From: Myxococcales bacterium
GTDB lineage: Bacteria > Myxococcota > Myxococcia > Myxococcales > Anaeromyxobacteraceae
Reading direction: 5' to 3'
Length of the DNA stretch: 64,000 nt
NCBI GenBank assembly: GCA_021806645.1
Contig: JAJZQX010000012.1
Location: 73,764 to 137,763, forward strand
The notes under the pieces were generated by a model. The model saw only the letters and a list, made by a program, of their open reading frames with translations, was not told the DNA's origin and did no database searches. Position numbers and translations under genes: made by a program. Positions within the stretch are counted from its first letter, which is position 1, and every line of letters starts with the position of its first letter. Positions 1 through 64,000 of this stretch are shown here, piece after piece.

Positions 1-757
1 CTCGCAAGGCGACGTTGTGCCACGCCACCGCTCGGCGGGCACCGGCCCTCGTGACGATCAAGTTGTCGTAGTAGTCCGGTAGCTCGCTCTGGCCCGCCAA
101 CACGCGTTCGAAGACTGCCCGGACGGCGACGCGATCCTCAGGGGGAATGGCGAGCTCGAACCAATTCCGCCCAAGCGCCTCCTGGGGTGGAACGCCCAGG
201 AGGTCGCAACCGCGCTTGTTCAGCACCACAACGCGGGCCTCCTCGTCGAGTTCGACGATGATCGCCTCGGCGATCTCCAGGTAGGCCTCGGCCCGCTGCC
301 GCTCGGCCACCGCCAGCGCCTCCGCTGCCCGGCGGTCACCAACCTCCTGGGACAGCTGCCGGGTGCGCTCCTCCACCCGCTGCTCGAGTTCACCCTGGTG
401 GACCTCTTCGAGGGCGCGCCGCCGGCGCTCCTCGAGCATGACTGCCACCATGAAGGCCAGGTTGGTGACGTGCGGCGAGTAGGGGAGGAACTGGGCCGGG
501 TCGCTCACCTGGAGGACCATCTCGCCGTAGTGGTGGGCGTCGAGCCGGACCGGGAAACGCTCCAACCCTGGCTCCGACCCGGCCAGGTCGCCGTGCGCCT
601 CGCTGTGCCAGGCGTGCGCGACGCCCGGCAGTTGCGCCAGCCCCCGGCAGACGAACTCCATCACGCCTGTCGCGGTCGGGAGGTGGCCGGCCGTGCTCTG
701 GATGAGCAGAAGCCGGGCCAGGATGTCGGCGCGCAGCTCTCCCGGGGCTGGGCTCAT
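1..757 (-). CDS. Sensor protein with a GAF-like N-terminus, a coiled coil and a PAS domain. Partial: the 3' end lies beyond the left edge of the window.
   Basis: My own minus-strand translation gives MSPAPGELRADILARLLLIQ...EERTRQLSQE...IIVELDEEARVVVLNKRGCDLLGVPPQEALGRNWFEL, which is PAS-like. The ATG overlaps the stop of the upstream MEDS gene (ATGA). The ORF is open to the window edge. Confidence 0.6.
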   Translation of the reverse strand, partial: MSPAPGELRADILARLLLIQSTAGHLPTATGVMEFVCRGLAQLPGVAHAWHSEAHGDLAGSEPGLERFPVRLDAHHYGEMVLQVSDPAQFLPYSPHVTNLAFMVAVMLEERRRRALEEVHQGELEQRVEERTRQLSQEVGDRRAAEALAVAERQRAEAYLEIAEAIIVELDEEARVVVLNKRGCDLLGVPPQEALGRNWFELAIPPEDRVAVRAVFERVLAGQSELPDYYDNLIVTRAGARRAVAWHNVALR

Positions 758-1368
758 CCGCGGGCGATCGTCTCGGGGGCCACGTAGAAGGGGTTGAGAA
801 CCACCGCGCCCCGGATCACCATCATCGGGTGGACCGTCAGCACGTCCATGATGGTCGCTCCGTCGAAGCAGCGGGCGTCGTACTGGCAAACGGCGGTGAC
901 AGGGTGGGCCTGCAGCAGGTGGTTGACCCGCGACTCGTACTCGAGCAGCCGGGTCCCACCCGGGATAGAGTTGATCTCGGGGCTCATCTCCCCGATGACG
1001 CGTGCGCCAGGTCGGCCCGCCGCGACCGAGGCCAGGTGAAACTGGGTTAGGAGCGCGAGCATCCGGTCCGGATCGAACCGCCCGTCCTGGAAGTAGACCT
1101 GTTTGGTCGGCGAATTGGCGAACCGCCCGGAGGCACGCTCGGCCGCCAACGATAGCCCCTCCTTGGCGAACCAGGCCTCCAACTCCTGCTCGGTGACGTT
1201 CTCCGAGAAGCACGCGGTCGACTCGCCGGCCTGGAGGCCACGCGTGAGGAAGCGGAGCAGCGCGTCGGTGCGCTCGTCCGAGTCGCTGAAGATCTGGCAC
1301 ACGTGGGTCCCGGCAGGGACCTGGGCCTTGGCGAAGCCGAGGTCCACCGAGATCTGCTCACCGTTCAT
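754..1368 (-). CDS. MEDS-domain protein (DcmR-like sensory domain)
   Basis: Internal ATG of ORF 754..1491 (MNGEQISVDLGF...). The pattern HVCQIFSDSDERTDALLRFLTRGL...RVIGEM...AVCQYD is typical of MEDS domains. Confidence 0.7.
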   Translation of the reverse strand: MNGEQISVDLGFAKAQVPAGTHVCQIFSDSDERTDALLRFLTRGLQAGESTACFSENVTEQELEAWFAKEGLSLAAERASGRFANSPTKQVYFQDGRFDPDRMLALLTQFHLASVAAGRPGARVIGEMSPEINSIPGGTRLLEYESRVNHLLQAHPVTAVCQYDARCFDGATIMDVLTVHPMMVIRGAVVLNPFYVAPETIARG

Positions 1369-2156
1369 GGCCTCCTCCCGCGGTTTGGGCCGAGCCAGAA
1401 GCGTGCACCTTCCCGCTGCCGGAGTCCACACGCGGCACGGCTGGCGGGCAGGCCGACCAGGATGAGCGAGAGGAGTGCCCTCGAGTCCCACTCGTAGTTG
1501 AGCAAAAAGTGGAGGTGGGCCAGCATCTCCGGATGGAGGAGGTGCGCCTCGTCGATGAGGAAGACCGGGTGGTCCCGCTCGGCACCCAGCTCCTGAACGT
1601 GGGTGGAGACCGCGTAGAAGACGCCGGCGGCGGAGGCCTTGGGGTCGAGGCCGAGGGTGGCGTTGTGGCAGTAGGTGAGCCGGTAGCCGGAGTCGGGGAG
1701 GCGCTTTCGCAGGGCGCGCAGGACGCAGGTCTTGCCGACGCCGGGGTCGCCGGTGAGGAGCACCGAGGCCCGCTCCCCCACCGCCTCGCAGAGCTCGTCC
1801 ACCACGCCGGCCTTGGAGGAAGGCAGCCAGAGGTCAGCGTCGGCGATCTCCTTCGTGAAGGGGGTTTCCTTCAGGCCAAGGGCGCCGAGGAGGGCCCCGG
1901 CCGGGTCGAAGTCGGGGTGCGGTGCCTCCCCCGGCTCCTCTGGCCGGCCAGGCAGCCCTGGTCTTGCTCCCAGTCCTGCCCGTCCACCGAGACGGTCGTG
2001 TCGGCTCGGACCCGGCGGCGCTCGCGCACGGTGAGCGCTTCCTTCAGCTTCTGCTCGTCGAGGCGAGGCTTCCAATTCCGACCGCGGTGGTCTTGCTGCG
2101 GCGCGAGTACGAAACGCTCTTTCCACCAAGCCTGTGGCGAATGGCCGGAAGGCCAA
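1365..2156 (-). CDS. ExeA/TniB-like AAA+ ATPase. It looks C-terminally truncated relative to the family and may be a transposon remnant. The true start is unclear.
   Basis: GLKETPF...VLLTGDPGVGKTC (Walker A)...VFLIDEAHLL (Walker B)...LILVGLP, followed by an Arg/Gly-rich tail. The N-terminal ~100 aa of the ORF look non-coding. The stop overlaps the MEDS ATG (ATGA). Confidence 0.5.
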   Translation of the reverse strand: MAFRPFATGLVERAFRTRAAARPPRSELEASPRRAEAEGSAHRARAPPGPSRHDRLGGRAGLGARPGLPGRPEEPGEAPHPDFDPAGALLGALGLKETPFTKEIADADLWLPSSKAGVVDELCEAVGERASVLLTGDPGVGKTCVLRALRKRLPDSGYRLTYCHNATLGLDPKASAAGVFYAVSTHVQELGAERDHPVFLIDEAHLLHPEMLAHLHFLLNYEWDSRALLSLILVGLPASRAACGLRQREGARFWLGPNRGRRP

Positions 2157-2537
2157 TTGTCGACATCCGAGGAATCGTGCGCCCGGGGATTCGGGCCGGA
2201 ACTGCCTTCAACGGCGACCCCGAGGGCTCGCGGACGCCAAGGGGGAGATCAGTTCGCGCTTCGTCATGGGGCGCTACAAGCCGACGCTCGATCAACTGGC
2301 ACTGACGCGGATGATTGACTCCTCCGACCTTCGCTCAGTCGGCTTGCCGGCATTCGGGACGCTGGAGCGGGCGCTCCGCTTCCTGGCAAGCGCGCCGGCG
2401 CCTGGCGCCGTGTATCCACCGCCCGCCCTCCAGGAGGAGGGATGAGCCCGAGCGTGTTGGCTGTTGGACGGGCGGAACGCAGTACAGCTGACCCGCGTCC
2501 TGCTTTTCCCGGGTTGCGCCGCCTGAAGGCGGCGCGA

Positions 2538-3398
2538 TCAAGCGAACACCACGGTCTTGTTGCCGTGCACGATGACCCGGTCCTCGCAGTGCCAGCGCAC
2601 CGCGCGCGCCAGCACCCGCCGCTCCAGGTCGCGCCCGAGCCGCTTCAGGTCGTCCACCTCGTCCCGGTGCGAGACGCGGGCCACGTCCTGGTCGATGATG
2701 GGGCCGGCGTCGAGCGCCTCGGTGACGTAGTGGGCGGTGGCGCCGACGATCTTCACGCCGCGCTCGTGGGCCTGGCGGTACGGATCGGCGCCGGCGAAGG
2801 CGGGCAGGAAGCTGTGGTGGATGTTGATGAGCCGCCCGCCGAACCTGGCCACGAAGGGGCCGGACAGGATCTGCATGTAGCGGGCCAGCACCACCACGTC
2901 GGCGGCGCCGTCGAGGAGCGCGGTCATGCTCCGCTCGGCCTGCTCGCGCTGGTCGCGGCCGTTGGGGACGTGCTCGAAGCGGACGCCGAAGCCCTCCACC
3001 GCCGCCCGCAGCTCCGGGTGGTTGGAGATCACCAGCGAGATCTCGGCCGGCAGCTCGCCGCGCCGCCAGGTCCAGAGCAGCTCCAGCAGCGCGTGGTCGT
3101 GGCGCGACACCAGCACCCCGACGCGCTTGCGCGGCGTCGGCGCGGCCAGCCGCCAGTTCATGGCGAAGCGACGGGCCACCTCGGCCTCGAAGGCGCCGCG
3201 CAGCTCGTCGAGCGGCAGGTCCACGCGGCCGGTCTGGAACTCCAGCCGCGTGAAGTAGACGCCGCCGTCGTCGTCGGTCGAGTGCTGGTCGAAGTCGATG
3301 ATGTTGGCGCCGTGCTCGAAGAGGAAGCCGGAGATGGCGGCGATGATCCCGGGCTGGTCGGGGCAGCGGACGAGGAGGATGGCGCGCGGTTCGGACAC
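2538..3398 (-). CDS. purU: Formyltetrahydrofolate deformylase
   Basis: The C-terminal 286 aa of ORF 2538..4580, from a GTG start (VSEPRAILLVRCPDQPGIIA...), show an ACT domain plus a formyltransferase core (INIHHSFLPAF, GATAHYV). The upstream part of the ORF is Arg/Gly-rich junk antisense to the cytochrome gene. Confidence 0.9.
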   Translation of the reverse strand: MSEPRAILLVRCPDQPGIIAAISGFLFEHGANIIDFDQHSTDDDGGVYFTRLEFQTGRVDLPLDELRGAFEAEVARRFAMNWRLAAPTPRKRVGVLVSRHDHALLELLWTWRRGELPAEISLVISNHPELRAAVEGFGVRFEHVPNGRDQREQAERSMTALLDGAADVVVLARYMQILSGPFVARFGGRLINIHHSFLPAFAGADPYRQAHERGVKIVGATAHYVTEALDAGPIIDQDVARVSHRDEVDDLKRLGRDLERRVLARAVRWHCEDRVIVHGNKTVVFA

Positions 3399-3566
3399 GG
3401 CCCGGAAAGGTAGCAGGATCCTGCGCCGGATCAATCCGCCGCCTGCGCGCCTCGACGCGCGGTGATCCGCCGCAGGCGCTAGACGGCGCGCCCTGCTAGG
3501 AATGCCGCACCGTCTTGGACGAACCGGAATCGGTGCCAGCGACCCGTTCGCGGGGTGGGGTTCACG

Positions 3567-4607
3567 ATGAGAAAAATGACGTGGGCGGTGGCATTCCTGC
3601 TGGCGGCGGCGGCCGCGCGCGCGGCGATACCGGCCGAGCAGGACGACTGCCTCGGCTGCCACACCGATCCCGGCCAGACCTTCACCCTGGCCAGCGGCGA
3701 GGGGCTGCCGCTCTGGATCGACCAGGCCGCCTTCGCCAGGTCGGTCCACGGCGAGAACCTGCGCTGCACCGACTGCCACTCCGACAAGAGCAGCGACCAC
3801 GCCACCGGCGAGGTCAAGTTCAAGACGCGCCGCGAGGTCACCCGCGCCTACTACGAGCAGTGCAAGGGTTGCCACTTCGCCAACTACACCAAGACGCTCG
3901 ACGGCGTGCACTACGCCGTCATGTCGAAGGGGAACGACAAGGCGGCGCTCTGCGTGGACTGCCACGGCGCCCACGACATCTCCCGCCCGGCCCAGCCGCG
4001 CACGCGCATCTCCGGCATGTGCAGCCGCTGCCACCACGCCGAGGCCGACGTCTACGCCAGGAGCGTCCACGGCCGCGCCTCGGCCGGCAACCCCGACGTG
4101 CCGGTCTGCACCGACTGCCACAAGGCCCACGACACCACCGACCCGCGCGACGGCGCGCTCGCCATGCGCACGCCGGAGATCTGCGGCCGCTGCCACTCCG
4201 ACGCGAAGCTGATGAAGAAGTACGGCCTCTCCACCGGCGTGGTGGCGACCTACCTCGCCGACTTCCACGGCATGTCGGCCACCTTCCAGAAGGGGCAGCG
4301 CAGGCAGGACGGCAAGCGGCTGGCGGCCGTCTGCACCGACTGCCACGGCGTCCACGACATCCAGAAGGCCGACGACCCCAGGTCGGCGGTGATGTCGGCC
4401 AACCTGCGGAAGACCTGCGCCCGCTGCCACGCCGGGGCCAGCGAGACCTTCCCGCGAGCCTGGCTCTCGCACTACACGCCCAGCCTGGAGAAGGCGCCGC
4501 TGGTCTGGTTCGTCCAGGTCTTCTACCGCCTGCTCATCCCCTTCATGGTGGGCGGCCTGGTCCTGCAGATCGCGCTCCACCTCTGGCGCGTCGTCGTCAA
4601 CCGCTAG
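3567..4607 (+). CDS. Nine-haem c-type cytochrome with an N-terminal signal peptide and a C-terminal transmembrane anchor (CbcL c-domain-like)
   Basis: MRKMTWAVAFLLAAAAARAA signal peptide. Nine CXXCH motifs: CLGCH, CTDCH, CKGCH, CVDCH, CSRCH, CTDCH, CGRCH, CTDCH, CARCH. Hydrophobic C-terminus LIPFMVGGLVLQIALHLW. Confidence 0.85.
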   Translation: MRKMTWAVAFLLAAAAARAAIPAEQDDCLGCHTDPGQTFTLASGEGLPLWIDQAAFARSVHGENLRCTDCHSDKSSDHATGEVKFKTRREVTRAYYEQCKGCHFANYTKTLDGVHYAVMSKGNDKAALCVDCHGAHDISRPAQPRTRISGMCSRCHHAEADVYARSVHGRASAGNPDVPVCTDCHKAHDTTDPRDGALAMRTPEICGRCHSDAKLMKKYGLSTGVVATYLADFHGMSATFQKGQRRQDGKRLAAVCTDCHGVHDIQKADDPRSAVMSANLRKTCARCHAGASETFPRAWLSHYTPSLEKAPLVWFVQVFYRLLIPFMVGGLVLQIALHLWRVVVNR

Positions 4608-4624
4608 CGCGCCGGGAGAACACC

Positions 4625-5359
4625 ATGAACCACGGCCCCCAGATCCTCCGCTTCACCTTCCGGCAGCGCGCCGAGCACTTCATCACCATGGCGGTGTTCG
4701 TGCTGCTCTGCATGACCGGCCTGCCGCAGAAGTTCTTCGAGGCCGGCTGGGCCCACGCCCTGGTGGAGGGCTTCGGCGGCATCGACCGCACCCGCTGGGT
4801 CCACCGCTTCTGCGGCGTGGTGCTGGCGCTCGCGACCGTCATCCACTTCGCCGGCGCCGCCGTCACCATCTGGTCCAGGAAGGCCGGCTTCACCATGGCC
4901 CCGGTCCGGAAGGACTTCGAGGACGCCGTCCTGCAGCTCAAGTTCTACCTGGGGATGACCAACCGGCAGCCGAGGTACGACCGGTACGACTACAAGCAGA
5001 AGTTCGAGTACTGGGGGCTGGTGTTCGGAAACGTCATCATGGTGGTGACCGGGTTCGTCCTCTTCTTCCCGGTGGCCTTCGCGCAGCTGGTGCCCGGCCA
5101 GATCATCCCGGCCGCCAAGGTGGCGCACTCCAACGAGGGACTGATGGCCTTCTTCGTCATCACCATCTGGCACATCTTCAACGCTCACCTCAATCCGGAC
5201 GTCTTCCCCTTCGATGCCTCGATGTTCACGGGTAAGATCAGCCGGGAGCGGATGCTTCACGAGCATCCACTGGAGCTGGCCCGCATCGAGGGCCGTCCGG
5301 TGGAGGAGCTCGCCGGGCATGCCGCGCCCGACCATGGCCCCGAGCACCCTCACGGTTGA
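4625..5359 (+). CDS. Membrane b-type cytochrome of the FdnI/HydC (Ni/Fe-hydrogenase b-subunit) type
   Basis: ATG at 4625 within ORF 3515..5359. It has 4-5 hydrophobic helices with conserved His (AEHFITM, WVHRF, VIHFAG, KVAHSNEG, IWHIFNAH). It starts 18 nt after the 9-haem gene. Confidence 0.8.
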   Translation: MNHGPQILRFTFRQRAEHFITMAVFVLLCMTGLPQKFFEAGWAHALVEGFGGIDRTRWVHRFCGVVLALATVIHFAGAAVTIWSRKAGFTMAPVRKDFEDAVLQLKFYLGMTNRQPRYDRYDYKQKFEYWGLVFGNVIMVVTGFVLFFPVAFAQLVPGQIIPAAKVAHSNEGLMAFFVITIWHIFNAHLNPDVFPFDASMFTGKISRERMLHEHPLELARIEGRPVEELAGHAAPDHGPEHPHG

Positions 5360-6314
5360 CCTCCTCGCGCAGGGCATCTTCCACTCGCTGGTGGCGGCGC
5401 TCTTCATCGAGGCGCTGGTGAGGAGCTGGGCGGTCGAGCACCCGGCCCAGCGGGTGGCCCTGCGGCTGGTGGCGCTGGCCTACCCGCTGCTCGTCTTCCC
5501 GGCGCTGGTGTTGCTCTTCCCGCAGCGCGGGGACGAGGCCTTCCGCGACGCGGCGCTCCTGTCGGGCCGGCGCTGGAGAGACGTGCCCTTCCTCGGTCTC
5601 GACCTCTACCTGGTCTTCGTCATCTGCCTGGCGGCGGCGGGGCTGCTGCTGCTGCTCATCGACGTGGTGGCGCTGCTCCGGACGCTGCGCCGGGGGCGGC
5701 CGCCGCCGGGCCGGCTCGACGCGCCCCGCACCGCCGCGCTCGACGCGGCGCTGGCGCCCCTCTCCCCCGGCGGCGACCGACCGCCGGTGGTCTGCCTCGA
5801 CCGCGACCTTCCCAGCCTCTTCTGCGCCGGGGTGCGCCGTCCGACCATCTACGTCACCCGCGGCGCCATCGACCTGCTCGACGCCGGCGAGCTGCGCGCC
5901 GCGCTGGCCCACGAGCTGGCCCACCTCGGCCGGCGCGACCCGGCGCGGAGCTGGGTGATGCTCGGGCTCCGCTGCGCCATGTGGTGGAACCCCACTTTCC
6001 AGGTGCTGGCGCGGGCGCTGGCGCGTGACGCCGAGCGGCTGGCCGACGAGCGGGGCGTCGGGCTCGGCGGCGACCGGCTGGCGCTGGCCAGCGCGCTGCT
6101 CAAGCTCCACCGGGCCACCGGTGGCCTGGACGCGCGGCGCACGCTCCTCTTCGGCGGCGCGCTGGCGGGGACGCTGCGGCGGGCCCGCTCCCAAGACCTC
6201 GAGGGGCGCGTCCGGGCGCTCATCGAGCCGGCGCCGGCGTTGCTGCCGCTGCCCTGGCTGCGGCTCGGCCTGGCGGCCACCTCGATGACCGGGCTGCTCT
6301 ACTTCGTCACATGA
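5334..6314 (+). CDS. M48/M56-family (BlaR1-like) membrane zinc metallopeptidase
   Basis: HELAH (HEXXH) motif in AALAHELAHLGRRD, preceded by several TM helices. The start could be 5319 or 5334. It overlaps the end of the cytochrome b gene. Confidence 0.65.
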   Translation: MAPSTLTVDLLAQGIFHSLVAALFIEALVRSWAVEHPAQRVALRLVALAYPLLVFPALVLLFPQRGDEAFRDAALLSGRRWRDVPFLGLDLYLVFVICLAAAGLLLLLIDVVALLRTLRRGRPPPGRLDAPRTAALDAALAPLSPGGDRPPVVCLDRDLPSLFCAGVRRPTIYVTRGAIDLLDAGELRAALAHELAHLGRRDPARSWVMLGLRCAMWWNPTFQVLARALARDAERLADERGVGLGGDRLALASALLKLHRATGGLDARRTLLFGGALAGTLRRARSQDLEGRVRALIEPAPALLPLPWLRLGLAATSMTGLLYFVT

Positions 6315-6886
6315 CCGCCTCCGCCCGGACCACGCGGCGCACCGGCCCGGAGCTGCTCCGGTTGCTGGCCGCCCTAGGCTGGGTGGTGGCGATCACGGCC
6401 CTGATCCTGGCCGGGCTGGGGGCGCTGCCCGGCTGGATCGCCGGCGAGCCTCGGGAGGTGCGGACCGTCGCCAGCGTCGAGATCGCCGAGCGGAACCTCG
6501 GCGCCAGGCTGGCGCTGCCCTCCTACTTCCCGGCCCACCTCGGCTGGCCCCCGGCGCGCATCCGCGTGGCGGGAGGCAAGGGTGGGGCGGTCGAGCTGAC
6601 CTTCCGGGACCGGGCCGGCGGCGGCGACCAGCTGCAGCTCCTCCAGGCCACCACCACTGGCGAGCCGATCCCAACGGTGTTCGAGCCGCCGGGGAGCGAG
6701 CTCACCTCGTCGCCGGCCACGGTGGGCGGACGGCCGGCCCGGCTCACCCGGCGGACCATCGGCGGCGAGGTCTGGCAGCAGCTCGCCTGGGAGCGCGACG
6801 GCTGCCGGATGGTGCTGCGCACGCGCGGGGACGTGGACGAGCTGTTCCGGATCGCCCACAGCGCCCACCGGCGGGGGACACCGTGA
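6311..6886 (+). CDS. Hypothetical membrane-anchored (single TM) protein
   Basis: ATGA overlap with the upstream peptidase gene. TM segment LLRLLAALGWVVAITALILAGLGAL. The amino acid composition looks coding. I recognise no domain. Confidence 0.5.
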   Translation: MTASARTTRRTGPELLRLLAALGWVVAITALILAGLGALPGWIAGEPREVRTVASVEIAERNLGARLALPSYFPAHLGWPPARIRVAGGKGGAVELTFRDRAGGGDQLQLLQATTTGEPIPTVFEPPGSELTSSPATVGGRPARLTRRTIGGEVWQQLAWERDGCRMVLRTRGDVDELFRIAHSAHRRGTP

Positions 6887-8754
6887 TCCGGCCGGCCATC
6901 GGCAGGGCCAAGTCGAGCGTGCGGGGCGGCACGGGGCTGCGGCGGCGCGTCTACCTGCTGATGGCCATCGGCATCTTCTTCCCGCTGCTGGTGCTCTCGA
7001 TCGTCTCCTGGTACTGGCTCCGCGACCTCGACGCGCGGCTGCAAGGGTCCCGGGTGCAAGCGGCCGGGACGGTGGCGGCCCACTTCGACGAGGAGCTGAC
7101 CGGCGACCTGGAGCTGCTGCAGCGGCTCGCCGCCCGGATCGGCTCGCGCCTCGAGGCGGCCGATCCGGCGCTGGCGCGGCAAGCGGTCCGCGAGGCCTTC
7201 GGCCACTTCCGCCACCGCGAGGCGGTCTTCCTCCTCGACGCCGGCGGGCGCGTGGTGGCCGAGGAGCCGTACGGCCGGGTCTCGGCCACGCCGCAGGGCG
7301 CCATCCCGCTGGTCGAGGAGGTGCTGGCCAGCGGCCTGCCGCGCCTCACCGGCCTGCAGGTGGGCGGCCGGGGCCCGCTGGTCCACGAGCTGGTGCCGGT
7401 GCGCGACCTGGCCGGCGAGGTGGTCGGTGTGGCCGGGGGGACGTTCGACCCGACCCGGCGCGACTTCCAGAAGATGCTGCGCCACCTGCGCCAGGGGCGG
7501 ACCGGCCGGGCCGAGCTGCTCGACGCGACCGGCCTGGTGGTCGCCTCGTCGGAGCCGCGGCGCGCCGGCGTGAAGAGCGAGTGCAGCGTCAACCTGGCGC
7601 GGCTGGTGGCGGCCAAGGCGAGCCTCTCGTCCCGCTGTGACGACTGCCACGCGGAGCACGGCGTGCGGGCGCGCCCCGGCGAGCTGCTGACCTTCTGGCC
7701 GCTGGCCAGCACCTCGTGGGGGCTGGTGGTGCGCCAGGACGCCAGGGAGGCCTCGCCGACCGGGGGGGCGCTGCCGTGGTTCGCCGTGGCCGTAATGGTG
7801 CTGGCGCAGGTGGCCCTCTCCGGCATCTTCGCCTGGGGGGCGGCGCGCAGCGTGACCCAGCCGGTGGCGGTGCTCACCGCCGAGGCCGAGCGGATCGCCT
7901 CCGGCCAGCTCGACTGGCCCATCCCCGAGCTGGGGCGGGACGAGGTCGGCCAGCTCGGACAGGCGCTCGACCGGATGCGCCAGTCGCTCCAGGCGCTGGT
8001 GGCCCGGGTGGAGCGGGCCAACCTGGAGCTGGAGGGGCGCGTCGAGGAGCGGACCCGCGACCTCAACCAGGCCAACGCGGCGCTCCGGGAGCGCGAGCAG
8101 GCGCGCGGCGAGCTGCTGCGCAAGGTGATCACGGCGCAGGAGGACGAGCGCAAGCGGGTGGCGCGCGAGCTCCACGACGAGACCACCCAGGCGCTGGCGG
8201 CGCTGCTGATGCGGGTGGACCAGGCGGCCGAGGCGGTCCGCGCCGGGAGGCCCCCGGCGCTCGACGAGCTGCGCACGCTGGCCAACCGGGCCCTGGCCGA
8301 CGTCCACCGGCTCATCCTCGACCTGCGCCCGTCGGTGCTCGACGACCTGGGGCTGGCCTCCGCGGTGCAGTGGTACGCCGACCGGGCGCTGGGGTCGCGG
8401 GGCGTGGCGGTGCGCTGCGAGTGCGTCGAGCTGCCCGAGCTGACGCCCGAGCTGGAGACCGCGCTCTTCCGCATCTGCCAGGAGGCGCTCAGCAACGTGG
8501 CCCGCCACGCCCAGGCCTCGCACGTGCTGATCGAGGTGCGCGTCGAGGGGCCGCTGCTCTGCATCGACGTCGAGGACGACGGCGTGGGCTTCGACCAGGC
8601 CGCGGTGGCGCGCCGCGAGGGGCGGCCGCACTGGGGGCTGCTCGGCATCCAGGAGCGGGCCGGCCTGCTGGGCGGGCACGCCCGCTTCGACTCCACCCCC
8701 GGCGCCGGCACGCGCGTCGAGGTCCGCATCCCGCTCTCCGAGGAGCACCCATGA
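6883..8754 (+). CDS. Sensor histidine kinase (NarX/DesK-type HisKA_3 plus HATPase_c, with HAMP) whose periplasmic domain carries a CXXCH motif
   Basis: Two TM segments flank a ~250-aa periplasmic domain containing RCDDCHAEH (nt 7636-7650). Then HAMP, the H-box ELHDETTQAL, and N/G boxes (EALSNVARHA, DDGVGF, GLLGIQERA). Confidence 0.85.
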   Translation: MIRPAIGRAKSSVRGGTGLRRRVYLLMAIGIFFPLLVLSIVSWYWLRDLDARLQGSRVQAAGTVAAHFDEELTGDLELLQRLAARIGSRLEAADPALARQAVREAFGHFRHREAVFLLDAGGRVVAEEPYGRVSATPQGAIPLVEEVLASGLPRLTGLQVGGRGPLVHELVPVRDLAGEVVGVAGGTFDPTRRDFQKMLRHLRQGRTGRAELLDATGLVVASSEPRRAGVKSECSVNLARLVAAKASLSSRCDDCHAEHGVRARPGELLTFWPLASTSWGLVVRQDAREASPTGGALPWFAVAVMVLAQVALSGIFAWGAARSVTQPVAVLTAEAERIASGQLDWPIPELGRDEVGQLGQALDRMRQSLQALVARVERANLELEGRVEERTRDLNQANAALREREQARGELLRKVITAQEDERKRVARELHDETTQALAALLMRVDQAAEAVRAGRPPALDELRTLANRALADVHRLILDLRPSVLDDLGLASAVQWYADRALGSRGVAVRCECVELPELTPELETALFRICQEALSNVARHAQASHVLIEVRVEGPLLCIDVEDDGVGFDQAAVARREGRPHWGLLGIQERAGLLGGHARFDSTPGAGTRVEVRIPLSEEHP

Positions 8755-9404
8755 GCGCCATCCGCATCCTCATCGTGGACGATCACGCCATCCTGCGGGA
8801 GGGGGTGCGCGCCCTGCTCAAGGTGCACGAGGATCTCGAGGTGGTCGGTGAGGCCGGCGACGGGCAGGAGGCGCTGGCGGCGGTGGCCAGGCTCGATCCC
8901 GACGTGGTGGTCATGGACATCGCCATGCCCGGGCTGGGCGGCATCGAGACCAGCCTCGAGCTGAAGAGGCAGGGGCGCCGGGCTCGCGTCCTCATCCTCT
9001 CCCAGTACGACGACCGGGAGTACGTGCGGAGGCTGCTCAAGGCCGGCGTCTCGGGCTACGTGCTGAAGCGGTCGGCCGGCGCCGAGCTGGCCGGGGCCAT
9101 CCGAGCCGTCCACGGGGGCGGGCTGGTGCTCGATCCTGCCGTGGCCCGCGTCGCCATGTCGGAGGGCGGCCCGGTCGCGCCCGGCCAGGCCGACCCGTAC
9201 GACGGGCTGACCGACCGCGAGAAGCAGGTGCTCAAGCTGGTGGCCGACGGCAAGAGCAACAAGGAAGTGGCCGAGGTGCTGGGCATCAGCGTCAAGACCG
9301 CCATGACGCATCGTGAGCACGTCATGGAGAAGCTCGGGCTGCACAACCGCACCGAGCTGGTCCGCTTCGCCATCAAGCGGGGCGTGGTGCGGGTGGACGA
9401 GTAG
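8751..9404 (+). CDS. NarL/FixJ-family response regulator (REC plus LuxR-type HTH)
   Basis: MSAIRILIVDDH...VVVMDIAMPG...LTDREKQVLKLVADGKSNKEVAEVLGISVKTAMTHREHVMEKLG. ATGA overlap with the kinase gene. Confidence 0.9.
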   Translation: MSAIRILIVDDHAILREGVRALLKVHEDLEVVGEAGDGQEALAAVARLDPDVVVMDIAMPGLGGIETSLELKRQGRRARVLILSQYDDREYVRRLLKAGVSGYVLKRSAGAELAGAIRAVHGGGLVLDPAVARVAMSEGGPVAPGQADPYDGLTDREKQVLKLVADGKSNKEVAEVLGISVKTAMTHREHVMEKLGLHNRTELVRFAIKRGVVRVDE

Positions 9405-9795
9405 CCACCCGAAGTGAAGCCCGTCCCTGCAACGGGGGCTGGTGACGCGTGACCGAACGTGGTCGAGTCAGGTCCGCAGATTGAACCAATGCGCTGGGCC
9501 GCAGCGGAATTGACGCGGATCAAGTTCAGGCGATGGGGCGGACGCGCAAAATTTTCGGGTGCGGCTCTGCGTCGGAGTGGGAGAAGGTATGTCGCCACGG
9601 GCGAGTGTGCCGAAACTGGATCTGTGTCAAATCGCACCAGCTTGGGGCATTGGCCCCACTGCGCCGGATTCCGGCGGCCTCGAGCCGGGCCTGGGTGGCC
9701 GGTCAGTACCCCGGATCGACGACGCCATTTGGCCAGAAAGTCCTTTGGCTTCCATGGCGTCGGCGGGGCGCGCCCCTTGCACTTGGACATCGGTC

Positions 9796-12700
9796 ATGAC
9801 GCTCAGGACCTCCGTCTGCGCACTAGTTGCGTCTCTCTTCGCCTTTGCCCCGTCGGCCGCCCAGGCCGCCTGGGTGGCCTCGCTGTCGGTCGGCGCCGGT
9901 GACTGCGCCACGGTGCCGGGGACCTGCTCCGGCATCGCGCCGGGCAGCGCGGTGACGGTGACCTGCACCGCCAGTCAAGGCAGCTCGATGTATACCGCCA
10001 CGCTGGTCTCGCTCGACGTGACGGCCTCGGCCGGCGCGCTCGGTGCGCCGGTGTTCACCAACGGCAACCCGGCCTCGACCGTCGTGACCTGGACCGCGCC
10101 CGCCTCGGGCAGCGCCACCATCACCTGCCGCGGCGTGGACAAGGTCGCCAACACCACCACCGCCACGGTGAGCGCCCAGGTCGCCGCGGCCGCGGCCGGC
10201 AAGCCTGTCATCTCCGCCTTCACCCGGCCCACCGGGCCGGTCGTCGAGGGCGCGGCGGTTCCACTGTCGGTCACTGCGACCGATCCGGCCGGCGGCACGC
10301 TCAGCTACGCCTGGACCGCCACCGGCGGCACCTTCGACGCGACCAGCGCCGCCGCCGTGACCTGGACCGCCCCGGCCACCGAGGGCTCGGTGGACGTGAC
10401 CGTGGCGGTTTCCAGCGCCACCGGGACCACCACCCGCGTCGAGAACTTCCGGGTGGTCATCTCGGTCTTCCAGGGCGATCTCGCCACCCGGCCGCGGGCG
10501 CCGAACCGCCTGGCGGCGGCCGGTGGCGGCGACATCGCCGTGTCCGACGCCGAGGGGAAGCTCTACCTGTTCACGCGCCGCGGCGAGCTGCGCGGCGCCC
10601 CGGCCGTGGACGCGCCCATCGCGTCGGTGGCCGCCGGCGACGGCACGGTCTTCGCCGCCACCCGCACCGGCGTCATCCTCACCATCGACGCCACCACCGG
10701 CCGCGTGCTGCGCCGCCTGCGGCTCGGCACGGCGTCCGGCCCGATCGCCATGGCCTGGGACTCGGCCCATGGCCTGCTCTGGGTGGTCGAGCAGGGGATG
10801 CCCGGCGCGCGCGCCCTGCTCTCCAATGGCACCGTGGCGCGCGAGATCCGGCAGACGCCGGCCGGCCTGCCGCTCGACTTCGCCGCCGACGTGGCGGTGG
10901 ACGGCGCCGGCAACGTCTGGATCGCCCAGGCGTCCATGGACACCGGTCCGATGGTCCACGCCTTCGACGCCGCCACCGGCGCCTGGGTCCGCTCCATCGT
11001 CAGCAGCGGGAGCGGCCCCGGCCAGGTGCGGCGGGTGGGCGGCCTCGGCTTCGACGCGGCCGGACGGCTCTTCGTCTCCGACGCCTTCAACGGCAACGTC
11101 AAGGTGATGAGCCCGGACGGCACGCCGCTCGGCACGCTCGGCTCCTTCGGCGGCGGCCCCGGCCAGCTCCGCCAGCCGGCCGGCCTCGCGCCCATGGCCA
11201 ACGGTGACGTGCTGGTGGCCAACTTCGACGTGGGCCGGCTCGATCGCTTCGGCGCCGGCCTGCCGCTCCCCACCTGCACGGTGAAGGGGCTGCTCGACAG
11301 CGACTGCGACGGCATGTCCGACGAGTGGGAGCTGGCCCACGGCCTCGACCCGCTCGACCCGTCCGACGCCATGCTCGACGCCGACGGCGACGGCCTCGCC
11401 AACCTCGAGGAGTACGCCCACGGCACCGACCCGGGGAAGGCCGACACCGACGGTGACGGTCTCGCCGACGGTGCCGAGGTCCTGGCCGGCACCAATCCGC
11501 TCAACCCGAGCGACGGCGTGGCCGGCTTGATGGCGGCCGGCCCGGCCGGCGCGGTCCGGCCCGGCGAGATCCACCTCTCCGCCACCGTGTCCGGCCCCGG
11601 CGCCTGCACCCTGGGCTGGAAGCAGGTGGGCGGGCCCCCGGTCGTGCTCCGCGCCACCACCTCGCTGACGCCGTCGTTCATCGCGCGGGCCGCCGCCGTC
11701 TACACGTTCGAGGGGCAGGCCCGGTGCGGCAGCTCGGTGAGCACCCCGTCCCGGGTCGCGATCACCGTCCTCAACGTGGCCCCACGGGCCGCCGCCGACC
11801 GGATGGCGGTGGTGGCCGCGGGCGACCGGCTCGAGCTCTCGGCCGCCGCCTCCAGCGACGCCAACGGCGACGCGCTCCGCTTCGCCTGGGAGGTGGACCA
11901 GTCGCCGGTGGGCGCCAGGGCGGCCATCGCGCCGCGCTCCGCCGAGCTCGGGCTCGGCTACCACCCGTTCCGCGCGGTGGTTCGCGACGCCGCCGGCGCC
12001 GCCGACGCCGTCGAGGTGCCGGTCATGGTGGTGGACGAGCGGCTGGTGGCCCCGACCGCCATCGTGGACGCCTCGGTGCTGGCCGGCGAGGTCGGCCAGC
12101 CGGTGCAGCTGAGCGCGGCCGCCAGCATTGGCCCGGCCATCCGCTGGGAGCAGGAGAGCGGCCCGGCCGCCGCGCTCTCGGATCCCGCCGGCGCCATGCC
12201 CACCTTCCTGCCCCCGGTCGCCGGCCGCTACGTCTTCGCCGCCTACGCGGTGGACGGGCTGGTCTGGTCCGCCCCGGCCCGCGTCGAGGTCTACGTGGCC
12301 GGCGGCGGCACCGCCCTGCCGCAGGCCGCGGTCGCCCCGCTCGCCGCCACCGTCCCCGTCAACACCGCCATCGTGCTCGACGGCTCCGGCAGCCTGGCCG
12401 GCGCCGGTGGCGCCATCACCTGGGCCTGGAAGCAGGTGGCCGGCCCGGCCGCCGCCATCGTGGACGAGGACCGGCCGCTGGCCACCGCGGTCGCCTTCGT
12501 GCCCGGCTGGTACCAGTTCGAGCTGACGGTCAACGAGGCGGGGGTCTCCTCGCTGCCGGTCCGGATCGGCTTCGAGGCCCGTGTCGAGGGCGCGCCCATC
12601 CCGGTGGCCAGGGCGGCCGGCCCGGCCGGCGCCGTCACCGGCGAGCTGGTCCGGCTCGACGGCCGCGCCTCCACCGGCGCCCGCCGCTACCACTGGACGC

Positions 12701-12861
12701 AGGTGGCCGGCCCGTGGGTCGCACTGAAGGCGAGCCAGCAGGCGCCCACCTTCGTGCCCCTGGCCGAGGGGAGCTATCGCTTCGAACTGGAGGTGGACGA
12801 CGGCACGGTGCGCAGCCGCCCGGCCTCGGTCACCGTCCTCGTCAACGGGAAGGGGAACTAG
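9796..12861 (+). CDS. Secreted multidomain protein: Ig-like domains, an NHL-repeat beta-propeller, thrombospondin type-3 (Ca-binding) repeats and four PKD-like domains
   Basis: Signal peptide MTLRTSVCALVASLFAFAPSAAQA. NHL-like blades (VWIAQAS.., RLFVSDAFNGNVKVMSPDGT, GDVLVANFDVGRLDRF). TSP3 repeats (DSDCDGMSDEWE, DADGDGLANLEE, DTDGDGLADGAE). Repeated motifs such as LDGSGS...ITWAWKQVAGPAA. Confidence 0.8.
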   Translation: MTLRTSVCALVASLFAFAPSAAQAAWVASLSVGAGDCATVPGTCSGIAPGSAVTVTCTASQGSSMYTATLVSLDVTASAGALGAPVFTNGNPASTVVTWTAPASGSATITCRGVDKVANTTTATVSAQVAAAAAGKPVISAFTRPTGPVVEGAAVPLSVTATDPAGGTLSYAWTATGGTFDATSAAAVTWTAPATEGSVDVTVAVSSATGTTTRVENFRVVISVFQGDLATRPRAPNRLAAAGGGDIAVSDAEGKLYLFTRRGELRGAPAVDAPIASVAAGDGTVFAATRTGVILTIDATTGRVLRRLRLGTASGPIAMAWDSAHGLLWVVEQGMPGARALLSNGTVAREIRQTPAGLPLDFAADVAVDGAGNVWIAQASMDTGPMVHAFDAATGAWVRSIVSSGSGPGQVRRVGGLGFDAAGRLFVSDAFNGNVKVMSPDGTPLGTLGSFGGGPGQLRQPAGLAPMANGDVLVANFDVGRLDRFGAGLPLPTCTVKGLLDSDCDGMSDEWELAHGLDPLDPSDAMLDADGDGLANLEEYAHGTDPGKADTDGDGLADGAEVLAGTNPLNPSDGVAGLMAAGPAGAVRPGEIHLSATVSGPGACTLGWKQVGGPPVVLRATTSLTPSFIARAAAVYTFEGQARCGSSVSTPSRVAITVLNVAPRAAADRMAVVAAGDRLELSAAASSDANGDALRFAWEVDQSPVGARAAIAPRSAELGLGYHPFRAVVRDAAGAADAVEVPVMVVDERLVAPTAIVDASVLAGEVGQPVQLSAAASIGPAIRWEQESGPAAALSDPAGAMPTFLPPVAGRYVFAAYAVDGLVWSAPARVEVYVAGGGTALPQAAVAPLAATVPVNTAIVLDGSGSLAGAGGAITWAWKQVAGPAAAIVDEDRPLATAVAFVPGWYQFELTVNEAGVSSLPVRIGFEARVEGAPIPVARAAGPAGAVTGELVRLDGRASTGARRYHWTQVAGPWVALKASQQAPTFVPLAEGSYRFELEVDDGTVRSRPASVTVLVNGKGN

Positions 12862-12863
12862 CG

Positions 12864-13976
12864 ATGCGTACCCGCTGGCTCGGAATCCTCGCGGTCCTCT
12901 CCACCGTCGTCCCGGTGGCGGCGCTGGGCGTGGACGCCCCGCACGACGGCTCGGCCACCGTCGGCACCTGCGAGAACTGCCACATGATCCACAACGCGCT
13001 GGGCGGCACGCTGATCAACGCGCCGGACAACAACACCGCCTGCTCGTCGTGCCACAACCCCTTGTCCACCACCCCCAGCGGGGCCCGGCTCGGCCTCCCG
13101 TGGCTCACCGAGGACCAGGCGTTCCCGGGCAAGAGCGGCCAGCAGCACCGCTGGGACGCGCTGGCCGATTCGCCGGCGTTCGGCGCGGCGCAGCCCACCG
13201 ACTCCGGGATGCTGAAGCGGATCAAGGACGGCCGGATCCAGTGCGCCGCCTGCCACGACCCGCACGCCGACGTGAAGGCGTTCGACCCGACCGCGCTGCA
13301 CACCTCGATCGCGCCCGGCGTCGCCACGGCCGTGACCGGTGGCACCACCACCATGACCATGACGCTGACGGCGCCCGCCGCCGCCGCCGTGACCAGGGGG
13401 TACCGGGTCCAGGTGGAAGGCATCTCGGGCGCCCAGTTCCGGCTCGCTATCAGCCACAACGCCAAGACCACCGACGGCGCGCCGATCTGGTGGGTCAACA
13501 ACGGGACCAGCTGGGTTCAAGGTGCGCTCGGAACCGGCACGCAGCTCTGGTCCACCGGCGCGGCCATCGCGCTCGACGACGGGACCAGCGTGCAGGTGAC
13601 CTTCACCGGCACCGCCGCCGTCGGCCAGTTCTGGGACTTCTACGTCTCCTACGCCCACCTGCGGGCCAGCAACGTGGCCGACGCCATGTGCCTGCAGTGC
13701 CACGCCTCGCGCAACCAGACCCACGTCACGGTCGAGGGGCCGGGGAACGGCGTGACCATCTTCAGCCACCCGGTCGGCGAGGCGCTCAACGCCAACGGCA
13801 AGGGGTACGACCGGGCCGCCGCCAACGTGCTCGACGCCAACGGCGCGCTCCAGGCCACCGGCGACGGCAACCCCACCAACGATCTCACGCTGGACGGCGG
13901 CACCACGGTCCGCTGCACCACCTGCCACAACGTCCACAACGCCGACTCCAACTCACTCACCACCGATGCTCGGTAG
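12864..13976 (+). CDS. Pentahaem c-type cytochrome with an OmcS-like N-terminus and an inserted non-haem domain
   Basis: Signal peptide MRTRWLGILAVLSTVVPVAALG. Five CXXCH motifs: CENCH, CSSCH, CAACH, CLQCH, CTTCH. First motif is HDGSATVGTCENCHMIHNALGGTLIN. About 140 aa between haem motifs 3 and 4 contain no Cys. Confidence 0.85.
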   Translation: MRTRWLGILAVLSTVVPVAALGVDAPHDGSATVGTCENCHMIHNALGGTLINAPDNNTACSSCHNPLSTTPSGARLGLPWLTEDQAFPGKSGQQHRWDALADSPAFGAAQPTDSGMLKRIKDGRIQCAACHDPHADVKAFDPTALHTSIAPGVATAVTGGTTTMTMTLTAPAAAAVTRGYRVQVEGISGAQFRLAISHNAKTTDGAPIWWVNNGTSWVQGALGTGTQLWSTGAAIALDDGTSVQVTFTGTAAVGQFWDFYVSYAHLRASNVADAMCLQCHASRNQTHVTVEGPGNGVTIFSHPVGEALNANGKGYDRAAANVLDANGALQATGDGNPTNDLTLDGGTTVRCTTCHNVHNADSNSLTTDAR

Positions 13977-14040
13977 CCCCGGGGCGCACGTGAAGACCAC
14001 TCAGCGCAGCTCCCGCATGGTGAACGACATGGCCGCAAGG

Positions 14041-17000
14041 ATGAACTCCGTGAAGACCCTGGCTCGCGCCGTTGCCGCGGTCGCCGTCGCGTTGCTCGCG
14101 GTGCAGGCGGGGCCGGCGGGGGCGGCCGGCACAGCCGGCAAGAGCTACAACATCTCCTGCGACACCGGCACGACCGCCAACGTGTCGCTCTACAACATCA
14201 CCACGGGCACCCAGTTCAAGGTGCGCTGCAAGATCATCGACCAGGCGACTGGTGCGGGGATTACCGGACTCGTCAGCGGTGACATCACCATCAGGCAGAT
14301 CACGGACGTCACCACCAACACCGCGCTCACCAGCGGCACCGACTACACCGCCGGCAACCTCGTGGAGGTTGGAAGTGGCGTTTACGATTTCTTGCTGACC
14401 ATCAGTTCGGGCGTTGCCACGGGTGACATCCTTGAGATCCAGATGCGCGAGGACGGTGGCAATGAGGTCGACACGGAGCGCCTCTTCGTCACCCAGTATG
14501 TACGCGTTGCAACTGCTGGCGTCGCTGGAAACGCCCGCTACATCGAAGTCCAGCCGACGACCAACGCTGACATCAACACGGCGGCGGGGACCTACACAGT
14601 GCGGGTTCGCTTCATCGATGCGCTGGGCAACTACTTCAATCCCGGCACCTTGACCTGGAGCATCAATCGATGGCGCGACAGCACCGGCGCCACCATCACC
14701 ACCGGCACCCCTTCGGCTGCAGCCTACGACACCACCAACAACTGGTACCTGCTCAGCATCCCCTACAGCACGGCACTGACCAACGGCGACCGACAGTACA
14801 TCAACATCGGCGCCAGGATCGGTAACTACCGGTACCTGGCCGGTTTCGGTCTGACCGCGGTCACCGCCCAGACCAATACGCCGCTCGCCGTGCCAACCTT
14901 CACGACGCCTGGCCTATTTGCTCCGGCCAACACCACCACGGTCGGCAACGGCACCGATCCGGCCGGTGGCACGGTCGGCCCCGGGGGCGCGGCCACCATG
15001 GTGGACGCCTTCACGCTGCAGACCAGCGCCGGCACCGACACGATCACGGCGGCCAGCGTGACGCTCTCGACCGTGAGCGGCGTCGGCCTGGTCGAGATCA
15101 CCAACGACGCCGGCACGACCGTCTACGGTTCGACCAGCAACCCCGCGGCCACGCCGGTCGCCGTTTCGCTCACCACCAGCATCTCCGCCACCACCACGCT
15201 GACGCAGTACAGGGTCCGCGTCACGCCGCTGGCGCATGCCGCCATGCCGGCGGTGCCGGGCGGGACCTACGCGGTGACGGCCACGGTGACCGGGCTCACC
15301 TCGACCAACGGCAAGACCTACGCCGACAGCGGCAGCGGCACGCTCACCATCGACAACCTCTCCCCGGGCGACGTGACCGGCCTCTCGGCCACGCCCGGCA
15401 ATACGCAGCTGGTGGTCAACTGGACCAACCCGGCCACCGACTACGCGCGGACCATGGTCCTGTATCGCGCCACCACCGCCATCAGCGACGTGCCCGGCGA
15501 GGGAGCGACCTACACCGCCCCGGGCACGCTCGGAGCGAGCACCATCGCCTACGTGGGCGGCACGGCCGGCGCGGCCGGCACCACCACCATCACCGGCCTG
15601 ACCAACGGCACGCTCTACAACTTGAAGGTCTTCGTCCAGGATGCCTATGGCAACTGGTCCACGCCGGGCGCCACCACCTCGGGCACGCCGACCGCCCCCG
15701 CCAACACCACCACGGTCGGCAACGGCACCGATCCGGCCGGTGGCACGGTCGGCCCCGGGGGCGCGGCCACCATGGTGGACGCGTTCACGCTGCAGACCAG
15801 CGCCGGCACCGACGCGATCACGGCGGCCAGCGTGACGCTCTCCACCGTGAGCGGCGTCGGCCTCGTCGAGATCACCAACGACGCCGGCACGACCGTCTAC
15901 GGTTCGACCAGCAACCCGGCGGCCACGCCGGTCGCCGTGACGCTCACCACCAACATCTCCGCCACCACCACGCTGACGCAGTACAGGGTCCGCGTCACAC
16001 CCCTGTCGCACGCCGCCATGCCGGCTGTGCCGGGCGGGACGTACGCGGTGACGGCCACGGTGACGGGGCTCACCTCGACCAACGGCAAGACCTACAGCGA
16101 CACGGGAAGCGGCACGCTCACCATCGACAACCTCTCCCCGGGCGACGTGACCGGCCTCTCGGCCACGCCCGGCAATACGCAGCTGGTGGTCAACTGGACC
16201 AACCCGGCCACCGACTACGCGCGGACCATGGTCCTGTATCGCGCCACCACCGCAATCAGCGACGTGCCCGGCGAGGGGGCGACCTACACCGCCCCGGGCA
16301 CGCTCGGAGCGAGCACCATCGCCTACGTGGGCGGCACGGCCGGCGCGGCCGGCACCACCACCATCACCGGCCTGACCAACGGCACCCTCTACAACGTGAA
16401 GGTCTTCGTCCAGGATGCCTATGGCAACTGGTCCACGCCGGGCGCCACCACCTCGGGCACGCCCGCCGTCCCGGTCATCAGCCTGGCCGTCGGCAACGGC
16501 ACCAACCCGGCCAACACGGCGCTGCTCTGCCCGTCGCCGACCGCGCCGACCGGCCCCACCATGCTCGACGCCTTCACGCTGCAGGCCCTGGTGGCCGACG
16601 ACGTGGTGACCCGCATCACGGTCCAGCTCGCCCCGGCGGGCGCCTGGATCAACGTGGCCACCGTGGAAATCACAGACGCCGCGGGCGGCACCACGGTCTA
16701 CGGCAGCGCCATCCCCGGCGGCGACCAGGTCAACGTCTACGTCACCGGCATCGCCCCGACCGTGGCCGCCGGCGCGGTCAGCTACAACGTCCGGATCACC
16801 CCCAAGACCCACGCGGCCATGCCGGCCCCCAACACCGGCCAGCAGTACGCCACCACCGGCACCGTGGTCTCGGTCGCCTCCAACAACCCGCGCACCTACG
16901 GCGACGCCTCCAGCGCCACCGTCACCATCGACAACCTGGCGCCGTCAGAGGTGGTCTGGTCCGGGGTCACCACCGGCGCCACCAACATCCAGCTCAACTG

Positions 17001-20000
17001 GGTCACGGCCACCAACGTGGTGGTGCTGCGCAAGCAGGGCGGGCCGGTCACCGACTCGCCGGTCGAGGGGACCACCTACACCGCCGGCGCCACCATCGGC
17101 GCCAGCACCGTGGCCTGCGCCGGAACCATGGCGCTCTGCAACTCGACCGGCCTGACCGCCGGCACCGCCTACTACTTCAAGGTCTTCACCGCCGACGCCT
17201 GCGTCAACTACTCGCTCGGCGGCCCGGTCGGTCCGCTCTTCGCGGGCGGCCTCAACGAGGGCAGCGCCACCGCGAGCACGCTGCTGCCGGTGGTGGGGAT
17301 CATCAACCCGAAGAACCCGGCCACGGTGACCAGCTCCGGTGCCGGCTTCCGGGTCCAGGTCCGCGCCTTCAGCCGGATGAACGCGGGCGTCGCCCAGCCG
17401 TTCGCCGCCGGTGCCGTCCGGCTCAAGGCGGCCACCCCGGCCCAGCCCTTCGTCGCCACCTGCGACGCGGCCAACTACCCGATCGCGCTGGCGCTCAACG
17501 CCAACTACCCGAACAGCACGGTAGCGGCCACCGACAACCACGGCGTCTACGAGGCCACGGTCACGGTCGCCAAGGGGGCGTACACGTTGCGTGCCTGCGC
17601 CACCAACGCCAGCGGCACCGTCCTGTCGGGTCCGGTCGGCATCACCGTCAACGACGGCTCGGCCGGCTCGCCCAGGGGCGACGGCAACCTGCTGGTCCGC
17701 GACAACGGCGCGCAGCTCTGCAACGACTGCCACGCCATCGCCACCCACGCCTCGGAGACGGTCGGCAACAAGTACGGCTCCTGGTACGCGGCCTGCCGCG
17801 ACTGCCACACGCCGCACAGCACCACCAACGTCGAGCTGATCCGCAAGCAGATCACGCCGCCCGGCTACCGCGGCCAGCAGCCGCCCAGGGACGTGGTCTT
17901 CTACGACAGGTCCACCGGCTTCGCCGCGACCGCGTACGCGAATTCCGGCGGCACCGGCGTCTGCCAGGTCTGCCACACCGCCACCACCTACTACCGGAGC
18001 GACGGAACGCTGGCCGGCACCCACAACCCCAACCAGGCCTGCACCGCCTGCCATGCCCACGAAAAGGGGCTCAAGGCCTCGTGCACCACGTGCCACGGCG
18101 ACAAGACCGGGACCTACGCGGCCATCTCCGGGGCCGACACCAACGCCAACGCCGCGCCGCCGACAGCGGCCGACAAGGTGACCACCACCGGCGTGAAGGT
18201 GGGCGCGCACCAGGCCCACGTCAACGGCAACGGCACCGTCGCCACCTACCGGACCAACCCGATCGGCTGCGCCGACTGCCACCCGGTCCCGAACTCGCAC
18301 AACGGCACCACCGACGCGGCCTGGAGCGTGCTGGCCACCAACACCATCGTCAACGGGACGAGCCTCGCCGTCGCCCCGACGCCGGCCGCCGGGCTTGGCG
18401 CCTACAACGCCACCTGGGAGGCGACGCCGACCTGCACCAACGCCTGCCACGGCGCCAACCTCCCCTCCAACGCCGTGAAGCCGGCGCCGAGTTGGACCGC
18501 GGCGGGTGGCCTGACCTGTGCCTCCTGCCACGGCGCTCCGCCTCCGCTCTCGGCCACCGCCAACCAGAACCACCCGCAGAACACCACCTGCGCCACCTGC
18601 CACGGGGCCGGGTACGTCAACGGCGGGCCGCTGGCGGCTGCCGCCAAGTCCACGCACGTCAACGGCACGCTCGACCGGATCACCGCCGGCTGCACCTCCT
18701 GCCATGGTGAGCTGGGCGCGCCGGGCGTGACGCTGACGGCGAACACGGTGAAGGCGGCGCCGGGCGCCTCGGGGAGCGGCACCAACTCCTTCGACACCAC
18801 CGGCCTCGCCACCGGCAACGCCATCGGCGCGCACAAGGCCCACCTGGCCGGTTCCACGGGCACGCCGCGCTGGCGCTCGGCCGTCATCGCCTGCAACGAG
18901 TGCCACCTGTTGCCGCCGAGCGACACCGACATGGCCCACGCCACCGGCGCCGGCACGGGTGGGGCGCGCGCCACCCTGACCTGGACCGGCGGCATCGCGC
19001 AGAGCACGGCCTTCGAGACCAAGACCGCCTCGTACGCGCAGCCGACCTGCACCAACGTCTATTGCCACAACCCCAAGAGCACCGACACGGCGGCGACGAC
19101 CAAGACGCCGGCCTGGAACGGGGCCACCACCCTGGCGCAGTGCGGTTCCTGCCACGGGCTGCCCCCCACCACCGGGACCGCCCACCCGACCGGCGTGACG
19201 GAGTGCGCCAGTTGCCACCCGGGCTACAGCGCCACCATGCCGACCAGCACCAGCACCATCGCGGCGGTGAACACGCTGGCCCACATCAACGGCCAGCTCG
19301 ACGGCGGCGGCGACTGCACCGGCTGCCACGCCAGCGCGCAGGGGCCCCGGCGCCCCATCGTTCCAGAGTTCGCGCTGGCCTGGTCGCACAAGCGCTCCGC
19401 CGGCGGCGCGGTCACCAAGTGGGACTGCGTGGTCTGCCACATGGAAGGGGACCCGACGACCGGGAACACCACGGCGGTCCACAAGGACGGCTTCGTCAAC
19501 CTGAGAGACCCGGACACCGGGGCGAACATCAAGGGCGTGACCTTTGCCGGGACGCCGGGCAGCTACACCGCCACGGCCACCGACGCGACCTTCACCACGT
19601 TCAGCCGCAACCTGGGCAGCGCCACGCTGGAGCCGGCGGTCCAGGCCATCATGATCAACCAGTGCCTCAAGTGCCACGACGCCAACGGCGCGGCCAGCAC
19701 GCTGGCGCGGGTGCCGACCACCGGGACGGCGGAGAAGCCCTTCGGCACCACCATCGCCGGCGCGGCCTACACCGGAGCCGGCGTGACCGCCAACGGAGTG
19801 ACCGGCGGTGTCGCCGACGTCAACGCCGCCTTCGCGACGACCAACTCCTCGTACCACCCGGTGACCGGGAAGCAGAACAACTGGTACGCGAAGGACGTTC
19901 GCATGGTTGCGCCCTGGAACATGGGGGTGACCACCAGGGCCGGGACCGTCAACCTGACCACGTGGGGCCCACTACTCTCCTGCTGGGACTGCCACTCCGA

Positions 20001-20571
20001 CCCCGCCGACACCGGCGTCATCACCAGGACGGTCACGGCCCACGGCGCGGCACAGACGCTTCGCGGCACTCCGACGTATAGCGGAACGCTCACGTCGCGA
20101 CCGGCGAGTTCCACGACCTACCCGGTCACCCGGCCGGCAACGGCGGTGACGCTCTGCATCGTCTGCCACGATCGCTACGACACGTGCGGTGGGGCGGGCA
20201 CCAACAACTGCTCCAGCGCAACGCACGGCGCGGGGTCGGCGGAGTCCAGCAACCTCAACAGCGGCATGACGGGGACCATGCAGTTCGCCTGCAACTGGTG
20301 TCACAGCAGCGGAAGCCTCACGGCCGTGGTGCGGCCGATTCGAGGGCAGGACGTGCACGGCGTGAACACCGTGGCGACCGGCGGCTCGGCCAAGTCGGGC
20401 AGGTGGGCGACGGCCAACCCGAAGCCGTATGCATTCATCCGCAACACCTCCCTCCTGGGTGACCACTCACCCCGCAGTATCCTCGGGACGACGTACTCGC
20501 CCGGATGCGACATGGTGACCAGTCCCTGCAGCCAGGGCTTCAAGACCTACACGGTCGGCGGCACCTACTAG
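14041..20571 (+). CDS. Giant (~2176 aa) secreted multihaem cytochrome. The N-terminal ~1200 aa are Ig/FN3-like repeats; the C-terminal ~1000 aa carry 18 CXXCH motifs plus one CX3CH and one CX4CH.
   Basis: Signal peptide MNSVKTLARAVAAVAVALLAVQAGPAGA (starts at 14017 or 14029 are also possible). Three units each combine a beta-sandwich with an FN3-like domain. Two modules resemble the Geobacter CxxxxCH...CXXCH domain (PTCTNACHG...LTCASCHGAPP and PTCTNVYCHN...AQCGSCHGLPP). Confidence 0.85.
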   Translation: MNSVKTLARAVAAVAVALLAVQAGPAGAAGTAGKSYNISCDTGTTANVSLYNITTGTQFKVRCKIIDQATGAGITGLVSGDITIRQITDVTTNTALTSGTDYTAGNLVEVGSGVYDFLLTISSGVATGDILEIQMREDGGNEVDTERLFVTQYVRVATAGVAGNARYIEVQPTTNADINTAAGTYTVRVRFIDALGNYFNPGTLTWSINRWRDSTGATITTGTPSAAAYDTTNNWYLLSIPYSTALTNGDRQYINIGARIGNYRYLAGFGLTAVTAQTNTPLAVPTFTTPGLFAPANTTTVGNGTDPAGGTVGPGGAATMVDAFTLQTSAGTDTITAASVTLSTVSGVGLVEITNDAGTTVYGSTSNPAATPVAVSLTTSISATTTLTQYRVRVTPLAHAAMPAVPGGTYAVTATVTGLTSTNGKTYADSGSGTLTIDNLSPGDVTGLSATPGNTQLVVNWTNPATDYARTMVLYRATTAISDVPGEGATYTAPGTLGASTIAYVGGTAGAAGTTTITGLTNGTLYNLKVFVQDAYGNWSTPGATTSGTPTAPANTTTVGNGTDPAGGTVGPGGAATMVDAFTLQTSAGTDAITAASVTLSTVSGVGLVEITNDAGTTVYGSTSNPAATPVAVTLTTNISATTTLTQYRVRVTPLSHAAMPAVPGGTYAVTATVTGLTSTNGKTYSDTGSGTLTIDNLSPGDVTGLSATPGNTQLVVNWTNPATDYARTMVLYRATTAISDVPGEGATYTAPGTLGASTIAYVGGTAGAAGTTTITGLTNGTLYNVKVFVQDAYGNWSTPGATTSGTPAVPVISLAVGNGTNPANTALLCPSPTAPTGPTMLDAFTLQALVADDVVTRITVQLAPAGAWINVATVEITDAAGGTTVYGSAIPGGDQVNVYVTGIAPTVAAGAVSYNVRITPKTHAAMPAPNTGQQYATTGTVVSVASNNPRTYGDASSATVTIDNLAPSEVVWSGVTTGATNIQLNWVTATNVVVLRKQGGPVTDSPVEGTTYTAGATIGASTVACAGTMALCNSTGLTAGTAYYFKVFTADACVNYSLGGPVGPLFAGGLNEGSATASTLLPVVGIINPKNPATVTSSGAGFRVQVRAFSRMNAGVAQPFAAGAVRLKAATPAQPFVATCDAANYPIALALNANYPNSTVAATDNHGVYEATVTVAKGAYTLRACATNASGTVLSGPVGITVNDGSAGSPRGDGNLLVRDNGAQLCNDCHAIATHASETVGNKYGSWYAACRDCHTPHSTTNVELIRKQITPPGYRGQQPPRDVVFYDRSTGFAATAYANSGGTGVCQVCHTATTYYRSDGTLAGTHNPNQACTACHAHEKGLKASCTTCHGDKTGTYAAISGADTNANAAPPTAADKVTTTGVKVGAHQAHVNGNGTVATYRTNPIGCADCHPVPNSHNGTTDAAWSVLATNTIVNGTSLAVAPTPAAGLGAYNATWEATPTCTNACHGANLPSNAVKPAPSWTAAGGLTCASCHGAPPPLSATANQNHPQNTTCATCHGAGYVNGGPLAAAAKSTHVNGTLDRITAGCTSCHGELGAPGVTLTANTVKAAPGASGSGTNSFDTTGLATGNAIGAHKAHLAGSTGTPRWRSAVIACNECHLLPPSDTDMAHATGAGTGGARATLTWTGGIAQSTAFETKTASYAQPTCTNVYCHNPKSTDTAATTKTPAWNGATTLAQCGSCHGLPPTTGTAHPTGVTECASCHPGYSATMPTSTSTIAAVNTLAHINGQLDGGGDCTGCHASAQGPRRPIVPEFALAWSHKRSAGGAVTKWDCVVCHMEGDPTTGNTTAVHKDGFVNLRDPDTGANIKGVTFAGTPGSYTATATDATFTTFSRNLGSATLEPAVQAIMINQCLKCHDANGAASTLARVPTTGTAEKPFGTTIAGAAYTGAGVTANGVTGGVADVNAAFATTNSSYHPVTGKQNNWYAKDVRMVAPWNMGVTTRAGTVNLTTWGPLLSCWDCHSDPADTGVITRTVTAHGAAQTLRGTPTYSGTLTSRPASSTTYPVTRPATAVTLCIVCHDRYDTCGGAGTNNCSSATHGAGSAESSNLNSGMTGTMQFACNWCHSSGSLTAVVRPIRGQDVHGVNTVATGGSAKSGRWATANPKPYAFIRNTSLLGDHSPRSILGTTYSPGCDMVTSPCSQGFKTYTVGGTY
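14926..16473 (+). repeat. Near-identical tandem duplication (2 x 774 bp, 2 x 258 aa) inside the giant cytochrome gene. A third, diverged copy follows at about 16474-17230.
   Basis: Copy 1 (14926-15699) and copy 2 (15700-16473) both begin gccaacaccaccacggtcggcaacggcaccgatccggccggtggc. By eye, about 7 aa differ out of 258. Confidence 0.85.
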
Positions 20572-20592
20572 CCGCACCGAGAGCGTCGGGGT

Positions 20593-21894
20593 ATGAACGC
20601 CCCCGCGTCGCACCGGGCTCCAATGCCACGGTGCGGCGCGCCCGCTCCAATGGCCGACCCGTCCATGCCGACGCCCGAAGCACCAGCAGCGCCCGCGCCG
20701 CGCGTTCGCCCCCCACCGAGCCTGGGGCGCCGGGTCTTCAGCGTGGTTTCCTCGCCGCGGCTGGCCATCGCGCTGCTCATCGTCGTGCTGGCCTGCTGCG
20801 TGGTGGGCGTCACAGTCTTCACGCCGGAGCCGGCTTGGCGGCTCATCTTCAACACGCTCTGGTTCAACGGCCTGCTGGTGCTGCTGGCGCTCAGCTCGGG
20901 CGTCACCTTCCTGGCCCGCACCTGGGGCCGGAAGCTCACGCTGGTCTCCGTGGGTATGATCCTGTTCCACGTGAGCTTCATGAGCCTGCTGGGCGGCGTG
21001 GTCTTCAACAGCTTGTTCCACTTCAAGGGCGTGCTGCGGCTCACGGAAGGCGAGATCCTGCCCAACGGCGATCCCGCCAGCTACGACACCGTCGATGCTG
21101 GGCGCTTCTTCGACTTCACCCGCCTCCGCGGCGAGACCACCCTGGTCAAGATGCACCGCGGCTACAAGGTGGACGGGCAGGACAAGCGGGCCGCCTACGA
21201 GATCGCCGTCGGCGAGGGGTCGTCGAAGACGACGGGAATCATCTACATGACGCAGAACCTGGACTACCGCGGCGTGCGGTACCTGGTCTCCAAGGAGGGG
21301 TACTCGATCGGCGTCGTCCTCCACGACAAGCAGGGACGCGAGCTGTACGCGGCCATGGTCCCGCTGCAGAGCCTGCAGCGGGGCGAGAACGCCCACCTCT
21401 ACACCACCGGCTCCGCGCTGGCGCCAGGCGCCTTTCCGTTCCCGCCGCCGCCGGACTCCGCCGCGCTCCTGCTCCAGGTGGGGTACGTGCCCGATCAGCG
21501 GAAGGAGCGGGCCGGGCAGGTCGAGTTCTTCACCTGGCCGGTGAGCCAGGCGGTCGCTGGCCACGACGGTGCCAGGGGCGCGGGGCACGCGTCCGGCCAG
21601 GCCGCGTCGATCGGGGGCGGCAAGGACACGGAGCCTGCCGCCTCGGGCAAGGTGGCCGTCGGCGGCACCTTCGACGCCGGCGACTACAAGCTCGAGGCGA
21701 GAGAGGTGCGGTACTGGGTCGGCATGACGGTACGACGCGACCCCGGTCTGACCGTCATCCTCTCCAGCCTCTGGGCGGGGCTGGCAGGCATGACCATGAC
21801 CTTCATCGGACGGATCGTGCAAGACTCGAAGCGAGGCAAGCGCGAGGCGAGCAGCTCTGAACCGGGCGCGACAGCGCCGAAGGGGGTCCCATGA
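20593..21894 (+). CDS. resB: System II cytochrome c biogenesis protein ResB/Ccs1 (CcsB)
   Basis: VFSVVSSPRLAIALLIVVLACCVVG...WFNGLLVLLALS...LFHFKGVLRLTEGE.. is a typical ResB N-terminus, and there is a C-terminal TM segment. The stop overlaps the ccsA ATG (ATGA). The start could be any of several Met codons between 20593 and 20665. Confidence 0.8.
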   Translation: MNAPASHRAPMPRCGAPAPMADPSMPTPEAPAAPAPRVRPPPSLGRRVFSVVSSPRLAIALLIVVLACCVVGVTVFTPEPAWRLIFNTLWFNGLLVLLALSSGVTFLARTWGRKLTLVSVGMILFHVSFMSLLGGVVFNSLFHFKGVLRLTEGEILPNGDPASYDTVDAGRFFDFTRLRGETTLVKMHRGYKVDGQDKRAAYEIAVGEGSSKTTGIIYMTQNLDYRGVRYLVSKEGYSIGVVLHDKQGRELYAAMVPLQSLQRGENAHLYTTGSALAPGAFPFPPPPDSAALLLQVGYVPDQRKERAGQVEFFTWPVSQAVAGHDGARGAGHASGQAASIGGGKDTEPAASGKVAVGGTFDAGDYKLEAREVRYWVGMTVRRDPGLTVILSSLWAGLAGMTMTFIGRIVQDSKRGKREASSSEPGATAPKGVP

Positions 21895-22715
21895 ACGTCG
21901 AGCAGGTGCTGTTCTGGTGCGCCGTCGGATTCTACGGGCTGAGCGCGTTCGCCTACGTCTTCGGCTTCATCGCCGAGAACGAGAAGCTGCTCTCTGGGGG
22001 GCTGGCCACGGCCGTGCTCGGGTTCGCCGCCCACCTGACCAGCATCGCCCTCCGCTGGGTGACGAGCAGCGTGACGCCGTTCATCACCATCTCCGAGTCG
22101 CTCGCCCTCGGGACCCTCATGGCGATGGCCCTCTTCCTCATCCTCCAGGCCTCGAACAGGAAGGTCCGGCCGCTCGGTGTCTTCGTGCTGCCGGTGGTCT
22201 TCGTGCTCATCGGGTGGGCCGGCACGCTGCGGGCGGCCTCCGGATCCCAGCTCGCCCCGGCGCTGCAGAGCGGCTGGCTCTGGGCGCACATCGTCGGCGC
22301 CACCATCGGCTTCAGCGCGGTGCTGATGGCGGCGGGGCTGGCGATGATGTTCCTGCTCAGGGAGAACCGGTCGGGGGGGATCTACGACCGGCTGCCGTCG
22401 CCGGCCGACCTCGACCGGCTGGCCTACCGGTTCGTCGCCGCCGGTTTCATCATGTACGGCCTCATGATCGTCACCGGGGCGCTCTGGGCCGACCAGGCCA
22501 AGGGCAGCTACTGGAACTGGGACCCGGTCGAGGTCTGGTCGCTGGTCTCCTGGCTCATCTACGGCATCTACCTCCACCTGCGCATCACCATGGGCTGGCG
22601 CGGGCGGAGGCTGGCCTGGTACGCGCTGGCGGCGGTGGCGGTGATGATCGTCAGCTACTGGGGCATCCCGTTCTCGGTCGAGACCTTCCACAAGGGCTTC
22701 CGCGTCGAGCACTAG
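21891..22715 (+). CDS. ccsA: System II cytochrome c biogenesis haem lyase subunit CcsA/ResC
   Basis: Polytopic membrane protein with the W-rich haem-handling motif (WADQAKGSYWNWDPVEVWS) and conserved His residues. Confidence 0.9.
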   Translation: MNVEQVLFWCAVGFYGLSAFAYVFGFIAENEKLLSGGLATAVLGFAAHLTSIALRWVTSSVTPFITISESLALGTLMAMALFLILQASNRKVRPLGVFVLPVVFVLIGWAGTLRAASGSQLAPALQSGWLWAHIVGATIGFSAVLMAAGLAMMFLLRENRSGGIYDRLPSPADLDRLAYRFVAAGFIMYGLMIVTGALWADQAKGSYWNWDPVEVWSLVSWLIYGIYLHLRITMGWRGRRLAWYALAAVAVMIVSYWGIPFSVETFHKGFRVEH

Positions 22716-22728
22716 GCGCCGGGCTTCC

Positions 22729-24075
22729 ATGAACCGCCACCTCACGACGCTCGCCGCCGCGTGTGCCGCCTGGCTGTCGCTCTCGGGCTGCCGCTGCGGG
22801 AAGCCGGAGCCGGTGCGCGGCGCGCCGCCGCTCGCAGCCGCAGCCGCCGTCGCCGCCGTGGCCGTGGCCGACAAGCCCGCCGTGCTCGCAACCCTGCCGG
22901 ACGAGCGGGAGCGGGAGTTCGTCTTCGCCGAGCGCGGGGGCGGCGTCGCCTGGGCCGATGAGAGGGGCGGCCGCTTCCAGGTGGTCCACGACGGCCGCGC
23001 CGGCAAGACCTACGACGCCGTGGGGCCGATCGCCCTCAGCCCGGACGGGCGGCGCTGCGCCCACGGGGCGCAGGCGGACGGCCAGTGGCGAATGGTGGTA
23101 GACGGCGTGGAAGGGCAGGGGTTCGACGAGGTCCAGTCGCCGGTCTTCAGCCCCGACGGAGCGCACCTCGCCTACCAGGCCAGGGCCGGGGAGCGGTGGC
23201 ACCTGGTCGTGGACACGACGGTGGGCCCTGGGACCAGGAGCCGCCTCCTCGGGCCGGAGTTCGGCGCCGACTCCTCCAGGATCGCCCTCATCGACGACGC
23301 CGACGACCAGGGTTTCGGCCGGCTGGTGGTGAGCGACCTGGACTTCAAGGGGCAGACGGTGGTCGAGGCGCGCGCCTCCGAGCTGCTGGTGAACGGGGAC
23401 CGGACCCAAGTCGCAGCCATCGGCGCGAGCGGCGGGAAGCAACGGGTGCTGACCTTCGCCTTCGACCGGCCCGGCCAGGTGAGGCGAGGGCCGGACTTCG
23501 ACGCCGTCTCCCGCCTCGCCTTCGGGCCAGGCGGCCGCTCGCTGGCCTACCTGGCGGAGCGGGCCGGCCAGCGCATGGTGGTGCTGGACGGGAAAGAGGA
23601 GACGGTGCCTCCGGGTGAGCTGTTCGGGCCGCTGGTGGTCCGTCCCGACGGCAAGGCGGTGGGGATCTTCCGGCTGGACGGTGACGCCGTGCGGCTCCAC
23701 CAAGCCTTCGCCGGGGCTGGGCCGGACGAGGTGACCCCAGGGGGAGGTGAGGAGCTCACCTACTCTCCCGGCGGCTTGCACGCCTACGCCTCCAGCCGCA
23801 GGGGACGGCAGCTCGTCGTGGTCGGCGGCAAGGACGGACCGCCCTTCGACCGGGTGGTGTCGCCGTCGTTCAGCCCCGACGGCAGGTTCCTCGTCTACCG
23901 CGCCCGCCAGGACGGGCGGCGCTTCGTGGTGGTGGCGGACCCCAGCGGCAAGACGACCCGCCAGCTGCCGACCTACGAGCAGGTCTTTCCGGTCCGGTTC
24001 ACGGCTGACGGCAAGTCGGTGGCCTACGGGGTGAAGGACGGCAAGAGCCTGCGCTGGGTCGTCGAGCCGCTCTGA
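22729..24075 (+). CDS. Lipoprotein with PD40/WD40-like (TolB-type) beta-propeller repeats
   Basis: Lipobox LSLSGC. Recurrent FSPDG/LSPDG...AY motifs (LSPDGRRCAHGA, FSPDGAHLAYQA, FSPDGRFLVYRA, FTADGKSVAYGV). Confidence 0.7.
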   Translation: MNRHLTTLAAACAAWLSLSGCRCGKPEPVRGAPPLAAAAAVAAVAVADKPAVLATLPDEREREFVFAERGGGVAWADERGGRFQVVHDGRAGKTYDAVGPIALSPDGRRCAHGAQADGQWRMVVDGVEGQGFDEVQSPVFSPDGAHLAYQARAGERWHLVVDTTVGPGTRSRLLGPEFGADSSRIALIDDADDQGFGRLVVSDLDFKGQTVVEARASELLVNGDRTQVAAIGASGGKQRVLTFAFDRPGQVRRGPDFDAVSRLAFGPGGRSLAYLAERAGQRMVVLDGKEETVPPGELFGPLVVRPDGKAVGIFRLDGDAVRLHQAFAGAGPDEVTPGGGEELTYSPGGLHAYASSRRGRQLVVVGGKDGPPFDRVVSPSFSPDGRFLVYRARQDGRRFVVVADPSGKTTRQLPTYEQVFPVRFTADGKSVAYGVKDGKSLRWVVEPL

Positions 24076-24133
24076 TCCGTCGAAGGTCGCTCCCTGGGCC
24101 AGTCCATACCCAATCGAGGTCCCTCAAACGCAA

Positions 24134-24168
24134 CTTTGGGCGCCCAAAGTGGATTTCGGGGGGGGGGG
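24134..24168 (+). repeat. Perfect 16-bp palindrome (CTTTGGGCGCCCAAAG, 24134-24149) followed by a G11 homopolymer (24158-24168)
   Basis: Read directly from the sequence. It lies between the lipoprotein gene and the first TA cassette. The palindrome could form a 6-bp stem with a 4-nt loop and act as a terminator. Confidence 0.7.
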
Positions 24169-24221
24169 CTGGTTTTCCACGCCGGATTGGCGAAGCAGCT
24201 CCGCGCGGATAGTATTGCCAC

Positions 24222-24524
24222 ATGGGTGCGCATCTCGACCTGGATCGCGACCAGCTCGCGGCGTTCTGTCGGCGGCACCACGTGCGCCGGCTGGCACTGT
24301 TCGGCTCCGTGCTGCGCGACGACTTCGGTCCGGACAGCGACATCGACGTGCTGGTGGAGTTCGAGCCCAACCACGTGCCGGGCTTCATCGCGCTTCACGG
24401 CCTTGAAGAGGAACTGGGGCAGTTCATGGCAGGGCACCCTGTCGATCTGGTCACCGCCGGGGCGCTCAACCACCGCATCCGTGATCGAGTCCTGGCGTCG
24501 GCCGAGGTCCAGTTTGCAGCATGA
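24222..24524 (+). CDS. mntA: MntA-type nucleotidyltransferase antitoxin
   Basis: LALFGSVLRDDFGPDSDIDVLVEF is the GS-X10-DxD minimal nucleotidyltransferase signature. Confidence 0.75.
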   Translation: MGAHLDLDRDQLAAFCRRHHVRRLALFGSVLRDDFGPDSDIDVLVEFEPNHVPGFIALHGLEEELGQFMAGHPVDLVTAGALNHRIRDRVLASAEVQFAA

Positions 24525-24670
24525 TGACGGCGTCTACCTCGGCGGCCATCATCGGCATGAGGCACCGGGTCGTCCACGATTACATGAGCGTGGACCAGGA
24601 GGTGGTCTGGAAGACGGCCACGCAGGAGATGGCGCCGCTCCTGGCGATGTTCCAGCGCCTCCGCGGGTGA
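24521..24670 (+). pseudogene. hepT: N-terminally truncated HepT (DUF86) toxin remnant of 49 codons
   Basis: My own translation is MMTASTSAAIIGMRHRVVHDYMSVDQEVVWKTATQEMAPLLAMFQRLRG. It retains the Rx4HxY motif (RHRVVHDY) but lacks the ~60-70 N-terminal residues seen in the intact copy at 25952. ATGA overlap with mntA. Confidence 0.55.
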
Positions 24671-24898
24671 GTGTGATCGCCAGGTAGGGCACCGTGCGGC
24701 ATCCTGACCGCTTATCCCCCGTCCACCTGAGCACGCCCACCCTCGCTGATGGCGGTACCCCGGGGTCCTGAGCACAGACGGTGATGGACGGGGAGCCGCG
24801 CCCCTCGATAAGGGTGGCAGCGGCGAGGGGGCAGGCGCTCCCGGGCTCGCTGCGGCGCCACCGTCTCGGTCCAGACAGCGGGATGGTGCGGCCCTCGC

Positions 24899-24917
24899 TT
24901 GACGTACGTACGTACGC
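24899..24917 (+). promoter_or_regulatory. TTGACG -35-like hexamer fused to an (ACGT)n 14-bp perfect palindrome (CGTACGTACGTACG). Candidate operator/promoter of the phd-vapC cassette.
   Basis: Read directly from the sequence. It ends 18 nt upstream of the antitoxin ATG at 24935. Confidence 0.4.
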
Positions 24918-24934
24918 GCCCAAACGTCCTGGAC

Positions 24935-25168
24935 ATGAAACGCACCGCAACCGACCTCAGGGCCCACCTCTACGAGGTCCTCGACCAGGTCGCCAGGACA
25001 GGGAAGCCGGTCGAGGTGGTGCGCGGAGGGGTCGAGCTGGCGATCGTCCGGAAAAGGGCCGCCCCGCGCCGGAAGAAGGTCCCCCGGACCATCCCTGGCC
25101 TCATCGTCGGAGACCCTGACGATCTGGTCCACATCGAGTGGCCTTGGAGTTCGCGGACGGAAGCGTGA
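24935..25168 (+). CDS. Phd/YefM-like antitoxin
   Basis: MKRTATDLRAHLYEVLDQVARTGKPVEVVRGGVELAIV is a typical Phd/YefM N-terminus. The stop overlaps the downstream PIN gene start (GTGA). Confidence 0.65.
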   Translation: MKRTATDLRAHLYEVLDQVARTGKPVEVVRGGVELAIVRKRAAPRRKKVPRTIPGLIVGDPDDLVHIEWPWSSRTEA

Positions 25169-25545
25169 GCTTCCACCTCGACACCCACGTCGCTCTCTGG
25201 ATGGCCGCGGGCGATGCGCGGCGACGACTGAAGCCGATCGAGGCGATGCTCCGCAAGGGGCCTCTGTATCTCTCCCCGCTGGCCATCCTCGAGCTGCAGT
25301 TCCTCTTCGAACTCGGCCGCCTCGGTACGCGGGTGGTGGAGGTGGTCGGCGTCCTCTTCGAGGATCACGGCGTGGAGGAGGCCCCCGGGGACCTCAGGGA
25401 GATCGGGAGGCAGGCGCAGGGACTGACCTGGACCCCCGACCCGTTCGACCGGTTGATCGTGGCGCATGCGCTCGCCCAGGGAAGCGTCATCCTCACCGCG
25501 GACGAGACGATCCTCGCCCACTGCCCTCGGGCCAGTTGGGGGTGA
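25165..25545 (+). CDS. vapC: PIN-domain ribonuclease toxin (VapC family)
   Basis: LDTHVALW...SPLAILEL...DPFDRLIVAHA...ILTADE supplies the acidic residues of a PIN domain. Best-guess start is GTG at 25165 (the track start is 25138). Confidence 0.7.
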   Translation: MSFHLDTHVALWMAAGDARRRLKPIEAMLRKGPLYLSPLAILELQFLFELGRLGTRVVEVVGVLFEDHGVEEAPGDLREIGRQAQGLTWTPDPFDRLIVAHALAQGSVILTADETILAHCPRASWG

Positions 25546-25664
25546 GTCGAGGCCCTCGCCAACGGCCCCGTGTGCCTTTCCGGTTGGCTCCACTCCGCGG
25601 CGAACCAGCGCGTTGCCGAACGCCAGGGGGGCGCGGTACGATTCGTGTGGACTTGAGGTTCTCC

Positions 25665-25955
25665 ATGCGGCCTTCCGAATCGCTTGAACTTCACCGAACC
25701 GCGGTGCGCGATCTGGTCGCTCGCTATCCCGCGGCCAATCCGCGTGTTTTTGGGTCCGTTGCGCGCGGCACGGATACCGACGCCAGCGACATCGACATCC
25801 TGGTGGACGACCTCCCCGGCTGCACACTCTTCCGGCTAGGTGGATTGCAGATGGACCTCCAAGACCTCCTCGGGGTCAAGGTCGACCTGGTGCTTCCAGA
25901 CGAACTCCCCGAGAAGTACCGGGAGTCCATTCTGTCGGAGGCGAGGGCCGTATGA
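25665..25955 (+). CDS. mntA: MntA-type nucleotidyltransferase antitoxin
   Basis: VFGSVARGTDTDASDIDILVD signature. ATG at 25665 within ORF 25536..25955. Confidence 0.8.
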   Translation: MRPSESLELHRTAVRDLVARYPAANPRVFGSVARGTDTDASDIDILVDDLPGCTLFRLGGLQMDLQDLLGVKVDLVLPDELPEKYRESILSEARAV

Positions 25956-26335
25956 AGGAGCCGAGCCTCCAGGACTACCTGGAAGACATGGTGCAGTACG
26001 GCGGGAAGGCCCGCGAGTTCTGCAAGGGGCTGACGGAAGAGGCTCTGCAGCATGACGACAGAACTCGCTTTGCTGTGGAAAGGCTGCTCGAGATCGTCGG
26101 CGAGGCCGCCGCCAAGGTCGTCGCTCGGCACCCTCGGTTCGTGGACCGCCATCCGGAAGTGCCCTGGCGCGACATGGCCGGTATGAGGAACCGCCTTGCT
26201 CACGCGTACCGGAGCATCAGGCTGCATCTTGTCTGGGAAGCTGCGACGGTGAGCATTCCTGATCTCGAGAAGAAGATGCCTGAGCTTCGCGCGGATGTCC
26301 CGGCATACGAGCGAAGCCGCGGCCCCGCTCTCTAG
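25952..26335 (+). CDS. hepT: HepT (DUF86) toxin
   Basis: Full-length 127-aa protein with MRNRLAHAY (Rx4HxY). ATGA overlap with mntA. Confidence 0.85.
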   Translation: MKEPSLQDYLEDMVQYGGKAREFCKGLTEEALQHDDRTRFAVERLLEIVGEAAAKVVARHPRFVDRHPEVPWRDMAGMRNRLAHAYRSIRLHLVWEAATVSIPDLEKKMPELRADVPAYERSRGPAL

Positions 26336-26512
26336 CCGGGACGCCCGGTCAGTTCGAATGGGTCACGCCCGGGACGGACGCTCCAACACCGAGAAGCGGT
26401 TGGAGCCGAACGCGACCTGAACCCTCGCCGCGCGCCTCGACCGCCCCAGCCCACACATCCAGGACATGACGCGGACCGCCGCCGACCGCGCGGGGACCCC
26501 GCTGGTGGCGTC

Positions 26513-26971
26513 TCAGGCGGAAGTGCCCGGTGGCCCTCCCAGCAGGTAGTCCCGCCAGTCCTGCCAGGCCACGCCGGCGCGCTCCGCCGGAGCCCGACCG
26601 GCGGCGGCGCCCAGCACGAGAGGCTTGAACCTGGGGTGACGGCGATTGAACTCGAGGAGACCGGCGAGTTCGGTGGCCCGGAACGGGCCGGTCTTCACCT
26701 CGATGGCCCAAGCGCCCCAGGTCCCCTCGATCACCCCGTTCACCTCGAATGGCTCCTCGCGCCACGAGGAGACTCGCTGCCCTGAGTTCCAGGCGTGGGC
26801 CAGGCAGGCGTTCTCGACCCAGGCGCCGAACCTGGCCGGGTCGGCCGCGGGGTCCACCGGCCCGCCGGGCGCGCCGGCACCGTCGCCCAGGGGCTGCTGC
26901 TGGGAAAGTTTCCGGCCGCCCAACTCACCGCGCTCCGCCACCGGCGTCGAGCGCGCGGCCGAGACCGGCAT
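26513..26971 (-). pseudogene. C-terminal fragment of a DUF4143/COG1373-type AAA ATPase
   Basis: GAWVENACLAHAW...SWREEPFEVNGVIE...WAIEVKTG matches the C-terminal DUF4143 region. No P-loop domain lies upstream. Confidence 0.5.
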
Positions 26972-27189
26972 GAAGTGGCCGGTGGATTACGCTGCTACGC
27001 GGGAACCGACAGCCCGATCGGCGCGCAGCGGGTTGGCGCCCGGGCGCCGGTTCGCGGAGCCGCCGCGCCAGGGCCTCCCGGCAGTCGGCGAAGTCGAGGC
27101 GGAAGGTGTCGCCGGTCACGGTCGAATAATCATTCGACTACAAGCGAATAGCAACTTCAGGCGGCGGCGTGTGAACGGCGGCTTCAGGG

Positions 27190-27322
27190 GCGTCCTGCGG
27201 GCGCGCCGGCATCTTCTCCTGGAGGTCACGTCGCCAGGACCGGGAAGCCGGTCGAGGTGATGAGTGGCGGTGTCGAGCTGTCCATCGTCCGGAAGACAAC
27301 AAGTGGGTGCCAGCCCGGTTGA
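27190..27322 (+). pseudogene. Frameshifted remnant of a second Phd/YefM-like antitoxin gene
   Basis: gtcgccaggaccgggaagccggtcgaggtgatgagtggcggtgtcgagctgtccatcgtccggaag is about 80% identical over ~75 nt to 24988-25062. It encodes VARTGKPVEVMSGGVELSIVRK out of frame with its upstream part. Confidence 0.45.
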
Positions 27323-27346
27323 CCCCACCTGGTACCGCCGGTAGCC

Positions 27347-27706
27347 TTGACGCCAGGTTGGGAGGTGCGCGCCTTGCTGACACATCCGGAAATCGACGCT
27401 CGCAGCCGTGCCCTCCATCGCCTGGTGGCGGACAAGGTTCGACTGGAGCCGGCGCGGTTCGAGCGGGCCCGCACGATCCTGCGGCATTGGCGCATCGTGG
27501 TCTGCGAGAACTCGCAGCCGTACTTGGCCGAGTGGGAGGGCCTCTTCCGGCAGGGGGTCGAACCGACTCTGGCGGTGGCCGTGGAGGACTCCGAGCGAGC
27601 GGATGCGCTCCGGCAGTGTTCGCCGCTGGCCGGCGTGCTGACGAATCGGGAGCGGTGGGCCTTTCTGCGAGACTGGAGCCGGTCGCATGAGGCGCAAGGA
27701 GCTTGA
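27347..27706 (+). CDS. Hypothetical protein, possibly the partner of the downstream nucleotidyltransferase-fold protein. The start may be the TTG at 27374.
   Basis: Coding-like composition. GGGAGG lies 8 nt before the TTG at 27374. It overlaps the downstream ORF by 20 nt. Confidence 0.45.
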   Translation: MTPGWEVRALLTHPEIDARSRALHRLVADKVRLEPARFERARTILRHWRIVVCENSQPYLAEWEGLFRQGVEPTLAVAVEDSERADALRQCSPLAGVLTNRERWAFLRDWSRSHEAQGA

Positions 27707-28280
27707 GCACATCATTCGAGTGGCGGCCGGACTCGCGGACTCCCTTGAGATCGTGGTCGTCGGTAGCCAGTCCATTCTCGGAGCCCTGCCTGACGCTCCG
27801 GCCGAGCTGCTCGAGTCCATGGAGGCCGACGTCTACGCGCTCCATGCGCCTGAGAAGTCGGAGGTCATCGAGGGGGCGATCGGAGAGGGTTCCCCGTTCG
27901 AGACCATGTACGGCTATCGAGCCCAGGGGGTCGGACCGGAGACCGCCAAGTTGCCGATCGGGTGGGAGAACCGCGTCGTGCGGGTGCAGAACCCCAACAC
28001 GGACAACAAGATCGGCTACTGCCTGGAGCCGCATGACATGGCGGCGGCGAAGCTCGTGGCGAGTCGGGAGAAGGACAAGCCGTTCGTTTCCGCCATGCTT
28101 CGGCTGGGAGTGATCCAGGAAGCGACCCTCGCCGAGCGGCTCACGACGTTGCCGATCGAGCCCGAGCACAGGGAACGGTTGCGGCAGTGGCTGAGCGCGG
28201 AGATGGAACGCCAGAGGTCGATGTCGCCTGGCCGCCCGGGGCTTGGCGGGCGCGGGCGGGATTCCGGGCCTGCACGGTGA
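27687..28280 (+). CDS. DUF6036-like / nucleotidyltransferase-fold protein (candidate TA or Abi component)
   Basis: MRRKELEHIIRVAAGLADSLEIVVVGSQSILG... resembles families I recall as DUF6036. I could not verify this. Confidence 0.5.
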   Translation: MRRKELEHIIRVAAGLADSLEIVVVGSQSILGALPDAPAELLESMEADVYALHAPEKSEVIEGAIGEGSPFETMYGYRAQGVGPETAKLPIGWENRVVRVQNPNTDNKIGYCLEPHDMAAAKLVASREKDKPFVSAMLRLGVIQEATLAERLTTLPIEPEHRERLRQWLSAEMERQRSMSPGRPGLGGRGRDSGPAR

Positions 28281-28383
28281 CGCTCCCGGGCGCCCGGACA
28301 TTTCGTTTACCCGGCAGACCTTTCACTCCGGTTTCCGCATCGAGTACGATCGCGTCTCACGGGGGAAGGTAGGAGGAGAATCG

Positions 28384-29745
28384 TTGAAGCTCTGCATCAT
28401 CAAGCCACCGCTTCCCTTCGGCTGGACGCCGGTGGCGCCGCCCATCCTCGAGTACCTGGCGGCGCTCACCCGCCAGGCCGATCCCAGCATCGACATCGAG
28501 GTCTACAGCGCCAGCGCCACGCCGGACGTCTTCGACACCCTGGAGTGCGATCTGGCGGCCATCAGCCTGCTGACGCCGACCTCCGTCCCCGGCTACCGGA
28601 TCGCCGACGGGCTGCGGGCGCGCGGCATCAAGGTGGTGGTCGGCGGCATGCACGCCACGGCCCTGCCGGAGGAGGCCAAGCTCCACGCCGACGCGGTGGT
28701 GACCGGCGAGGCCGAGTCGGTCTGGCCGCGGGTGCTCGCCGACTTCCGCGCCGGCACGCTGCAGCCCTTCTACAGGGGCGAGCAGCTCCCGCTCGAAGGC
28801 CTGCCCACACCGCTCTACGGCCTGCTGAAGCACGGCCACGACTTCCGCATCGTCAACACCGCCCGCGGCTGCCCGTACCCGTGCAGCTTCTGCACGGTGA
28901 GGAAGGTCTTCGGCTCCAAGATCCGCATGCGCCCCATCGACGACGTGGTGCGCGACGTGGACGCCATGCCGGGCGGCATGTACATCAACGGCGACGAGAA
29001 CATCTGGTGGCTGGGCAAGACCGACCGGGCCATCGAGCTCTTCACCGCGCTGCGGGGGAGCAAGAAGAAGTGGATGGGCTTCGGCAGCCTGGCGCCGGTC
29101 CTCTCTCCCGATGGCTCGCGCATGCTCAAGGCGGCCAGGGCGAGCGGGATGCTGACGGTCTGGGTCGGGTGGGAGTCGATCACCGACGGCGGGCTCGAGG
29201 AGTACCGCGCCGACCGGAAGGTGGGGATCGACCGCGAGCGCGCGGTCCGGACCTTGAAGGACCACGGCATCGACGTCTCGCTCTTCTTCATGCTCGGCTC
29301 GCGCGCCGACTCGCTCGACGACTACCACCGCGCCGTGGACCTGGCCGACCGGCTCGGCGTGAGCATGCACCCGTCGCTGGTGGTCCCGTATCCCGGCACC
29401 GACCTGCGCAAGGAGTACCAGCCCTACCTCTACAAGGAGCTGGGCTGGGAGTACTACACCGGGGCCTACGCGCTCTTCGAGCACCCGGACCCGGGCATGA
29501 CCCCCGAGGTGCGGGAGGAGCGGTTCTACGAGACCTCGCTGGAACTGCTCAAGCTGGGACGGATCTGGAAGCACATGTTCAAGGTCCCGGCCTCGGGCTT
29601 TCCCCACGCCCACATCCTCTCGCTGATGAACCAGCTCCCGGTCCGCAAGGGGATGAAGATCGCCTTCGAGAAGTGGAAGGAATCGAAGCAGGCCGTGCGC
29701 GAGAAGCAGGCACGGCCCGGGGCCGACTCCGCCCTCACCGGATAG
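28384..29745 (+). CDS. B12-binding-domain radical SAM protein (COG1032 class)
   Basis: TTG start with GGAGGAG 4 nt upstream. N-terminal Rossmann-like B12 domain (AISLLTPTSVPGYRIADGLRARGIKVVVGGMHAT). Radical SAM cluster motif CPYPCSFC (CX3CX2C). Confidence 0.85.
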   Translation: MKLCIIKPPLPFGWTPVAPPILEYLAALTRQADPSIDIEVYSASATPDVFDTLECDLAAISLLTPTSVPGYRIADGLRARGIKVVVGGMHATALPEEAKLHADAVVTGEAESVWPRVLADFRAGTLQPFYRGEQLPLEGLPTPLYGLLKHGHDFRIVNTARGCPYPCSFCTVRKVFGSKIRMRPIDDVVRDVDAMPGGMYINGDENIWWLGKTDRAIELFTALRGSKKKWMGFGSLAPVLSPDGSRMLKAARASGMLTVWVGWESITDGGLEEYRADRKVGIDRERAVRTLKDHGIDVSLFFMLGSRADSLDDYHRAVDLADRLGVSMHPSLVVPYPGTDLRKEYQPYLYKELGWEYYTGAYALFEHPDPGMTPEVREERFYETSLELLKLGRIWKHMFKVPASGFPHAHILSLMNQLPVRKGMKIAFEKWKESKQAVREKQARPGADSALTG

Positions 29746-29822
29746 ATCTCCCCGGAGGCGCTGGTGTCGCGGTGCTCGATCGCGCCGCTCCCGCTGGCTC
29801 CCTTCGTGCAAAGGAATCGAGC

Positions 29823-31319
29823 ATGCCGACTCCCACAGCCGCCACCACCGACCTGTCCGGCCCCGCCCTCGAGCGTCACCGGCTCACCGAGGAGGTCCTC
29901 GGCTACATCGAGGCCGGCGTGGACGCCGAGGTCCCCGACTTCAACGGCTCCTGCCTGCGGATGTTCGCCCTGCACTACGAGGTGAACCCGATCTTCCGCG
30001 AGTTCTGTGACGTCAAGAAGGTCCGCCCCGGCGACGTGACGCGCTGGCAGGACGTCCCGCTGGTCTACAACGACATGTTCAAGACCCACCTGGTGGCCTC
30101 CTTCCCGCTGGAGAAGGCGGTCATGGGCTGCCTCACCGGCGGCACCACCAGCCTCACGCAGCGCGGCCGGATCTTCCGCGACGAGGAGGGGAAGAAGCTG
30201 GTCTTCGGCGCCAACAAGCGGATGACCGGCGCCTACCTCTTCCCCGACTTCGAGGAGGGCAAGCGCTGCCGCATCCTCATCCTCGCCCCCAGCCCGGAGA
30301 TGGCCCCGTCGATGGGCATGGCCATCGGCATGGAGCAGACGCGGACCCACTTCGGCACGCCCGACAGCCAGTTCCTGCTGGGCCGGACCGGGATCGACGT
30401 CAACGGTCTCTTGAAGGCGCTGCGAGAGGCGGAGGCGAGCGGCGTGCCGGTGGCGATCATCGGCGCCACCTCCGCGTACGTCTACTTCTTCCAGGCCTGC
30501 AAGCGGAAGAGGTGGAGCTTCAAGCTGCCGAAGGGGAGCCGGGTCTGCGACGGCGGCGGCTACCGCGGTCGCTTCGGGACCGTCACCCGCGACGACTACT
30601 ACGCCATGGTGGAGGCGACGCTCGGGGTCCCGTCCTCCCACTGCGTCAACGTGCTCGGCGAGGCCGAGACCGCCACCAACCTGTTCGACGACGCGCTCCG
30701 CCGCCACGTCCAGGGGCTGCCGCCGCGGGACCGGATCCGCCCGGTGCCGCCCTGGTCGCGCGTGCTGGCCATGGACATCGACACGCTCGAGCCGCTCCCC
30801 GACGGGAAGGTCGGGCTGATGGCCCACTGGGACCTCGCCAACGTCCCCACCGTGCTGGCGGTCATCACCGACAACCTCGGGTACACCGCCGACCAGGGGC
30901 GCGCCTGCGAGATCGTGGGGCGGGCCAAGCTCGAGGGCGGCAAGGTCTCGCCGCTGCCCGACGAGCGCCCGATCGGAGGCATGGGAGACTCGGCCATCTT
31001 CCGGATGCTCGAGACCTACGTGAACTTCTCCATCGACCTGAAGATGCTCACGGCCAAGGCGCCCCCGGCCGAGCCGAGCACGCGCGAGGAGATCGAGGCC
31101 CGTCCGGGCTCGGTCGCCTCCTGCCCGCAGGTGGTGGACGAGATCCTGGTCTCGCAGGGCAACGAGGACGCCGCGCGCCAGCGCGACGCGTCGCTGCGGA
31201 CGTTCAAGGACCAGACCGAGCGTCCCATGGAGTGGTTCGTCGAGCAGGCCAGGAAGCAGAAGCTCGCGGACCACCCGGCCGGTCTCCAGTCGGAGGAGCC
31301 GGGGCCCAACAAGCTGTAG
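29823..31319 (+). CDS. LuxE-like acyl-protein synthetase / adenylate-forming enzyme (ANL/PaaK-like superfamily)
   Basis: N-terminus F..LHYEVNPIFREFCD...RWQDVPLVYNDMFKTH...CLTGGTTSLTQRG matches the LuxE layout as I recall it. There is a ~100-aa C-terminal extension. ATG at 29823 within ORF 28545..31319. Confidence 0.65.
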   Translation: MPTPTAATTDLSGPALERHRLTEEVLGYIEAGVDAEVPDFNGSCLRMFALHYEVNPIFREFCDVKKVRPGDVTRWQDVPLVYNDMFKTHLVASFPLEKAVMGCLTGGTTSLTQRGRIFRDEEGKKLVFGANKRMTGAYLFPDFEEGKRCRILILAPSPEMAPSMGMAIGMEQTRTHFGTPDSQFLLGRTGIDVNGLLKALREAEASGVPVAIIGATSAYVYFFQACKRKRWSFKLPKGSRVCDGGGYRGRFGTVTRDDYYAMVEATLGVPSSHCVNVLGEAETATNLFDDALRRHVQGLPPRDRIRPVPPWSRVLAMDIDTLEPLPDGKVGLMAHWDLANVPTVLAVITDNLGYTADQGRACEIVGRAKLEGGKVSPLPDERPIGGMGDSAIFRMLETYVNFSIDLKMLTAKAPPAEPSTREEIEARPGSVASCPQVVDEILVSQGNEDAARQRDASLRTFKDQTERPMEWFVEQARKQKLADHPAGLQSEEPGPNKL

Positions 31320-31412
31320 GCTTGAGGGACCACCCTCACCTCCCAGGGCCGCTCCAGCCAACCAGCCACCGGCGCGCCGTCGAAGCTCATCTCGTGGGCT
31401 TTCTTCTCCGTC

Positions 31413-32252
31413 TCACCCAGCCAGACCAGCCCGCCGCAGGCTGCGGTGTACGGACCGGAAGACGCCGTCGAACTCGGGCAGCTCGACCATCTGGGCGGCG
31501 AGGCGCGCGCCCCAGAGCTTCTTCAGGCGGGATTCCTTCTTTTGGAACTCCTCGCCGAGCGTCGCCAAGGCTCTGCCCCGGAACTCGAGCTTCCTTTCCA
31601 CCTCGGCCTTGAGGTGGTCGAGGTCCACGTGCCCGCCGGTCGTCAGGTGCCAGATGTCGTAGAGGTCACGGGGCTCGTTGCGCGCGCGGTCGCCGAGCGC
31701 CACGACCTTCTCCACGGAGATCTCATCGAGCGAGTACACACGCACGGTCGCGCCGTCCGGCAAGTCCTCGTACTACCCGTAGCCGCGGACGACGGGTCGA
31801 TCCACGAGCGGGGTTACCAGGCACTCGCGGATGGTGACGTCGACCTTCACCTCGCGGGCCGTGCGCGAGGGGAGCGGTCCGTCGTAGCCCAGGTAGAAAG
31901 TGTGGCTGTTCAGGTGCCGTTGGCGGTCCTCCCGATCGAAGCGGAACAGGAGGCCGGAGGCCCGCCGCACCTCCTTGAAGACTGGCTCGAGCTCGGCGTG
32001 GAGGGCCTCGAAGGGGACCTCCTCCGTCAGCGTGAAGTCGAGGTCCTCGGAGAAGCGGTAGTCGCCGAAGTAGCAGCGCTTGATGGCCGTCCCGCCCTTG
32101 AACGCGAGCCGCTCCCGAAGCGGCGCACGGGACAGGCCCACGAGGAACCACGCCAGGCAGTAATCCCGCTCGAGCACGGCCTCCGGGATTCGTCGGCCGC
32201 CTTCACGCGCGAGCCGGTTGGACAGGAGGGAGATGTTTCGGTGGGGGATCAT
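31413..32252 (-). pseudogene. abiEii: AbiEii/AbiGii-family nucleotidyltransferase toxin (type IV TA) interrupted by one in-frame TAG at 31773-31775
   Basis: ORFs 31773..32252 and 31413..31763 are in the same frame. The junction reads GYG-TAG-YEDLPDGATVRVYSLDE. Motifs: AFKGGTAIKRCY...RFSEDLDF. Confidence 0.8.
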
Positions 32253-32256
32253 CGGC

Positions 32257-33102
32257 TCACGTGCTCCGGACCGCCGTGAGTTCCTCCGTGCTCACGTTGA
32301 GACGGAGCCGCCAGCGAGCCACGCGATGGCCCTCGACCGGAAGGGTGGGATCGAGCAGCTGATACGTGGCGGTGAGCCTCGCGCGCAGCCGTGCGATGGC
32401 TGCCGGCTCGTCGACCCCGCACGTTTCGAGCAGGAAGCCGAGCCGGCGGATGACGGCGCCGACATCGAGACGGATCGCGTAGTCGACGAGCCGCCCGATG
32501 TTCATGTCGCCCCTTCGCATCCAGAAGCCCTTGGCCACTTCGACGATGCCGCCGCAGTATCCGGGCTGCTTGAGGCCGTCGATGACCGTGCGCTCCAGGT
32601 CGCTCACGATGACCTTCTCGGTCTTGTCGACCCAGTGCTCGACCAGGCCGAAGAGGTGCTCCGCCTTGCATCGGACGAAGCGGAACTCGGTGCCGAGAAT
32701 GGTCCGCCGCCGAAGCGGGAGGGGGCTTGTCACGTAGACGACAAACTGTGGCTGCGTGACCATCCGGTGCATGTCCATGGCCGAAGCGTGCGACAGGTAG
32801 TAGTCGCGTCCGCCCGCGAGCGCGCGCGCGACAATGTTCGGGTTGCCGAGGTACTCGCGTTCACGCCCAAGTTCGAAAGGCACCAGTATGAACAGACCGG
32901 GCTTGAGGCGGGTCGCCACACCCCGCCGGACGAGTTTTCCCACGAAGTTCCGCGTGGTCTTGGGCCCGAGGCCCGTGACCTCCTGGACATCGCCGACCGT
33001 GAAGATGGTTCGTCGCTTCTCGTGGAGTGCCGCGAGGAGCCTGGCCGCTTGTGGGCCGAGCGTCTTCTGTTGGCTCAGCCCTTCGTGAGTATTCGTCTGC
33101 AT
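32257..33102 (-). CDS. abiEi: AbiEi-family antitoxin / transcriptional regulator (type IV TA)
   Basis: ATG at 33102 (MQTNTHEGLSQQ...). N-terminal wHTH (IFTVGDVQEVTGLGPKTTRNFVGKLVRRGV) and an AbiEi C-terminal domain. It stops 4 nt before the abiEii start. An AT-richer promoter region lies at 33103-33270. Confidence 0.8.
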   Translation of the reverse strand: MQTNTHEGLSQQKTLGPQAARLLAALHEKRRTIFTVGDVQEVTGLGPKTTRNFVGKLVRRGVATRLKPGLFILVPFELGREREYLGNPNIVARALAGGRDYYLSHASAMDMHRMVTQPQFVVYVTSPLPLRRRTILGTEFRFVRCKAEHLFGLVEHWVDKTEKVIVSDLERTVIDGLKQPGYCGGIVEVAKGFWMRRGDMNIGRLVDYAIRLDVGAVIRRLGFLLETCGVDEPAAIARLRARLTATYQLLDPTLPVEGHRVARWRLRLNVSTEELTAVRST

Positions 33103-33275
33103 CGTGCCCGCCACCAGGATGTAATCTGCGATAGAAGTATCACGACCGCAGAAGAAGAGATAGTTCGATGCTCCAATGCCCTTCCTCAGGGCGACTATTG
33201 CACCCAAGCTATCACCAGGGTTTGGTGAGAGCACCGACGCCAACCGTGGGGCGCGCTGGAGCGTGCGGCCGAAGG

Positions 33276-33626
33276 TCACCCATGGACCAACAGGTACTGG
33301 TACAGCGTGCCGGCCGCGAAGACCACGCCGAGCAGGGCGTGCTTCACCTTGAGGAGCTGGATCCGGCTCCGCTCCATGTCCCCGGTCCAGCCGAAGACCT
33401 TCCAGGTGACCATGCGGACCACGCCGGTGGCCACGATGACGGCCAGGCTCACCCAGGTGACCACCAGGAACTTCCGCTCCAGCCCCGGGACCAGGGGGCC
33501 GGCCAGCAGCCAGGCGGGCCGCTGGGTCTCGCGGTGGAGCATGGTGAGCAGGATGAGCGTGCCGATCCACGTGCCGGTCGCCACGTCGTGGACGAAGGCG
33601 TTGAGGATGGTGAGCCGGTCCCGCAT
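33276..33626 (-). CDS. Small integral membrane protein (3-4 TM helices), function unknown
   Basis: Hydrophobic helices (WIGTLILLTML, FLVVTWVSLAVIVATGVV, ALLGVVFAAGTLYQYLL). Codon usage matches neighbouring genes. It is divergent from radical SAM gene 2. Confidence 0.55.
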   Translation of the reverse strand: MRDRLTILNAFVHDVATGTWIGTLILLTMLHRETQRPAWLLAGPLVPGLERKFLVVTWVSLAVIVATGVVRMVTWKVFGWTGDMERSRIQLLKVKHALLGVVFAAGTLYQYLLVHG

Positions 33627-33806
33627 CGGGCTCGAAGTGTATCACCAGGGTGGGCGGCTGTAGTCTTGACGGTAAGCAACCAGTTGCTCGATGTAGGCCT
33701 AAGCACGGCGTTCTCCACCTGCCGCCGGGATGCCCCGGGCGGGCCGGGCGTGGTAAAGTGATCATCCCCGGTCGAACGGGGTCCGTTACTTCAGGAGAGC
33801 CCGAAG

Positions 33807-35321
33807 ATGACCGCTCGCCGTCCTCGAGTCCTGCTCGTCACCGCGCCGTATCACTCGGGTGTGGTCGAGTCGGCCGGCGTCTGGATGCCACTCAACTTCG
33901 CGTACGTGGCGGGGGCCGCCCGGAAGGCCGGCGCCGAGGTCGAGATCTACGACGCGATGAGCCTCTTCGCCTCGCACGACGACATCCGGAAGAAGATCGA
34001 GGCCTTCAAGCCCGATCTGATCGGCACCACCGCCATCACCGCCACCGAGCCCGACTGCCGCGTCATCTGCGCCACGGCCAAGGCCTGGAACCCGGCGGTG
34101 AAGACCATCATCGGCAACGTCCACGCCACCTTCTGCTGGGAGCAGATCCTCCGCGACGACCCCAACGTGGACTTCGTGGTCCGCGGCGAGGGCGAGCTGA
34201 CCATCATGGAGCTGGTCAAGGCGATCGAGGCGGGCGAGGGCTGGGACCGGATCGACGGCCTGGCCTGGCGCAAGGACGGCCACCCGGTGACCAACGGCCC
34301 GCGCGCGCTGCAGGCCGACATCGACTTCGTCACGCCCGCCTGGGATCTCGTGGACTGGCCGCTCTACTACTACCGGCCCCGGCCGCACGGCCGCCTCGCC
34401 ATCGCCAACTCGGCGCGCGGCTGCTCGTCGCGCTGCAGCTTCTGCTCGCAGCAGAAGTTCTGGGGGCGCAGCTGGCGCGGGCGGGATCCGCTCAAGTTCG
34501 TCTCAGAGCTGGAGCACCTGCGGGACACCTACGGCGTGGCCGTGACCATGCTCTCCGACGAGACGCCCACCTCCGACGGGGCGCGCTGGGAGGCGATCCT
34601 CGACCTGATGATCGAGCGGCAGACCGGCGTCGAGATCCTGATGGAGACCCGCGTGGACGACGTGATCCGCGACGAGCCGGTCCTGTCCAAGTACGTCAAG
34701 GCGGGGATCAGCCACATCTACGTGGGGGTCGAGTCCACCAACCAGTCCACGCTCGACATGTACCACAAGGACATCAAGGTCAACCAGTCGAAGAAGGCCA
34801 TCGATCTCATCAACCAGCACGGCATGGTGAGCGAGACCTCCTTCGTGCTCGGCACGCCCGACGAGACCGCCGCCTCCATCCGCAAGACGGTCGAGCTGGC
34901 CAAGTGGTACGCGCCGGACATGGCCTTCTTCCTGGCGCTGACGCCGTGGCCCTACGCCGAGATCGCCGGCGAGCTCGACGGGCACGTCGCCACCCGCGAC
35001 TACCGGCGCTACAACCTGGTCGAGCCGGTCATGAAGCCGGACAACATGACGATGGAGGAGGTCCAGAGGGAGCTCCACCGCGCCACCGGCCACTTCTTCC
35101 ACGACAAGTTCCAGAACCTTCACAAGCTCTCGCCGGAGAAGCGGGCCTTCATGGTGAGCGTGCTCAAGCTGCTCATCGAGAAGAGCTACCTCGGCCAGGA
35201 GATGAAGCACATGGCCAGCGGCGCCGAGATGCCGGAGTCGGTCCGCAAGATGCTGGCCGAGCTCGGCCCCATCACCGGGCCGGTGGCCGGCGGTCCGGGA
35301 ACCAGCCGGAAGGCGGGGTGA
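33807..35321 (+). CDS. B12-binding-domain radical SAM protein (BchE/HpnJ-like COG1032 class)
   Basis: N-terminal B12-type domain (LIGTTAITATEPDCRVICATAKAWNPAVKTIIGNVHAT). Cluster motif CSSRCSFC (CX3CX2C). Confidence 0.85.
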   Translation: MTARRPRVLLVTAPYHSGVVESAGVWMPLNFAYVAGAARKAGAEVEIYDAMSLFASHDDIRKKIEAFKPDLIGTTAITATEPDCRVICATAKAWNPAVKTIIGNVHATFCWEQILRDDPNVDFVVRGEGELTIMELVKAIEAGEGWDRIDGLAWRKDGHPVTNGPRALQADIDFVTPAWDLVDWPLYYYRPRPHGRLAIANSARGCSSRCSFCSQQKFWGRSWRGRDPLKFVSELEHLRDTYGVAVTMLSDETPTSDGARWEAILDLMIERQTGVEILMETRVDDVIRDEPVLSKYVKAGISHIYVGVESTNQSTLDMYHKDIKVNQSKKAIDLINQHGMVSETSFVLGTPDETAASIRKTVELAKWYAPDMAFFLALTPWPYAEIAGELDGHVATRDYRRYNLVEPVMKPDNMTMEEVQRELHRATGHFFHDKFQNLHKLSPEKRAFMVSVLKLLIEKSYLGQEMKHMASGAEMPESVRKMLAELGPITGPVAGGPGTSRKAG

Positions 35322-35324
35322 CGC

Positions 35325-35771
35325 GTGGCTGGGGCGGGGCGCTGGGGCGCGCGGCGCGCCGTCGCGCTCGCGCTGCTGGGCTCGCTCGGCGCGGTGGCCG
35401 GCTGCGCCGGGATCTTCGGTCCGCGCCGCCCCTGGGTCGAGTTCACGCCCTACCCCGAGTCGCAGGTGGCCGGGGTGCGCGACCCGCACGACTACCTCGG
35501 CAAGCCGCTCTGCCAGCGCTGTCACCTGCCCGGTCGTGGGGGTCTGACCAGCGGCGCCATCTCGCTCTGCGTGAGCTGCCACGCCTTCGGCCACGGCAAC
35601 CACCCGGTGGACGTGGTCCAGAAGGCGCCGGCCACGGGGATCCCGCTGCTGGAGGGCGGGCGGGTGGCCTGCCACAGCTGCCACGATCCGCATGACCTGA
35701 AGCGCAACCGGGCGGGCTTGCGCTTCCCCTTCACCGAGCTCTGCCTCCGCTGCCACACCCGCCACGCGTAG
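35325..35771 (+). CDS. Tetrahaem c-type cytochrome lipoprotein (c3/c7-like)
   Basis: GTG start 3 nt after the radical SAM stop. Lipobox GAVAGC. Four CXXCH motifs: CQRCH, CVSCH, CHSCH, CLRCH. Confidence 0.8.
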   Translation: MAGAGRWGARRAVALALLGSLGAVAGCAGIFGPRRPWVEFTPYPESQVAGVRDPHDYLGKPLCQRCHLPGRGGLTSGAISLCVSCHAFGHGNHPVDVVQKAPATGIPLLEGGRVACHSCHDPHDLKRNRAGLRFPFTELCLRCHTRHA

Positions 35772-35787
35772 CCGGCGTGGCGCTCGC

Positions 35788-38268
35788 TCAACGCTTCTCG
35801 AGCCGGTCGAGCGCCTGCTTGGCCTTGGCCGCCCAGAAGCCCGATGGCTCGAGTTCCATGTAGCGGCGGAAGGCGGCCGCGGCGCCGGCGCGGTCCCCCC
35901 TGGCGGTGAGGGACTCGGCCAGGCCGTACCAGGCCGGGGCGAAGGTGGGAACGAGGGCGATGGCCCGCCGCTGCTGCGTCTCGGCGTCGGCGAACCGGCC
36001 CAGGTCGTAGTAGACGCGGCCCAGGTTGATCCTGACCTGCGGGGTCTCGTTCACCGCCAGCGCCGCCTCGTACCAGGTGATGGCCGCCGGCAGGTTTCCC
36101 TGGTTGACCGCGGCCATCCCCTTGTCCTGGTACTGCACCGCCATCTGTTCGGTCTGGAGCCGCTGCAGGCGGGCCGACCAGGCCGCCGCCTCCTCGGGCC
36201 GGTTGGCGGCCCGCATCAGCTCGACGGCCAGCGCCACGTCGGCCAGGTCCATGCCGCCGCTTCCGAGCGACGGCGCCAGCACCCGCATCGCCTCGCCAAG
36301 GTTGTTGCGCCGCAGGGCCAGCCTGGCCAGGGCGCGGCGCGAGGTGCCCACCTCCTGCCCGAACTCGATCAGCTGGCGGTAGATGGCGGCGGCGTCGTCG
36401 AGCTGGCCCAGCCCCTCGGCGGCCTGGGCGCCCACCAGCATGGCGCCCGACCGCTCCACGATCTTGCTGCCGAGCACCGGGGCCACCGCGTTCCAGGCCT
36501 CGTCCCAGGCGCCGATGGTCAAGGCGGTGGCGCCGAGCAGCTGGCGGCAGCGGACACAGGCCGGGGCGGCGGCGACGCTGCGGCGGAGCTCGGCGAGGAA
36601 CTGGGAGGACTGGGCGCCGGGGACGCTCAGGTAGGTGTTGGCCGGCCGGACCAGCTTGAACTCGTCACGCGCGATCAGCGCGGCGTGGCGGCCGTCGCGG
36701 CGGAGGTAGAGCAGCCCGCCGTCGTCGAAGGCCACCAGCGCCCAGAAGCGCCGGTCGGCGCCCCAGTCGGCGTCGGGGCTCGAGGAGGCCAGCGAGGCGG
36801 CCGTGGCCGCGTCGGGCTGCGGGTAGTTCACCACCAGGGCCTCGAAGTGGTACTTCCGATCCAGGCCGTAGAAGAGGCCGTAGTTCTGCGGGCCGCTCAC
36901 CGCGGCGTCCTCTTCGCCCGGGGAGATGAGCCCGCGGCCGTCCTGGTAGGTCATCCGGTTGGTGCGCCACTCGATGTAGCCACCGAAGTGGAAGGTGTTG
37001 AAGATCGGCCCCTCGATCCGGTTGGCCACCAGGTAGTCCACGGCGCGGACCGGGAAGGCGTACGGCCTGAGCCCGGTCCCGAAGCGGACCACGCTCGGCA
37101 CCGGGAACCAGGCGCAGCCGGCGATGGTGGCGGCCAGCAGCGAGCTGGCCGCGACCGGGCGCGCCCAGCCGGCCCACCAGCGCTCGGGCAGCTGGTCGAG
37201 CGCCTCGCCCAGGTTGCGGGCGGTGATGGGCGCGGCCACCACGGCCATCATCACGGCGAAGCGGCCGGCCGAGAAGCCGAGGTAGGCGAAGGCCGCCACC
37301 GTCAGCAGCTCGCGCGGCCGGATGCGCCGCAGGTTGAGCAGGAACCCCAGCGCGGTGATCCCCAGCACCACGCCGAAGGTGTCGTTGAGCGAGCTCCAGC
37401 CGAGCGGCTGCATCTCCAGCACCATCCGCTTGGCGAACGGCAGCATCCGCTCCATGGCCTCGACGGCCTGCGGGCCGACGTTCTCGAAGCCGAGGCTGGA
37501 GAGCGCGAAGCGCAGCGAGGTGACCAGGGGGTTGAACGGCGACGGGGAGAGCAGGGCGGCCAGCAGCGTCACCGCGCCCACCGCCGTGGCGTAGCCGAGG
37601 GCCCGGAGTGACGGCGCCTCGGCCAGCTCGCGCCCGGTCACCCGGCGCAAGGCGTGCACCAGCAACCCGACCGCGACCATCACGCCGATGGGGACCACCG
37701 CCACCGGGACCGAGGGGTGGAGGTTGGTCCAGAGGATGGCCAGCGCCGGCAGGGCGTAGAGCAGCCGCGGCTGGCCTTCCTCGAAGCGCCGGATGGCCCA
37801 CATCACCAGCGCCAGCAGCACCGTGGCCAGCAGCTCGGGCCGCGCGAAGGCGCGGTAGCGCCCGAAGGAGAGCAGCGGCACCAGCACCGCCGCGGTGGCG
37901 AGGAGCGAGGTGGCGGTCCACGGGCCGTGCCGCGGCCTGGAGTCGAGGAGCAGCAGCAGCGCGATCAGCGCCCCGAAGACGGCCGGGAACCAGGCCATCG
38001 ACCCGTCGCCGAAGGCCGAGGCCCACAGGTAGATGAGGAAGCTCCCCAGCCAGTAGGGCATCGGCCCGGTCTGCGTGCCGCGGAGCGGGAAGAGGAACGG
38101 CTCCGCCGTCCGCAGGCCGTGCTGGGCGATGTCCCGCCCGTAGGCCATGTGGTGGAACATGTCGGGGTCGCGCACCTCGGTGAGGTAGGCCACGAAGCCG
38201 GCGGCGGCGGCCAGCACCGCCGCGGCCACGAACCAGCGGCGGTCGAGCGGTCTCGACAGGACGTTCAC
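35788..38268 (-). CDS. Polytopic membrane protein with C-terminal TPR repeats. Candidate GT-C-fold (PMT/TMTC-like) glycosyltransferase.
   Basis: GTG start at 38268 (VNVLSRPLDRRWF...) overlaps the upstream stop (GTGA). More than 10 TM helices, with an acidic DPDMFHH loop after TM1. The C-terminal ~300 aa are TPR-like (AWYGLAESL..., AITWYEAALAVN...). Confidence 0.7.
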   Translation of the reverse strand: MNVLSRPLDRRWFVAAAVLAAAAGFVAYLTEVRDPDMFHHMAYGRDIAQHGLRTAEPFLFPLRGTQTGPMPYWLGSFLIYLWASAFGDGSMAWFPAVFGALIALLLLLDSRPRHGPWTATSLLATAAVLVPLLSFGRYRAFARPELLATVLLALVMWAIRRFEEGQPRLLYALPALAILWTNLHPSVPVAVVPIGVMVAVGLLVHALRRVTGRELAEAPSLRALGYATAVGAVTLLAALLSPSPFNPLVTSLRFALSSLGFENVGPQAVEAMERMLPFAKRMVLEMQPLGWSSLNDTFGVVLGITALGFLLNLRRIRPRELLTVAAFAYLGFSAGRFAVMMAVVAAPITARNLGEALDQLPERWWAGWARPVAASSLLAATIAGCAWFPVPSVVRFGTGLRPYAFPVRAVDYLVANRIEGPIFNTFHFGGYIEWRTNRMTYQDGRGLISPGEEDAAVSGPQNYGLFYGLDRKYHFEALVVNYPQPDAATAASLASSSPDADWGADRRFWALVAFDDGGLLYLRRDGRHAALIARDEFKLVRPANTYLSVPGAQSSQFLAELRRSVAAAPACVRCRQLLGATALTIGAWDEAWNAVAPVLGSKIVERSGAMLVGAQAAEGLGQLDDAAAIYRQLIEFGQEVGTSRRALARLALRRNNLGEAMRVLAPSLGSGGMDLADVALAVELMRAANRPEEAAAWSARLQRLQTEQMAVQYQDKGMAAVNQGNLPAAITWYEAALAVNETPQVRINLGRVYYDLGRFADAETQQRRAIALVPTFAPAWYGLAESLTARGDRAGAAAAFRRYMELEPSGFWAAKAKQALDRLEKR

Positions 38269-38660
38269 GGGTGCTGCTCCCCGCCGTCGGCGGCCCGTTC
38301 GGCCGGCGCGGCGGCCTGGCCGGCGCGACCGCGCTCCGCCTGCAGGATGGCCAGCTCCTGCGTCAGCCGGCGGACCTGGACGGTGAGGCGGGAGATGACG
38401 GTGGTGAAGTGGACGCTGATGAGGAGCAGGAAGATGAGCGCGAAGATGAAGACGGTGGTGGTGACGGTGACGGCGCCGATGACGCGGGTGATCCACTCGA
38501 TCAGCCCGTACCAGGTGGCCAGCAGCATCATGCCGACCGTGGTGAGCACCCAGAGCAAGGCGTACTCCTCCCGCAGGCGGCGGCGGCGGATCAGCTCCAT
38601 GACCACGAGGAAGGTGGTGATGGAGATGACGATGGCGAAGACGCGTTGGGTGGGGGTCAT
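38265..38660 (-). CDS. DUF2304-like small membrane protein
   Basis: MTPTQRVFAIVISITTFLVVMELIRRRRLREEYALLWVL... I recall this family as commonly following GT2 genes. ATGA overlap with the upstream GT2 gene. Confidence 0.65.
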   Translation of the reverse strand: MTPTQRVFAIVISITTFLVVMELIRRRRLREEYALLWVLTTVGMMLLATWYGLIEWITRVIGAVTVTTTVFIFALIFLLLISVHFTTVISRLTVQVRRLTQELAILQAERGRAGQAAAPAERAADGGEQHP

Positions 38661-39364
38661 GGCCGTTCGTTCCGCAGGGGGACCAGCGCCAGGGCGAGGG
38701 TCATCCGGAAGACGTAGTAGAGCGGCCGGAGGACGCCGCCGTGCATGCTCTTGCCGCCGGGGGAGCCGAGCATGCGGACCGGCACCTCGGTGAGCTTCAT
38801 GCCGGAACGGGCCACCATGGCCAGCACGTCGGCGTCCGGGTAGTCGTGGGGCCAGCGGTCGTGGGCGTAGAACTCGAGGGCCCGGCGGGAGATGGCCTGG
38901 AAGCCGCTGGTCGGGTCGGTGAGCCGCTGGCCGGAGAGGTGGCTGGCGACGGCGCCGAAGAGGGTCATGCCGAGCCGGCGCGAGAGCGGCGGTTTGTAGG
39001 AGCCGGGGTGGAGGAAGCGTGAGCCGACCACCACGTCGTGGCCGGCGAGCGCCGCCAGCAGCGGCGGGATCGAGGCCGGATCGTGCTGGCCGTCGGCGTC
39101 GAGCTGGAGCACCGCGTCGTAGGCGTGGCGCAGGGCGTAGCGGTACCCGGTCTGGAGCGCCGAGCCGTACCCCAGGTTGACCGGGTGCGTCGCCACGATG
39201 GCGCCCCCGGCCCAGGCCTCGGCGGCGGTGGCGTCGAGCGAGCCGTCGTCCACCACCAGCACGTCGGCGGCCACCTGGCCGCGCACCGCCTCGACCACGC
39301 CGCGGATGCGGAGGGCCTCGTTGAAGGCGGGGATGACGACGAGGAGCTTGGTGGGGACGGGCAT
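38657..39364 (-). CDS. GT2-family glycosyltransferase (polyprenol-phosphate sugar synthase, Dpm1/GtrB-like)
   Basis: ATG at 39364 (MPVPTKLLVVIPAFNE...). VVDDGSLD, QLDADGQHDP, TDPTSGFQA motifs. Confidence 0.85.
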   Translation of the reverse strand: MPVPTKLLVVIPAFNEALRIRGVVEAVRGQVAADVLVVDDGSLDATAAEAWAGGAIVATHPVNLGYGSALQTGYRYALRHAYDAVLQLDADGQHDPASIPPLLAALAGHDVVVGSRFLHPGSYKPPLSRRLGMTLFGAVASHLSGQRLTDPTSGFQAISRRALEFYAHDRWPHDYPDADVLAMVARSGMKLTEVPVRMLGSPGGKSMHGGVLRPLYYVFRMTLALALVPLRNERP

Positions 39365-39481
39365 GGAAGCTGCGATTCCGAGGGCGGATCCGGACTTGCG
39401 GCGGGCCGAACCATAGCCCAAGGCGGGCGCTGCGTGAACGAGGCGGCGGCCCGGCGACCCGGCGGGTCGCCGGCGCGGCGG

Positions 39482-40651
39482 TCAAGGAGGCCGGGGTGCG
39501 CCGCGGCCGGCACGAGCCGCCTCGACGAGCGCCAGCAGCTCGCCCTCGGCCTCCTCGGCGATCCGGTCCCAGGTGAACCGCTCCGCGACCAGCCGCCGGG
39601 CGGCGTCGCCGAGCCGGGCCCGAAGCGCCGGATGGTTCACCAGCCGGGCCATGGCGTCGGCCAGCGCCGCGGCGTCGCCAGGTGGCACCAGCAGGCCGTG
39701 GTCGGGGGACCGGACCACCTCGACCGTCCCGCCCTGCGGTGTGGCCACGATGGCCACGCCGGCGGCGGCCGCCTCGAGGATGGAGCTGGGGAGCCCCTCG
39801 GCGCAGCAGGACGGGTGGACGAAGAGATCGGCGGCGGTGAGGAGCCGCAAGACCTCGGACGGCGCGACCTGGCCCAGCAGGTGGAGCCGCGGCAGCCGGC
39901 CGGCCCGCCGGCGGAGCTCCCCGAGGGCCTGGCCGTCGCCGGCCACGGCCAGGTGGAGCGCCGGCAGCCGCGCCAGCGCGTCGAGCAGCACCAGCATCCC
40001 CTTGTCTGCGGTGACGCGCCCCGCGTAGAGCGCCAGCGGCTCGCCCGCGCCGACCCGGAGCTGCGCGCGCACCGCGGCGCGGTCGCCGCCCGGTCCCGGC
40101 AGGTCCACGCCGTTGGTCAGGAGACCGGCGCCGGGCCGCCCGAGGTGGGCCAGGAATTCCACCACCGCGCCGGAGACGCCGACGCAGTGGGTGGCGCGCC
40201 GGATCACCCAGCGGCCGGGACCGTGATCGACCGCGGCCGAGAGCCGGTCGGCCAGCGGACCGCCCAGCTTGACGTGGCCGGAGCCGTGCTCGACGTGGAG
40301 GTGGGGGAGAGCCTGGGCGCCCGCGAACCAGCCGCCCAGCCAGCTCGCGCTGAAGAAGCGGGTGTTGGTGACCACCACGTCGGGCTGGAAGTCGCGGAGC
40401 CAGGCCACGCCGCGCGCCAGGCGGAGGCCGGGGAGGAGCACCGGGAAGCGGGCGCTGAAGAGCGGCAGCACCGGCAGCCGCGCCACCTCGATGCCGTCCA
40501 CCGTCTCGCGGGGCTCGCCGCCACCCGTCGCCGAGGTGACCAGCGCCACGGCGTGGCCGCGCTTCACCAGCCGTGAGAAGATGGCGCGGGTGTACCGCTC
40601 CACCCCGCCGACGTGCGGGTGGAAGTGGCCGGTGAAGACGGCGATGCGCAC
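39482..40651 (-). CDS. GT4-family (GT-B fold) glycosyltransferase
   Basis: GTG at 40651 (VRIAVFTGHFHPHVGGVERY...). C-terminal EGLPSSILEAAAAGVAIVAT (EX7E-type region). Confidence 0.85.
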   Translation of the reverse strand: MRIAVFTGHFHPHVGGVERYTRAIFSRLVKRGHAVALVTSATGGGEPRETVDGIEVARLPVLPLFSARFPVLLPGLRLARGVAWLRDFQPDVVVTNTRFFSASWLGGWFAGAQALPHLHVEHGSGHVKLGGPLADRLSAAVDHGPGRWVIRRATHCVGVSGAVVEFLAHLGRPGAGLLTNGVDLPGPGGDRAAVRAQLRVGAGEPLALYAGRVTADKGMLVLLDALARLPALHLAVAGDGQALGELRRRAGRLPRLHLLGQVAPSEVLRLLTAADLFVHPSCCAEGLPSSILEAAAAGVAIVATPQGGTVEVVRSPDHGLLVPPGDAAALADAMARLVNHPALRARLGDAARRLVAERFTWDRIAEEAEGELLALVEAARAGRGAPRPP

Positions 40652-40688
40652 TGAACCTCGGCGACGAGAGACGAAGCCCGCGCTCCCG

Positions 40689-42590
40689 TCAGTAGGAGAG
40701 CGAGCTGTGCGGCTTGCCGTGGCAGACCAGGGCGCAGGAACCCCCGCGCCCACCGCTGGCGGTGTAGCGCGGAGCGGCCTGGCCGGGCAACGCCTTCACC
40801 ACGTCGAGGTCGAAGTCCACGAGGTGGGCGTTGTTGGCCGGGGAGCCGACCAGCGAGGAGACGCCGTGGGCGTTGTGGCAGGCCGAGCATGGGGTGGGGA
40901 TGGCGCCGGCCAGCGTCGCGGAGGCGCCGGGCGAGACGTGGCCCTGGTGGAGCGGGAAGGAGGACTGCGTCGAGAGGACGGTCTCGCGCCTGTGGCACTT
41001 GTAGCAGAGCGCGTAGGCGACGGGGCTCTCCGGCGTGCCGTCCTGCGTCTGGTAGTTCCGCTCCAGCAAGGGGCGGTAGATGGAGCCGTGCGGCCCGCGC
41101 GGACCGGTGCCGCCGCTGGCCCGCGTGTCGTCGGAGGCGTGGCAGTCGGAGCAGTAGATGACCGATGACGCCGTGAGCGGGGCGATCAGGCTCGGCACCA
41201 CCGGGTTGCGGCCGGGTCCGATGACCGGGTGGGCGGAAGCGCCGCTCGGCTCGAAGACGCGGCGCAGGTTCACCTCGGCCACGGCCCGCCGCGGGGAGCC
41301 GGCGCCCAGCGCGGCGCGCGCCTGCGGCTGGTTGGCGCTGTCGGCGTGGCACTTGAAGCAGACCTCGTATTCGTACCTGGCGGGGTCGGCCCGGCGCCCG
41401 GTCCGATCGACGCCCCAGGTGCCGGCCATGGCACCCTGGATGGCCGGGGCGACCGCCGCCCTGGCTCCGGTGGCCTGGTGCGGTTCGTGGCAATCGACGC
41501 AGGTGACGTGGCGAGCGGCCGACGGCGAGGTCTCTGGGAGGCGGACGGCACGGTCCGGTCCCTCGGCCCGGTCGTGGACGGTCGTGCCGGTGATGGGGGC
41601 GGCGTGGGCGGATGGGCGGAGCGTGGCGCCGCGGATGTCGGCCCTGGCGTGCTGGCCGTCGTGGCACGCCAGGCACATGCCGTCGTCGCCGAGATCGGTC
41701 GGGCGCACCAGCCGGCCGCGCTTGTCTCCATTGTGCGGCACGTGGCACGCGGCGCAGCGCAGGTCGGCCAGCGTGGTGGAGGCTCCGGTCACGGGATCGC
41801 TGATGGTCCTGGTCGAGGTCAGGTGGGACGCGTCGGGCGACTCCAGGCGCGCGGCGTCGTGGCAGGTGAGGCAGAGCTCGGCGCGGCGCATGCTCTTGAC
41901 CAGGAACTGGCCCTCGCCGGTCACCGGGAGCCGCTCCCGGTGAGGGTCGTGGCAGGCGACGCACTGCAACTGGTTGGTCCGGTCGAGCCGGACCGGATCG
42001 TCCGGCGGCGGCGGGTGGGAGGTCGCCGACGGCGCCGGCACGAAGGAGACGGGGTGGGTCCCGCGCAGGTCGGTGCCGAGGTTGGCGCGGTGGCCGGCAG
42101 GGAGCCTGCCGCCGGGAGCGTTGCCGCGCAGCTGGATCAGCCGGGTGCGGGTCTGGCCGAGGGCGATGGTCCCGTCGTGGCACGAGAGGCAGATCCGCGA
42201 GGCTCCGGTGGGGCGGGAGGTGGTGCGGGCGCTGGTGGTGCTGCTCGTGTAGGGGATGATCGGAGCGGACTCGGCCGGGCGCCCATCGGCATGCTCGCCG
42301 CCGTGCGGCACATGGCAGAAGACGCAGGCGTTGGCCTCCACGTCCGACTTGAAGGGGCCAGGGCCGCTGGTCGAGAGGTCGTGCTTGCTGCCGATGACGC
42401 CGAGCGGCGCCGCGCCGGCGCGCGGCGCGACCTGTTGGGCCGCCGGCGAGGGGGGGCGCCGGGGTCGGGCGGAGGCGCCGGCCGGCGCGGGGGACGCCGT
42501 GGCGGGCGGGCGCGGCGCGACGGGCTCGCGGGCCGGAAGGTCCGGGTTGATCGGCGCCGCGAGGGCGGTCAGCAGGATCAGCAGCTTCAT
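40689..42590 (-). CDS. Multihaem c-type cytochrome (11 CXXCH plus a C-terminal CX3CH) with a Pro/Ala-rich N-terminal linker
   Basis: Signal-like MKLLILLTALAA. First motif GSKHDLS...CVFCHVPHGG, then CLSCH, CVACH, CLTCH, CAACH, CLACH, CVDCH, CFKCH, CSDCH, CYKCH, CSACH, and CALVCH (nt 40719-40736). Confidence 0.85.
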   Translation of the reverse strand: MKLLILLTALAAPINPDLPAREPVAPRPPATASPAPAGASARPRRPPSPAAQQVAPRAGAAPLGVIGSKHDLSTSGPGPFKSDVEANACVFCHVPHGGEHADGRPAESAPIIPYTSSTTSARTTSRPTGASRICLSCHDGTIALGQTRTRLIQLRGNAPGGRLPAGHRANLGTDLRGTHPVSFVPAPSATSHPPPPDDPVRLDRTNQLQCVACHDPHRERLPVTGEGQFLVKSMRRAELCLTCHDAARLESPDASHLTSTRTISDPVTGASTTLADLRCAACHVPHNGDKRGRLVRPTDLGDDGMCLACHDGQHARADIRGATLRPSAHAAPITGTTVHDRAEGPDRAVRLPETSPSAARHVTCVDCHEPHQATGARAAVAPAIQGAMAGTWGVDRTGRRADPARYEYEVCFKCHADSANQPQARAALGAGSPRRAVAEVNLRRVFEPSGASAHPVIGPGRNPVVPSLIAPLTASSVIYCSDCHASDDTRASGGTGPRGPHGSIYRPLLERNYQTQDGTPESPVAYALCYKCHRRETVLSTQSSFPLHQGHVSPGASATLAGAIPTPCSACHNAHGVSSLVGSPANNAHLVDFDLDVVKALPGQAAPRYTASGGRGGSCALVCHGKPHSSLSY

Positions 42591-43603
42591 GGCCTGTCTC
42601 CAGTGAACCTGTACGTTTCGACGCGGCGGTGCTGGCCGTCGGCTACCACCAGCAGGTCGCCGGCGATGGCCACCCCGGCCGGCATGGACAGCTGGCCCGG
42701 GCCGTCACCGATCCCCCCGGCGGCATAGATGAACCTGCCGTCAGCCTCGAACGCCAGCACCAGGCCGCGCTGCGTGTCGGTCACGTAGATCCGGCCAGCG
42801 GCGTCCACCGCCACGGCCTTGGGGCGGGAGAACCGGCCGCCGTCGTCGCCGGCCTCGCCGAAGCTGGAGAGCAGGGTGCCGTCCGGCCCGAACCGCTTCA
42901 CCTTGTAGTTGAGGGCGTCGATCACCAGCAGCGTGCCGTCGGGGGCCGCCGCCAGGCCGGTGGGGAAGTTGAAGCCGGCGTCGCCGTCGCCGCGGGCTCC
43001 GAAGCGCAGGACCTCCGCGCCCGAGGCGTCGTAGGCCACCACCTGGTGGCGCGGGGGGTCGGCGACGTAGAGCCGCTCGCCGAGGAGGGCCAGGGCGGTG
43101 GGACGCTCCAGCGTGCCGCTGCCCCAGCGGTCGCAGCGGCCGTCGGGCGCGATCCGGACCACCACGGCGAGGCCGGCGTCGGCCACGTAGACGACGCCGC
43201 CGGGGCCGATGGTCACGGCCATGGGCGCGCCCCACTCTCCGTCGCGGCAGCGGACCGGCTCGAAGGCCCCGCTGGCCAGGTCGGCGCGGAGCACGCCCGG
43301 TGCGTCGGGATCGGCCACGTAGACCGCGCCGGGGAGGGCCGCCACGCCGAAGGGACGGACCAGCACCGGCTCGCCGGCGCCCGGCTCGAGGCCCAGGATG
43401 GCGTCCACGACGCGGCGGAAGCCGGAGCGCTGGTCGGGCCGATCCGGGTCCGGGAGCGAGCGTTCGAAGATCAGGCGGGCGGCGGCCGGCGGCCGGGGCC
43501 AGGCCGGAGGGGGCCCGGGCGCGACGCGCGGGGTCGTGGTGCCGGCGCAGGCGGTCGCCCACAGGGCGAAGGCGATGACGGCCGGGAGGAGGGGTGCGCG
43601 CAT
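42587..43603 (-). CDS. NHL-repeat six-bladed beta-propeller lipoprotein
   Basis: Lipobox LWATAC. Blades such as AVYVADPDAPGVLRADL, VVYVADAGLAVVVRI, RLYVADPPRHQVVAYD, TLLVIDALNYKVKRF, RIYVTDTQRGLVLAFE, DLLVVADGQHRRVETY. ATGA-type overlap with the downstream cytochrome gene. Confidence 0.8.
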   Translation of the reverse strand: MRAPLLPAVIAFALWATACAGTTTPRVAPGPPPAWPRPPAAARLIFERSLPDPDRPDQRSGFRRVVDAILGLEPGAGEPVLVRPFGVAALPGAVYVADPDAPGVLRADLASGAFEPVRCRDGEWGAPMAVTIGPGGVVYVADAGLAVVVRIAPDGRCDRWGSGTLERPTALALLGERLYVADPPRHQVVAYDASGAEVLRFGARGDGDAGFNFPTGLAAAPDGTLLVIDALNYKVKRFGPDGTLLSSFGEAGDDGGRFSRPKAVAVDAAGRIYVTDTQRGLVLAFEADGRFIYAAGGIGDGPGQLSMPAGVAIAGDLLVVADGQHRRVETYRFTGDRP

Positions 43604-43607
43604 GTGG

Positions 43608-45338
43608 CTAGCGCCGGAACGACCTCGTGACCGAGAAGAAGAGCAGGTTCTGGTTGCCGGTGGCCCCGCCCCGGGTGCCTCCGCTGGAGAGCTGGTCGTA
43701 GAGGGAGAACTGGAAGGCGCCGATGTAGTAGGCCAGGTTGAGGCTGAGGCCGCGTTCCCACTGGGTCGGGCGGCCGGGCGTCGTCACCGACGAGTACCGG
43801 CCCGCCAGGGAGAGGAAGAGATTGAAGGCGGTGGGGACCGTGGCGGTGATGGTCCCGTAGGTGGCCCTGGTGTTGAAGTCCAGCGGCACCAGGGAGCCGG
43901 GCACGGAACCCGGAGTCAGGAACTCCGAGGCCTGGTCGTTCATGCCCGCGTTGAGCGCGAGCGCATATCCACTCCGGTAGGCCTGCGCCGTGAGCAGGGC
44001 GCTGGTGTAGCCGCTGGTGCCGAAGGTCGGGGATTCGCTGCGGGAGTAACCGACGTCGAGCCGGGAGGTGAACGACCAGCCGAAGGGGAGGCCGGAGGCG
44101 CTGGCGGTGCCCCGGAGCGAGGTGCGGGTGCCGGCGGCGGCGTTGGAGTTGTCGTCGTGGCTGGCGCTGAATCCGGCGCTGCCGTACCAGGACCCGATTG
44201 GCCGCGAAACGTCGATGCCACCGCCGACGCCGTAGGCGGCCTGGCTGCCCCCGGCCTCGGGCTGGAGGAGGCCGGCGCTCGCGGCGGCCGTGGCCGAGAT
44301 CAGGTACCCGCCACCCTGCCTGGCCCAGCGCGCGCTGGCGCCCACCGCCTCGCCGCGGTCTCTCGTCGCCACCGTCCCGACGCGCGAGTCCGCGACCGAC
44401 ACCGATGCGCTGAGGCCGTAGCCCCACGCCGGCGTGAGCTGGTGGTTCCCGTACGCGCTGACCGAATGGCCGATATTCTGGCGCAGCAGGCCGCCAGGGG
44501 CCTCGAAGAGCGAGTTGGAGTAGGAGTAGCCACCGCCGGCGCTCAGGCTCTGGCTGGCCTTCCACTGCGTCCAGGCCGAGACGTACTCGTTGTCCACTCT
44601 TGGGTTGAGCGGGTTCTCCACCGTGGGAAGGCGCAGCGTGTATGAGGCCGCCACCTGGGCGGTGGCGTTGGTGGCGAGCTGGGCCTGGGCGCGGACCGAG
44701 CCGACGTGGGTGCGGTAGTTGGTCTCGGCGTAGTCGCCGGCGGCCCACCGGGTATCGTAGGTCAGCGAGTAGTTGAGCCCTTCGACTGATTGTGAGAGAT
44801 CGGCTCTCAGGGTGGTGTCGCTCGACCTGACCGGGGCCACCCCGATGCTCCGGTTGGTAGAATCGGTCTGGGAAGCCGAGGTGGTCAAGGTCGGCGTGCC
44901 GACGGTGCCGATGATCACCATCCCGGATCGAGAGTCAACCCGGGTCGAGCCGGTCCGGCCGCCGGCCCGGTCAGCGGAGAAGTCGATGGTGGTGCGGCTC
45001 GCCCCTGCGTTCACGTTCACCGGCGTGTTGCGGAGGGCGCCCAGCGACAGCCGGTAGTTGAGGGCGTCGCTGGCGCTGCCCCCCTGGGCCCGGTAGCCCA
45101 GGTAGGAGGCCGAGGCGCCGAGGTCGAGGACGCCCGGACCGAAGACGGTGGCGTCGAGGGCCAGGCTCCCCGTGAACCAGAGCTGGTCGTGGCCGGAGCG
45201 TGGCATGGTGTCGGACCATGCGTCAATTCGCTGCAGGCTGAGGCCGGCCGAGCCGGACAGGCCGACGCCGGCGGCGGCCGGCCCAGCCGCGGCGAGCAGG
45301 GTGAGCCACAGCAGCGCTCGCGGGGTCATGGCCCTCAT
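43608..45338 (-). CDS. Large (~576 aa) predicted outer-membrane beta-barrel protein
   Basis: ATG at 45338 (MRAMTPRALLWLTLLAAAGPAAAG signal). G/S/T/Y/A-rich sequence with alternating hydrophobic pattern. ATGA overlap with the upstream gene. No domain recognised with certainty. Confidence 0.6.
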   Translation of the reverse strand: MRAMTPRALLWLTLLAAAGPAAAGVGLSGSAGLSLQRIDAWSDTMPRSGHDQLWFTGSLALDATVFGPGVLDLGASASYLGYRAQGGSASDALNYRLSLGALRNTPVNVNAGASRTTIDFSADRAGGRTGSTRVDSRSGMVIIGTVGTPTLTTSASQTDSTNRSIGVAPVRSSDTTLRADLSQSVEGLNYSLTYDTRWAAGDYAETNYRTHVGSVRAQAQLATNATAQVAASYTLRLPTVENPLNPRVDNEYVSAWTQWKASQSLSAGGGYSYSNSLFEAPGGLLRQNIGHSVSAYGNHQLTPAWGYGLSASVSVADSRVGTVATRDRGEAVGASARWARQGGGYLISATAAASAGLLQPEAGGSQAAYGVGGGIDVSRPIGSWYGSAGFSASHDDNSNAAAGTRTSLRGTASASGLPFGWSFTSRLDVGYSRSESPTFGTSGYTSALLTAQAYRSGYALALNAGMNDQASEFLTPGSVPGSLVPLDFNTRATYGTITATVPTAFNLFLSLAGRYSSVTTPGRPTQWERGLSLNLAYYIGAFQFSLYDQLSSGGTRGGATGNQNLLFFSVTRSFRR

Positions 45339-47761
45339 GGCTTCGCTCCACCGCCGACGACCGTGATGGGCACGTCGACCACGTACTCGGCGTCGGCCGG
45401 GGGGAACAGCCAGGACGCCGAGCTGGCCTTGAGACAGGCCTCCAGCTCGTCGCCCCCGAGGTCGCCGTTGCCGACCTTGGTCCCGGTGACCTTGCCGGTC
45501 GGGGCGAGGTTGACCCGAAGCCTCCCCTCGGCGCCGGTCAGTCCCCGGCGCACCATCTGCTCCGAGACGCACCGCTCGATGGCCGGCTGGACCGCCACCA
45601 CCGCGTCGCGGAGCTGGCGCCTGGCGGTCTCGCCGCCCGCCAGCATGTCGCCGGCCGCCACCTCGCCGCCGCGGTCTCCGCGGGCCTGGCCGGCGGCGCG
45701 CAGCGCGGAGACCACCACGTCCACGCCTTGCGCGCCGGGCCGGGTGGTGATGCGCGTGACCACCTGCTTCGCCGGCAGCTTGCCGATGCCGACGACCAGG
45801 GCCTTCACCTCCTGGGCGCGCCGGTTGGCCTCGTTCATCAGGCCCGGCTCCCTGGCGCGGGCCCAGACCAGCACCTCGCAGTTCTCGCGGGCTGCCAGCC
45901 TGGCGATGCCGTCGATGGCCTCGCGGTCCAGCTCGGAGAGCGCGGAGGCCGGGGTGGCGAAGGTCACCACGGTGGCGGCGGCCACGACCTTCTCGACGGC
46001 GCCGCCGGGGTCGTACGTCTCGCGCCGGGCGTTGCCGGCGCCGGTCGCGGCGCCGCCCGCCTTCATGATCGCGGTGGGTGACTTGACGACCATGACGAAG
46101 ACCGACCTGTCCTTCGGGACCGGTGGGAGCGGCACGCCCGGCGCCGGCGCCCTGGTGGCGCCGCGCCGCTGCTCGGCGGCGCGCTGCTCGAGCAGGGTGA
46201 GCCGCTCGGCGCGGACGTCGAGGCGGCGCTGCCAGGTGTCGAGGCGCTGTGCGCGGGCATGGAGCTGGCGGGTGCTGGCGTCCACGCGCTCGCCGCGCGC
46301 GACCAGGCGGCTCTCCATGGCGGCCAGCATCCGCTGGCGCGCGGCCAGGGCCTTTCGGCGGAACTCGCCCTGGCGCGCCGGGGTCTTCTCGGCGCCGGCC
46401 TGGGCCAGCAGCCGCTCGGCCTCCTTCCGCTCGGCCTGTTCGCGGGCCTGGGCGTCACGCTCGGAGCCCAGCGCGGCCTCCCTGGTCGGGTTGAAGCCGC
46501 GCTCCTGGGCCGCCAGTTGCCGCTCGGCCGCGCCCAGCTCGGACTCCTGCGACTCGAGCTGGCGCTGCGGGCCGGTGGGGGCGCCGCGGACCACGATGCG
46601 CCGCTCGCGGGCCTCGAGCTGGGCCTCACGGGCCGCCAGCGCCCGCTCGCGCTCGTCGAGCTTGCGGGCGTCGGCGTCGAGGGTGGCCTCGTCGGCGTCG
46701 AGCGACTCCTCGGTGGCGCGGAGCCGCTTCAGCCGGGCCTCGGCCTGGAGTTCCTGGTCGCGAAGCTGGGCGGCGAGGACGTCGTCGGCGCTCGGGACGG
46801 GGACGCGTGGTGGCGCCGCCGCCAGCGAGCCGGCCTGCGCGGGCGGCGTGTACGGAGCGTACTGCCGGTGGCGAGGCTGGCCCAGTCGGCCCGGGTCGGC
46901 GCCGTGGATCCTGAGCCGGAACCGGGGGCGGTCGCCGAGGGCGAGGGACGGCGCGGCCTCCTCTTCGTCGGGCGGTGGCGCGACCGGCGCGGCGGCCGCC
47001 ACGGTGGCGCGGCGCTTCGGCACCCCATGGAACCCGAACCCGAGCGAGACCCGGACCCCCTGCTCGTCGGGGAGGTAGCTGGCGCCGAGCGACAGGCCGA
47101 CCCGCTCGGACAGGTCCCAGCGGATGGCGGCGCCAAGCAGGCTGCCCCGCGGGTTGCGGACCGCCTCGATCACCGCTTCCAGCCCGCTCCGGTGCCGGAG
47201 CTGGGCGGCCAGGCCGGCGGTCGGGCCGGCGGGGCCGGCGGCCTGCTTCTCGTAACCGGCGAAGCCGGCCAGCTTGAGGAGGCCCACCTGCGCGGTGGAG
47301 AGGATGAGGCGGCCGCCGCCGGCGCCGTTGTCGTTGAAGCGATCGAGGTAGCCGTCCACGGCCAGCCCGGGGCGCCAGCCAGAGGCGGCGACGAGGCCGG
47401 CCTTGAGGGCGGCGCCGAAGAGCATGGGGGCCGGGCGGGGATCGCCGGGGAAGCCGGACTCGCGCGCCGACACGCCCAGCTCCAGGCGGCCCAGGCCGAC
47501 GCCGAGTGAAAGAGGCAAGGGGCCGACGCGGTCCGTGGAGCCGGCGGCGTGGTCCCAGCCGAGCTCGAAGCCCAGCATGGCCGTCGAGGGTTCGATCACC
47601 TCGGCGGAGGGCACGTCGAGGAGGCCCGCCTCGCCCTGCCGGGTCGGGAAGTGGCCGGCCAGCGCCGCTTGCGGCGCCACCAGCAAGGCGAGGACGACGA
47701 GAGGTCCAGCGGTCGGGAGGCGGCTCAACTCACGCCCTCCCGTCGCCGCCACGCTCGCCAT
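45335..47761 (-). CDS. Large envelope protein: N-terminal barrel-like domain, long Glu/Arg/Ala coiled coil, OmpA-like region and an AgmX/PglI-type C-terminal domain
   Basis: Signal LVVLALLVAPQAALAG. Coiled-coil repeats (EARLKRLRATEESLDADEATLDADARKLDERERALAAREAQLEARERR...). C-terminus ...VQPAIERCVSEQM...GKVTGTKV...LEACLKASSASWLFPP. Confidence 0.65.
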   Translation of the reverse strand: MASVAATGGRELSRLPTAGPLVVLALLVAPQAALAGHFPTRQGEAGLLDVPSAEVIEPSTAMLGFELGWDHAAGSTDRVGPLPLSLGVGLGRLELGVSARESGFPGDPRPAPMLFGAALKAGLVAASGWRPGLAVDGYLDRFNDNGAGGGRLILSTAQVGLLKLAGFAGYEKQAAGPAGPTAGLAAQLRHRSGLEAVIEAVRNPRGSLLGAAIRWDLSERVGLSLGASYLPDEQGVRVSLGFGFHGVPKRRATVAAAAPVAPPPDEEEAAPSLALGDRPRFRLRIHGADPGRLGQPRHRQYAPYTPPAQAGSLAAAPPRVPVPSADDVLAAQLRDQELQAEARLKRLRATEESLDADEATLDADARKLDERERALAAREAQLEARERRIVVRGAPTGPQRQLESQESELGAAERQLAAQERGFNPTREAALGSERDAQAREQAERKEAERLLAQAGAEKTPARQGEFRRKALAARQRMLAAMESRLVARGERVDASTRQLHARAQRLDTWQRRLDVRAERLTLLEQRAAEQRRGATRAPAPGVPLPPVPKDRSVFVMVVKSPTAIMKAGGAATGAGNARRETYDPGGAVEKVVAAATVVTFATPASALSELDREAIDGIARLAARENCEVLVWARAREPGLMNEANRRAQEVKALVVGIGKLPAKQVVTRITTRPGAQGVDVVVSALRAAGQARGDRGGEVAAGDMLAGGETARRQLRDAVVAVQPAIERCVSEQMVRRGLTGAEGRLRVNLAPTGKVTGTKVGNGDLGGDELEACLKASSASWLFPPADAEYVVDVPITVVGGGAKP

Positions 47762-48170
47762 CGCTGGCGGCGCCGCGGGTGAGGCCGAACTGGTTGAGGG
47801 TCCGTTCGACCGACCGGACGCTCACGGCGTGGCCGAGCCGAAGGAGGTCGCCGGCGATCAGCGCGGCGCTGCGGTTGGGCTCGTGGAGGCGGGCCCGGAC
47901 GATGAACCGGACCACCTCGAGCGGACGGCGCCAGGCCGTCCGCGGGCCGGGTGGGCGCGAGAAGAGCCCTTCGAGCCCCTCTTCGCGGAACCGGCGGAGC
48001 TTTTCGTAGTAGGTGCTGCGGGACCGCCCGAACTCGGAGAGGACCTCGTCAAGCGGCCGCCCGCTCGTCTCCCCTTCCATGAGCATGAGGAGATCCGACC
48101 CGGCCTCGTCGTCGCGACGGAGCGGGAGCAGTCCCCCGGGACCTCGAATGGCGTGGAGTTCGGTCTTCAC
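47730..48170 (-). CDS. Helix-turn-helix protein resembling the N-terminal DNA-binding domain of IS481/IS630-type transposases. No catalytic domain is present.
   Basis: LDEVLSEFGRSRSTYYEKLRRFREEGLEGL...AALIAGDLLRLGHAVSVRSVERTL. It overlaps the start of the next gene by 32 nt. Confidence 0.55.
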   Translation of the reverse strand: MKTELHAIRGPGGLLPLRRDDEAGSDLLMLMEGETSGRPLDEVLSEFGRSRSTYYEKLRRFREEGLEGLFSRPPGPRTAWRRPLEVVRFIVRARLHEPNRSAALIAGDLLRLGHAVSVRSVERTLNQFGLTRGAASDGERGGDGRA

Positions 48171-48229
48171 GGTCAGGACAGAGGGGTTGGGGTGGGGCGA
48201 CGATATCCAGCGGATTGTGGCGGGCGCTG

Positions 48230-48271
48230 GAGCGGAAAGAAGCGCGGGGCGCCGGTTGCACGCCCCGCGCT
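48230..48271 (-). terminator. Intrinsic terminator downstream of the tetrahaem cytochrome gene
   Basis: Perfect 10-bp GC stem (GCGCGGGGCG, 48242-48251, pairing with CGCCCCGCGC, 48261-48270), 9-nt loop, followed on the minus strand by TTCTTTCC. Confidence 0.6.
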
Positions 48272-48281
48272 CGGGTGCCGC

Positions 48282-49046
48282 CTACTTGATGTGGCAGCCG
48301 CCGCAGCGGCCGTTGGTGACCGAGGTCGGGACGCGGAGGAAGAACGGGTTCGCGCTGGCCACGTTCTCGGTGTGGGGCTCGTGGCAGGTGCCGCACTCCA
48401 CCTGGAAGGCTCCGCCGGAATTGGCGAAGAGCTTCAGGTAGGCGCCGCCTGCCGACGCGCCGGACACGCACTCCGGGATGCCGGCCTGACAGCCGGCGGC
48501 GGTGGCCGTGCCGTACTGCGCGGTGACGGCGCTGGAGCCGACTTGCCCGGCGAAGGGGATGCCGACCGGGTGCTGGCCGTTGAGGTTGGTGTACGCGAGG
48601 TTGCTGGCGAGGAAAACGTTGCCGCCTGACACGGTCACGTTGCCGGTCGCGGTCGCGCTGATGGTGGCGGCGACCTGCGTGTAGGTGCCGAACTTGTTGA
48701 CGGTGGTGTTCATGGCCACCGAACCGTCATGGCAGGAGAGGCACTTCTGCGAGGCGGAGCCGAGGGCGGCGTTGGTGGCCGGAAGCGGCGTGCCGTTCGC
48801 GGTTGCGGTCGGAGACGTGAAGCCGGTCCCGGTCGGCGCCGGGCGGGCCCAGAGCGTGCCCTGGGTGGTGTTGGCGTTGTGCGGCATGTGGCAGAAGCGG
48901 CACATGTCCACGCCGGCGTCGGTGAAGTAGACGTTGCCCTGAGTGTTGGTCGAGGTCAGGTTGTGCTTGGTGTTGGAGATGGCGGCGGTGGCCATGGTCG
49001 GGATGGCGAGGGCCACCACGAAGAGGACCTTGAGAGCGTTGCGCAT
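48282..49046 (-). CDS. Small (254 aa) tetrahaem c-type cytochrome, OmcE/OmcS-like candidate filament subunit
   Basis: Signal MRNALKVLFVVALAIPTMATA. Four CXXCH motifs: CRFCH, CLSCH, CGTCH, CGGCH. Exactly 8 His in the mature part. First motif SNTKHNLTS...CRFCHMPHNA. The last motif sits at the extreme C-terminus (RCGGCHIK*). The protein is T/A/G/N-rich. Confidence 0.85.
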   Translation of the reverse strand: MRNALKVLFVVALAIPTMATAAISNTKHNLTSTNTQGNVYFTDAGVDMCRFCHMPHNANTTQGTLWARPAPTGTGFTSPTATANGTPLPATNAALGSASQKCLSCHDGSVAMNTTVNKFGTYTQVAATISATATGNVTVSGGNVFLASNLAYTNLNGQHPVGIPFAGQVGSSAVTAQYGTATAAGCQAGIPECVSGASAGGAYLKLFANSGGAFQVECGTCHEPHTENVASANPFFLRVPTSVTNGRCGGCHIK

Positions 49047-49170
49047 GAGAGACTTCCTCCGTTGTTCGGGGTGATCCCCGGCTGACCGGGCCGGGAGGCG
49101 ATGGACTCCCGCCCGGACCGTTGATTCGTGGGCGCCATGCTGGCCGCGCTGTCGGTGATGGCCTGGACCT

Positions 49171-49187
49171 TAGCAACCCCGATGCCA
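49171..49187 (-). promoter_or_regulatory. Sigma54 (-24/-12) promoter candidate for the tetrahaem cytochrome gene
   Basis: The minus strand reads TGGCAT-CGGGG-TTGCTA, with consensus spacing for TGGCAC-N5-TTGCW. The predicted leader is ~115 nt and ends in GGAGGAAG before the ATG. Confidence 0.6.
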
Positions 49188-49287
49188 GCCTTGCCGCGCG
49201 AAACTCCTCGGCTTTTCGCTTCCCGCCGGCGACCCGATTGGGCTCGAACACCCATCGATGGGGCATCTGCCCCACGCGAAGAGGACG

Positions 49288-50319
49288 CTATTGCTGGGCC
49301 GGGACCTCGACGAACTCGTAGACGTTGATGCGGGGCAACTGGGCGCTCTGCTCCCCGACGAAGATCCGCTTCCCGTCCGGGTGGATGGCGATGGGGCCCG
49401 GCATGTCGAGGTACTCGAGCATGTTGACCTTGCCGCCGAAGTACATCAGCAGCTGGTTCTTCTGGTTGAACATCTGGACGGTCGCGGTCTCGCCGTCCAC
49501 GACGTAGAGGATGCCGCGCGGGTCCACGGCCACGCCCTTGGGCCGGGCGAACTGCCCCGGGCCGATGCCGGACTCGCCGAAGAAGCGGATCAGGCCGCCT
49601 TCCGGGTCGAAGACCTGGATCCTGAAGTTGAGCATGTCCGAGACGTAGAGGTTGCCGTCCTTGTCGAGCGCCAGGTAGCCGGGGAAGTTGAACTGGCCTG
49701 GCGCGGTGCCGCGCGCGCCGATGGTCCGCAGCAGCTTCCCGGCCGTGCTGTACACCAGCACCCGGTGGTTCTGCGACTCGGGGAAGGAGCCGTCGGTCAC
49801 GTAGACCAGCTGCCGCTTGCGATCGAGGGCCAGGGCCGTGGGGCGCTCGGCGTCGCCGCCGAACTCGCGGAGGAACCGGCCGTCTGTGGAGAAGACCCGG
49901 ACCCGCCGCGCCGGGGGCTCGGAGACGTAGACGTTCCCCTCCTGGTCCACCGCCACGCCGAACGGCTGCATCATGCCGAAGTCGGGGGCGAAGCGATCGG
50001 CCCGGCCCTGGGCGAAGTCGAAGCGGACCACCTGGCCTCGCGGCTGGTCGGTCACGTAGAGGAGCTGCCCGTCCGGCGAGAAGGCGAAGCCGGAGGGCTG
50101 CTCGAAGGTGATGGGCTGGGTGCCGAGCAGGGCGCGCTGGAAGCCGCCCCAGCCGGTCTTCTCGATGTCGGCCCCCGAGGTGATGGCCTGTACGAAGCGG
50201 ATCCGGGCCGGGTCCGGGGGTGGGGGCCAGCGGACCTTGGCGCCCTTGAGCGGGGCCACCGCGCAGGCCGAGGCGATGAGCATCAGGGAGACGGCGGTGA
50301 GGCGCAGATCACGCGGCAT
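49288..50319 (-). CDS. NHL-repeat six-bladed beta-propeller lipoprotein (paralog of 42587..43603)
   Basis: Lipobox LIASAC. Blades LLYVTDQPRGQVVRFDF, NVYVSEPPARRVRVFS, LVYVTDGS...HRVLVYS, NLYVSDMLNFRIQVFD, ILYVVDGETATVQMFN. It shares the N-terminal WPPPP..ARIRF motif with the other NHL lipoprotein. Confidence 0.85.
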   Translation of the reverse strand: MPRDLRLTAVSLMLIASACAVAPLKGAKVRWPPPPDPARIRFVQAITSGADIEKTGWGGFQRALLGTQPITFEQPSGFAFSPDGQLLYVTDQPRGQVVRFDFAQGRADRFAPDFGMMQPFGVAVDQEGNVYVSEPPARRVRVFSTDGRFLREFGGDAERPTALALDRKRQLVYVTDGSFPESQNHRVLVYSTAGKLLRTIGARGTAPGQFNFPGYLALDKDGNLYVSDMLNFRIQVFDPEGGLIRFFGESGIGPGQFARPKGVAVDPRGILYVVDGETATVQMFNQKNQLLMYFGGKVNMLEYLDMPGPIAIHPDGKRIFVGEQSAQLPRINVYEFVEVPAQQ

Positions 50320-50342
50320 GGGGCGGTGCTCCTTGGGACGGG

Positions 50343-51953
50343 CTACGGATGGCCGGACGAGGAGGCGCGCCGGACGGCCTCCTCGTCGATGGAGATCCTG
50401 GCGGAGGCTCGGAGCCGGGCGAGGAGCTGCTCAACCGCGCGCTGGCCGGCCTCGGCCCGCCAGCGGGCCTCGACGCCGGCGCGGACCTCGGCGAGGTCGG
50501 GGGTCCTCTCCGGCCGGATGGTCTCGCAGCGGAAGAGGTACTGCACCGGTCCGGCCGCGACCGGGCCAACCAGCTCGCCGGCCGGCGCGGTCTTGACCGC
50601 GCGGGCCAGGGCGGATTGAGCCGCGTCCCTCTCCATGGCGGCGAGGGCGGCCCATGAGACGTCGCCCAGGTCACCGCCCAGGGCGGCGCTGGCCTGGTCG
50701 ATGCTGGCGGCGCGGGCCACGGCCGGGAAGGGCTCGCCGGCCTCCAGCCGCCGGCGCACGGCCGCGGCCGCGGCGGCGTCGGCGACCACCACGGCGCGGC
50801 ACCGCCGGGTGGTGGGGATCCGGTAGTCGGCGGCGTGGCGGCGCAGGTACTCGGCCTCCTCGGGCCCGGTGGGCGCCTTGACAGCGGCCCGCATCGAGAG
50901 GGTCAGGGCCGCCGCCATCGCCTCGCGGCCGGCCGGCGCCAGCTCGGCCAGCACGGCCGGGCTCCGATCGGTGCCGGCGCGCACGGCATCCGCCTTCAAC
51001 ACCAGGTCGTCCACGAGCGCCCCGGCCATCTCCACCTTCACCGCCCCGCCGAAGGCGTGCCCCTGGGGCCGCCCGCGGAAGGCGTCGTCGATGAAGTCGA
51101 GCAGCTCCCCGTACCGAACCTGGCGCTTGCCGACGGTGGCCACCACCCGGTCCGACCGGGCGCGGTCCACGGAGGGGCCGGTGGAGAGGATGAAGGCGTC
51201 GTCGATGGTCACCTTCTCGCGGGCCCGCAGCTGGTCGAGGTAATGGCGGCGCGCTGAACCGCGGAGCTGCTGCCTGGCGAAGCCCGTCAACCGCTCGCGG
51301 TTGGCCTGGAACTCGGCCTCGGTCCCGATTGCGCGGGCGGAGACCTGCAGCACGGCCCACCCCAGCTCGAGCGGCACCGGCCCCACCACCTGGTCGAGCG
51401 GCGCCTCGAAGGCGGCCCTGGCCACGCCCTTGTCGAGCTGGGCGCGGCTGCGCAGCCCGAGCTCGCCGCCGGTGCGGACCGTCTCCGGGTCGAGCGAGGC
51501 CGTGGCCTCGGCGGTGAAGGTGCCGCCGGCCTTGAGGCGATCGCGGGCCCGCTCCGCCGCGACCTTGGTGGGCAGCACCAGGAGGCGGAGACGGACCGAG
51601 TCGGCGCCCATGTGGAACACCTCGCGAAGGGTGGCGTCGTCGGGGTTGATCCCCTCCATAGCCGCGTCGAGGTGGCGCCGGGCGGCGATCCGCAGGCGGG
51701 TCTCGTCGAGCTGGCCCGCCAGCATCGGAGGCAGCGATAGCCGGAGCCGCTCCGCCTCGGCGGCCAGCAGCACCTCGTCCACCAGGCCTTGCGTGACGAC
51801 CTCGGCGGAGACCTGCTCGCCGCGCTGGCGGCGGGCCTCGAGCCGGGCCCGCAGTTCCCTCGCGGAGATGGAGACGCCGTCCACGGTGGCCACCGGGGCG
51901 CCGCCGGCGGGCGCCGCGGCCAGCAGCAGCGAGAGCAGCAGGGTGAAGCTCAA
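50343..51953 (-). CDS. SurA-like periplasmic chaperone / peptidyl-prolyl isomerase with two parvulin-like domains
   Basis: Signal MSFTLLLSLLLAAAPAGGA. SurA-N-like region (ATVDGVSISARELRARLE). Two rotamase-like segments (...GGELGLRSRAQLDKGVARAAFEAP...GWAVLQV and ...GGDLGDVSWAAL...VQYLFRCE). Confidence 0.7.
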   Translation of the reverse strand: MSFTLLLSLLLAAAPAGGAPVATVDGVSISARELRARLEARRQRGEQVSAEVVTQGLVDEVLLAAEAERLRLSLPPMLAGQLDETRLRIAARRHLDAAMEGINPDDATLREVFHMGADSVRLRLLVLPTKVAAERARDRLKAGGTFTAEATASLDPETVRTGGELGLRSRAQLDKGVARAAFEAPLDQVVGPVPLELGWAVLQVSARAIGTEAEFQANRERLTGFARQQLRGSARRHYLDQLRAREKVTIDDAFILSTGPSVDRARSDRVVATVGKRQVRYGELLDFIDDAFRGRPQGHAFGGAVKVEMAGALVDDLVLKADAVRAGTDRSPAVLAELAPAGREAMAAALTLSMRAAVKAPTGPEEAEYLRRHAADYRIPTTRRCRAVVVADAAAAAAVRRRLEAGEPFPAVARAASIDQASAALGGDLGDVSWAALAAMERDAAQSALARAVKTAPAGELVGPVAAGPVQYLFRCETIRPERTPDLAEVRAGVEARWRAEAGQRAVEQLLARLRASARISIDEEAVRRASSSGHP

Positions 51954-51991
51954 GGTGTTTCTCCTCGACCTGGAAGCGGAGCGGCTGGAGC

Positions 51992-53698
51992 CTAGCGCGT
52001 CGGCGGCGCGCCGTCGCCGGATCCGGGACCAGCACCTCCCGAGCCCGAACCGCCGGAGCCGCCACCGGTCCCGGAGCCCGCGCCACCCCCAGCGGCGCCG
52101 GCCGCCGGGCCGGTGCCGGGCTTGCGGGAGCGCGAGATGACGTTCTTGAGCCCCGGGTTCTTGCCGGTCTTGTCGCCGTGGCAGCCGTCACACGACTCCA
52201 TGGTGGTGTTCCCCATGTAGAAGAAGTTGGGGAAGTCGGAGCCGTGCGGGTTGTGGCAGCTGGCGCAGGAGAACGGCCGGTCCGGCTTGCGCGGGTCGTT
52301 CAGGCCTGGGCCGCCGACGGTGTGGCCGCGCGCGACGATGGTGGTGACGTGCCTTCCGTCCTTCTGCTCGGCGTGGCAGCCGGTGCAGAGGTCGTTGGTC
52401 TTCTTGGCCAGCAGGAAGCGGTTGGCGGAGCCGTGCGGGTCGTGGCAGCCGGTGCAGCCGTACCGCTCCAGCGCCGCGTGCTTCACCTTGCCCGAGTCAA
52501 CGGGCGTCTGGTGGCAGGCGTAGCAGGCCTTCTTGCCCTCGCCGCCCTTCAGCAGGTTCCGGTTGGCCCCGCCGTGAGGGAGGTGGCACTGGTCGCACCC
52601 CTTCTCCAGCGGCTTGTGGATCACCTTGCGGCCGGTCAGGTCGTCCTGGTGGCAGGTGAAGCAGGTGCCGGCCGAGGTCGCCGCGGAGATCAGCTTGGGC
52701 CGGTCGGAGCTGTGCGGGTCGTGGCAGACGGCGCAGTCCCCCGCGATGACCGCGGTGTGCGGGAACTTCGCCTTGTCCTGCCGCTCGTGGCAGCCGTAGC
52801 AGAGGTCGCGCGCGCTCTTCTTGAGCAGCTTGAGGTTGTCGCCGGAGTGGCCGACCACGTGGCAGACGCCACAGTCGTTCTTCTGCGTGATGACCTTGTG
52901 GACCACCGGCCTGGAGAGGTCCAGCCGGTATCCGGCCGAGGGGGTGCCCGTGCCAGAAGGGGCCTTGGTGTCGTGGCACTTCAGGCAGAAGGCGGCGCCG
53001 GCGGCGCGGGTCGAGAACGGGTTCTCGCTGCCGTGCGGGCTGTGGCAGCCGAGGCAGCGCCCCTCGGCGACCGGCGCGTGGTGGACCGGCTTTGGCAGCA
53101 GCGGCTCGATCTCGTGGCACTCCAGGCAGAGTTCCTGGCTGGGCAGCCGGACCAGCTTCGGGTAGGCCGACGAGTGGGCCTCGTGGCAGGAGAGGCAGGA
53201 CCCCTGGCGGACCGCGGTGTGGACCGACTTCGACTGGTCCAGCCGCTTGTGGCAGTTGTAGCAGAGGTCCGGCTCGGTCTTGACCAGCGACCACGCGGTC
53301 GAGGTCTTCGACAGGCACTTGCCGCGCTCGGCCGGCGAGGGGCGGTGACAGGCGGTGCAGTCGTTCTTCACCAGCGCCGGGTGCAGGTAGCGCTTGGCCG
53401 CGACGGCGGCGTGGCAGCTGGAGCAGCGCTCGGCGGTCGGGGCGGGGGCGATGGCGCCGGCCGGCTTGGCCACCGTGCCGTCGCGGAGGACCGGCGGTGG
53501 AGGCAGGGGCACGCTGGTGTCGCGGACTCCCGGCGGGGGTGGCGTGGTGGCCGGAGCGGATCTGGCGGCGACCGGGGTCTTCGACTCCCTGCTCGGCGCT
53601 TGGGCCATGGCCGCGGGTACGATCGCGAACGAGGCGGCGAGGAGGACCGCCCTGCGAGCGGAAACGGCGAGCGAAACGGGGCTCTTGACGAAGCTCAT
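51992..53698 (-). CDS. 17-haem c-type cytochrome built from c7/c3-like repeats, with a Gly/Ser-rich C-terminal tail
   Basis: Signal MSFVKSPVSLAVSARRAVLLAASFAIVPAAMA. I counted 17 CXXCH motifs (CSSCH ... CDGCH) spaced every ~25-35 aa. The tail is GAAGGGAGSGTGGGSGGSGSGGAGPGSGDG. Confidence 0.85.
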   Translation of the reverse strand: MSFVKSPVSLAVSARRAVLLAASFAIVPAAMAQAPSRESKTPVAARSAPATTPPPPGVRDTSVPLPPPPVLRDGTVAKPAGAIAPAPTAERCSSCHAAVAAKRYLHPALVKNDCTACHRPSPAERGKCLSKTSTAWSLVKTEPDLCYNCHKRLDQSKSVHTAVRQGSCLSCHEAHSSAYPKLVRLPSQELCLECHEIEPLLPKPVHHAPVAEGRCLGCHSPHGSENPFSTRAAGAAFCLKCHDTKAPSGTGTPSAGYRLDLSRPVVHKVITQKNDCGVCHVVGHSGDNLKLLKKSARDLCYGCHERQDKAKFPHTAVIAGDCAVCHDPHSSDRPKLISAATSAGTCFTCHQDDLTGRKVIHKPLEKGCDQCHLPHGGANRNLLKGGEGKKACYACHQTPVDSGKVKHAALERYGCTGCHDPHGSANRFLLAKKTNDLCTGCHAEQKDGRHVTTIVARGHTVGGPGLNDPRKPDRPFSCASCHNPHGSDFPNFFYMGNTTMESCDGCHGDKTGKNPGLKNVISRSRKPGTGPAAGAAGGGAGSGTGGGSGGSGSGGAGPGSGDGAPPTR

Positions 53699-53713
53699 GT
53701 GCAGCGCGCCATG

Positions 53714-53729
53714 TGCAAGCCGGGTGCCG
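53714..53729 (-). promoter_or_regulatory. Sigma54-type promoter candidate for the 17-haem operon. It implies a very short leader.
   Basis: The minus strand reads CGGCAC-CCGGC-TTGCA with correct GG/GC spacing. The predicted transcription start is only ~5 nt upstream of the ATG at 53698, which lowers confidence. Confidence 0.4.
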
Positions 53730-53870
53730 CTAAGCCCCTGTAGGGACTGCGCGGCTTCGGGCGGCCGCGGAGCGCCAGTCCACGAGGGGATGAGCGGTCT
53801 TGGGCCGGAAGGTCGCGCACCGTCACCCCTCGTCCCTCACGCAGCGGTTTCGCCGGGCGGAGTCGCCGGG

Positions 53871-53901
53871 GTGAAATCACGCAAGCGTTGCGTGTTTTCA
53901 C
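53871..53901. promoter_or_regulatory. 31-bp near-perfect palindrome. Candidate enhancer (UAS) for the adjacent NtrC-family activator.
   Basis: GTGAAATCACGCAAG-C-GTTGCGTGTTTTCAC, with 13 of 15 arm positions complementary. It sits ~158 bp upstream of the -24 element at 53728, in the divergent intergenic region. Confidence 0.5.
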
Positions 53902-53999
53902 CCGCTTGTCCTGGGGAATCTGGCGCCCGCGACGGCGGGCTTCCAACAGGCCGGTGTCTCTGAGAAGATGGCGGTGTTCCTTAGCAGACCAGCCCCGGG

Positions 54000-55501
54000 A
54001 TGCCCACCCTGAGATCGCTCTTCGGCCGGCTCGACGCCAGCCTTCGCGCTCGCATTCTGATTCCAACCGCCGTCCTCTTCGGCCTGACGCTTACGGCCAT
54101 GGTGATCGGCGCCGTCCAGTCGTACGGCACCGGCATCGAGCGAGGACGGCAGGAGCGGGCCGAGATCTTCGCCCACATGGTGGCGTCCGGCGTCTCCAAC
54201 GTGATGCTCTCGGGCCAGCCGCAGGCGGTGCCGCGGCTGCTCGAGTCGCTGGTCTCCCACCGCGGCGACCTGGTGACTGCCTCGCTGATCGCGCCGAGCG
54301 GCCTGGTCTCCATCTCCTCGGATGCCAGCTACATCGGGGCCCGCCCGTGGGGCCGGCCCGATCGGTTCGCCGACACCACCGTGGTGACCGAGCCGGGCGG
54401 CCTCGAGAACCAGTACGCGGTGATCCAGCCGGTCGTCAACGCCGTCTCCTGCAACCGCTGCCACGAGGGGACGGCACCGGTGCGCGGCTGGCTGGAGCTC
54501 CGCTTCTCGCGTGACCCGGTGGCGGAGGCGAAGCGGGAGCTGGCCGGGACGCTGGCGCTCGCCGCTGGCGCCGCGCTGGTGGCCCTGCTCGCCATCGCGC
54601 TCTGGCTGCTGGGGCGGGAGGCGGTCGGGCCGCTGCAGCGGCTGGTGGCGGTCATGCGGCGCGCCGAGGCCGGTGAGCTGACGGTCGTGGCCGACGAGGG
54701 GAGGACCGACGAGCTGGGCGTGGCGGCTCGCGGCTTCGACGCCACGCTGGCCGCGCTGCGGCGCAGCCAGGCCGAGCTGGAGGCCTTCTACCAGGAGCGG
54801 ATGGTCCGGGCCGATCGCTTCGCGGCCGTCGGCGAGGTGGCCACCGGCCTGGCGCACGAGATCAAGAACCCGCTGGCGGGCCTCTCCGGCGCGCTGGAGC
54901 TGCTGGCCGAGGACCTGGCCACGCACCCGCGTCACGCCGAGGTGGTGGGCGAGATGCGCCACCAGGTGCACCGGCTAACCCACACCATGGAGAGCCTGCT
55001 CTCCTTCGCCCGCCCACCCAAGGCGACGCTCCGCTCCACCGAGGTGAACGCCACGCTGGAGAAGGTGCTCTTCCTCATCCGCCAGCAGTGCCGCGGCACG
55101 CCGGTGGAGGTGGAGGCCAGGCTGGCCGGCGCGCTGCCGCTGGTGCTGGCCGACCCCTCGCAGCTGGAGCAGGTCTTCCTCAACCTCTGCCTCAACGCGG
55201 TGCAGGCCATGAGCGGCCGCGCCGGCTCGCTCCGCGTCGGCTCCAGGCTCGGCGAGGCCGGGCTGGTGGTGGTGGAGGTCGCCGACGACGGGCCGGGCAT
55301 CCCGGCCGATCTGCGCGAGCAGCTCTTCAAGCCGTTCTTCACCACCAAGCGGGAGGGGAACGGCCTCGGCCTGGCCATCTCGGCGCGGATCATTGCGGAA
55401 CATGGCGGCCACATCGGGTATAGGTGCCCGCCGGAAGGCGGTACCATCTTCACCGTGACCCTCCAGGAATCCCAGGCGCCCCGGGGCGCCGACCAGGTCG
55501 C

Positions 55502-55505
<4 letters not shown>
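54000..55505 (+). CDS. NtrB-type sensor histidine kinase (HAMP, HisKA, HATPase_c) with a periplasmic CXXCH motif
   Basis: Two TM segments flank a ~130-aa periplasmic domain containing SCNRCHEG (nt 54450-54464). H-box GLAHEIKNPLAG. N/G boxes (NLCLNAVQAM, DDGPGI, GNGLGLAI). Confidence 0.85.
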
Positions 55506-56881
<1,376 letters not shown>

Positions 56882-56941
56882 AGCACACCCCACGACCCCC
56901 AGCCTGCTGCTGCTAGACTCACGGGGCAGCCGGGAGGTGCA

Positions 56942-57625
56942 GTGTCCGAGGAACGGGAGCCGCCAGCCAAGTCGCCCGAGGTGACCCCGTCACGCCCCCT
57001 CCAGCCGGCGGGCCTCGACCGGGGCCTCCACCTCGGGTTCGTGGCCCATGAGTTCCGCAACCCCTTGTCCACGGCCCTCTGGAGCGCCGAGCTGCTGGCC
57101 CGTCTCCGGCCAGAAGAACGGGCTGGCGAGCGAGGGGGCAAGCTGGCCAAGCTCATGGCCCGGGCGCTGGGTCGGGTCCAGCTGCTGATGGAGGACCACC
57201 TGCTCTGCGAGCGGCTCGACGCCGGCGGTTACCTGCTCCGGCTCGGGCCGATCGACGTCGCGGCGCTGCTCCGGGCGGTGCTGGAGCGGCTCGCGCTTGA
57301 GCCCGTCCCTGAACTCCGACTGGCGCCGGGGCTGGCGGCGCGCGGTGACCGGGCGCTCCTCGAGCGGGCGGTCGAGGGGGTGTTGGCCGTGGCCGGGCGT
57401 GGTGGCGGCCCGGTCCATGTCGCCGGCGAGGCCTCCGCGGGACTGGTCCGGCTGACGGTCCGGGGCGCGCCGGTCGAGCGGCTGTCCGATCCAGTCAAGG
57501 GTTCACTCTCCGATCCGACCGGCCGGGCGCTGGCGTTGCCGATGGCGCGAAGGGTCGCCGAGGTGCATGGCGGGGCCCTGACCGCGGACGAGGATGGGTA
57601 CCTCCTAGTCTTTCCGGCCACTTGA
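56942..57625 (+). CDS. Soluble histidine-kinase-like protein (HisKA plus a degenerate HATPase domain), with no sensor domain
   Basis: H-box FVAHEFRNPLSTAL. The C-terminal ATPase-like region lacks clear N/G boxes. GTG start. Confidence 0.55.
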   Translation: MSEEREPPAKSPEVTPSRPLQPAGLDRGLHLGFVAHEFRNPLSTALWSAELLARLRPEERAGERGGKLAKLMARALGRVQLLMEDHLLCERLDAGGYLLRLGPIDVAALLRAVLERLALEPVPELRLAPGLAARGDRALLERAVEGVLAVAGRGGGPVHVAGEASAGLVRLTVRGAPVERLSDPVKGSLSDPTGRALALPMARRVAEVHGGALTADEDGYLLVFPAT

Positions 57626-57721
57626 CAGGTACTTGCGGCACCTGTAGAACCCGCGCCCTCACAACGGCACGTCCTCCGTGGTCGATGGTGACGCACGGCG
57701 GACCAATGCGAGGTCACACAC

Positions 57722-58432
57722 ATGGCTACGGGTCTGTTGGCGAAGAAGGTGGGGATGACGCAGATCTTCACCCCCGAGGGTGACTGCAAGGCGGTCACGG
57801 TCCTCGAGGTCGGTCCCTGCACCGTCATCCGGCGCAAGACGAAGGAGAAGGACGGCTACGACGCCGTCGTCCTCGGCTTCGGGGCCATCGACGAGAAGCA
57901 CGCGCACCGGATCTCCAAGGGCGAGATCGGCGTCTTCAAGAAGGCCGGCACCGGCCTGTTCCGGCACCTCCAGGAGGTCCGGGTCAAGGACGCCAAGCTG
58001 CTCGGCGACCTCAAGCCTGGCGACGTCCTCACCGTGGACAAGGTCTTCAAGCTGGACCAGCGGGTGGACGTCACCGGCGTCACCAAGGGCCGCGGCTTCG
58101 CCGGCGTCTTCAAGCGCTGGGGGATGAGGGGCGCCGCGCGTGACAGCTCCACCGCGCACGAGCACCACCGCCACCCGGGCGCGATCGGCCAGCGCAAGAC
58201 GCCCGGCAAGGTCTGGAAGGGCAAGCACCTCCCCGGCCACTACGGCGTGGACATCCAGACCGTCCAGAACCTCTTCGTCGAGGGGATCGAGGCCGAGAAG
58301 AACATCATGCTGGTGACCGGCGCCGTGCCGGGCCACGCCGACGGCCTGCTCTTCGTGGGCACCGCGGCGAAGGGGCAGCCCCGCGCCAAGCAGAAGCAGC
58401 TGGTCCGCGAGCGCTCGAAGCCGAAGGTCTAG
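57722..58432 (+). CDS. rplC: Ribosomal protein uL3, as a stand-alone paralog outside an S10 operon
   Basis: MATGLLAKKVGMTQIFTPEG...VTVLEVGPC...GYDAVVLGFG...VDVTGVTKGRGFAGVFKRWG...HPGAIGQRKTPGKVWKGKHLPGHYG...TVQNL. No rpsJ or rplD flanks it. Confidence 0.85.
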   Translation: MATGLLAKKVGMTQIFTPEGDCKAVTVLEVGPCTVIRRKTKEKDGYDAVVLGFGAIDEKHAHRISKGEIGVFKKAGTGLFRHLQEVRVKDAKLLGDLKPGDVLTVDKVFKLDQRVDVTGVTKGRGFAGVFKRWGMRGAARDSSTAHEHHRHPGAIGQRKTPGKVWKGKHLPGHYGVDIQTVQNLFVEGIEAEKNIMLVTGAVPGHADGLLFVGTAAKGQPRAKQKQLVRERSKPKV

Positions 58433-58461
58433 GCTTCAGCCACCACGCCCGCTTCACCGCG

Positions 58462-58492
58462 ACGCGCCGGTCCGAGAGGGCTGGCGCGTTTC
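58462..58492 (+). terminator. Intrinsic terminator candidate after the L3 paralog
   Basis: ACGCGCC (58462-58468) pairs with GGCGCGT (58483-58489), followed by TTTC. Confidence 0.5.
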
Positions 58493-58565
58493 AGTTGGTG
58501 GGGTCCTCGGCCCTTCTCGGCGTGGCGGCGTGGCTGGGGTCGATCCCGCGTGCTAGAATTTCCAA

Positions 58566-58982
58566 ATGGCACCCGTGAAGGTCCACAGGTTCCCCCTCCA
58601 CATCGTCATCGACCGCTGCCGAGAGATCCCCGGCCGGTGGAACGCCCACTGCCTCGAGCTGGATGTGATGAGCTGGCACGACACCGTCCAGGGCGCGTTC
58701 GACATGATTCGCGAGGCGGTCGAGGTGACCCTCGTTCACGAGGTGTCGCAGGGAAGAGACCCGTCGTGGCGGAGCGCTCCCCAGGAGGACTGGGACGCGA
58801 TGTGGGCTCGGATGCGGTCGGCCAGGATGAATCCCGCTCCTCTGGCCGCGGGGGTCGAGCCGGAGTTCGTCATCATCGAGACGATGCTTCAGCTCGCGCA
58901 CGTCGTTGGCGACGCGCCGGCCCAGGTGCCGGAGTTCACGCCCGAGGTCACCTTCCTGCCGGCGCTGGCCCTCTCCGCGTAG
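58566..58982 (+). CDS. hicB: HicB-like antitoxin (UPF0150 fold)
   Basis: The pattern IDRCREIPGRWNAHCLELDVMSWHDTVQGAFDMIREAVEV is typical of HicB N-domains. It lies immediately upstream of a HicA-like gene. Confidence 0.55.
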   Translation: MAPVKVHRFPLHIVIDRCREIPGRWNAHCLELDVMSWHDTVQGAFDMIREAVEVTLVHEVSQGRDPSWRSAPQEDWDAMWARMRSARMNPAPLAAGVEPEFVIIETMLQLAHVVGDAPAQVPEFTPEVTFLPALALSA

Positions 58983-58991
58983 ACCCTGTGG

Positions 58992-59213
58992 ATGGCGCCT
59001 CGCCTTCGAGACCTCATCCGGGAACTGGGACCGTTGGGGATCCGACACGAGCCGCCCAACAGCGGATCGCACTGGAAGTTCTTCAACCCCGCCGGGGAGG
59101 TCTACCCTATCAGCGCCCACAACGGGTTGAAGGAAGAGATCCCCTACCTCTACGTCCGGCGTCTCTGCCGCGCCTTCGGCCTAGACTACGACGAGCTGAA
59201 GAGGCGCCTGTAG
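58992..59213 (+). CDS. hicA: HicA-like mRNA interferase toxin
   Basis: A 73-aa protein: RLRDLIRELGPLGIRHEPPNSGSHWKFFNPAGEVYPISAHNG..EIPYLYVRRLCRAFG. This matches HicA with a GSH motif. Confidence 0.65.
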   Translation: MAPRLRDLIRELGPLGIRHEPPNSGSHWKFFNPAGEVYPISAHNGLKEEIPYLYVRRLCRAFGLDYDELKRRL

Positions 59214-59391
59214 ACGCGCACGAGCATCGCGTCACCGAGACGCGCCGGTCCGAAGTGCCGCGGGCTGGTTGATAGACCAAAATGCTCGCGGCGAGGAGAC
59301 CCGTCTCGCCAAAAGCAGCCAGCCGGCTCGCCCGGCGGTCGAGGTGGCGCGTCAGGGGTGGTGCCTGGTGCTTGGTGCCTAGTCCGGCAGG

Positions 59392-60549
59392 TCAGCCTTT
59401 CTTCGCGGCCCTGGAGCGGGACAGGCCCTGGTCAAGCAGGGGACGAATGACCTCGACGAAACTCTCGATCATGCGTTCCATGCCCCAGTGTTCGAGGGCA
59501 TAGGCCCGGGCCGCCGAGCCCATTGTTGTTTGGGCCTCCAGGGCGGCCGCCAGCCCAGCGGCCATTCCCTCCTGCGAGCGCGGCGCGCCCTGGCAGACTC
59601 GCCTGGCGAGCAGGTCCTCGGCATAGACCTCGTCGTCGGAGATGACGGCGGGAAGGCCGCACGCCATCGCCTCCTGCACGAAGAGCGGAAGTCCCTCGCC
59701 CCGCGAGGGCAGGAGCACGGCGTCGGATGCCCGGTAGAGTTGCTGCATGCCATTGATGTCGACGTAGCCGATTTTGCGCACGTTGGAAGGCGCCGATTCG
59801 AGGAGCGGGCTAAGCGGGCCGTCGCCGGCGAGCAGGAAGGTGACGTCGGGGATCAGGCCGGCGGCAGCCAGGACCAGCGGGACGCCCTTCTTCTCGACCA
59901 GGCGTCCAGCGAAGAGTGCCACCCGGGCGCGAGGCGAGATCCCCAGCGCCGCCCGGGCTTCCCCTCGCTCCGAAGGCGTCGCGGGTCGAAAGGTCTCGGT
60001 GTCGATCCCGATCGGGAAGGTCGAGGCGTTCCGAAGGCGATCGCCGAGCAAGCGGCGGACGAACCGGTCGGCGGTCGGGGTGGCCAGCACGACATGGGAT
60101 GCCGAGAGCAACACCCAGCGCCCGAGGGTGGCGTACGCCGCCTGCTCGATCCACTCAAGGATCCGTAGCCGATATGGGATGAAGCCCACGTTCTGGCAGA
60201 GCACCACGGGCTTCCTGGCGCGCCGGCCTGCCCAGACCGCCATGGCACAGGGGAGGTAGAGCGCCTCGACCACGTGAACCACATCGGCCCAGTCGGCCGC
60301 CTCCCGCAGGTCGCGAAGCGCGCCCGGTCCCCAGATCGGGACGGGGACGCCGAGCCAGTCCTCGACCAAGTTGAAGGTGGGTACTCGGACGAAGGGCCCT
60401 TCGCGCCGCGGCAGTGTCCTCGGGACACGGCTCGTGACCCAGCGCACCTCATGGCCGGCTCGCTGGTAACCCTTGAAGAGGTTGCCTGCGACATGCTCGA
60501 TGCCGCCGGGATGGGGCGGCATGTAGGTGCTGACCAAGGCAATCCTCAT
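59392..60549 (-). CDS. GT4-family glycosyltransferase
   Basis: ATG at 60549 (MRIALVSTYMPPHPGGIEHV...). PSRGEGLPLFVQEAMACGLPAVIS. ATGA overlap with the upstream methyltransferase gene. Confidence 0.85.
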   Translation of the reverse strand: MRIALVSTYMPPHPGGIEHVAGNLFKGYQRAGHEVRWVTSRVPRTLPRREGPFVRVPTFNLVEDWLGVPVPIWGPGALRDLREAADWADVVHVVEALYLPCAMAVWAGRRARKPVVLCQNVGFIPYRLRILEWIEQAAYATLGRWVLLSASHVVLATPTADRFVRRLLGDRLRNASTFPIGIDTETFRPATPSERGEARAALGISPRARVALFAGRLVEKKGVPLVLAAAGLIPDVTFLLAGDGPLSPLLESAPSNVRKIGYVDINGMQQLYRASDAVLLPSRGEGLPLFVQEAMACGLPAVISDDEVYAEDLLARRVCQGAPRSQEGMAAGLAAALEAQTTMGSAARAYALEHWGMERMIESFVEVIRPLLDQGLSRSRAAKKG

Positions 60550-61529
60550 CGGCGGCTGGCCTCGCGTCGATCGGCCGCCGCAGGGGGCGTGGCCGTGGGC
60601 GGGCGGCGCAGCACCACCGTGAGTTGGTCCCCAAGCCCGGTCGCGCGCAATAGCACGTTGATCACGGACTGCACCAGCCCGAAAGCGCCAGCGGCGGTGA
60701 TCCGCCTGTAGGTTTCCAGGTAGTCGGCACGAACCTGGGCGGCGCCTCGCGAAGGAGGTCCGGCCGAGGGCGCTCGGGGGCCGAGACGCTTCCCCACGTC
60801 GAGCCACTCGCGCAGCCGCACATCGGTCGTCTCGGCCCGCACGGTGTCGAGGCCGGCGCGATCGGTTGCCGCCCGGAGGCCTCGCCTGCTCGGCAGGAAC
60901 AGGTGCTCGGGAGGCATGACGATCAATGACCGGGAACCGAAGACCCTGAGCGTGATCCCGTGCCGATGCGGAACGCCGAGCAGCAGGACACCTCCGGGCC
61001 TGACCAGCCGCGCCAGGCGTCGCAGTGCCGCTGCCGGTTCCGGCAGGTGCTCCAGGACATCCCAGAGGCTCACCACGGCGTAGCGATCGTCCACAAGGGA
61101 CGCACTCTCCAGCGTCGCTTCCTGTACCGCGGCGCCCGAGACCCTTCGAGCAGTTGCGGCCACGTCGGGCGCCACTTCCAACCCCTCCAACTCGGCCCAG
61201 CCGAGAGTTCGGGCGTAGGCCAGGAACTGGCCAGCGCCACAGCCGACGTCGAGCAATGGCCCAGTTCCTGCCAGCTTTGCGGCTGTCGCCAGTGCACGGC
61301 ACCAGCTGGCGTGAGCGTGCTGGTTGCCGCCTTCCCAGCAGAGGCGGGAGTTCTGGTCGGCGCTCGACCGCCGGTAGAAGTCAGCCAACGCCTCGGGCGA
61401 TGGCACTGGTTCCAGGTACAAGGAGGCGCAACGGTCACACTGGTGGTGGAGGTACCCGTTCTTTTCGAAGGCGCCGTGGCCAGTGCCCCCACAGAGCGGG
61501 CAGAGAGACGAGGCGGCGTTGGTCTTCAC
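60546..61529 (-). CDS. Class I SAM-dependent methyltransferase with an N-terminal Cys4 zinc ribbon
   Basis: GTG at 61529 (MKTNAASSLCPLCGG...HHQCDRCASLY). LLDVGCGAGQF SAM motif. GTGA overlap with the upstream gene. Confidence 0.8.
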   Translation of the reverse strand: MKTNAASSLCPLCGGTGHGAFEKNGYLHHQCDRCASLYLEPVPSPEALADFYRRSSADQNSRLCWEGGNQHAHASWCRALATAAKLAGTGPLLDVGCGAGQFLAYARTLGWAELEGLEVAPDVAATARRVSGAAVQEATLESASLVDDRYAVVSLWDVLEHLPEPAAALRRLARLVRPGGVLLLGVPHRHGITLRVFGSRSLIVMPPEHLFLPSRRGLRAATDRAGLDTVRAETTDVRLREWLDVGKRLGPRAPSAGPPSRGAAQVRADYLETYRRITAAGAFGLVQSVINVLLRATGLGDQLTVVLRRPPTATPPAAADRREASRR

Positions 61530-62371
61530 GAGGCGAGCCTCACAACGGACCCAATCGGCTTGCGGGCCACCAGCATGTGATTCACCGCAAAGGCGCCGGG
61601 CTGGGGCAAGGCATCCAGCGCCGCGAAGGCGAGGTTGAAGAGAGCCATCGGGGCGCGGAGCGGCCAGAGCAGGCGGCGCCATCCTGGGACCGCTTCATTC
61701 GCCTGCGGCGCCGACGTCGTCGGTGCCCCCTGCTCTCCCAGCCAGCGGGCGTAGCTGCCGAGTTGCATGATGATGGAGATCCCGGCCACGGCCCAGAACC
61801 CGCCCTGGGGACGAACCTCGATCGGGTCCAGCCCAGCTCCGGTGGCCAGCCGCTCGAGGCCAAAGCGCGTGAAGCGGAAGAAGTCGAACGGCTCCTCGTG
61901 GAGGCACCAGGTCTGGGGCGCGGTGAGCACCAGCACCCCACCTGGCCGAAGCACACGAGCCATCTCCCCCGTGGCCACAGCCGGATCCTGGAGGTGCTCG
62001 AGCACCTGAGTACACAGGACGAGGTCGTAGCTTCCCTCGGCGAACGGGAGTCTTTCCGCTAGCGCCCAAGTGTCGGGGTGCGAAGCGCGGCTGGCAGGAA
62101 CGTCTACGCCTACGTAGCGAACGCCGGGCGGCAACCGGTTCTCGTACGGGCGCCCGCCGCAGCCGACATCGAGGACCCGCCCTACGGCGAAACTGGCCAG
62201 CGCGCGGGAGAGATCGCGGACGAGGTGACGCTGCAGGAGCCAATCCGGCTCGAACGGCGAGGTGACACCTTTGGTGCGTCGAGCTAGGTGGTGCCGGTAT
62301 TGGTCGGGCCGGACCGGTCCGGAACTGGTCGCGACCGCGACCTGCGCCGGTGGAAGGGCGGGGGGCTTCAT
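61526..62371 (-). CDS. Class I SAM-dependent methyltransferase (Methyltransf_11-like)
   Basis: VLDVGCGGRPY...YDLVLCTQVLEHLQDP...LRPGGVLVLTAP. Confidence 0.8.
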   Translation of the reverse strand: MKPPALPPAQVAVATSSGPVRPDQYRHHLARRTKGVTSPFEPDWLLQRHLVRDLSRALASFAVGRVLDVGCGGRPYENRLPPGVRYVGVDVPASRASHPDTWALAERLPFAEGSYDLVLCTQVLEHLQDPAVATGEMARVLRPGGVLVLTAPQTWCLHEEPFDFFRFTRFGLERLATGAGLDPIEVRPQGGFWAVAGISIIMQLGSYARWLGEQGAPTTSAPQANEAVPGWRRLLWPLRAPMALFNLAFAALDALPQPGAFAVNHMLVARKPIGSVVRLAS

Positions 62372-62467
62372 CGCCGCTCATGCTAGCCGACGTACGTCGC
62401 CCAGTCATCTTGCGGAAATACTCGCCATGCTCCTCCCATCACAGCCTGTGTGCTAAACGGGAGCGTA

Positions 62468-63445
62468 ATGGAACTCGGCAGTCAGCCGCAGATCGTGGTG
62501 GTCATACCTTGCCTCGACGAGGCCTTGACCATCGGAACGGTGGTCGCCGACTTCCGGCGCTCGCTTCCTGGAGCCATGGTGGTGGTGGTGGACAACGCCT
62601 CCACAGACGACACCGCTGCGGTGGCTGCGGCCGCGGGGGCGACCGTGCTCAAGGAACGGCGTCGCGGCAAGGGGAACGCGGTTCGCAAGGCCTTCAACTC
62701 GATCGAGGCCGATGTCTACCTGCTCGTCGATGGGGACGGTACCTACCCCGCCTCCGAGGCGCCGCGCCTCGTGGCACCGGTGATTGCCGGGGATGCCGAT
62801 GTCGTCATCGGAGGGCGCCTTGACCAAGCATCCCGCAGCGAATTCCGAAAGGCCAACAGGCTCGGGAACCATTTCTTCCTCGCCGTGGTCAACCTGATCT
62901 TCGGTGCCCAGGTGAGTGACCTGCTCACCGGCTACCGGGTCATGTCGCGGGAGTTCGTGAAGCGGACCCCCATCCTCGCGGCCGGTTTTGAACTGGAGAC
63001 CGAGTTGACCATTCTCGCGTTGGAGCGCGGCTTCTTGACCATCGAGGTGCCGGTGCAGTTGGCGACGAGGCCTGAAGGCAGCCACTCCAAGATCCGCGTG
63101 ATCGGCGATGGGTGGCGAATCCTCTCGGCCATCGTGACGCTGCTGCGCGACTATCGGCCCTTCACCTTCTTCGGAGGCCTCGGTTTGGGCGCGTGCCTCA
63201 TCGGTTTGGTCCCTGGCCTCTTCGTGACCTGGGAGTTCATCCACACCGGGGCCGTCCGCATACCCACCGCGGTCCTGGCCACCGGACTGGAACTGGCCGG
63301 ACTCACGTTCATCCTGGTGGGGGTGGTCCTGACGACCTTGGCCCGGCGCTTCCGCGAGTTGGACCATCAGCTGGCGGTAGTGCAGAGGAGCCTGGAGCGC
63401 TTGTCCGCGGCGACGGGCCCGGCGGATCGCCGCGCGCCCCGGTAG
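62468..63445 (+). CDS. GT2-family glycosyltransferase with two C-terminal TM helices (GtrB/Dpm1-like polyprenol-phosphate sugar synthase)
   Basis: ATG at 62468 preceded by GGGAGCG. IVVVIPCLDE, VVVDNASTDDT, LVDGDGTY, DLLTGYRVMS. C-terminal helices FFGGLGLGACLIGLV and LELAGLTFILVGVVL. Confidence 0.85.
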   Translation: MELGSQPQIVVVIPCLDEALTIGTVVADFRRSLPGAMVVVVDNASTDDTAAVAAAAGATVLKERRRGKGNAVRKAFNSIEADVYLLVDGDGTYPASEAPRLVAPVIAGDADVVIGGRLDQASRSEFRKANRLGNHFFLAVVNLIFGAQVSDLLTGYRVMSREFVKRTPILAAGFELETELTILALERGFLTIEVPVQLATRPEGSHSKIRVIGDGWRILSAIVTLLRDYRPFTFFGGLGLGACLIGLVPGLFVTWEFIHTGAVRIPTAVLATGLELAGLTFILVGVVLTTLARRFRELDHQLAVVQRSLERLSAATGPADRRAPR

Positions 63446-63466
63446 CGATCGCGCCGTCGCGGCACC

Positions 63467-64000
63467 TCAGGGCGCCGGCGCGGGCGGTGCCAGCAGCGTG
63501 ATCGGCAGGAGCAACGTGGCCAGCACGCACCACCAGAGGTAGCGGAAGTCGGCGGAGGGGGCCGCGAAGAAGTAAGGGCCTGCGTAGGCGAAGCTGCTGG
63601 CGAGTACCGCCAGGGCCGGCCACCAGGGTCGCCGGAGCGCCAACCCGAGCGGGAGCATGGCGAGGCTGGCCAGCAGGTAGATCCAGCCGCGGAAGAAGAG
63701 ACTCTGGCCGAGCGCGTCCAGCAATCGCTGCACGGCGATATTCAAGGGACTCCGCTCCAGGGCCACGCCGAGGTCGTTGGGATCGATGCCGGTGTGGAAA
63801 GGGTACCGTACGTACGGCGGGTTCCAGGCCAACACGAACGCCATCATGGCCCACCGCTTCTCCAGGTAAGCGCCCGGGTGCTCAGCGATGGCCCGGAGCC
63901 AGGCCGCCCGCAGTGTCGCCAGCCTGGCCGGATCGCTGGTGAGCTGCAGGTTCATTGGGTCGTAGAAGATGCCGCCCAGGTCGAGCGGGTGGTACAGGGC
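63467..64000 (-). CDS. Integral membrane protein, C-terminal part only (possibly a GT-C-type glycosyltransferase). The 5' end lies beyond the right edge of the window.
   Basis: The reading frame is open to the window edge (ALYHPLDLGGIFYDPMNLQLTS...). C-terminal TM helices are present. It is convergent with the GT2 gene. Confidence 0.55.
   Translation of the reverse strand, partial: ALYHPLDLGGIFYDPMNLQLTSDPARLATLRAAWLRAIAEHPGAYLEKRWAMMAFVLAWNPPYVRYPFHTGIDPNDLGVALERSPLNIAVQRLLDALGQSLFFRGWIYLLASLAMLPLGLALRRPWWPALAVLASSFAYAGPYFFAAPSADFRYLWWCVLATLLLPITLLAPPAPAP

Follow-up and report, generated by a model that had tools for sequence, protein, structure and literature searches.

A predicted OmcE-type cytochrome-nanowire gene cluster in an Anaeromyxobacter-like bacterium, with an additional envelope-spanning protein and a candidate filament end subunit

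This work describes a minus-strand gene cluster in the window, the whole 64,000-nucleotide stretch of DNA that was analyzed. In the direction of transcription, the cluster begins with genes for a 17-haem cytochrome, a PPIase, an E-type propeller lipoprotein, an OmcE-like subunit, and an HTH protein. It continues with an 808-aa protein, a 28-strand barrel, a D-type propeller, a dodecahaem cytochrome, and a series of glycosylation-type genes. The stretch from the 808-aa protein to the dodecahaem cytochrome had been singled out in a first-pass annotation as a unit of four genes joined by ATGA or 4-nt junctions. The four ORFs were all found on the minus strand at the coordinates given below, and reading the junction sequences confirmed how they are joined: the 808-aa and barrel genes share an ATGA overlap (45338-45335), the barrel and D-type NHL genes are separated by a 4-nt gap (TAG ccac ATG, 43608/43603), and the D-type NHL and 12-haem genes again overlap by ATGA (42590-42587). 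The unit is nonetheless larger than the four genes proposed, as the 5' neighbours on the same strand (17-haem, PPIase, second NHL, OmcE-like, and HTH genes) belong to it too.

About 0.5 kb upstream of the four-gene cassette lies the gene for the OmcE-like protein (48282..49046, minus strand), a 254-aa tetrahaem protein presumed to be a filament subunit from its homology to PDB entry 7TFS. The alignment to 7TFS, the G. sulfurreducens OmcE filament, is full length (E 6.3e-18), and the protein also matches PDB entry 9YUQ (16 chains; E 1e-14), which probably corresponds to the OmcE bundle from D. soudanensis in Petersen et al. An alignment of 14 sequences shows four CxxCH motifs and four additional His to be invariant; the window copy, which is rich in Ser, Thr, and Asn, has exactly eight His. 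In OmcE itself, one haem takes a ligand His from the neighbouring subunit (PMC9473688).

Candidate expression signals frame this gene. The sigma-54-type -24/-12 match TGGCATCGGGGTTGC (49173..49187, minus strand) precedes the start codon of the omcE-like gene by 127 nt; it is a consensus match only, one of just three such matches in the whole window. Another of the same kind, likewise a consensus match only, lies just upstream of the 17-haem gene (53715-53729, minus strand). Directly 3' of the omcE-like stop codon, a 13-bp G+C hairpin is followed by UUCUUUCC (48235..48270, minus strand). Together with its flanks (71 nt), the hairpin folds at -39 kcal/mol (z -3.0 versus shuffles) and, judged by its sequence, looks like a terminator or attenuator. 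A consensus scan for promoters and terminators was uninformative in DNA of 72% G+C; it also passed over the hairpin, whose hand-counted loop of 9 nt exceeds the scan maximum of 8.

The dodecahaem cytochrome (633 aa; 40689..42590, minus strand) closes the cassette. Counting of haem motifs (11 CxxCH and one C-terminal CxxxCH) supported the earlier description of a 12-haem cytochrome with a Pro/Ala-rich linker, the Pro/Ala-rich stretch being found N-terminal. A signal peptide is followed by this stretch (to about residue 65), an OmcE-like tetrahaem module (about residues 65-250), and an octahaem module. The family profile matches OmcE 7TFS with an E value of 1.8e-48, covering OmcE residues 12-232, and 9YUQ at E 7e-39; the match to MtrA (6R2Q_A) has an E value of 1.9e-9, and that to OmcS only 2e-4. 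The kinship is also visible within the window, where BLASTP of the dodecahaem protein against the OmcE-like protein gave an E value of 5e-12. The N-terminal module has the same eight His as OmcE, including the N-terminal His of KH(D/N)L, and by this sequence evidence the N-terminal part of the cytochrome is a complete OmcE-like module. Orthologues of the 12-haem family occur across about 70 loci, and all 24 Cys and 28 His are conserved across 64 of them. In two loci (L006 and L019), the gene is naturally split into a 4-haem and an 8-haem gene. The idea that the Pro/Ala-rich stretch serves as a handle for a TonB-C-like domain was rejected: locus L005 has the 808-aa gene without the stretch, and a poly-Pro stretch occurs in a Nitrospiraceae locus that lacks the 808-aa gene. 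As a separate observation, the family carries four conserved His beyond the need of 12 bis-His haems.

For the barrel gene (43608..45338, minus strand), the longest ORF opens at a GTG (654 aa), and the ATG at 45338 gives a 576-aa product with a signal peptide; homologues are 558-581 aa long. A large beta-barrel had been predicted at this position, and strand counting on an AlphaFold2 model (17 homologues as input; mean pLDDT 83.6) agreed, giving a predicted outer-membrane barrel of 28 strands with no plug. No Pfam or NCBIfam family matches this protein, and a sequence search against the PDB returned nothing meaningful. The top PDB fold match is MtrB (6R2Q_B; E 1e-10, TM 0.49/0.44, 10% identity), with ushers among the weak matches (TM about 0.25). 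The matches to MtrB are weak and partly generic for large barrels. An hhalign comparison with 48 barrels of other OmcE-type loci, the Geobacter one excepted, gave a probability of 96.9% (E 1.4e-10, 515 columns). On this profile evidence, the window barrel is remotely homologous to the canonical barrels of those loci (650-720 aa), compared to which it is much smaller and very divergent. An HMM of the canonical barrels alone misses it, and the link is made only through profile-profile comparison or Acidobacteriota intermediates.

Two NHL beta-propeller lipoproteins are encoded, each beside an OmcE-fold cytochrome. The D-type propeller (338 aa; 42587..43603, minus strand) adjoins the 12-haem gene, and its Pfam NHL match (E 6.5e-19) and lipobox (WATAC) corroborate the initial call of an NHL lipoprotein in the cassette. 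Next to the OmcE-like gene, the E-type propeller (343 aa; 49288..50319, minus strand) has a Pfam NHL E value of 2e-24 and the lipobox IASAC. Single-sequence scores gave no clean split of the two propeller classes, whereas class profiles did, assigning 23/27 E-type and 27/27 D-type propellers correctly in a held-out test. The 338-aa propeller scores 233.7 with the D-type profile versus 210.9 with the E-type profile; for the 343-aa propeller, the scores are 283.9 with the profile of OmcE-adjacent propellers and 249.4 with that of 12-haem-adjacent ones.

The 808-aa protein (45335..47761, minus strand) is a lineage-specific envelope protein, characterized here through an AF2 model (31 homologues), Foldseek, and the NF033768 family. 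In the model, a signal peptide precedes a 12-strand barrel at residues ∼60-245, which Foldseek relates to KdgM (TM 0.78), NanC (0.63), and FapF (∼0.5). A disordered Pro-rich linker (residues 251-319), helices (325-534), an alpha/beta domain (555-673), and an alpha-beta-beta-alpha-beta domain (711-802) follow. Of the architecture first proposed for this protein, the barrel-like N-domain is retained, with 12 strands in the model, while the coiled coil of ∼250 aa is replaced by about 210 aa of helices. The suggested OmpA-like segment was not recovered: Pfam OmpA gave an E value of 0.16 at residues ∼550-690 (12.8 bits; cut-off, 27.2), and a profile search of the PDB for such a domain gave nothing. 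The AgmX/PglI-type C-terminal domain, on the other hand, was borne out at the domain level, with NF033768 matching 12/12 orthologues tested (best E 3.2e-13); at 31.5 bits, the window copy falls under the 40-bit cut-off. Among the orthologues tested, the GltJ C-terminus model matched in six and TonB_Cterm in one.

Full-length GltG and GltJ models score only 16.6 and 15.7 bits against the 808-aa protein (cut-offs, 450 and 650). The link to myxobacterial envelope and motility complexes drawn in the first-pass annotation thereby stands for the C-terminal domain only and not for the protein as a GltG/GltJ orthologue. While this domain resembles those of GltG/GltJ (AgmX, Myxococcus gliding) and of the TonB family, the 808-aa protein would be anchored by a predicted 12-strand outer-membrane barrel rather than an inner-membrane helix, and it occurs in a cytochrome-cluster context. 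The amyloid-secretion channel FapF (PDB 5O68) likewise combines a 12-strand outer-membrane barrel and a periplasmic coiled coil in one chain. Compared to FapF, however, the domains come in the opposite order, fold similarity is modest (TM about 0.5), and there are two extra C-terminal domains. A folded haem protein cannot fit through a 12-strand pore. All 55 of 55 homologues come from Anaeromyxobacter-like sources.

The remaining genes of the cluster were assigned mainly through Pfam. The first encodes a 568-aa secreted cytochrome (51992..53698, minus strand) with 17 CxxCH motifs in doubled-CXXCH repeats (Paired_CXXCH_1 E 2e-82, 8 stretches), a signal peptide ending in AMA before Q, and a Gly/Ser-rich tail. 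Its orthologues occupy the same position in loci L001, L002, L004, and L005, and it shares repeat kinship with the pentahaem lipoprotein found upstream of canonical barrels. The SurA-like PPIase (536 aa; 50343..51953, minus strand) is predicted to be periplasmic, with a signal peptide and two PpiC domains (Rotamase_2 E 2e-23, Rotamase E 9e-16, SurA_N weak), and occurs in 13 of the examined loci. The cytoplasmic HTH protein (146 aa; 47730..48170, minus strand; Pfam HTH_32/HTH_28) yielded no relative when the other 80 loci were searched, and its gene lies directly upstream of the 808-aa gene in 7/7 related contexts. An origin as an IS remnant (IS481/IS630 N-terminal-like) was considered, the NCBIfam IS481 model giving 45 bits against a cut-off of 224. 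Because the gene is found at the same site in 7/7 related clusters, it was instead regarded as a conserved cluster member. The 808-aa and HTH proteins occur only in Anaeromyxobacter-like relatives.

Downstream of the cytochrome gene, a block of glycosylation-type genes (35788..40753, minus strand) comprises GT4 (40753-39482), GT2 (39421-38657), DUF2304 (38660-38265), and an 826-aa TPR protein (38268-35788), with ATGA and GTGA overlaps. The GTG start of the GT4 ORF call overlaps the 3' end of the cytochrome gene, and the true start is therefore probably further downstream. Such genes also follow the cluster in L001 and L002 and are absent there in L004. On the other side, divergent plus-strand genes encode a HAMP histidine kinase (54000-55505) and a sigma-54-dependent response regulator (55424-56881). 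Both genes also border the cluster in L005 and L088; the kinase gene borders it in L001, L002, and L004.

Conservation was gauged in a comparison set of 88 loci, drawn from MAGs whose labels span about ten phyla. The first-pass annotation had named lack of conservation of the cassette with cytochromes as the outcome that would speak against it; the survey returned the opposite, strong conservation with cytochromes. The cassette order is identical in 7/7 related contigs examined, far beyond chance. More widely, barrel, NHL, and 12-haem genes follow one another in exactly this order in 44/67 barrel-bearing loci of the set, and an NHL gene adjoins the 12-haem gene in 66/88 loci. The canonical order elsewhere is E-N-5haem-B-N-D (OmcE, NHL, pentahaem, barrel, NHL, dodecahaem).

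By homology and synteny, then, the four genes are the predicted outer-membrane half of an OmcE-type cytochrome-nanowire cluster. The omcE cluster described by Petersen et al. comprises OmcE, two multihaem cytochromes, two beta-propeller lipoproteins, and a large barrel, which those authors propose as secretion pore or anchor; such clusters often continue into glycosylation genes, their "second pattern" (bioRxiv 10.1101/2025.10.22.684050). Our comparison drew on the preprint text and on loci of taxa other than G. sulfurreducens (GSU0615-0618 region). The clusters known from Desulfuromonadia (G. sulfurreducens GSU0618 region, D. soudanensis WTL) have the same parts list as the window, which also shares the GT2/GT4 and TPR genes after the cluster and the regulators alongside. 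The window differs in its Anaeromyxobacter-like host, from a phylum (Myxococcota) outside the five listed in the preprint, in its extra 808-aa envelope protein, HTH protein, and PPIase, and in its smaller, very divergent barrel. It also lacks the pentahaem lipoprotein seen upstream of the barrel in canonical clusters of other phyla and has the soluble 17-haem relative instead. The locus had initially been read as a different way of moving a cytochrome or electrons across the outer membrane. An outer-membrane cytochrome system other than MtrCAB is indeed present; since it matches the omcE-type nanowire cluster, however, it is not an unknown conduit architecture but a lineage-specific variant of a recently described one, namely, an Anaeromyxobacter-like variant with an additional envelope-spanning protein.

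The distinction from MtrCAB made at the outset was upheld. MtrCAB (PDB 6R2Q) also combines a very large plug-less barrel with co-encoded multihaem cytochromes. The window barrel, however, has 28 predicted strands compared to 26 in MtrB, no Pfam family, and no MtrB/PioB sequence-family membership. It would be wider than MtrB, lumen size being estimated from strand number only. The window cytochrome falls far under the cut-offs of DmsE/MtrA TIGR03508 (38.3 bits; cut-off, 192.2) and OmcA/MtrC TIGR03507 (28 bits; cut-off, 209.3), and in place of an MtrC-type surface decahaem lipoprotein there are propellers and an OmcE-type subunit. The Geobacter Pcc/Ext systems, compared through NCBIfam models only, gave 25.6 bits for the GSU2203 family (cut-off, 325) and 17.7 for ExtN (cut-off, 200).

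Other filament systems offer parallels. In work by Shen et al. 2025 (Cell Chem Biol), omcS is reportedly flanked by genes for a prolyl-isomerase, beta-propellers, channel-like outer-membrane components, and large multihaem cytochromes. As cited in PMC13194489, that study reports roles in OmcS folding, secretion, and morphology for the PPIase OscH, channel-like OscEFG, and OscD. Insofar as these accounts go, and by domain type and description only, the osc (OmcS-companion) genes of G. sulfurreducens are of the same protein types as those around the window subunit gene, although that subunit is OmcE-type and not an OmcS-type hexahaem. Chaperone-usher pili (FimD/PapC) are alike in logic only, with subunits that polymerise extracellularly, a large barrel in the outer membrane, partner proteins dedicated to them in the periplasm, and a special end subunit. 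There is no homology to them; the window subunits are haem-bearing and folded, and their partners are propeller lipoproteins rather than Ig-fold chaperones.

In our best explanation, to which we assign a probability of roughly 60%, the locus is an OmcE-type nanowire cluster in which the barrel passes or anchors subunits, the dodecahaem cytochrome is the end subunit, and the 808-aa protein is a lineage extra. Haem-loaded OmcE-like subunits would be made in large amounts; their gene has its own sigma-54-like promoter match and hairpin. They would cross the outer membrane through the 28-strand barrel or be anchored there. The dodecahaem cytochrome would be made in step with the barrel and the D-type propeller, and its OmcE-like module may join the polymer by the OmcE interface, in which a His of one subunit ligates a haem of the next. 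The octahaem module could then link the haem chain to periplasmic carriers, running through or beneath the barrel like MtrA in MtrB, and a position at the cell-proximal base is favoured over the distal tip. Each propeller paralogue may serve its neighbouring OmcE-fold cytochrome, perhaps keeping it unpolymerised in the periplasm, and the PPIase would aid the folding of loop-rich proteins. The 808-aa protein would anchor in the outer membrane by its 12-strand barrel, with the helical rod and TonB-C-like end reaching into the periplasm. Its most likely task, guessed from its domains, would be to tether the complex to, or position it against, the wall or a partner in the inner membrane. Points that weigh against this explanation are the weak fold match of the barrel to MtrB, the small size of the window barrel beside the canonical ones, and the four surplus His of the dodecahaem family. 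No experiments on omcE-cluster barrels, propellers, or dodecahaem cytochromes were found in the accessible literature, and the physiological importance of OmcE filaments is disputed (PMC11077965, PMC13194489). A bolder and doubtful extension would make the dodecahaem cytochrome, an OmcE-fold module fused to an octahaem wire, the missing end piece of OmcE-type nanowires, joined His to haem and plugging the filament into a barrel of 28 or more strands. Each OmcE-fold protein would have its own propeller in a chaperone-usher-like pathway conserved in MAGs that carry the labels of about ten phyla, to which Anaeromyxobacter relatives would have added a "reverse TonB" rod, anchored in the outer membrane and spanning the periplasm.

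Three other readings compete with the nanowire cluster as just outlined. It is unlikely, we think, that the locus encodes a porin-cytochrome conduit of the Mtr/Pcc type, in which the dodecahaem cytochrome in the 28-strand barrel would feed monomeric surface cytochromes, including the OmcE-like protein, with no polymer formed and the OmcE module reflecting shared ancestry only. Such a conduit would fit the barrel's best fold match (MtrB), the weak match of the cytochrome family to MtrA, and the translational coupling of barrel and cytochrome genes, as in mtr and pcc operons. It would leave no role, however, for two dedicated propellers or the PPIase, and neither MtrA, MtrB, nor MtrC family membership was found. 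The OmcE module is, moreover, nearly always encoded with a full-length OmcE homologue that retains the His for inter-subunit haem ligation. Two members of the OmcE family have been solved as filaments (7TFS and 9YUQ); a filament in the Anaeromyxobacter-like lineage is a prediction.

Within the nanowire reading, the dodecahaem cytochrome might instead be a distal tip or initiator, exported first via an usher-like barrel, with OmcE added beneath and the eight extra, more exposed haems touching minerals or partner cells. We consider this improbable. Petersen et al. did not find a filament base or tip piece in omcE operons (bioRxiv 10.1101/2025.10.22.684050), and the N-terminal OmcE module would fit their description of an end piece; a stoichiometry of one per filament also agrees with coupling to the barrel gene, and ushers are among the barrel's fold matches. 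Yet a folded 633-aa, 12-haem protein would need to pass fully through the barrel, and the dodecahaem cytochrome was found to have no adhesin-like or mineral-binding domain. An octahaem module placed after the last haem of the OmcE module would extend the chain one way only, the end in question being structure-dependent. Least credible, and by our estimate very improbable, is a myxobacterial envelope, motility, or polymer-export machine (Glt-like or FapF-like) formed by the 808-aa protein and the barrel and merely adjoining cytochrome genes. The AgmX/PglI-type domain common to GltG/GltJ, the FapF- and KdgM-like N-terminal barrel, and the glycosyltransferase genes after the cluster could be taken in its favor. 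Against it, the 808-aa gene lies between the OmcE-like and barrel genes in 7/7 contexts and overlaps the latter by ATGA, while the barrel family adjoins OmcE-like genes in many phyla without any 808-aa protein; no other glt genes were found near the cluster, and the full GltG and GltJ models score far under cut-off.

Current reviews count the exit of cytochrome nanowires from the cell, the site of their anchoring, and the way they are charged among the open questions (PMC12307469). No part of OmcE-type clusters is better conserved across many phyla than the triad of barrel, propeller, and dodecahaem cytochrome. Because the dodecahaem cytochrome also contains a complete OmcE module, this protein is a concrete candidate for the filament base or tip, and it probably serves as the end subunit that is associated with the barrel. 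The 808-aa protein, in turn, suggests a connection from the outer-membrane machine to the remaining envelope. The kind of system is already described in the form of omcE clusters; the 808-aa accessory protein is new. The same cluster is also present in cultured Anaeromyxobacter oryzae, which provides an experimentally accessible host.

The four minus-strand ORFs that the first-pass annotation had placed at 40689-47761 are present there and joined as described, by ATGA at 45338-45335, TAG-ccac-ATG at 43608/43603, and ATGA at 42590-42587. They encode an 808-aa protein, a large predicted beta-barrel, an NHL lipoprotein with the lipobox WATAC, and, as claimed, a 12-haem (dodecahaem) cytochrome with 11 CxxCH motifs and one C-terminal CxxxCH. 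The same annotation had suggested that they could be a different conduit architecture; they are not a new architecture but part of an omcE-type cluster. This cluster is real and strongly conserved, and it is a new form, specific to this lineage, of a system type that was described in 2025. Five further same-strand genes lie upstream of the four. Two of them encode cytochromes, one of 568 aa with 17 CxxCH motifs and one of 254 aa with four haems; the others encode a SurA-like PPIase (536 aa), another NHL lipoprotein (lipobox IASAC), and an HTH protein (146 aa), the stop of which overlaps the 808-aa gene in its start region. The genes for GT4, GT2, DUF2304, and an 826-aa TPR protein lie downstream and likewise overlap at their stops and starts. 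The genes for a histidine kinase and for a sigma-54-dependent response regulator (55424-56881) are transcribed divergently. The window has a G+C of ~72%, and its third-position G+C indicates minus-strand genes without a break from ~53.7 kb to 35.8 kb. In the description by Petersen et al. (bioRxiv 10.1101/2025.10.22.684050), omcE clusters of the smallest type invariably contain genes for the OmcE subunit, a pair of beta-propeller lipoproteins, two multihaem cytochromes, and a beta-barrel of large size, "putatively functioning as a secretion or anchor." In a more frequent form, GT2/GT4/GT39, TPR, and regulator genes are present as well. All of these parts, those of the commoner form included, occur in the window cluster.

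In every related contig examined, the gene order is cytochrome-PPIase-NHL-OmcE-HTH-808aa-barrel-NHL-dodecahaem, and it is kept down to 32% identity for the barrel and 41% for the 808-aa protein. The record given as the window's own (GCA_027327715.1) agrees with this order in the short part compared; in the cultured Anaeromyxobacter oryzae (AP025591.1, cluster near 6.655-6.669 Mb), the NHL-OmcE pair is relocated downstream. An OmcE-alignment scan of species-representative genomes confirmed at least 539 loci, 80 of which were kept. The MAG titles of these cover about ten phylum-level labels, namely, Planctomycetota, Bacteroidota, Acidobacteriota, Verrucomicrobiota, Gammaproteobacteria, Desulfobacterota-type lineages, Nitrospirota, Zixibacteria, Calditrichota, and Myxococcota. 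The 2025 preprint names five phyla, and OmcE-type modules extend far beyond these (loci L008-L087); the confirmed loci include one contig labelled Thermoplasmata archaeon (L076). Many scan matches fall on the dodecahaem protein, in its N-terminal module, and not on free-standing OmcE genes (L008-L087).

The ORFs of all loci were labelled with iterated profiles. In the canonical clusters of other phyla, the order is OmcE-like, NHL, pentahaem cytochrome, barrel, NHL, and dodecahaem, and exceptions are mostly permutations of the same genes. The distribution of the cassette across genomes had been proposed as a check on the first reading, and part of the cassette does recur: the exact order barrel-NHL-dodecahaem is found in 44 of 67 barrel-bearing loci, and an NHL gene adjoins the dodecahaem gene in 66 of all 88 loci compared. 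The most conserved core of the omcE-type cluster is the barrel-propeller-dodecahaem triad.

Judged by its sequence, the 254-aa cytochrome (48282-49046, minus strand) is an OmcE homologue. It matches the Geobacter sulfurreducens OmcE filament subunit (PDB entry 7TFS) over its full length with an E value of 6.3e-18. It also matches PDB entry 9YUQ (16 chains; E = 1e-14), which is probably the OmcE bundle from Desulfuromonas soudanensis in Petersen et al. When the protein is aligned with 13 relatives, its four CxxCH motifs and another four histidines do not vary, and the window protein has exactly eight histidines. In OmcE filaments, one haem gets its histidine ligand from the neighbouring subunit (PMC9473688; PMC12307469). 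The translation also has long loops rich in Ser/Thr/Ala and, by eye, about five N-x-S/T sequons (NLT, NTT twice, NGT, and NVT). These features agree with the downstream glycosyltransferase genes and with reports of glycan-like densities on the OmcE of G. sulfurreducens (Petersen et al., bioRxiv 10.1101/2025.10.22.684050).

The dodecahaem protein, for its part, was shown to carry a whole OmcE module. Among the loci, a single-sequence search recovered about 70 orthologues at full length, with E values from 1e-138 to 1e-50, and 24 Cys and 28 His are conserved in 64 of the orthologues. A 20-sequence profile matches OmcE 7TFS with an E value of 1.8e-48 (OmcE residues 12-232), 9YUQ with 7e-39 (residues 1-218), and MtrA (6R2Q_A) with 1.9e-9. 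Within the window, dodecahaem residues 68-221 align to the OmcE-like protein (E = 5e-12), with the fourth haem motif following in register. All eight histidines of the OmcE scheme are conserved, including the N-terminal His of KH(D/N)L, and in most orthologues the mature N-terminus lies a few residues ahead of that histidine, as in OmcE. At two loci, the protein is split into adjacent genes for a 4-haem OmcE-like and an 8-haem part (L006 16695-18658, a Nitrospiraceae MAG; L019 14535-16435, an Acidobacteriota MAG), a natural dissection of the two modules. This domain relationship may be unreported so far.

For the propellers, profiles were built from half of the OmcE-adjacent and half of the dodecahaem-adjacent proteins, with the window lineage excluded. 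Held-out propellers were classed correctly in 23 of 27 cases (OmcE-adjacent) and 27 of 27 cases (dodecahaem-adjacent), and both window propellers were assigned to their expected classes. This separation shows that each OmcE-fold cytochrome has an ancient propeller paralogue of its own.

The large beta-barrel claimed in the first-pass annotation was borne out by an AlphaFold2 model from 17 homologues, which has 28 strands, no plug, and a mean pLDDT of 83.6. Read from the ATG at 45338, the protein is 576 aa long and carries a signal peptide; its homologues in the database have 558-581 aa. Only 18 word-sharing relatives occur among 5.8 billion proteins, and a profile of the barrel has 227 matches among 1.84 billion representatives, those at full length all having about 575-595 aa. 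Among PDB folds, the model comes closest to MtrB (6R2Q_B; E = 1e-10, TM 0.49/0.44), and ushers and barrels of 22 to 26 strands follow at lower scores. The window barrel was not reached directly by a profile of 48 canonical barrels (640-740 aa). The two families are linked through 580-aa Acidobacteriota barrels, which the canonical profile matches at 1e-41 and one of which the window-family profile matches at 4e-8, and by a profile-profile match (probability 96.9%, E = 1.4e-10, 515 columns). By these links, the window barrel belongs to the superfamily of OmcE-cluster barrels, in which it is small and divergent.

The 808-aa and HTH proteins have no relative in the other 80 loci, and their genes are additions specific to the Anaeromyxobacter-like lineage. 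The database holds 55 homologues of the 808-aa protein, all of about 770-817 aa, and those with an organism name are labelled Anaeromyxobacter. In a model built from 31 homologues, a predicted 12-strand barrel (residues ~60-245) is followed by a linker that is disordered and rich in Pro, and then by helices (325-534) with a pLDDT above 95. After these come an alpha/beta domain (555-673) and an alpha-beta-beta-alpha-beta domain (711-802). In fold, the barrel is similar to KdgM (TM 0.78), to NanC, and, less closely, to FapF. The window protein has no Pfam match and a weak NCBIfam match to the AgmX/PglI C-terminal domain, a model matched by all 12 orthologues tested (best E, 3e-13); six of the 12 also match the GltJ C-terminus, and one matches a TonB C-terminal model. 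The barrel-like N-domain and AgmX/PglI-type C-domain proposed earlier are supported, and the OmpA-like segment is not. As full-length GltG or GltJ, the protein scored far under the cutoff.

The lineage also differs by what it lacks. Canonical clusters have a pentahaem doubled-CXXCH lipoprotein directly upstream of the barrel, whereas the window lineage is without it; instead, a 17- to 21-haem relative with the same doubled-CXXCH repeat opens the cluster. The position of the pentahaem lipoprotein points to a cytochrome associated with the barrel, which can be compared with the lipoprotein cytochromes in Geobacter Ext conduits. It is found in many loci of L014-L086 (e.g., L075 5861-6550), with a lipobox such as LIPAC or LVPAC.

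In the most likely scheme for the whole cluster, the dodecahaem protein would be the end subunit of the filament. We favour the base of the filament for it; the main alternative places it at the tip. The modelled barrel would serve as the outer-membrane passage or anchor, the propellers would be dedicated partners, and the 808-aa protein, to go by its predicted domains, would be an envelope tether. In the work of Shen et al. 2025 on the OmcS osc cluster, OscH is reportedly a prolyl isomerase, OscEFG channel-like, and OscD propeller-like. One account of this analogous cluster assigns folding to OscH, secretion to OscE, F, and G, and morphology to OscD (PMC13194489).

Directly 3' of the omcE-like stop codon is a 13-bp G+C hairpin followed by U-rich UUCUUUCC (48235-48270, minus strand); a 71-nt fold there has -39 kcal/mol and a z score of -3.0. 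It looks like a terminator or attenuator, which would let the subunit gene far outexpress the downstream assembly genes, a reading that is suggestive only. The window has three sigma-54-type -24/-12 matches, two on the coding strand of the cluster: an intergenic one at 49173-49187 (minus), 127 nt before the omcE-like gene, and one at 53715-53729 (minus), a short way ahead of the first cytochrome gene. The pattern shows no enrichment across the whole window, and as expression signals of the cluster these matches, like the hairpin, are suggestive only.

Elsewhere in the window, a 2201-aa multihaem cytochrome (13966-20571, plus strand) has about 18-20 haem motifs, Fn3 domains, and the Geobacter CxxxxCH...CxxCH motif. 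Upstream of it are a 750-aa 5-haem cytochrome and an ORF for an 1100-aa PKD/TSP3-repeat protein (ORFs 9559-12861 and 11724-13976, both plus); these calls overlap by ~1.1 kb, which means that one or more of their boundaries must be wrong. Next, at 20593-21894, come ResB-like genes for cytochrome c biogenesis, and the region may be a second extracellular electron-transfer locus. Finally, a B12-binding radical SAM enzyme (33807-35321, plus) adjoins a 149-aa 4-haem doubled-CXXCH cytochrome (35322-35771, plus). The pair, which possibly has a role in cytochrome or cofactor modification, also flanks the cluster in the related locus L002 and in A. oryzae (L088).

Follow-up and report, generated by a model that had tools for sequence, protein, structure and literature searches.

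A predicted sigma54-regulated OmcE-type cytochrome-filament locus in an Anaeromyxobacter-like member of the Myxococcota

Introduction

A stretch of Myxococcales DNA of 64,000 nucleotides (GCA_021806645.1, JAJZQX010000012.1:73764-137763; hereafter the window) encodes a small secreted tetrahaem cytochrome, raising the question of whether this protein is the subunit of an extracellular cytochrome wire and, if so, of which kind. Published OmcE subunits combine four CXXCH motifs with four further histidines, one haem being completed by the neighbouring subunit, and it has been cautioned that a homologue is likely to form wires only if its context is right (Petersen et al.). The diagnostic context set out for omcE is a large outer-membrane beta-barrel and a beta-propeller lipoprotein encoded nearby (bioRxiv 10.1101/2025.10.22.684050), and the five phyla listed in that work do not include the Myxococcota. 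The minimal published cluster comprises two multihaem cytochromes, two propeller lipoproteins, OmcE and a barrel, followed in freshwater genera by GT2, GT4 and GT39 genes. Whether Geobacter physiologically needs cytochrome filaments at all is a matter of dispute (PMC11077965). The original prediction for this locus was an OmcE/OmcS-like candidate nanowire subunit flanked by an NHL propeller, a SurA-like peptidyl-prolyl isomerase (PPIase) and a 17-haem cytochrome.

Results

The Tetrahaem Protein Belongs to the OmcE Family

48282..49046, minus strand: OmcE-family tetrahaem cytochrome, candidate filament subunit, 254 aa; full-length homology to 7TFS_A and 9YUQ_N

The secretion signal of the 254-aa cytochrome can be read directly from its sequence as a hydrophobic N-terminus ending ATA/A (MRNALKVLFVVALAIPTMATA/A, the slash marking the end of the signal peptide). 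Its four CXXCH motifs start at residues 49 (CRFCH), 102, 218 and 248 (CGGCHIK-stop), and exactly eight histidines, with none to spare, lie past the signal peptide (residues 28, 53, 56, 106, 159, 222, 225 and 252), all as first described. In a PDB sequence search the protein matches Geobacter sulfurreducens OmcE (7TFS_A, E=6.3e-18, query residues 9-254 against chain residues 12-232) and, over its full length, Desulfuromonas soudanensis OmcE (9YUQ_N, E=1e-14). Identity to the former is 31-35%, depending on the alignment, and 39% to the latter (strain WTL, DSOUD_2954, which forms bundled filaments), making this the closest solved relative by identity. A three-way alignment shows that all eight haem-ligand histidines and all eight haem cysteines are kept in both solved subunits, and these residues are invariant or at least 90% conserved across 62 homologues of the window protein. 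The alignment with OmcE also covers the non-motif His28 and His159 and the LW, HDG and HP(V/I) contexts. Conversely, a profile built from the homologues of the window protein recovers G. sulfurreducens OmcE at E=5.5e-52. The family is very large, with 2,045 representatives at 50% identity (E<=1e-30). G. sulfurreducens OmcE (GSU0618) is of similar length (232 vs 254 aa) and likewise carries its last CXXCH at the extreme C-terminus, whereas the window protein has a conserved Cys186/Cys193 pair and an insertion of about 14 residues that OmcE lacks. The bundling loops of the D. soudanensis protein are not conserved even inside the family.

Homology to both solved OmcE filaments, with every ligand conserved, thus bears out the OmcE half of the earlier label, and the OmcS half has to be withdrawn. 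Neither OmcS nor the archaeal tetrahaem filament proteins, with which comparison had also been proposed, match the 254-aa protein in the PDB sequence search even at E<=10 (PcECN, 8E5F, and AvECN, 8E5G, in the archaeal case). The OmcS termini had been given correctly, as 6EF8 confirms (FHSGGVAECEGCHTMHNS... at the N-terminus and ...LCNKCHA at residues 399-405 of 407). Even so, only the N-terminal CxxCHxxH motif and the C-terminal position of the last motif are common to the two proteins, and membership of the OmcS family is rejected on the count of haems (four vs six) and the lack of homology to 6EF8. Judged by its sequence, the 254-aa protein is OmcE-like, not OmcS-like. An apo AlphaFold2 monomer was poor (pLDDT 57.8) and returned no Foldseek match, so that it offers no structural confirmation of the assignment.

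The Gene Cluster Extends Over About 18 kb

51992..53698, minus strand: periplasmic cytochrome, 568 aa, 17 CXXCH (sequence and BLAST)
50343..51953, minus strand: secreted SurA-like PPIase, 536 aa (Rotamase_2 in two stretches, Rotamase, weak SurA_N)
49288..50319, minus strand: NHL-repeat beta-propeller lipoprotein NHL1, 343 aa, lipobox IASAC (Pfam NHL, E=2e-24)
47730..48170, minus strand: small HTH protein, 118-146 aa (Pfam HTH_28/HTH_32)
45335..47761, minus strand: secreted 808-aa protein, putative scaffold (NCBIfam NF033768, E=1e-6, below cutoff)
43608..45338, minus strand: outer-membrane beta-barrel, 576 aa, signal peptide, 28 predicted strands (AlphaFold2, Foldseek)
42587..43603, minus strand: second NHL-repeat beta-propeller lipoprotein NHL2, 338 aa, lipobox ATAC (Pfam NHL, E=6.5e-19)
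40689..42590, minus strand: cytochrome, 633 aa, 11 CXXCH and one CX4CH, about 12 haems (BLAST, alignment, OmcE profile)
39482-40651, minus strand: GT4 glycosyltransferase, downstream of the cluster (Pfam)
38657-39364, minus strand: GT2 glycosyltransferase, downstream of the cluster (Pfam)

All four ORFs originally listed are present where they had been placed, and the NHL lipoprotein, the double-parvulin SurA-like PPIase and the 17-haem cytochrome are as described, the SurA_N match being weak. The limits then given (48282-53698), on the other hand, take in only half of a cluster that spans about 18 kb, from about 38657 to 56881. Along the minus strand the order is cytochrome, PPIase, NHL, omcE, HTH, 808-aa protein, barrel, NHL, cytochrome, an order kept in eight related Myxococcota loci, and the nearest relatives are Anaeromyxobacter metagenome-assembled genomes (MAGs). 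The diagnostic omcE context is found here in full, with the 568-aa and 633-aa cytochromes, both NHL lipoproteins and the 576-aa barrel. The presence of the full OmcE-type gene set shows the original guess to have been right.

The 568-aa cytochrome contains 34 histidines, doubled-CXXCH repeats and a Gly/Ser-rich C-terminal tail; every one of its haems could be bis-His. Its BLAST matches include the two multihaem cytochromes encoded in the G. sulfurreducens omcE cluster, one with 9 haems and the other with 8, together 17. The PPIase has a pair of parvulin domains. Of 81 loci containing an omcE-like gene, 40 also encode a parvulin PPIase on the same strand, no more than 9 kb away; PPIases have been reported as needed for OmcS and OmcZ wires. 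In G. sulfurreducens and in most of 80 loci, the gene directly preceding the omcE-like gene encodes an NHL protein. The HTH protein is a conserved cluster member within the lineage, occupying the same position in loci L004 (93% identity) and L083-L086. The 808-aa protein, found only in Myxococcota loci (L004, L005, L040 and L085-L086), combines a beta-rich N-terminal domain, a long coiled coil and a C-terminal AgmX/PglI (TonB-C-like) domain, and no PDB relative was found for it; the stop of its gene overlaps the start of the barrel gene. The barrel, modelled by AlphaFold2 at pLDDT 83.6, has MtrB as its best Foldseek match (6R2Q_B, E=1e-10) and no detectable sequence similarity to Geobacter or Uet-type barrels.

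A Second Cytochrome Contains an OmcE-Like Module

Residues ~64-245 of the 633-aa cytochrome constitute an OmcE-like tetrahaem module in which all eight ligand positions are kept. The protein matches G. sulfurreducens OmcE in BLAST (E=1e-13 to 1e-16) and the OmcE profile at E=1.9e-30; past the fourth motif, the chain runs on into 7-8 more haems. Standalone and fused OmcE-like genes co-occur in at least 28 of 79 loci. No such module is present in either of the two multihaem cytochromes encoded within the 20.7 kb examined at the G. sulfurreducens omcE locus.

A Sigma54 Promoter and a Candidate Redox Sensor

49172..49187, minus strand: predicted sigma54 (-24/-12) promoter TGGCATCGGGGTTGCT, sole match in the window, conserved in relatives
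49233..49276, minus strand: conserved upstream block with palindrome TGGGGCA-GA-TGCCCCA (49259-49274), nearly invariant in six related loci
49047..49160, minus strand: 5' leader of about 113 nt from the inferred transcription start, about 80% column identity in six loci
48240..48272, minus strand: GC-rich 13-bp terminator-like hairpin with a short U-tract after it, directly 3' of the omcE stop
53714..53729, minus strand: second, weaker sigma54-like site CGGCACCCGGCTTGCA, score 10/11
54000..55505, plus strand: sensor histidine kinase, 501 aa (Pfam HAMP/HisKA/HATPase_c)
55502..56881, plus strand: NtrC-type sigma54-dependent response regulator, 459 aa (Sigma54_activat E=6.5e-65, Response_reg, HTH_8)

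Sigma54 promoters were defined by GG-N10-GC elements matching TGGCAC-N5-TTGCW, together with a cognate activator nearby and conservation in relatives, and the site predicted upstream of omcE combines all three. The claim that the gene has its own sigma54 promoter holds well: TGGCATCGGGGTTGCT is the only match in the 64-kb window, where 0.02 would be expected by chance, and it is invariant in six relatives. Moreover, 23 of 82 loci have a site of equal quality 70-170 nt before the start of the omcE-like gene, as against 13 of 1536 control windows. On these sequence grounds the predicted promoter is judged to be real and conserved across phyla, and the palindromic block upstream of it is a candidate binding site for the sigma54 activator. 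The weaker site CGGCACCCGGCTTGCA lies 16 nt upstream of the start codon of the 568-aa cytochrome gene, and its function is uncertain because almost no leader would remain.

The leader and terminator fared less well. The leader, originally described as structured and of about 115 nt, is conserved in sequence, but its fold is not supported: the folding z-score is -0.79, a single compensatory pair occurs across the six relatives (covariation term -0.08), and an Rfam search gave no match. A CCCCG...CGGAGG hairpin within it could nevertheless occlude the Shine-Dalgarno sequence. The strong terminator claimed after omcE stands as far as its stem is concerned, the 76-nt stretch containing the 13-bp hairpin folding at -38.8 kcal/mol (z = -3.19); its U-tract is short, however, and a consensus terminator scan did not call it.

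The kinase gene is divergent from the cytochrome operon. Its product has two transmembrane segments (hydrophobic stretches at ~18-40 and 180-210) and one CXXCH (Cys151) in the periplasmic loop, and for this reason it is a probable c-haem redox sensor; the CXXCH is kept in kinases encoded beside other omcE-like genes (loci L003, L040, L044 and, in a Geobacter sp., L059). The regulator comprises a receiver, an AAA+ sigma54-interaction domain and a Fis-type HTH, and full-length homologues occur near omcE-like genes in 12 loci from several phyla.

Comparison With Known Systems

The window parts list matches the published omcE cluster of the Desulfuromonadia plus the Uet cluster of the Tenderiales. 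The G. sulfurreducens omcE locus, to which a synteny comparison had been suggested, proves collinear with the window in its multihaem cytochrome(s), NHL lipoprotein, omcE, large barrel and glycosyltransferases, and a sigma54-like site lies ~93 nt upstream of omcE there as well. It differs in lacking the PPIase, the 808-aa scaffold, the HTH gene and the cytochrome with an OmcE module, in having cytochromes of 9 and 8 haems in place of one of 17, and in its 752-aa barrel, which has no sequence similarity to the 576-aa barrel of the window. The D. soudanensis cluster has no glycosyltransferases, whereas GT4 and GT2 genes follow the cluster in the window.

The Uet cluster (uetABCDEFGHIJ) has been described in 'Ca. 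Tenderia electrophaga', other Tenderiales and some Gallionella, with a proposed role in electron uptake. It encodes a tetrahaem UetA, a PPIase UetB, a 28-strand barrel UetC, c7-type periplasmic cytochromes, NHL proteins UetH/I and an undecahaem UetJ, and five of its classes (tetrahaem cytochrome, parvulin PPIase, ~28-strand barrel, NHL proteins and undecahaem-class cytochrome) are all present in the window. At a Uet-type locus (L008), a UetA-like protein is 34% identical to the window protein; its gene is followed directly by that of the PPIase, and the NHL genes are followed by that of a cytochrome whose N-terminal module is OmcE-like. The Uet gene order, uetA through uetJ, is not found in the window, nor are separate c7 genes or a cupredoxin: one 17-haem protein takes the place of the three trihaem c7 proteins and cupredoxin of Uet, the PPIase gene is upstream and not downstream of the tetrahaem gene, and its product has two parvulin domains instead of one. 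The original suggestion of a different gene complement is therefore true with respect to G. sulfurreducens omcE, where no PPIase is encoded, but the complement is essentially the published Uet one and hence not of a new kind.

Two further systems are alike in organization. In G. sulfurreducens an osc (omcS-companion) cluster has been described (Shen et al. 2025, Cell Chem Biol 32:239, cited in PMC13194489) in which the PPIase OscH is credited with folding, OscEFG with secretion and the beta-propeller OscD with filament morphology, so that the roles of such NHL and PPIase neighbours, originally given as unknown, have since been assigned for OmcS. The functional logic described there, with the subunit encoded alongside a PPIase chaperone, channel-like proteins and a beta-propeller, is that of the window, whereas the osc subunit is the hexahaem OmcS, which has no detectable sequence similarity to the window protein. 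MtrCAB and porin-cytochrome complexes, as in the window, pair a large barrel with periplasmic and putatively extracellular multihaem cytochromes. MtrB has 26 strands, as compared to 28 predicted in the window barrel, at only 10% sequence identity, and no MtrA or MtrC orthologue scored above curated cutoffs (DmsE family, 177 against a cutoff of 192).

Discussion

The locus is best read, with a probability of about 0.7, as a sigma54-regulated OmcE-type extracellular cytochrome-filament system of an Anaeromyxobacter-like (Myxococcota) organism. It adds a Myxococcota lineage to a large, already described family and is not a system of a new kind; filament formation by the 254-aa cytochrome is predicted from homology at 35-39% identity. 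In the proposed mechanism, the kinase would sense the periplasmic redox state through its haem and switch on the activator, which would drive strong omcE transcription from the -24/-12 promoter. The subunit would be exported by Sec, loaded with four haems and held assembly-competent by the PPIase, as OmcS is by OscH, before passing or docking at the barrel with the help of the propeller lipoproteins. Head-to-tail polymerization would yield a continuous insulated haem chain, with one histidine per subunit supplying the ligand that a haem of the adjacent subunit lacks, as happens in 7TFS and 9YUQ. Electrons would cross the periplasm on the 17-haem protein, and the 633-aa cytochrome may use its OmcE-like module to connect the filament with the cell-bound haem chain. 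A host of the Anaeromyxobacter type would probably employ the system to reduce Fe(III)/Mn(IV) or similar acceptors outside the cell.

The same parts could instead form a Uet or porin-cytochrome-type conduit across the outer membrane, in which the 17-haem protein feeds electrons into the barrel, the 633-aa and 254-aa cytochromes receive them on its far side, at the cell surface, and the tetrahaem protein remains a monomer at the outer surface or barrel. The parts list does equal that of uetABCDEFGHIJ, which has been modelled as a porin-cytochrome conduit with an extracellular UetA and UetJ, the barrel has its best structural match in MtrB, and polymers are so far known from three Desulfuromonadia species. 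We nonetheless regard an exclusively monomeric arrangement as unlikely, for the pattern of eight histidines is exactly that of the solved filaments, where one haem takes its ligand from a neighbour, and a monomer would leave one haem under-coordinated and one conserved histidine unused. Furthermore, the Uet authors allowed for polymerization of UetA or UetJ, and a conduit could well coexist with a filament that is anchored on it.

An OmcE-type filament or conduit might also serve electron uptake, with Fe(II), minerals or cathodes as the donors. Close homologues flanked by the same genes do occur in Gallionella, Rhodocyclaceae, Sulfurimonas and relatives of the Tenderiales, and Uet has been proposed as an uptake pathway in such organisms. 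A haem chain has no built-in direction, so the sequence is compatible with uptake as well as with reduction. Members of the genus Anaeromyxobacter are known to respire metals and electrodes. The literature also notes that the genus is capable of extracellular electron transfer, and with Anaeromyxobacter MAGs as the nearest relatives and no pointer to a lithoautotrophic electron sink within the window, uptake appears quite unlikely to be the role here. Lastly, it is very improbable that the resemblance to OmcE stops at doubled-CXXCH motifs and that the 254-aa protein is a common soluble tetrahaem carrier of the periplasm (c3/NrfB/CctA-like): Pfam and NCBIfam give only generic Paired_CXXCH_1, c7 and c3 signals, at or below curated cutoffs, but the OmcE match is full length and takes in the non-motif histidines and their contexts, and the conserved barrel and lipoprotein neighbours argue for an envelope or extracellular role.

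Within the preferred reading of an OmcE-type filament, the 633-aa protein invites a tentative proposal. A complete OmcE-like unit joined to a continuing haem chain could dock on one end of a filament, and it is possible, at well under even odds, that this protein and the UetJ-class undecahaem cytochromes of at least 28 related loci are the missing end-piece of OmcE-type wires. Its module would dock via the normal subunit interface, giving the terminal haem the histidine that it lacks, and the protein would act either as a base or nucleator, joining the filament to the barrel-bound haem chain, or as a tip, joining it to minerals. The omcE operons of the Desulfuromonadia encode no such end-piece candidate (Petersen et al.). 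If the proposal is true, one ancient machine would be known under two names, as 'OmcE' nanowires in metal reducers and as 'Uet' conduits in bacteria that take up electrons.

Two features of these systems were not found stated in the literature examined. On the one hand, the tetrahaem subunits of the Uet and OmcE clusters, which were named separately, are homologous, a link between UetA and OmcE that emerges from the present comparison. On the other hand, conservation across phyla extends to a predicted sigma54 promoter a short distance before the subunit gene. This compact locus has a complete parts list, with a sensor, a sigma54 switch, a subunit, a PPIase, two propellers, a barrel, a scaffold and two large cytochromes, and it therefore makes a good comparative test bed for wire folding, secretion, anchoring and termination. 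With it, a Myxococcota (Anaeromyxobacter-like) lineage joins the organisms predicted to build OmcE-type cytochrome wires, and bacteria of the Anaeromyxobacter type are important in soils for the cycling of iron and the reduction of metals and radionuclides.

Identity of the tetrahaem cytochrome

The ORF at 48282-49046(-), the omcE-like gene of the window, encodes a 254-aa cytochrome with a Sec-type signal peptide (MRNALKVLFVVALAIPTMATA|A) and, as originally predicted, four CXXCH motifs, which begin at residues 49 (CRFCHMPH), 102, 218 and 248 (CGGCHIK-stop). The predicted count of exactly eight histidines, with none to spare, was likewise confirmed (His 28, 53, 56, 106, 159, 222, 225 and 252), sufficient to make four haems bis-His. 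The protein also carries five N-x-S/T sequons.

A sequence search against all PDB chains returned only two significant matches, both full-length, to the Geobacter sulfurreducens OmcE filament (7TFS_A, E=6.3e-18) and to the Desulfuromonas soudanensis WTL OmcE filament bundle (9YUQ_N, E=1e-14). Neither OmcS nor the archaeal filament proteins are among the PDB matches even at E<=10, so that the OmcE half of the predicted "OmcE/OmcS-like" identity stands and the OmcS half does not; the OmcS sequence given in that prediction is itself correct against 6EF8 (N-terminus FHSGGVAECEGCHTMHNS, last motif LCNKCHA ending at residue 405 of 407). In a three-way alignment with the two solved OmcE subunits, between which identity is 41-45%, the window protein shows 35% and 39% identity and has all eight of its histidines aligned. 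Across 62 homologues, the eight haem cysteines and eight histidines are invariant or at least 90% conserved. The protein thus matches the published OmcE family signature, four CXXCH regions and four further ligand histidines, in a family where one haem at the filament interface is completed by a histidine of the neighbouring subunit.

Modelling of the apo subunit with AlphaFold2 on the 62-sequence alignment reached only pLDDT 57.8 and pTM 0.51, and a Foldseek search of the PDB with this model gave no matches. A poor apo model is to be expected, because OmcE is about 80% coil and scaffolded by its haems, and the same failure has been reported in published work; homology to OmcE hence rests on sequence. 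Of the 23 closest homologues, 22 keep a Cys186/Cys193 pair (CQAGIPEC; 48468-48491(-)), as do 30 of 62 family members. The pair is missing from both solved OmcEs and constitutes a subfamily-specific feature, probably a disulphide closing a surface loop.

The gene cluster and its surroundings

The four minus-strand ORFs lie exactly where they had been predicted, and the three upstream genes encode the proteins foreseen: a 343-aa NHL-repeat propeller with a lipobox, a secreted 536-aa SurA-like protein that has a pair of parvulin PPIase domains and matches SurA-N weakly, and a 568-aa cytochrome with 17 CXXCH, 34 histidines and doubled-CXXCH repeats. The cluster reaches beyond the predicted 48282-53698. 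Downstream of omcE come a small HTH protein, an 808-aa protein (p808), a 576-aa barrel (p576), another NHL lipoprotein and a 633-aa cytochrome, then glycosyltransferases of types GT4 and GT2 and a TPR protein. Upstream of the operon, and divergent from it, are genes for a histidine kinase and a sigma54 activator of the NtrC type.

Features of the cluster and of the surrounding window
3555-4607 (+): 350-aa multihaem ORF, 9 haem motifs
11724-13976 (+): 750-aa multihaem ORF, 5 haem motifs
13966-20571 (+): 2201-aa giant with 18 CXXCH, fibronectin-III domains and a Geobacter CxxxxCH...CXXCH motif
35325-35771 (+): 148-aa tetrahaem ORF, overlapping an opposite-strand 420-aa ORF
40689-42590 (-): 633-aa cytochrome
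42587-43603 (-): second NHL lipoprotein
43608-45338 (-): p576, barrel
45335-47761 (-): p808, secreted; beta-rich N-terminal domain, ~230-aa coiled coil, weak C-terminal AgmX/PglI (TonB-C-like) domain
47730-48170 (-): HTH_28/HTH_32 protein
48282-49046 (-): omcE-like gene
49288-50319 (-): NHL lipoprotein
50343-51953 (-): double-parvulin PPIase
51992-53698 (-): 17-haem cytochrome
54000-55505 (+): histidine kinase
55502-56881 (+): sigma54 activator
56942-57625 (+): 227-aa protein with a HisKA domain only, after the sigma54 activator and before ribosomal protein L3

The order cytochrome, double-parvulin PPIase, NHL, omcE, HTH, ~800-aa protein, 576-aa barrel, NHL and ~636-aa cytochrome recurs at eight related loci from Myxococcota (L003, L004, L005, L040, L083-L086). 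The window belongs to a contig of a MAG (GCA_027327715.1, DAHVYH010000060.1); its nearest relatives are Anaeromyxobacter MAGs, on which its taxonomic placing is based. The small HTH protein between omcE and the 808-aa gene occupies the same position in six relatives (L004 and L083-L086 among them), for which reason its reading as an IS fragment was rejected, and it is unusually conserved, with 93% identity in L004 against 46-70% for its neighbours there.

The stop of the p808 gene and the start of the gene for the barrel overlap, and p808 may be a periplasm-spanning scaffold or an energising link. For p576, a confident 28-strand beta-barrel model was obtained (pLDDT 83.6), with MtrB of the Mtr complex as best structural match (6R2Q_B, E=1e-10). 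An iterative search over the 80 best of the at least 487 omcE-like loci detected the p576 and p808 families solely in Myxococcota, and hhalign revealed no sequence similarity of the p576 profile to the barrels of L008, a Uet-type comparison locus (E=0.14), or of G. sulfurreducens (E=0.27); the barrels are therefore equated by predicted fold, size and position only. The 227-aa HisKA protein may serve the sigma54 circuit as an accessory in phosphotransfer. The region is an extracellular-electron-transfer island.

Relation to the Geobacter and Uet clusters

Out of 1.84 billion cluster representatives, a profile search retrieved 2,045 proteins with E<=1e-30 and 5,149 with E<=1e-10, mostly single-domain and of 230-300 aa, and at least 487 omcE-like loci, from many phyla, were located in species-representative genomes. 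Associations were counted in the best 80 of these loci: most have an NHL gene immediately before the omcE-like one, on its upstream side, and 12 have a full-length sigma54 activator nearby. A same-strand parvulin PPIase occurs within 9 kb in 40 of 81 loci, usually as the next gene downstream, and upstream in Myxococcota and Campylobacterota.

OmcE homologues have been deemed likely to form wires where genes for a large outer-membrane barrel and a beta-propeller lipoprotein are present (Petersen et al., bioRxiv 10.1101/2025.10.22.684050). The minimal cluster described there holds OmcE, the barrel and two each of multihaem cytochromes and propeller lipoproteins, and in freshwater genera GT2/GT4/GT39 genes often come after it. 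The window cluster fits this description, and Myxococcota is not among the five phyla listed in that work. The G. sulfurreducens omcE locus (purHDE, ppcA, resB, ccsB, 9-haem and 8-haem cytochromes, NHL lipoprotein, omcE, 752-aa protein, glycosyltransferases) proved collinear with the window in the proposed synteny check. By BLAST, the window 17-haem cytochrome matches both adjacent G. sulfurreducens cytochromes (L087 6163-8282), whose 9 and 8 CXXCH add up to the same total, which makes a gene fusion or split plausible. Two histidines per haem exactly are found in the 568-aa protein (34 for 17 haems) and in the Geobacter 330-aa protein (16 for 8).

The different gene complement foreseen for the myxobacterial locus holds against the G. 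sulfurreducens omcE locus, which has no PPIase, but not against the Uet cluster of 'Ca. Tenderia electrophaga', where the PPIase and the remaining complement recur. That cluster comprises a tetrahaem cytochrome (UetA), a PPIase (UetB), a 28-strand barrel (UetC), c7-type cytochromes (UetDEG), NHL proteins (UetH and UetI) and an undecahaem cytochrome (UetJ). L008, from a Thiohalomonadaceae MAG (9932-19281), encodes a 249-aa OmcE-like protein that shares 34% identity with the window protein. After it come genes for a SurA-like PPIase and for a 582-aa protein that Pfam does not match, then c7 genes and a pair of NHL genes. On the strength of this protein and its neighbours, UetA-type proteins are assigned to the OmcE family, a link not found in the literature searched, where work on Uet and on OmcE stands without cross-reference. 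In Gamma- and Betaproteobacteria, Gallionella among them, Uet-type clusters (L008, L006, L012, L018, L022, etc.) have the PPIase gene directly downstream of the OmcE-family tetrahaem gene.

The roles of the NHL and PPIase neighbours had been described as unknown. This is out of date, because the osc cluster for OmcS assigns folding to OscH (a PPIase), secretion to OscEFG and morphology to the beta-propeller OscD (Shen et al., 2025, as cited in PMC13194489), and a PPIase has been reported to be needed for OmcZ wires.

A second cytochrome with an OmcE-like module

BLAST with G. sulfurreducens OmcE matched residues 58-244 of the 633-aa cytochrome (40689-42590(-); E=1e-13 to 1e-16). This protein, with 11 CXXCH and one CX4CH, opens with an OmcE-like module (~residues 64-245) that keeps all eight ligand positions (H70, H93, H96, H138, H179, H214, H217, H244) and is followed by seven more CXXCH and the CX4CH. 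Fused proteins of this kind typically have 10-11 haems with the module N-terminal, and at least 28 of 79 loci, Uet-type ones included, carry such a gene alongside a standalone tetrahaem one. The module is absent from both multihaem cytochromes of the G. sulfurreducens omcE cluster, in agreement with Petersen et al. (bioRxiv 10.1101/2025.10.22.684050), to whom OmcE operons yielded no candidate for a tip or a stopper. Since the chain stops right after motif 4 in standalone subunits and runs on in the fused form, the module could, purely as a hypothesis, sit at one end of the filament and prolong the haem chain, as a candidate base or tip.

Promoter, leader and probable sensor

The expected sigma54-type promoter of omcE was identified as TGGCATCGGGGTTGCT (49172-49187(-)), the sole TGGCAY-N5-TTGCW match in the 64-kb window against a chance expectation of 0.02, and six related loci carry it unchanged. 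In 23 of 82 loci a site with a score of 10 or more out of 11 was present 70-170 nt upstream of the omcE-like start, compared with 13 of 1536 control windows, and TGGCGTGCTGGTTGCA stands 93 nt upstream of G. sulfurreducens omcE. The predicted promoter is thus well supported by its invariance in relatives, its enrichment across loci and its occurrence in Geobacter. Just past the stop codon of the upstream NHL gene, ~70-100 nt upstream of the promoter, a block (49233-49276(-)) nearly invariant in the six related loci contains the perfect palindrome TGGGGCA-GA-TGCCCCA, a plausible candidate enhancer or activator site. A second sigma54-like site, CGGCACCCGGCTTGCA (53714-53729(-)), lies 16 nt upstream of the annotated 17-haem cytochrome start, and would reflect either a nearly leaderless transcript, a mis-set start codon or a chance match.

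The ~113-nt leader is conserved in sequence, and its folding is not significant (z = -0.79, one compensatory pair, covariation term -0.08), so the claim of a structured ~115-nt leader is dropped; an Rfam search of 47500-54200 gave no match. As to the strong terminator, a strong hairpin is present directly after the stop codon (z = -3.2), but the U-tract is short and a consensus scan did not call a terminator. The kinase bears a single CXXCH in its periplasmic loop (Cys151). Myxococcota, a Geobacter MAG and a KSB1 MAG keep this motif in orthologous kinases whose genes adjoin an omcE-like gene, which suggests a c-haem redox sensor feeding the sigma54 switch.

Interpretation of the locus

Homology, ligands and context support the 254-aa protein as an OmcE-like tetrahaem candidate nanowire subunit, and the locus is best read as a sigma54-controlled OmcE-type filament system (probability about 0.7). 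Homology, ligand conservation, context and promoter conservation are established for the locus, and from here we infer polymerisation and a role for each accessory protein: the PPIase would act as a periplasmic chaperone, the barrel and propeller lipoproteins would form the export and anchoring site, and the 17-haem protein would serve as a periplasmic wire. A non-polymeric conduit of the Uet or porin-cytochrome type is unlikely, the none-to-spare histidine pattern of the 254-aa protein arguing against it. The direction of electron flow is also one that we infer, and use of the same machine for electron uptake is somewhat less likely again. A generic periplasmic tetrahaem carrier, contradicted by the full-length OmcE match and the envelope context, is very improbable.

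The family, which is very large, its gene neighbourhood and the chaperone and propeller theme have already been published, and what the filament system described here adds is a Myxococcota member of the OmcE family. The points worth most follow-up are the identity of Uet and OmcE systems, the pan-phylum sigma54 promoter together with the probable haem-sensor kinase, and the possibility that the cytochrome with the OmcE-like module is a filament end-piece.
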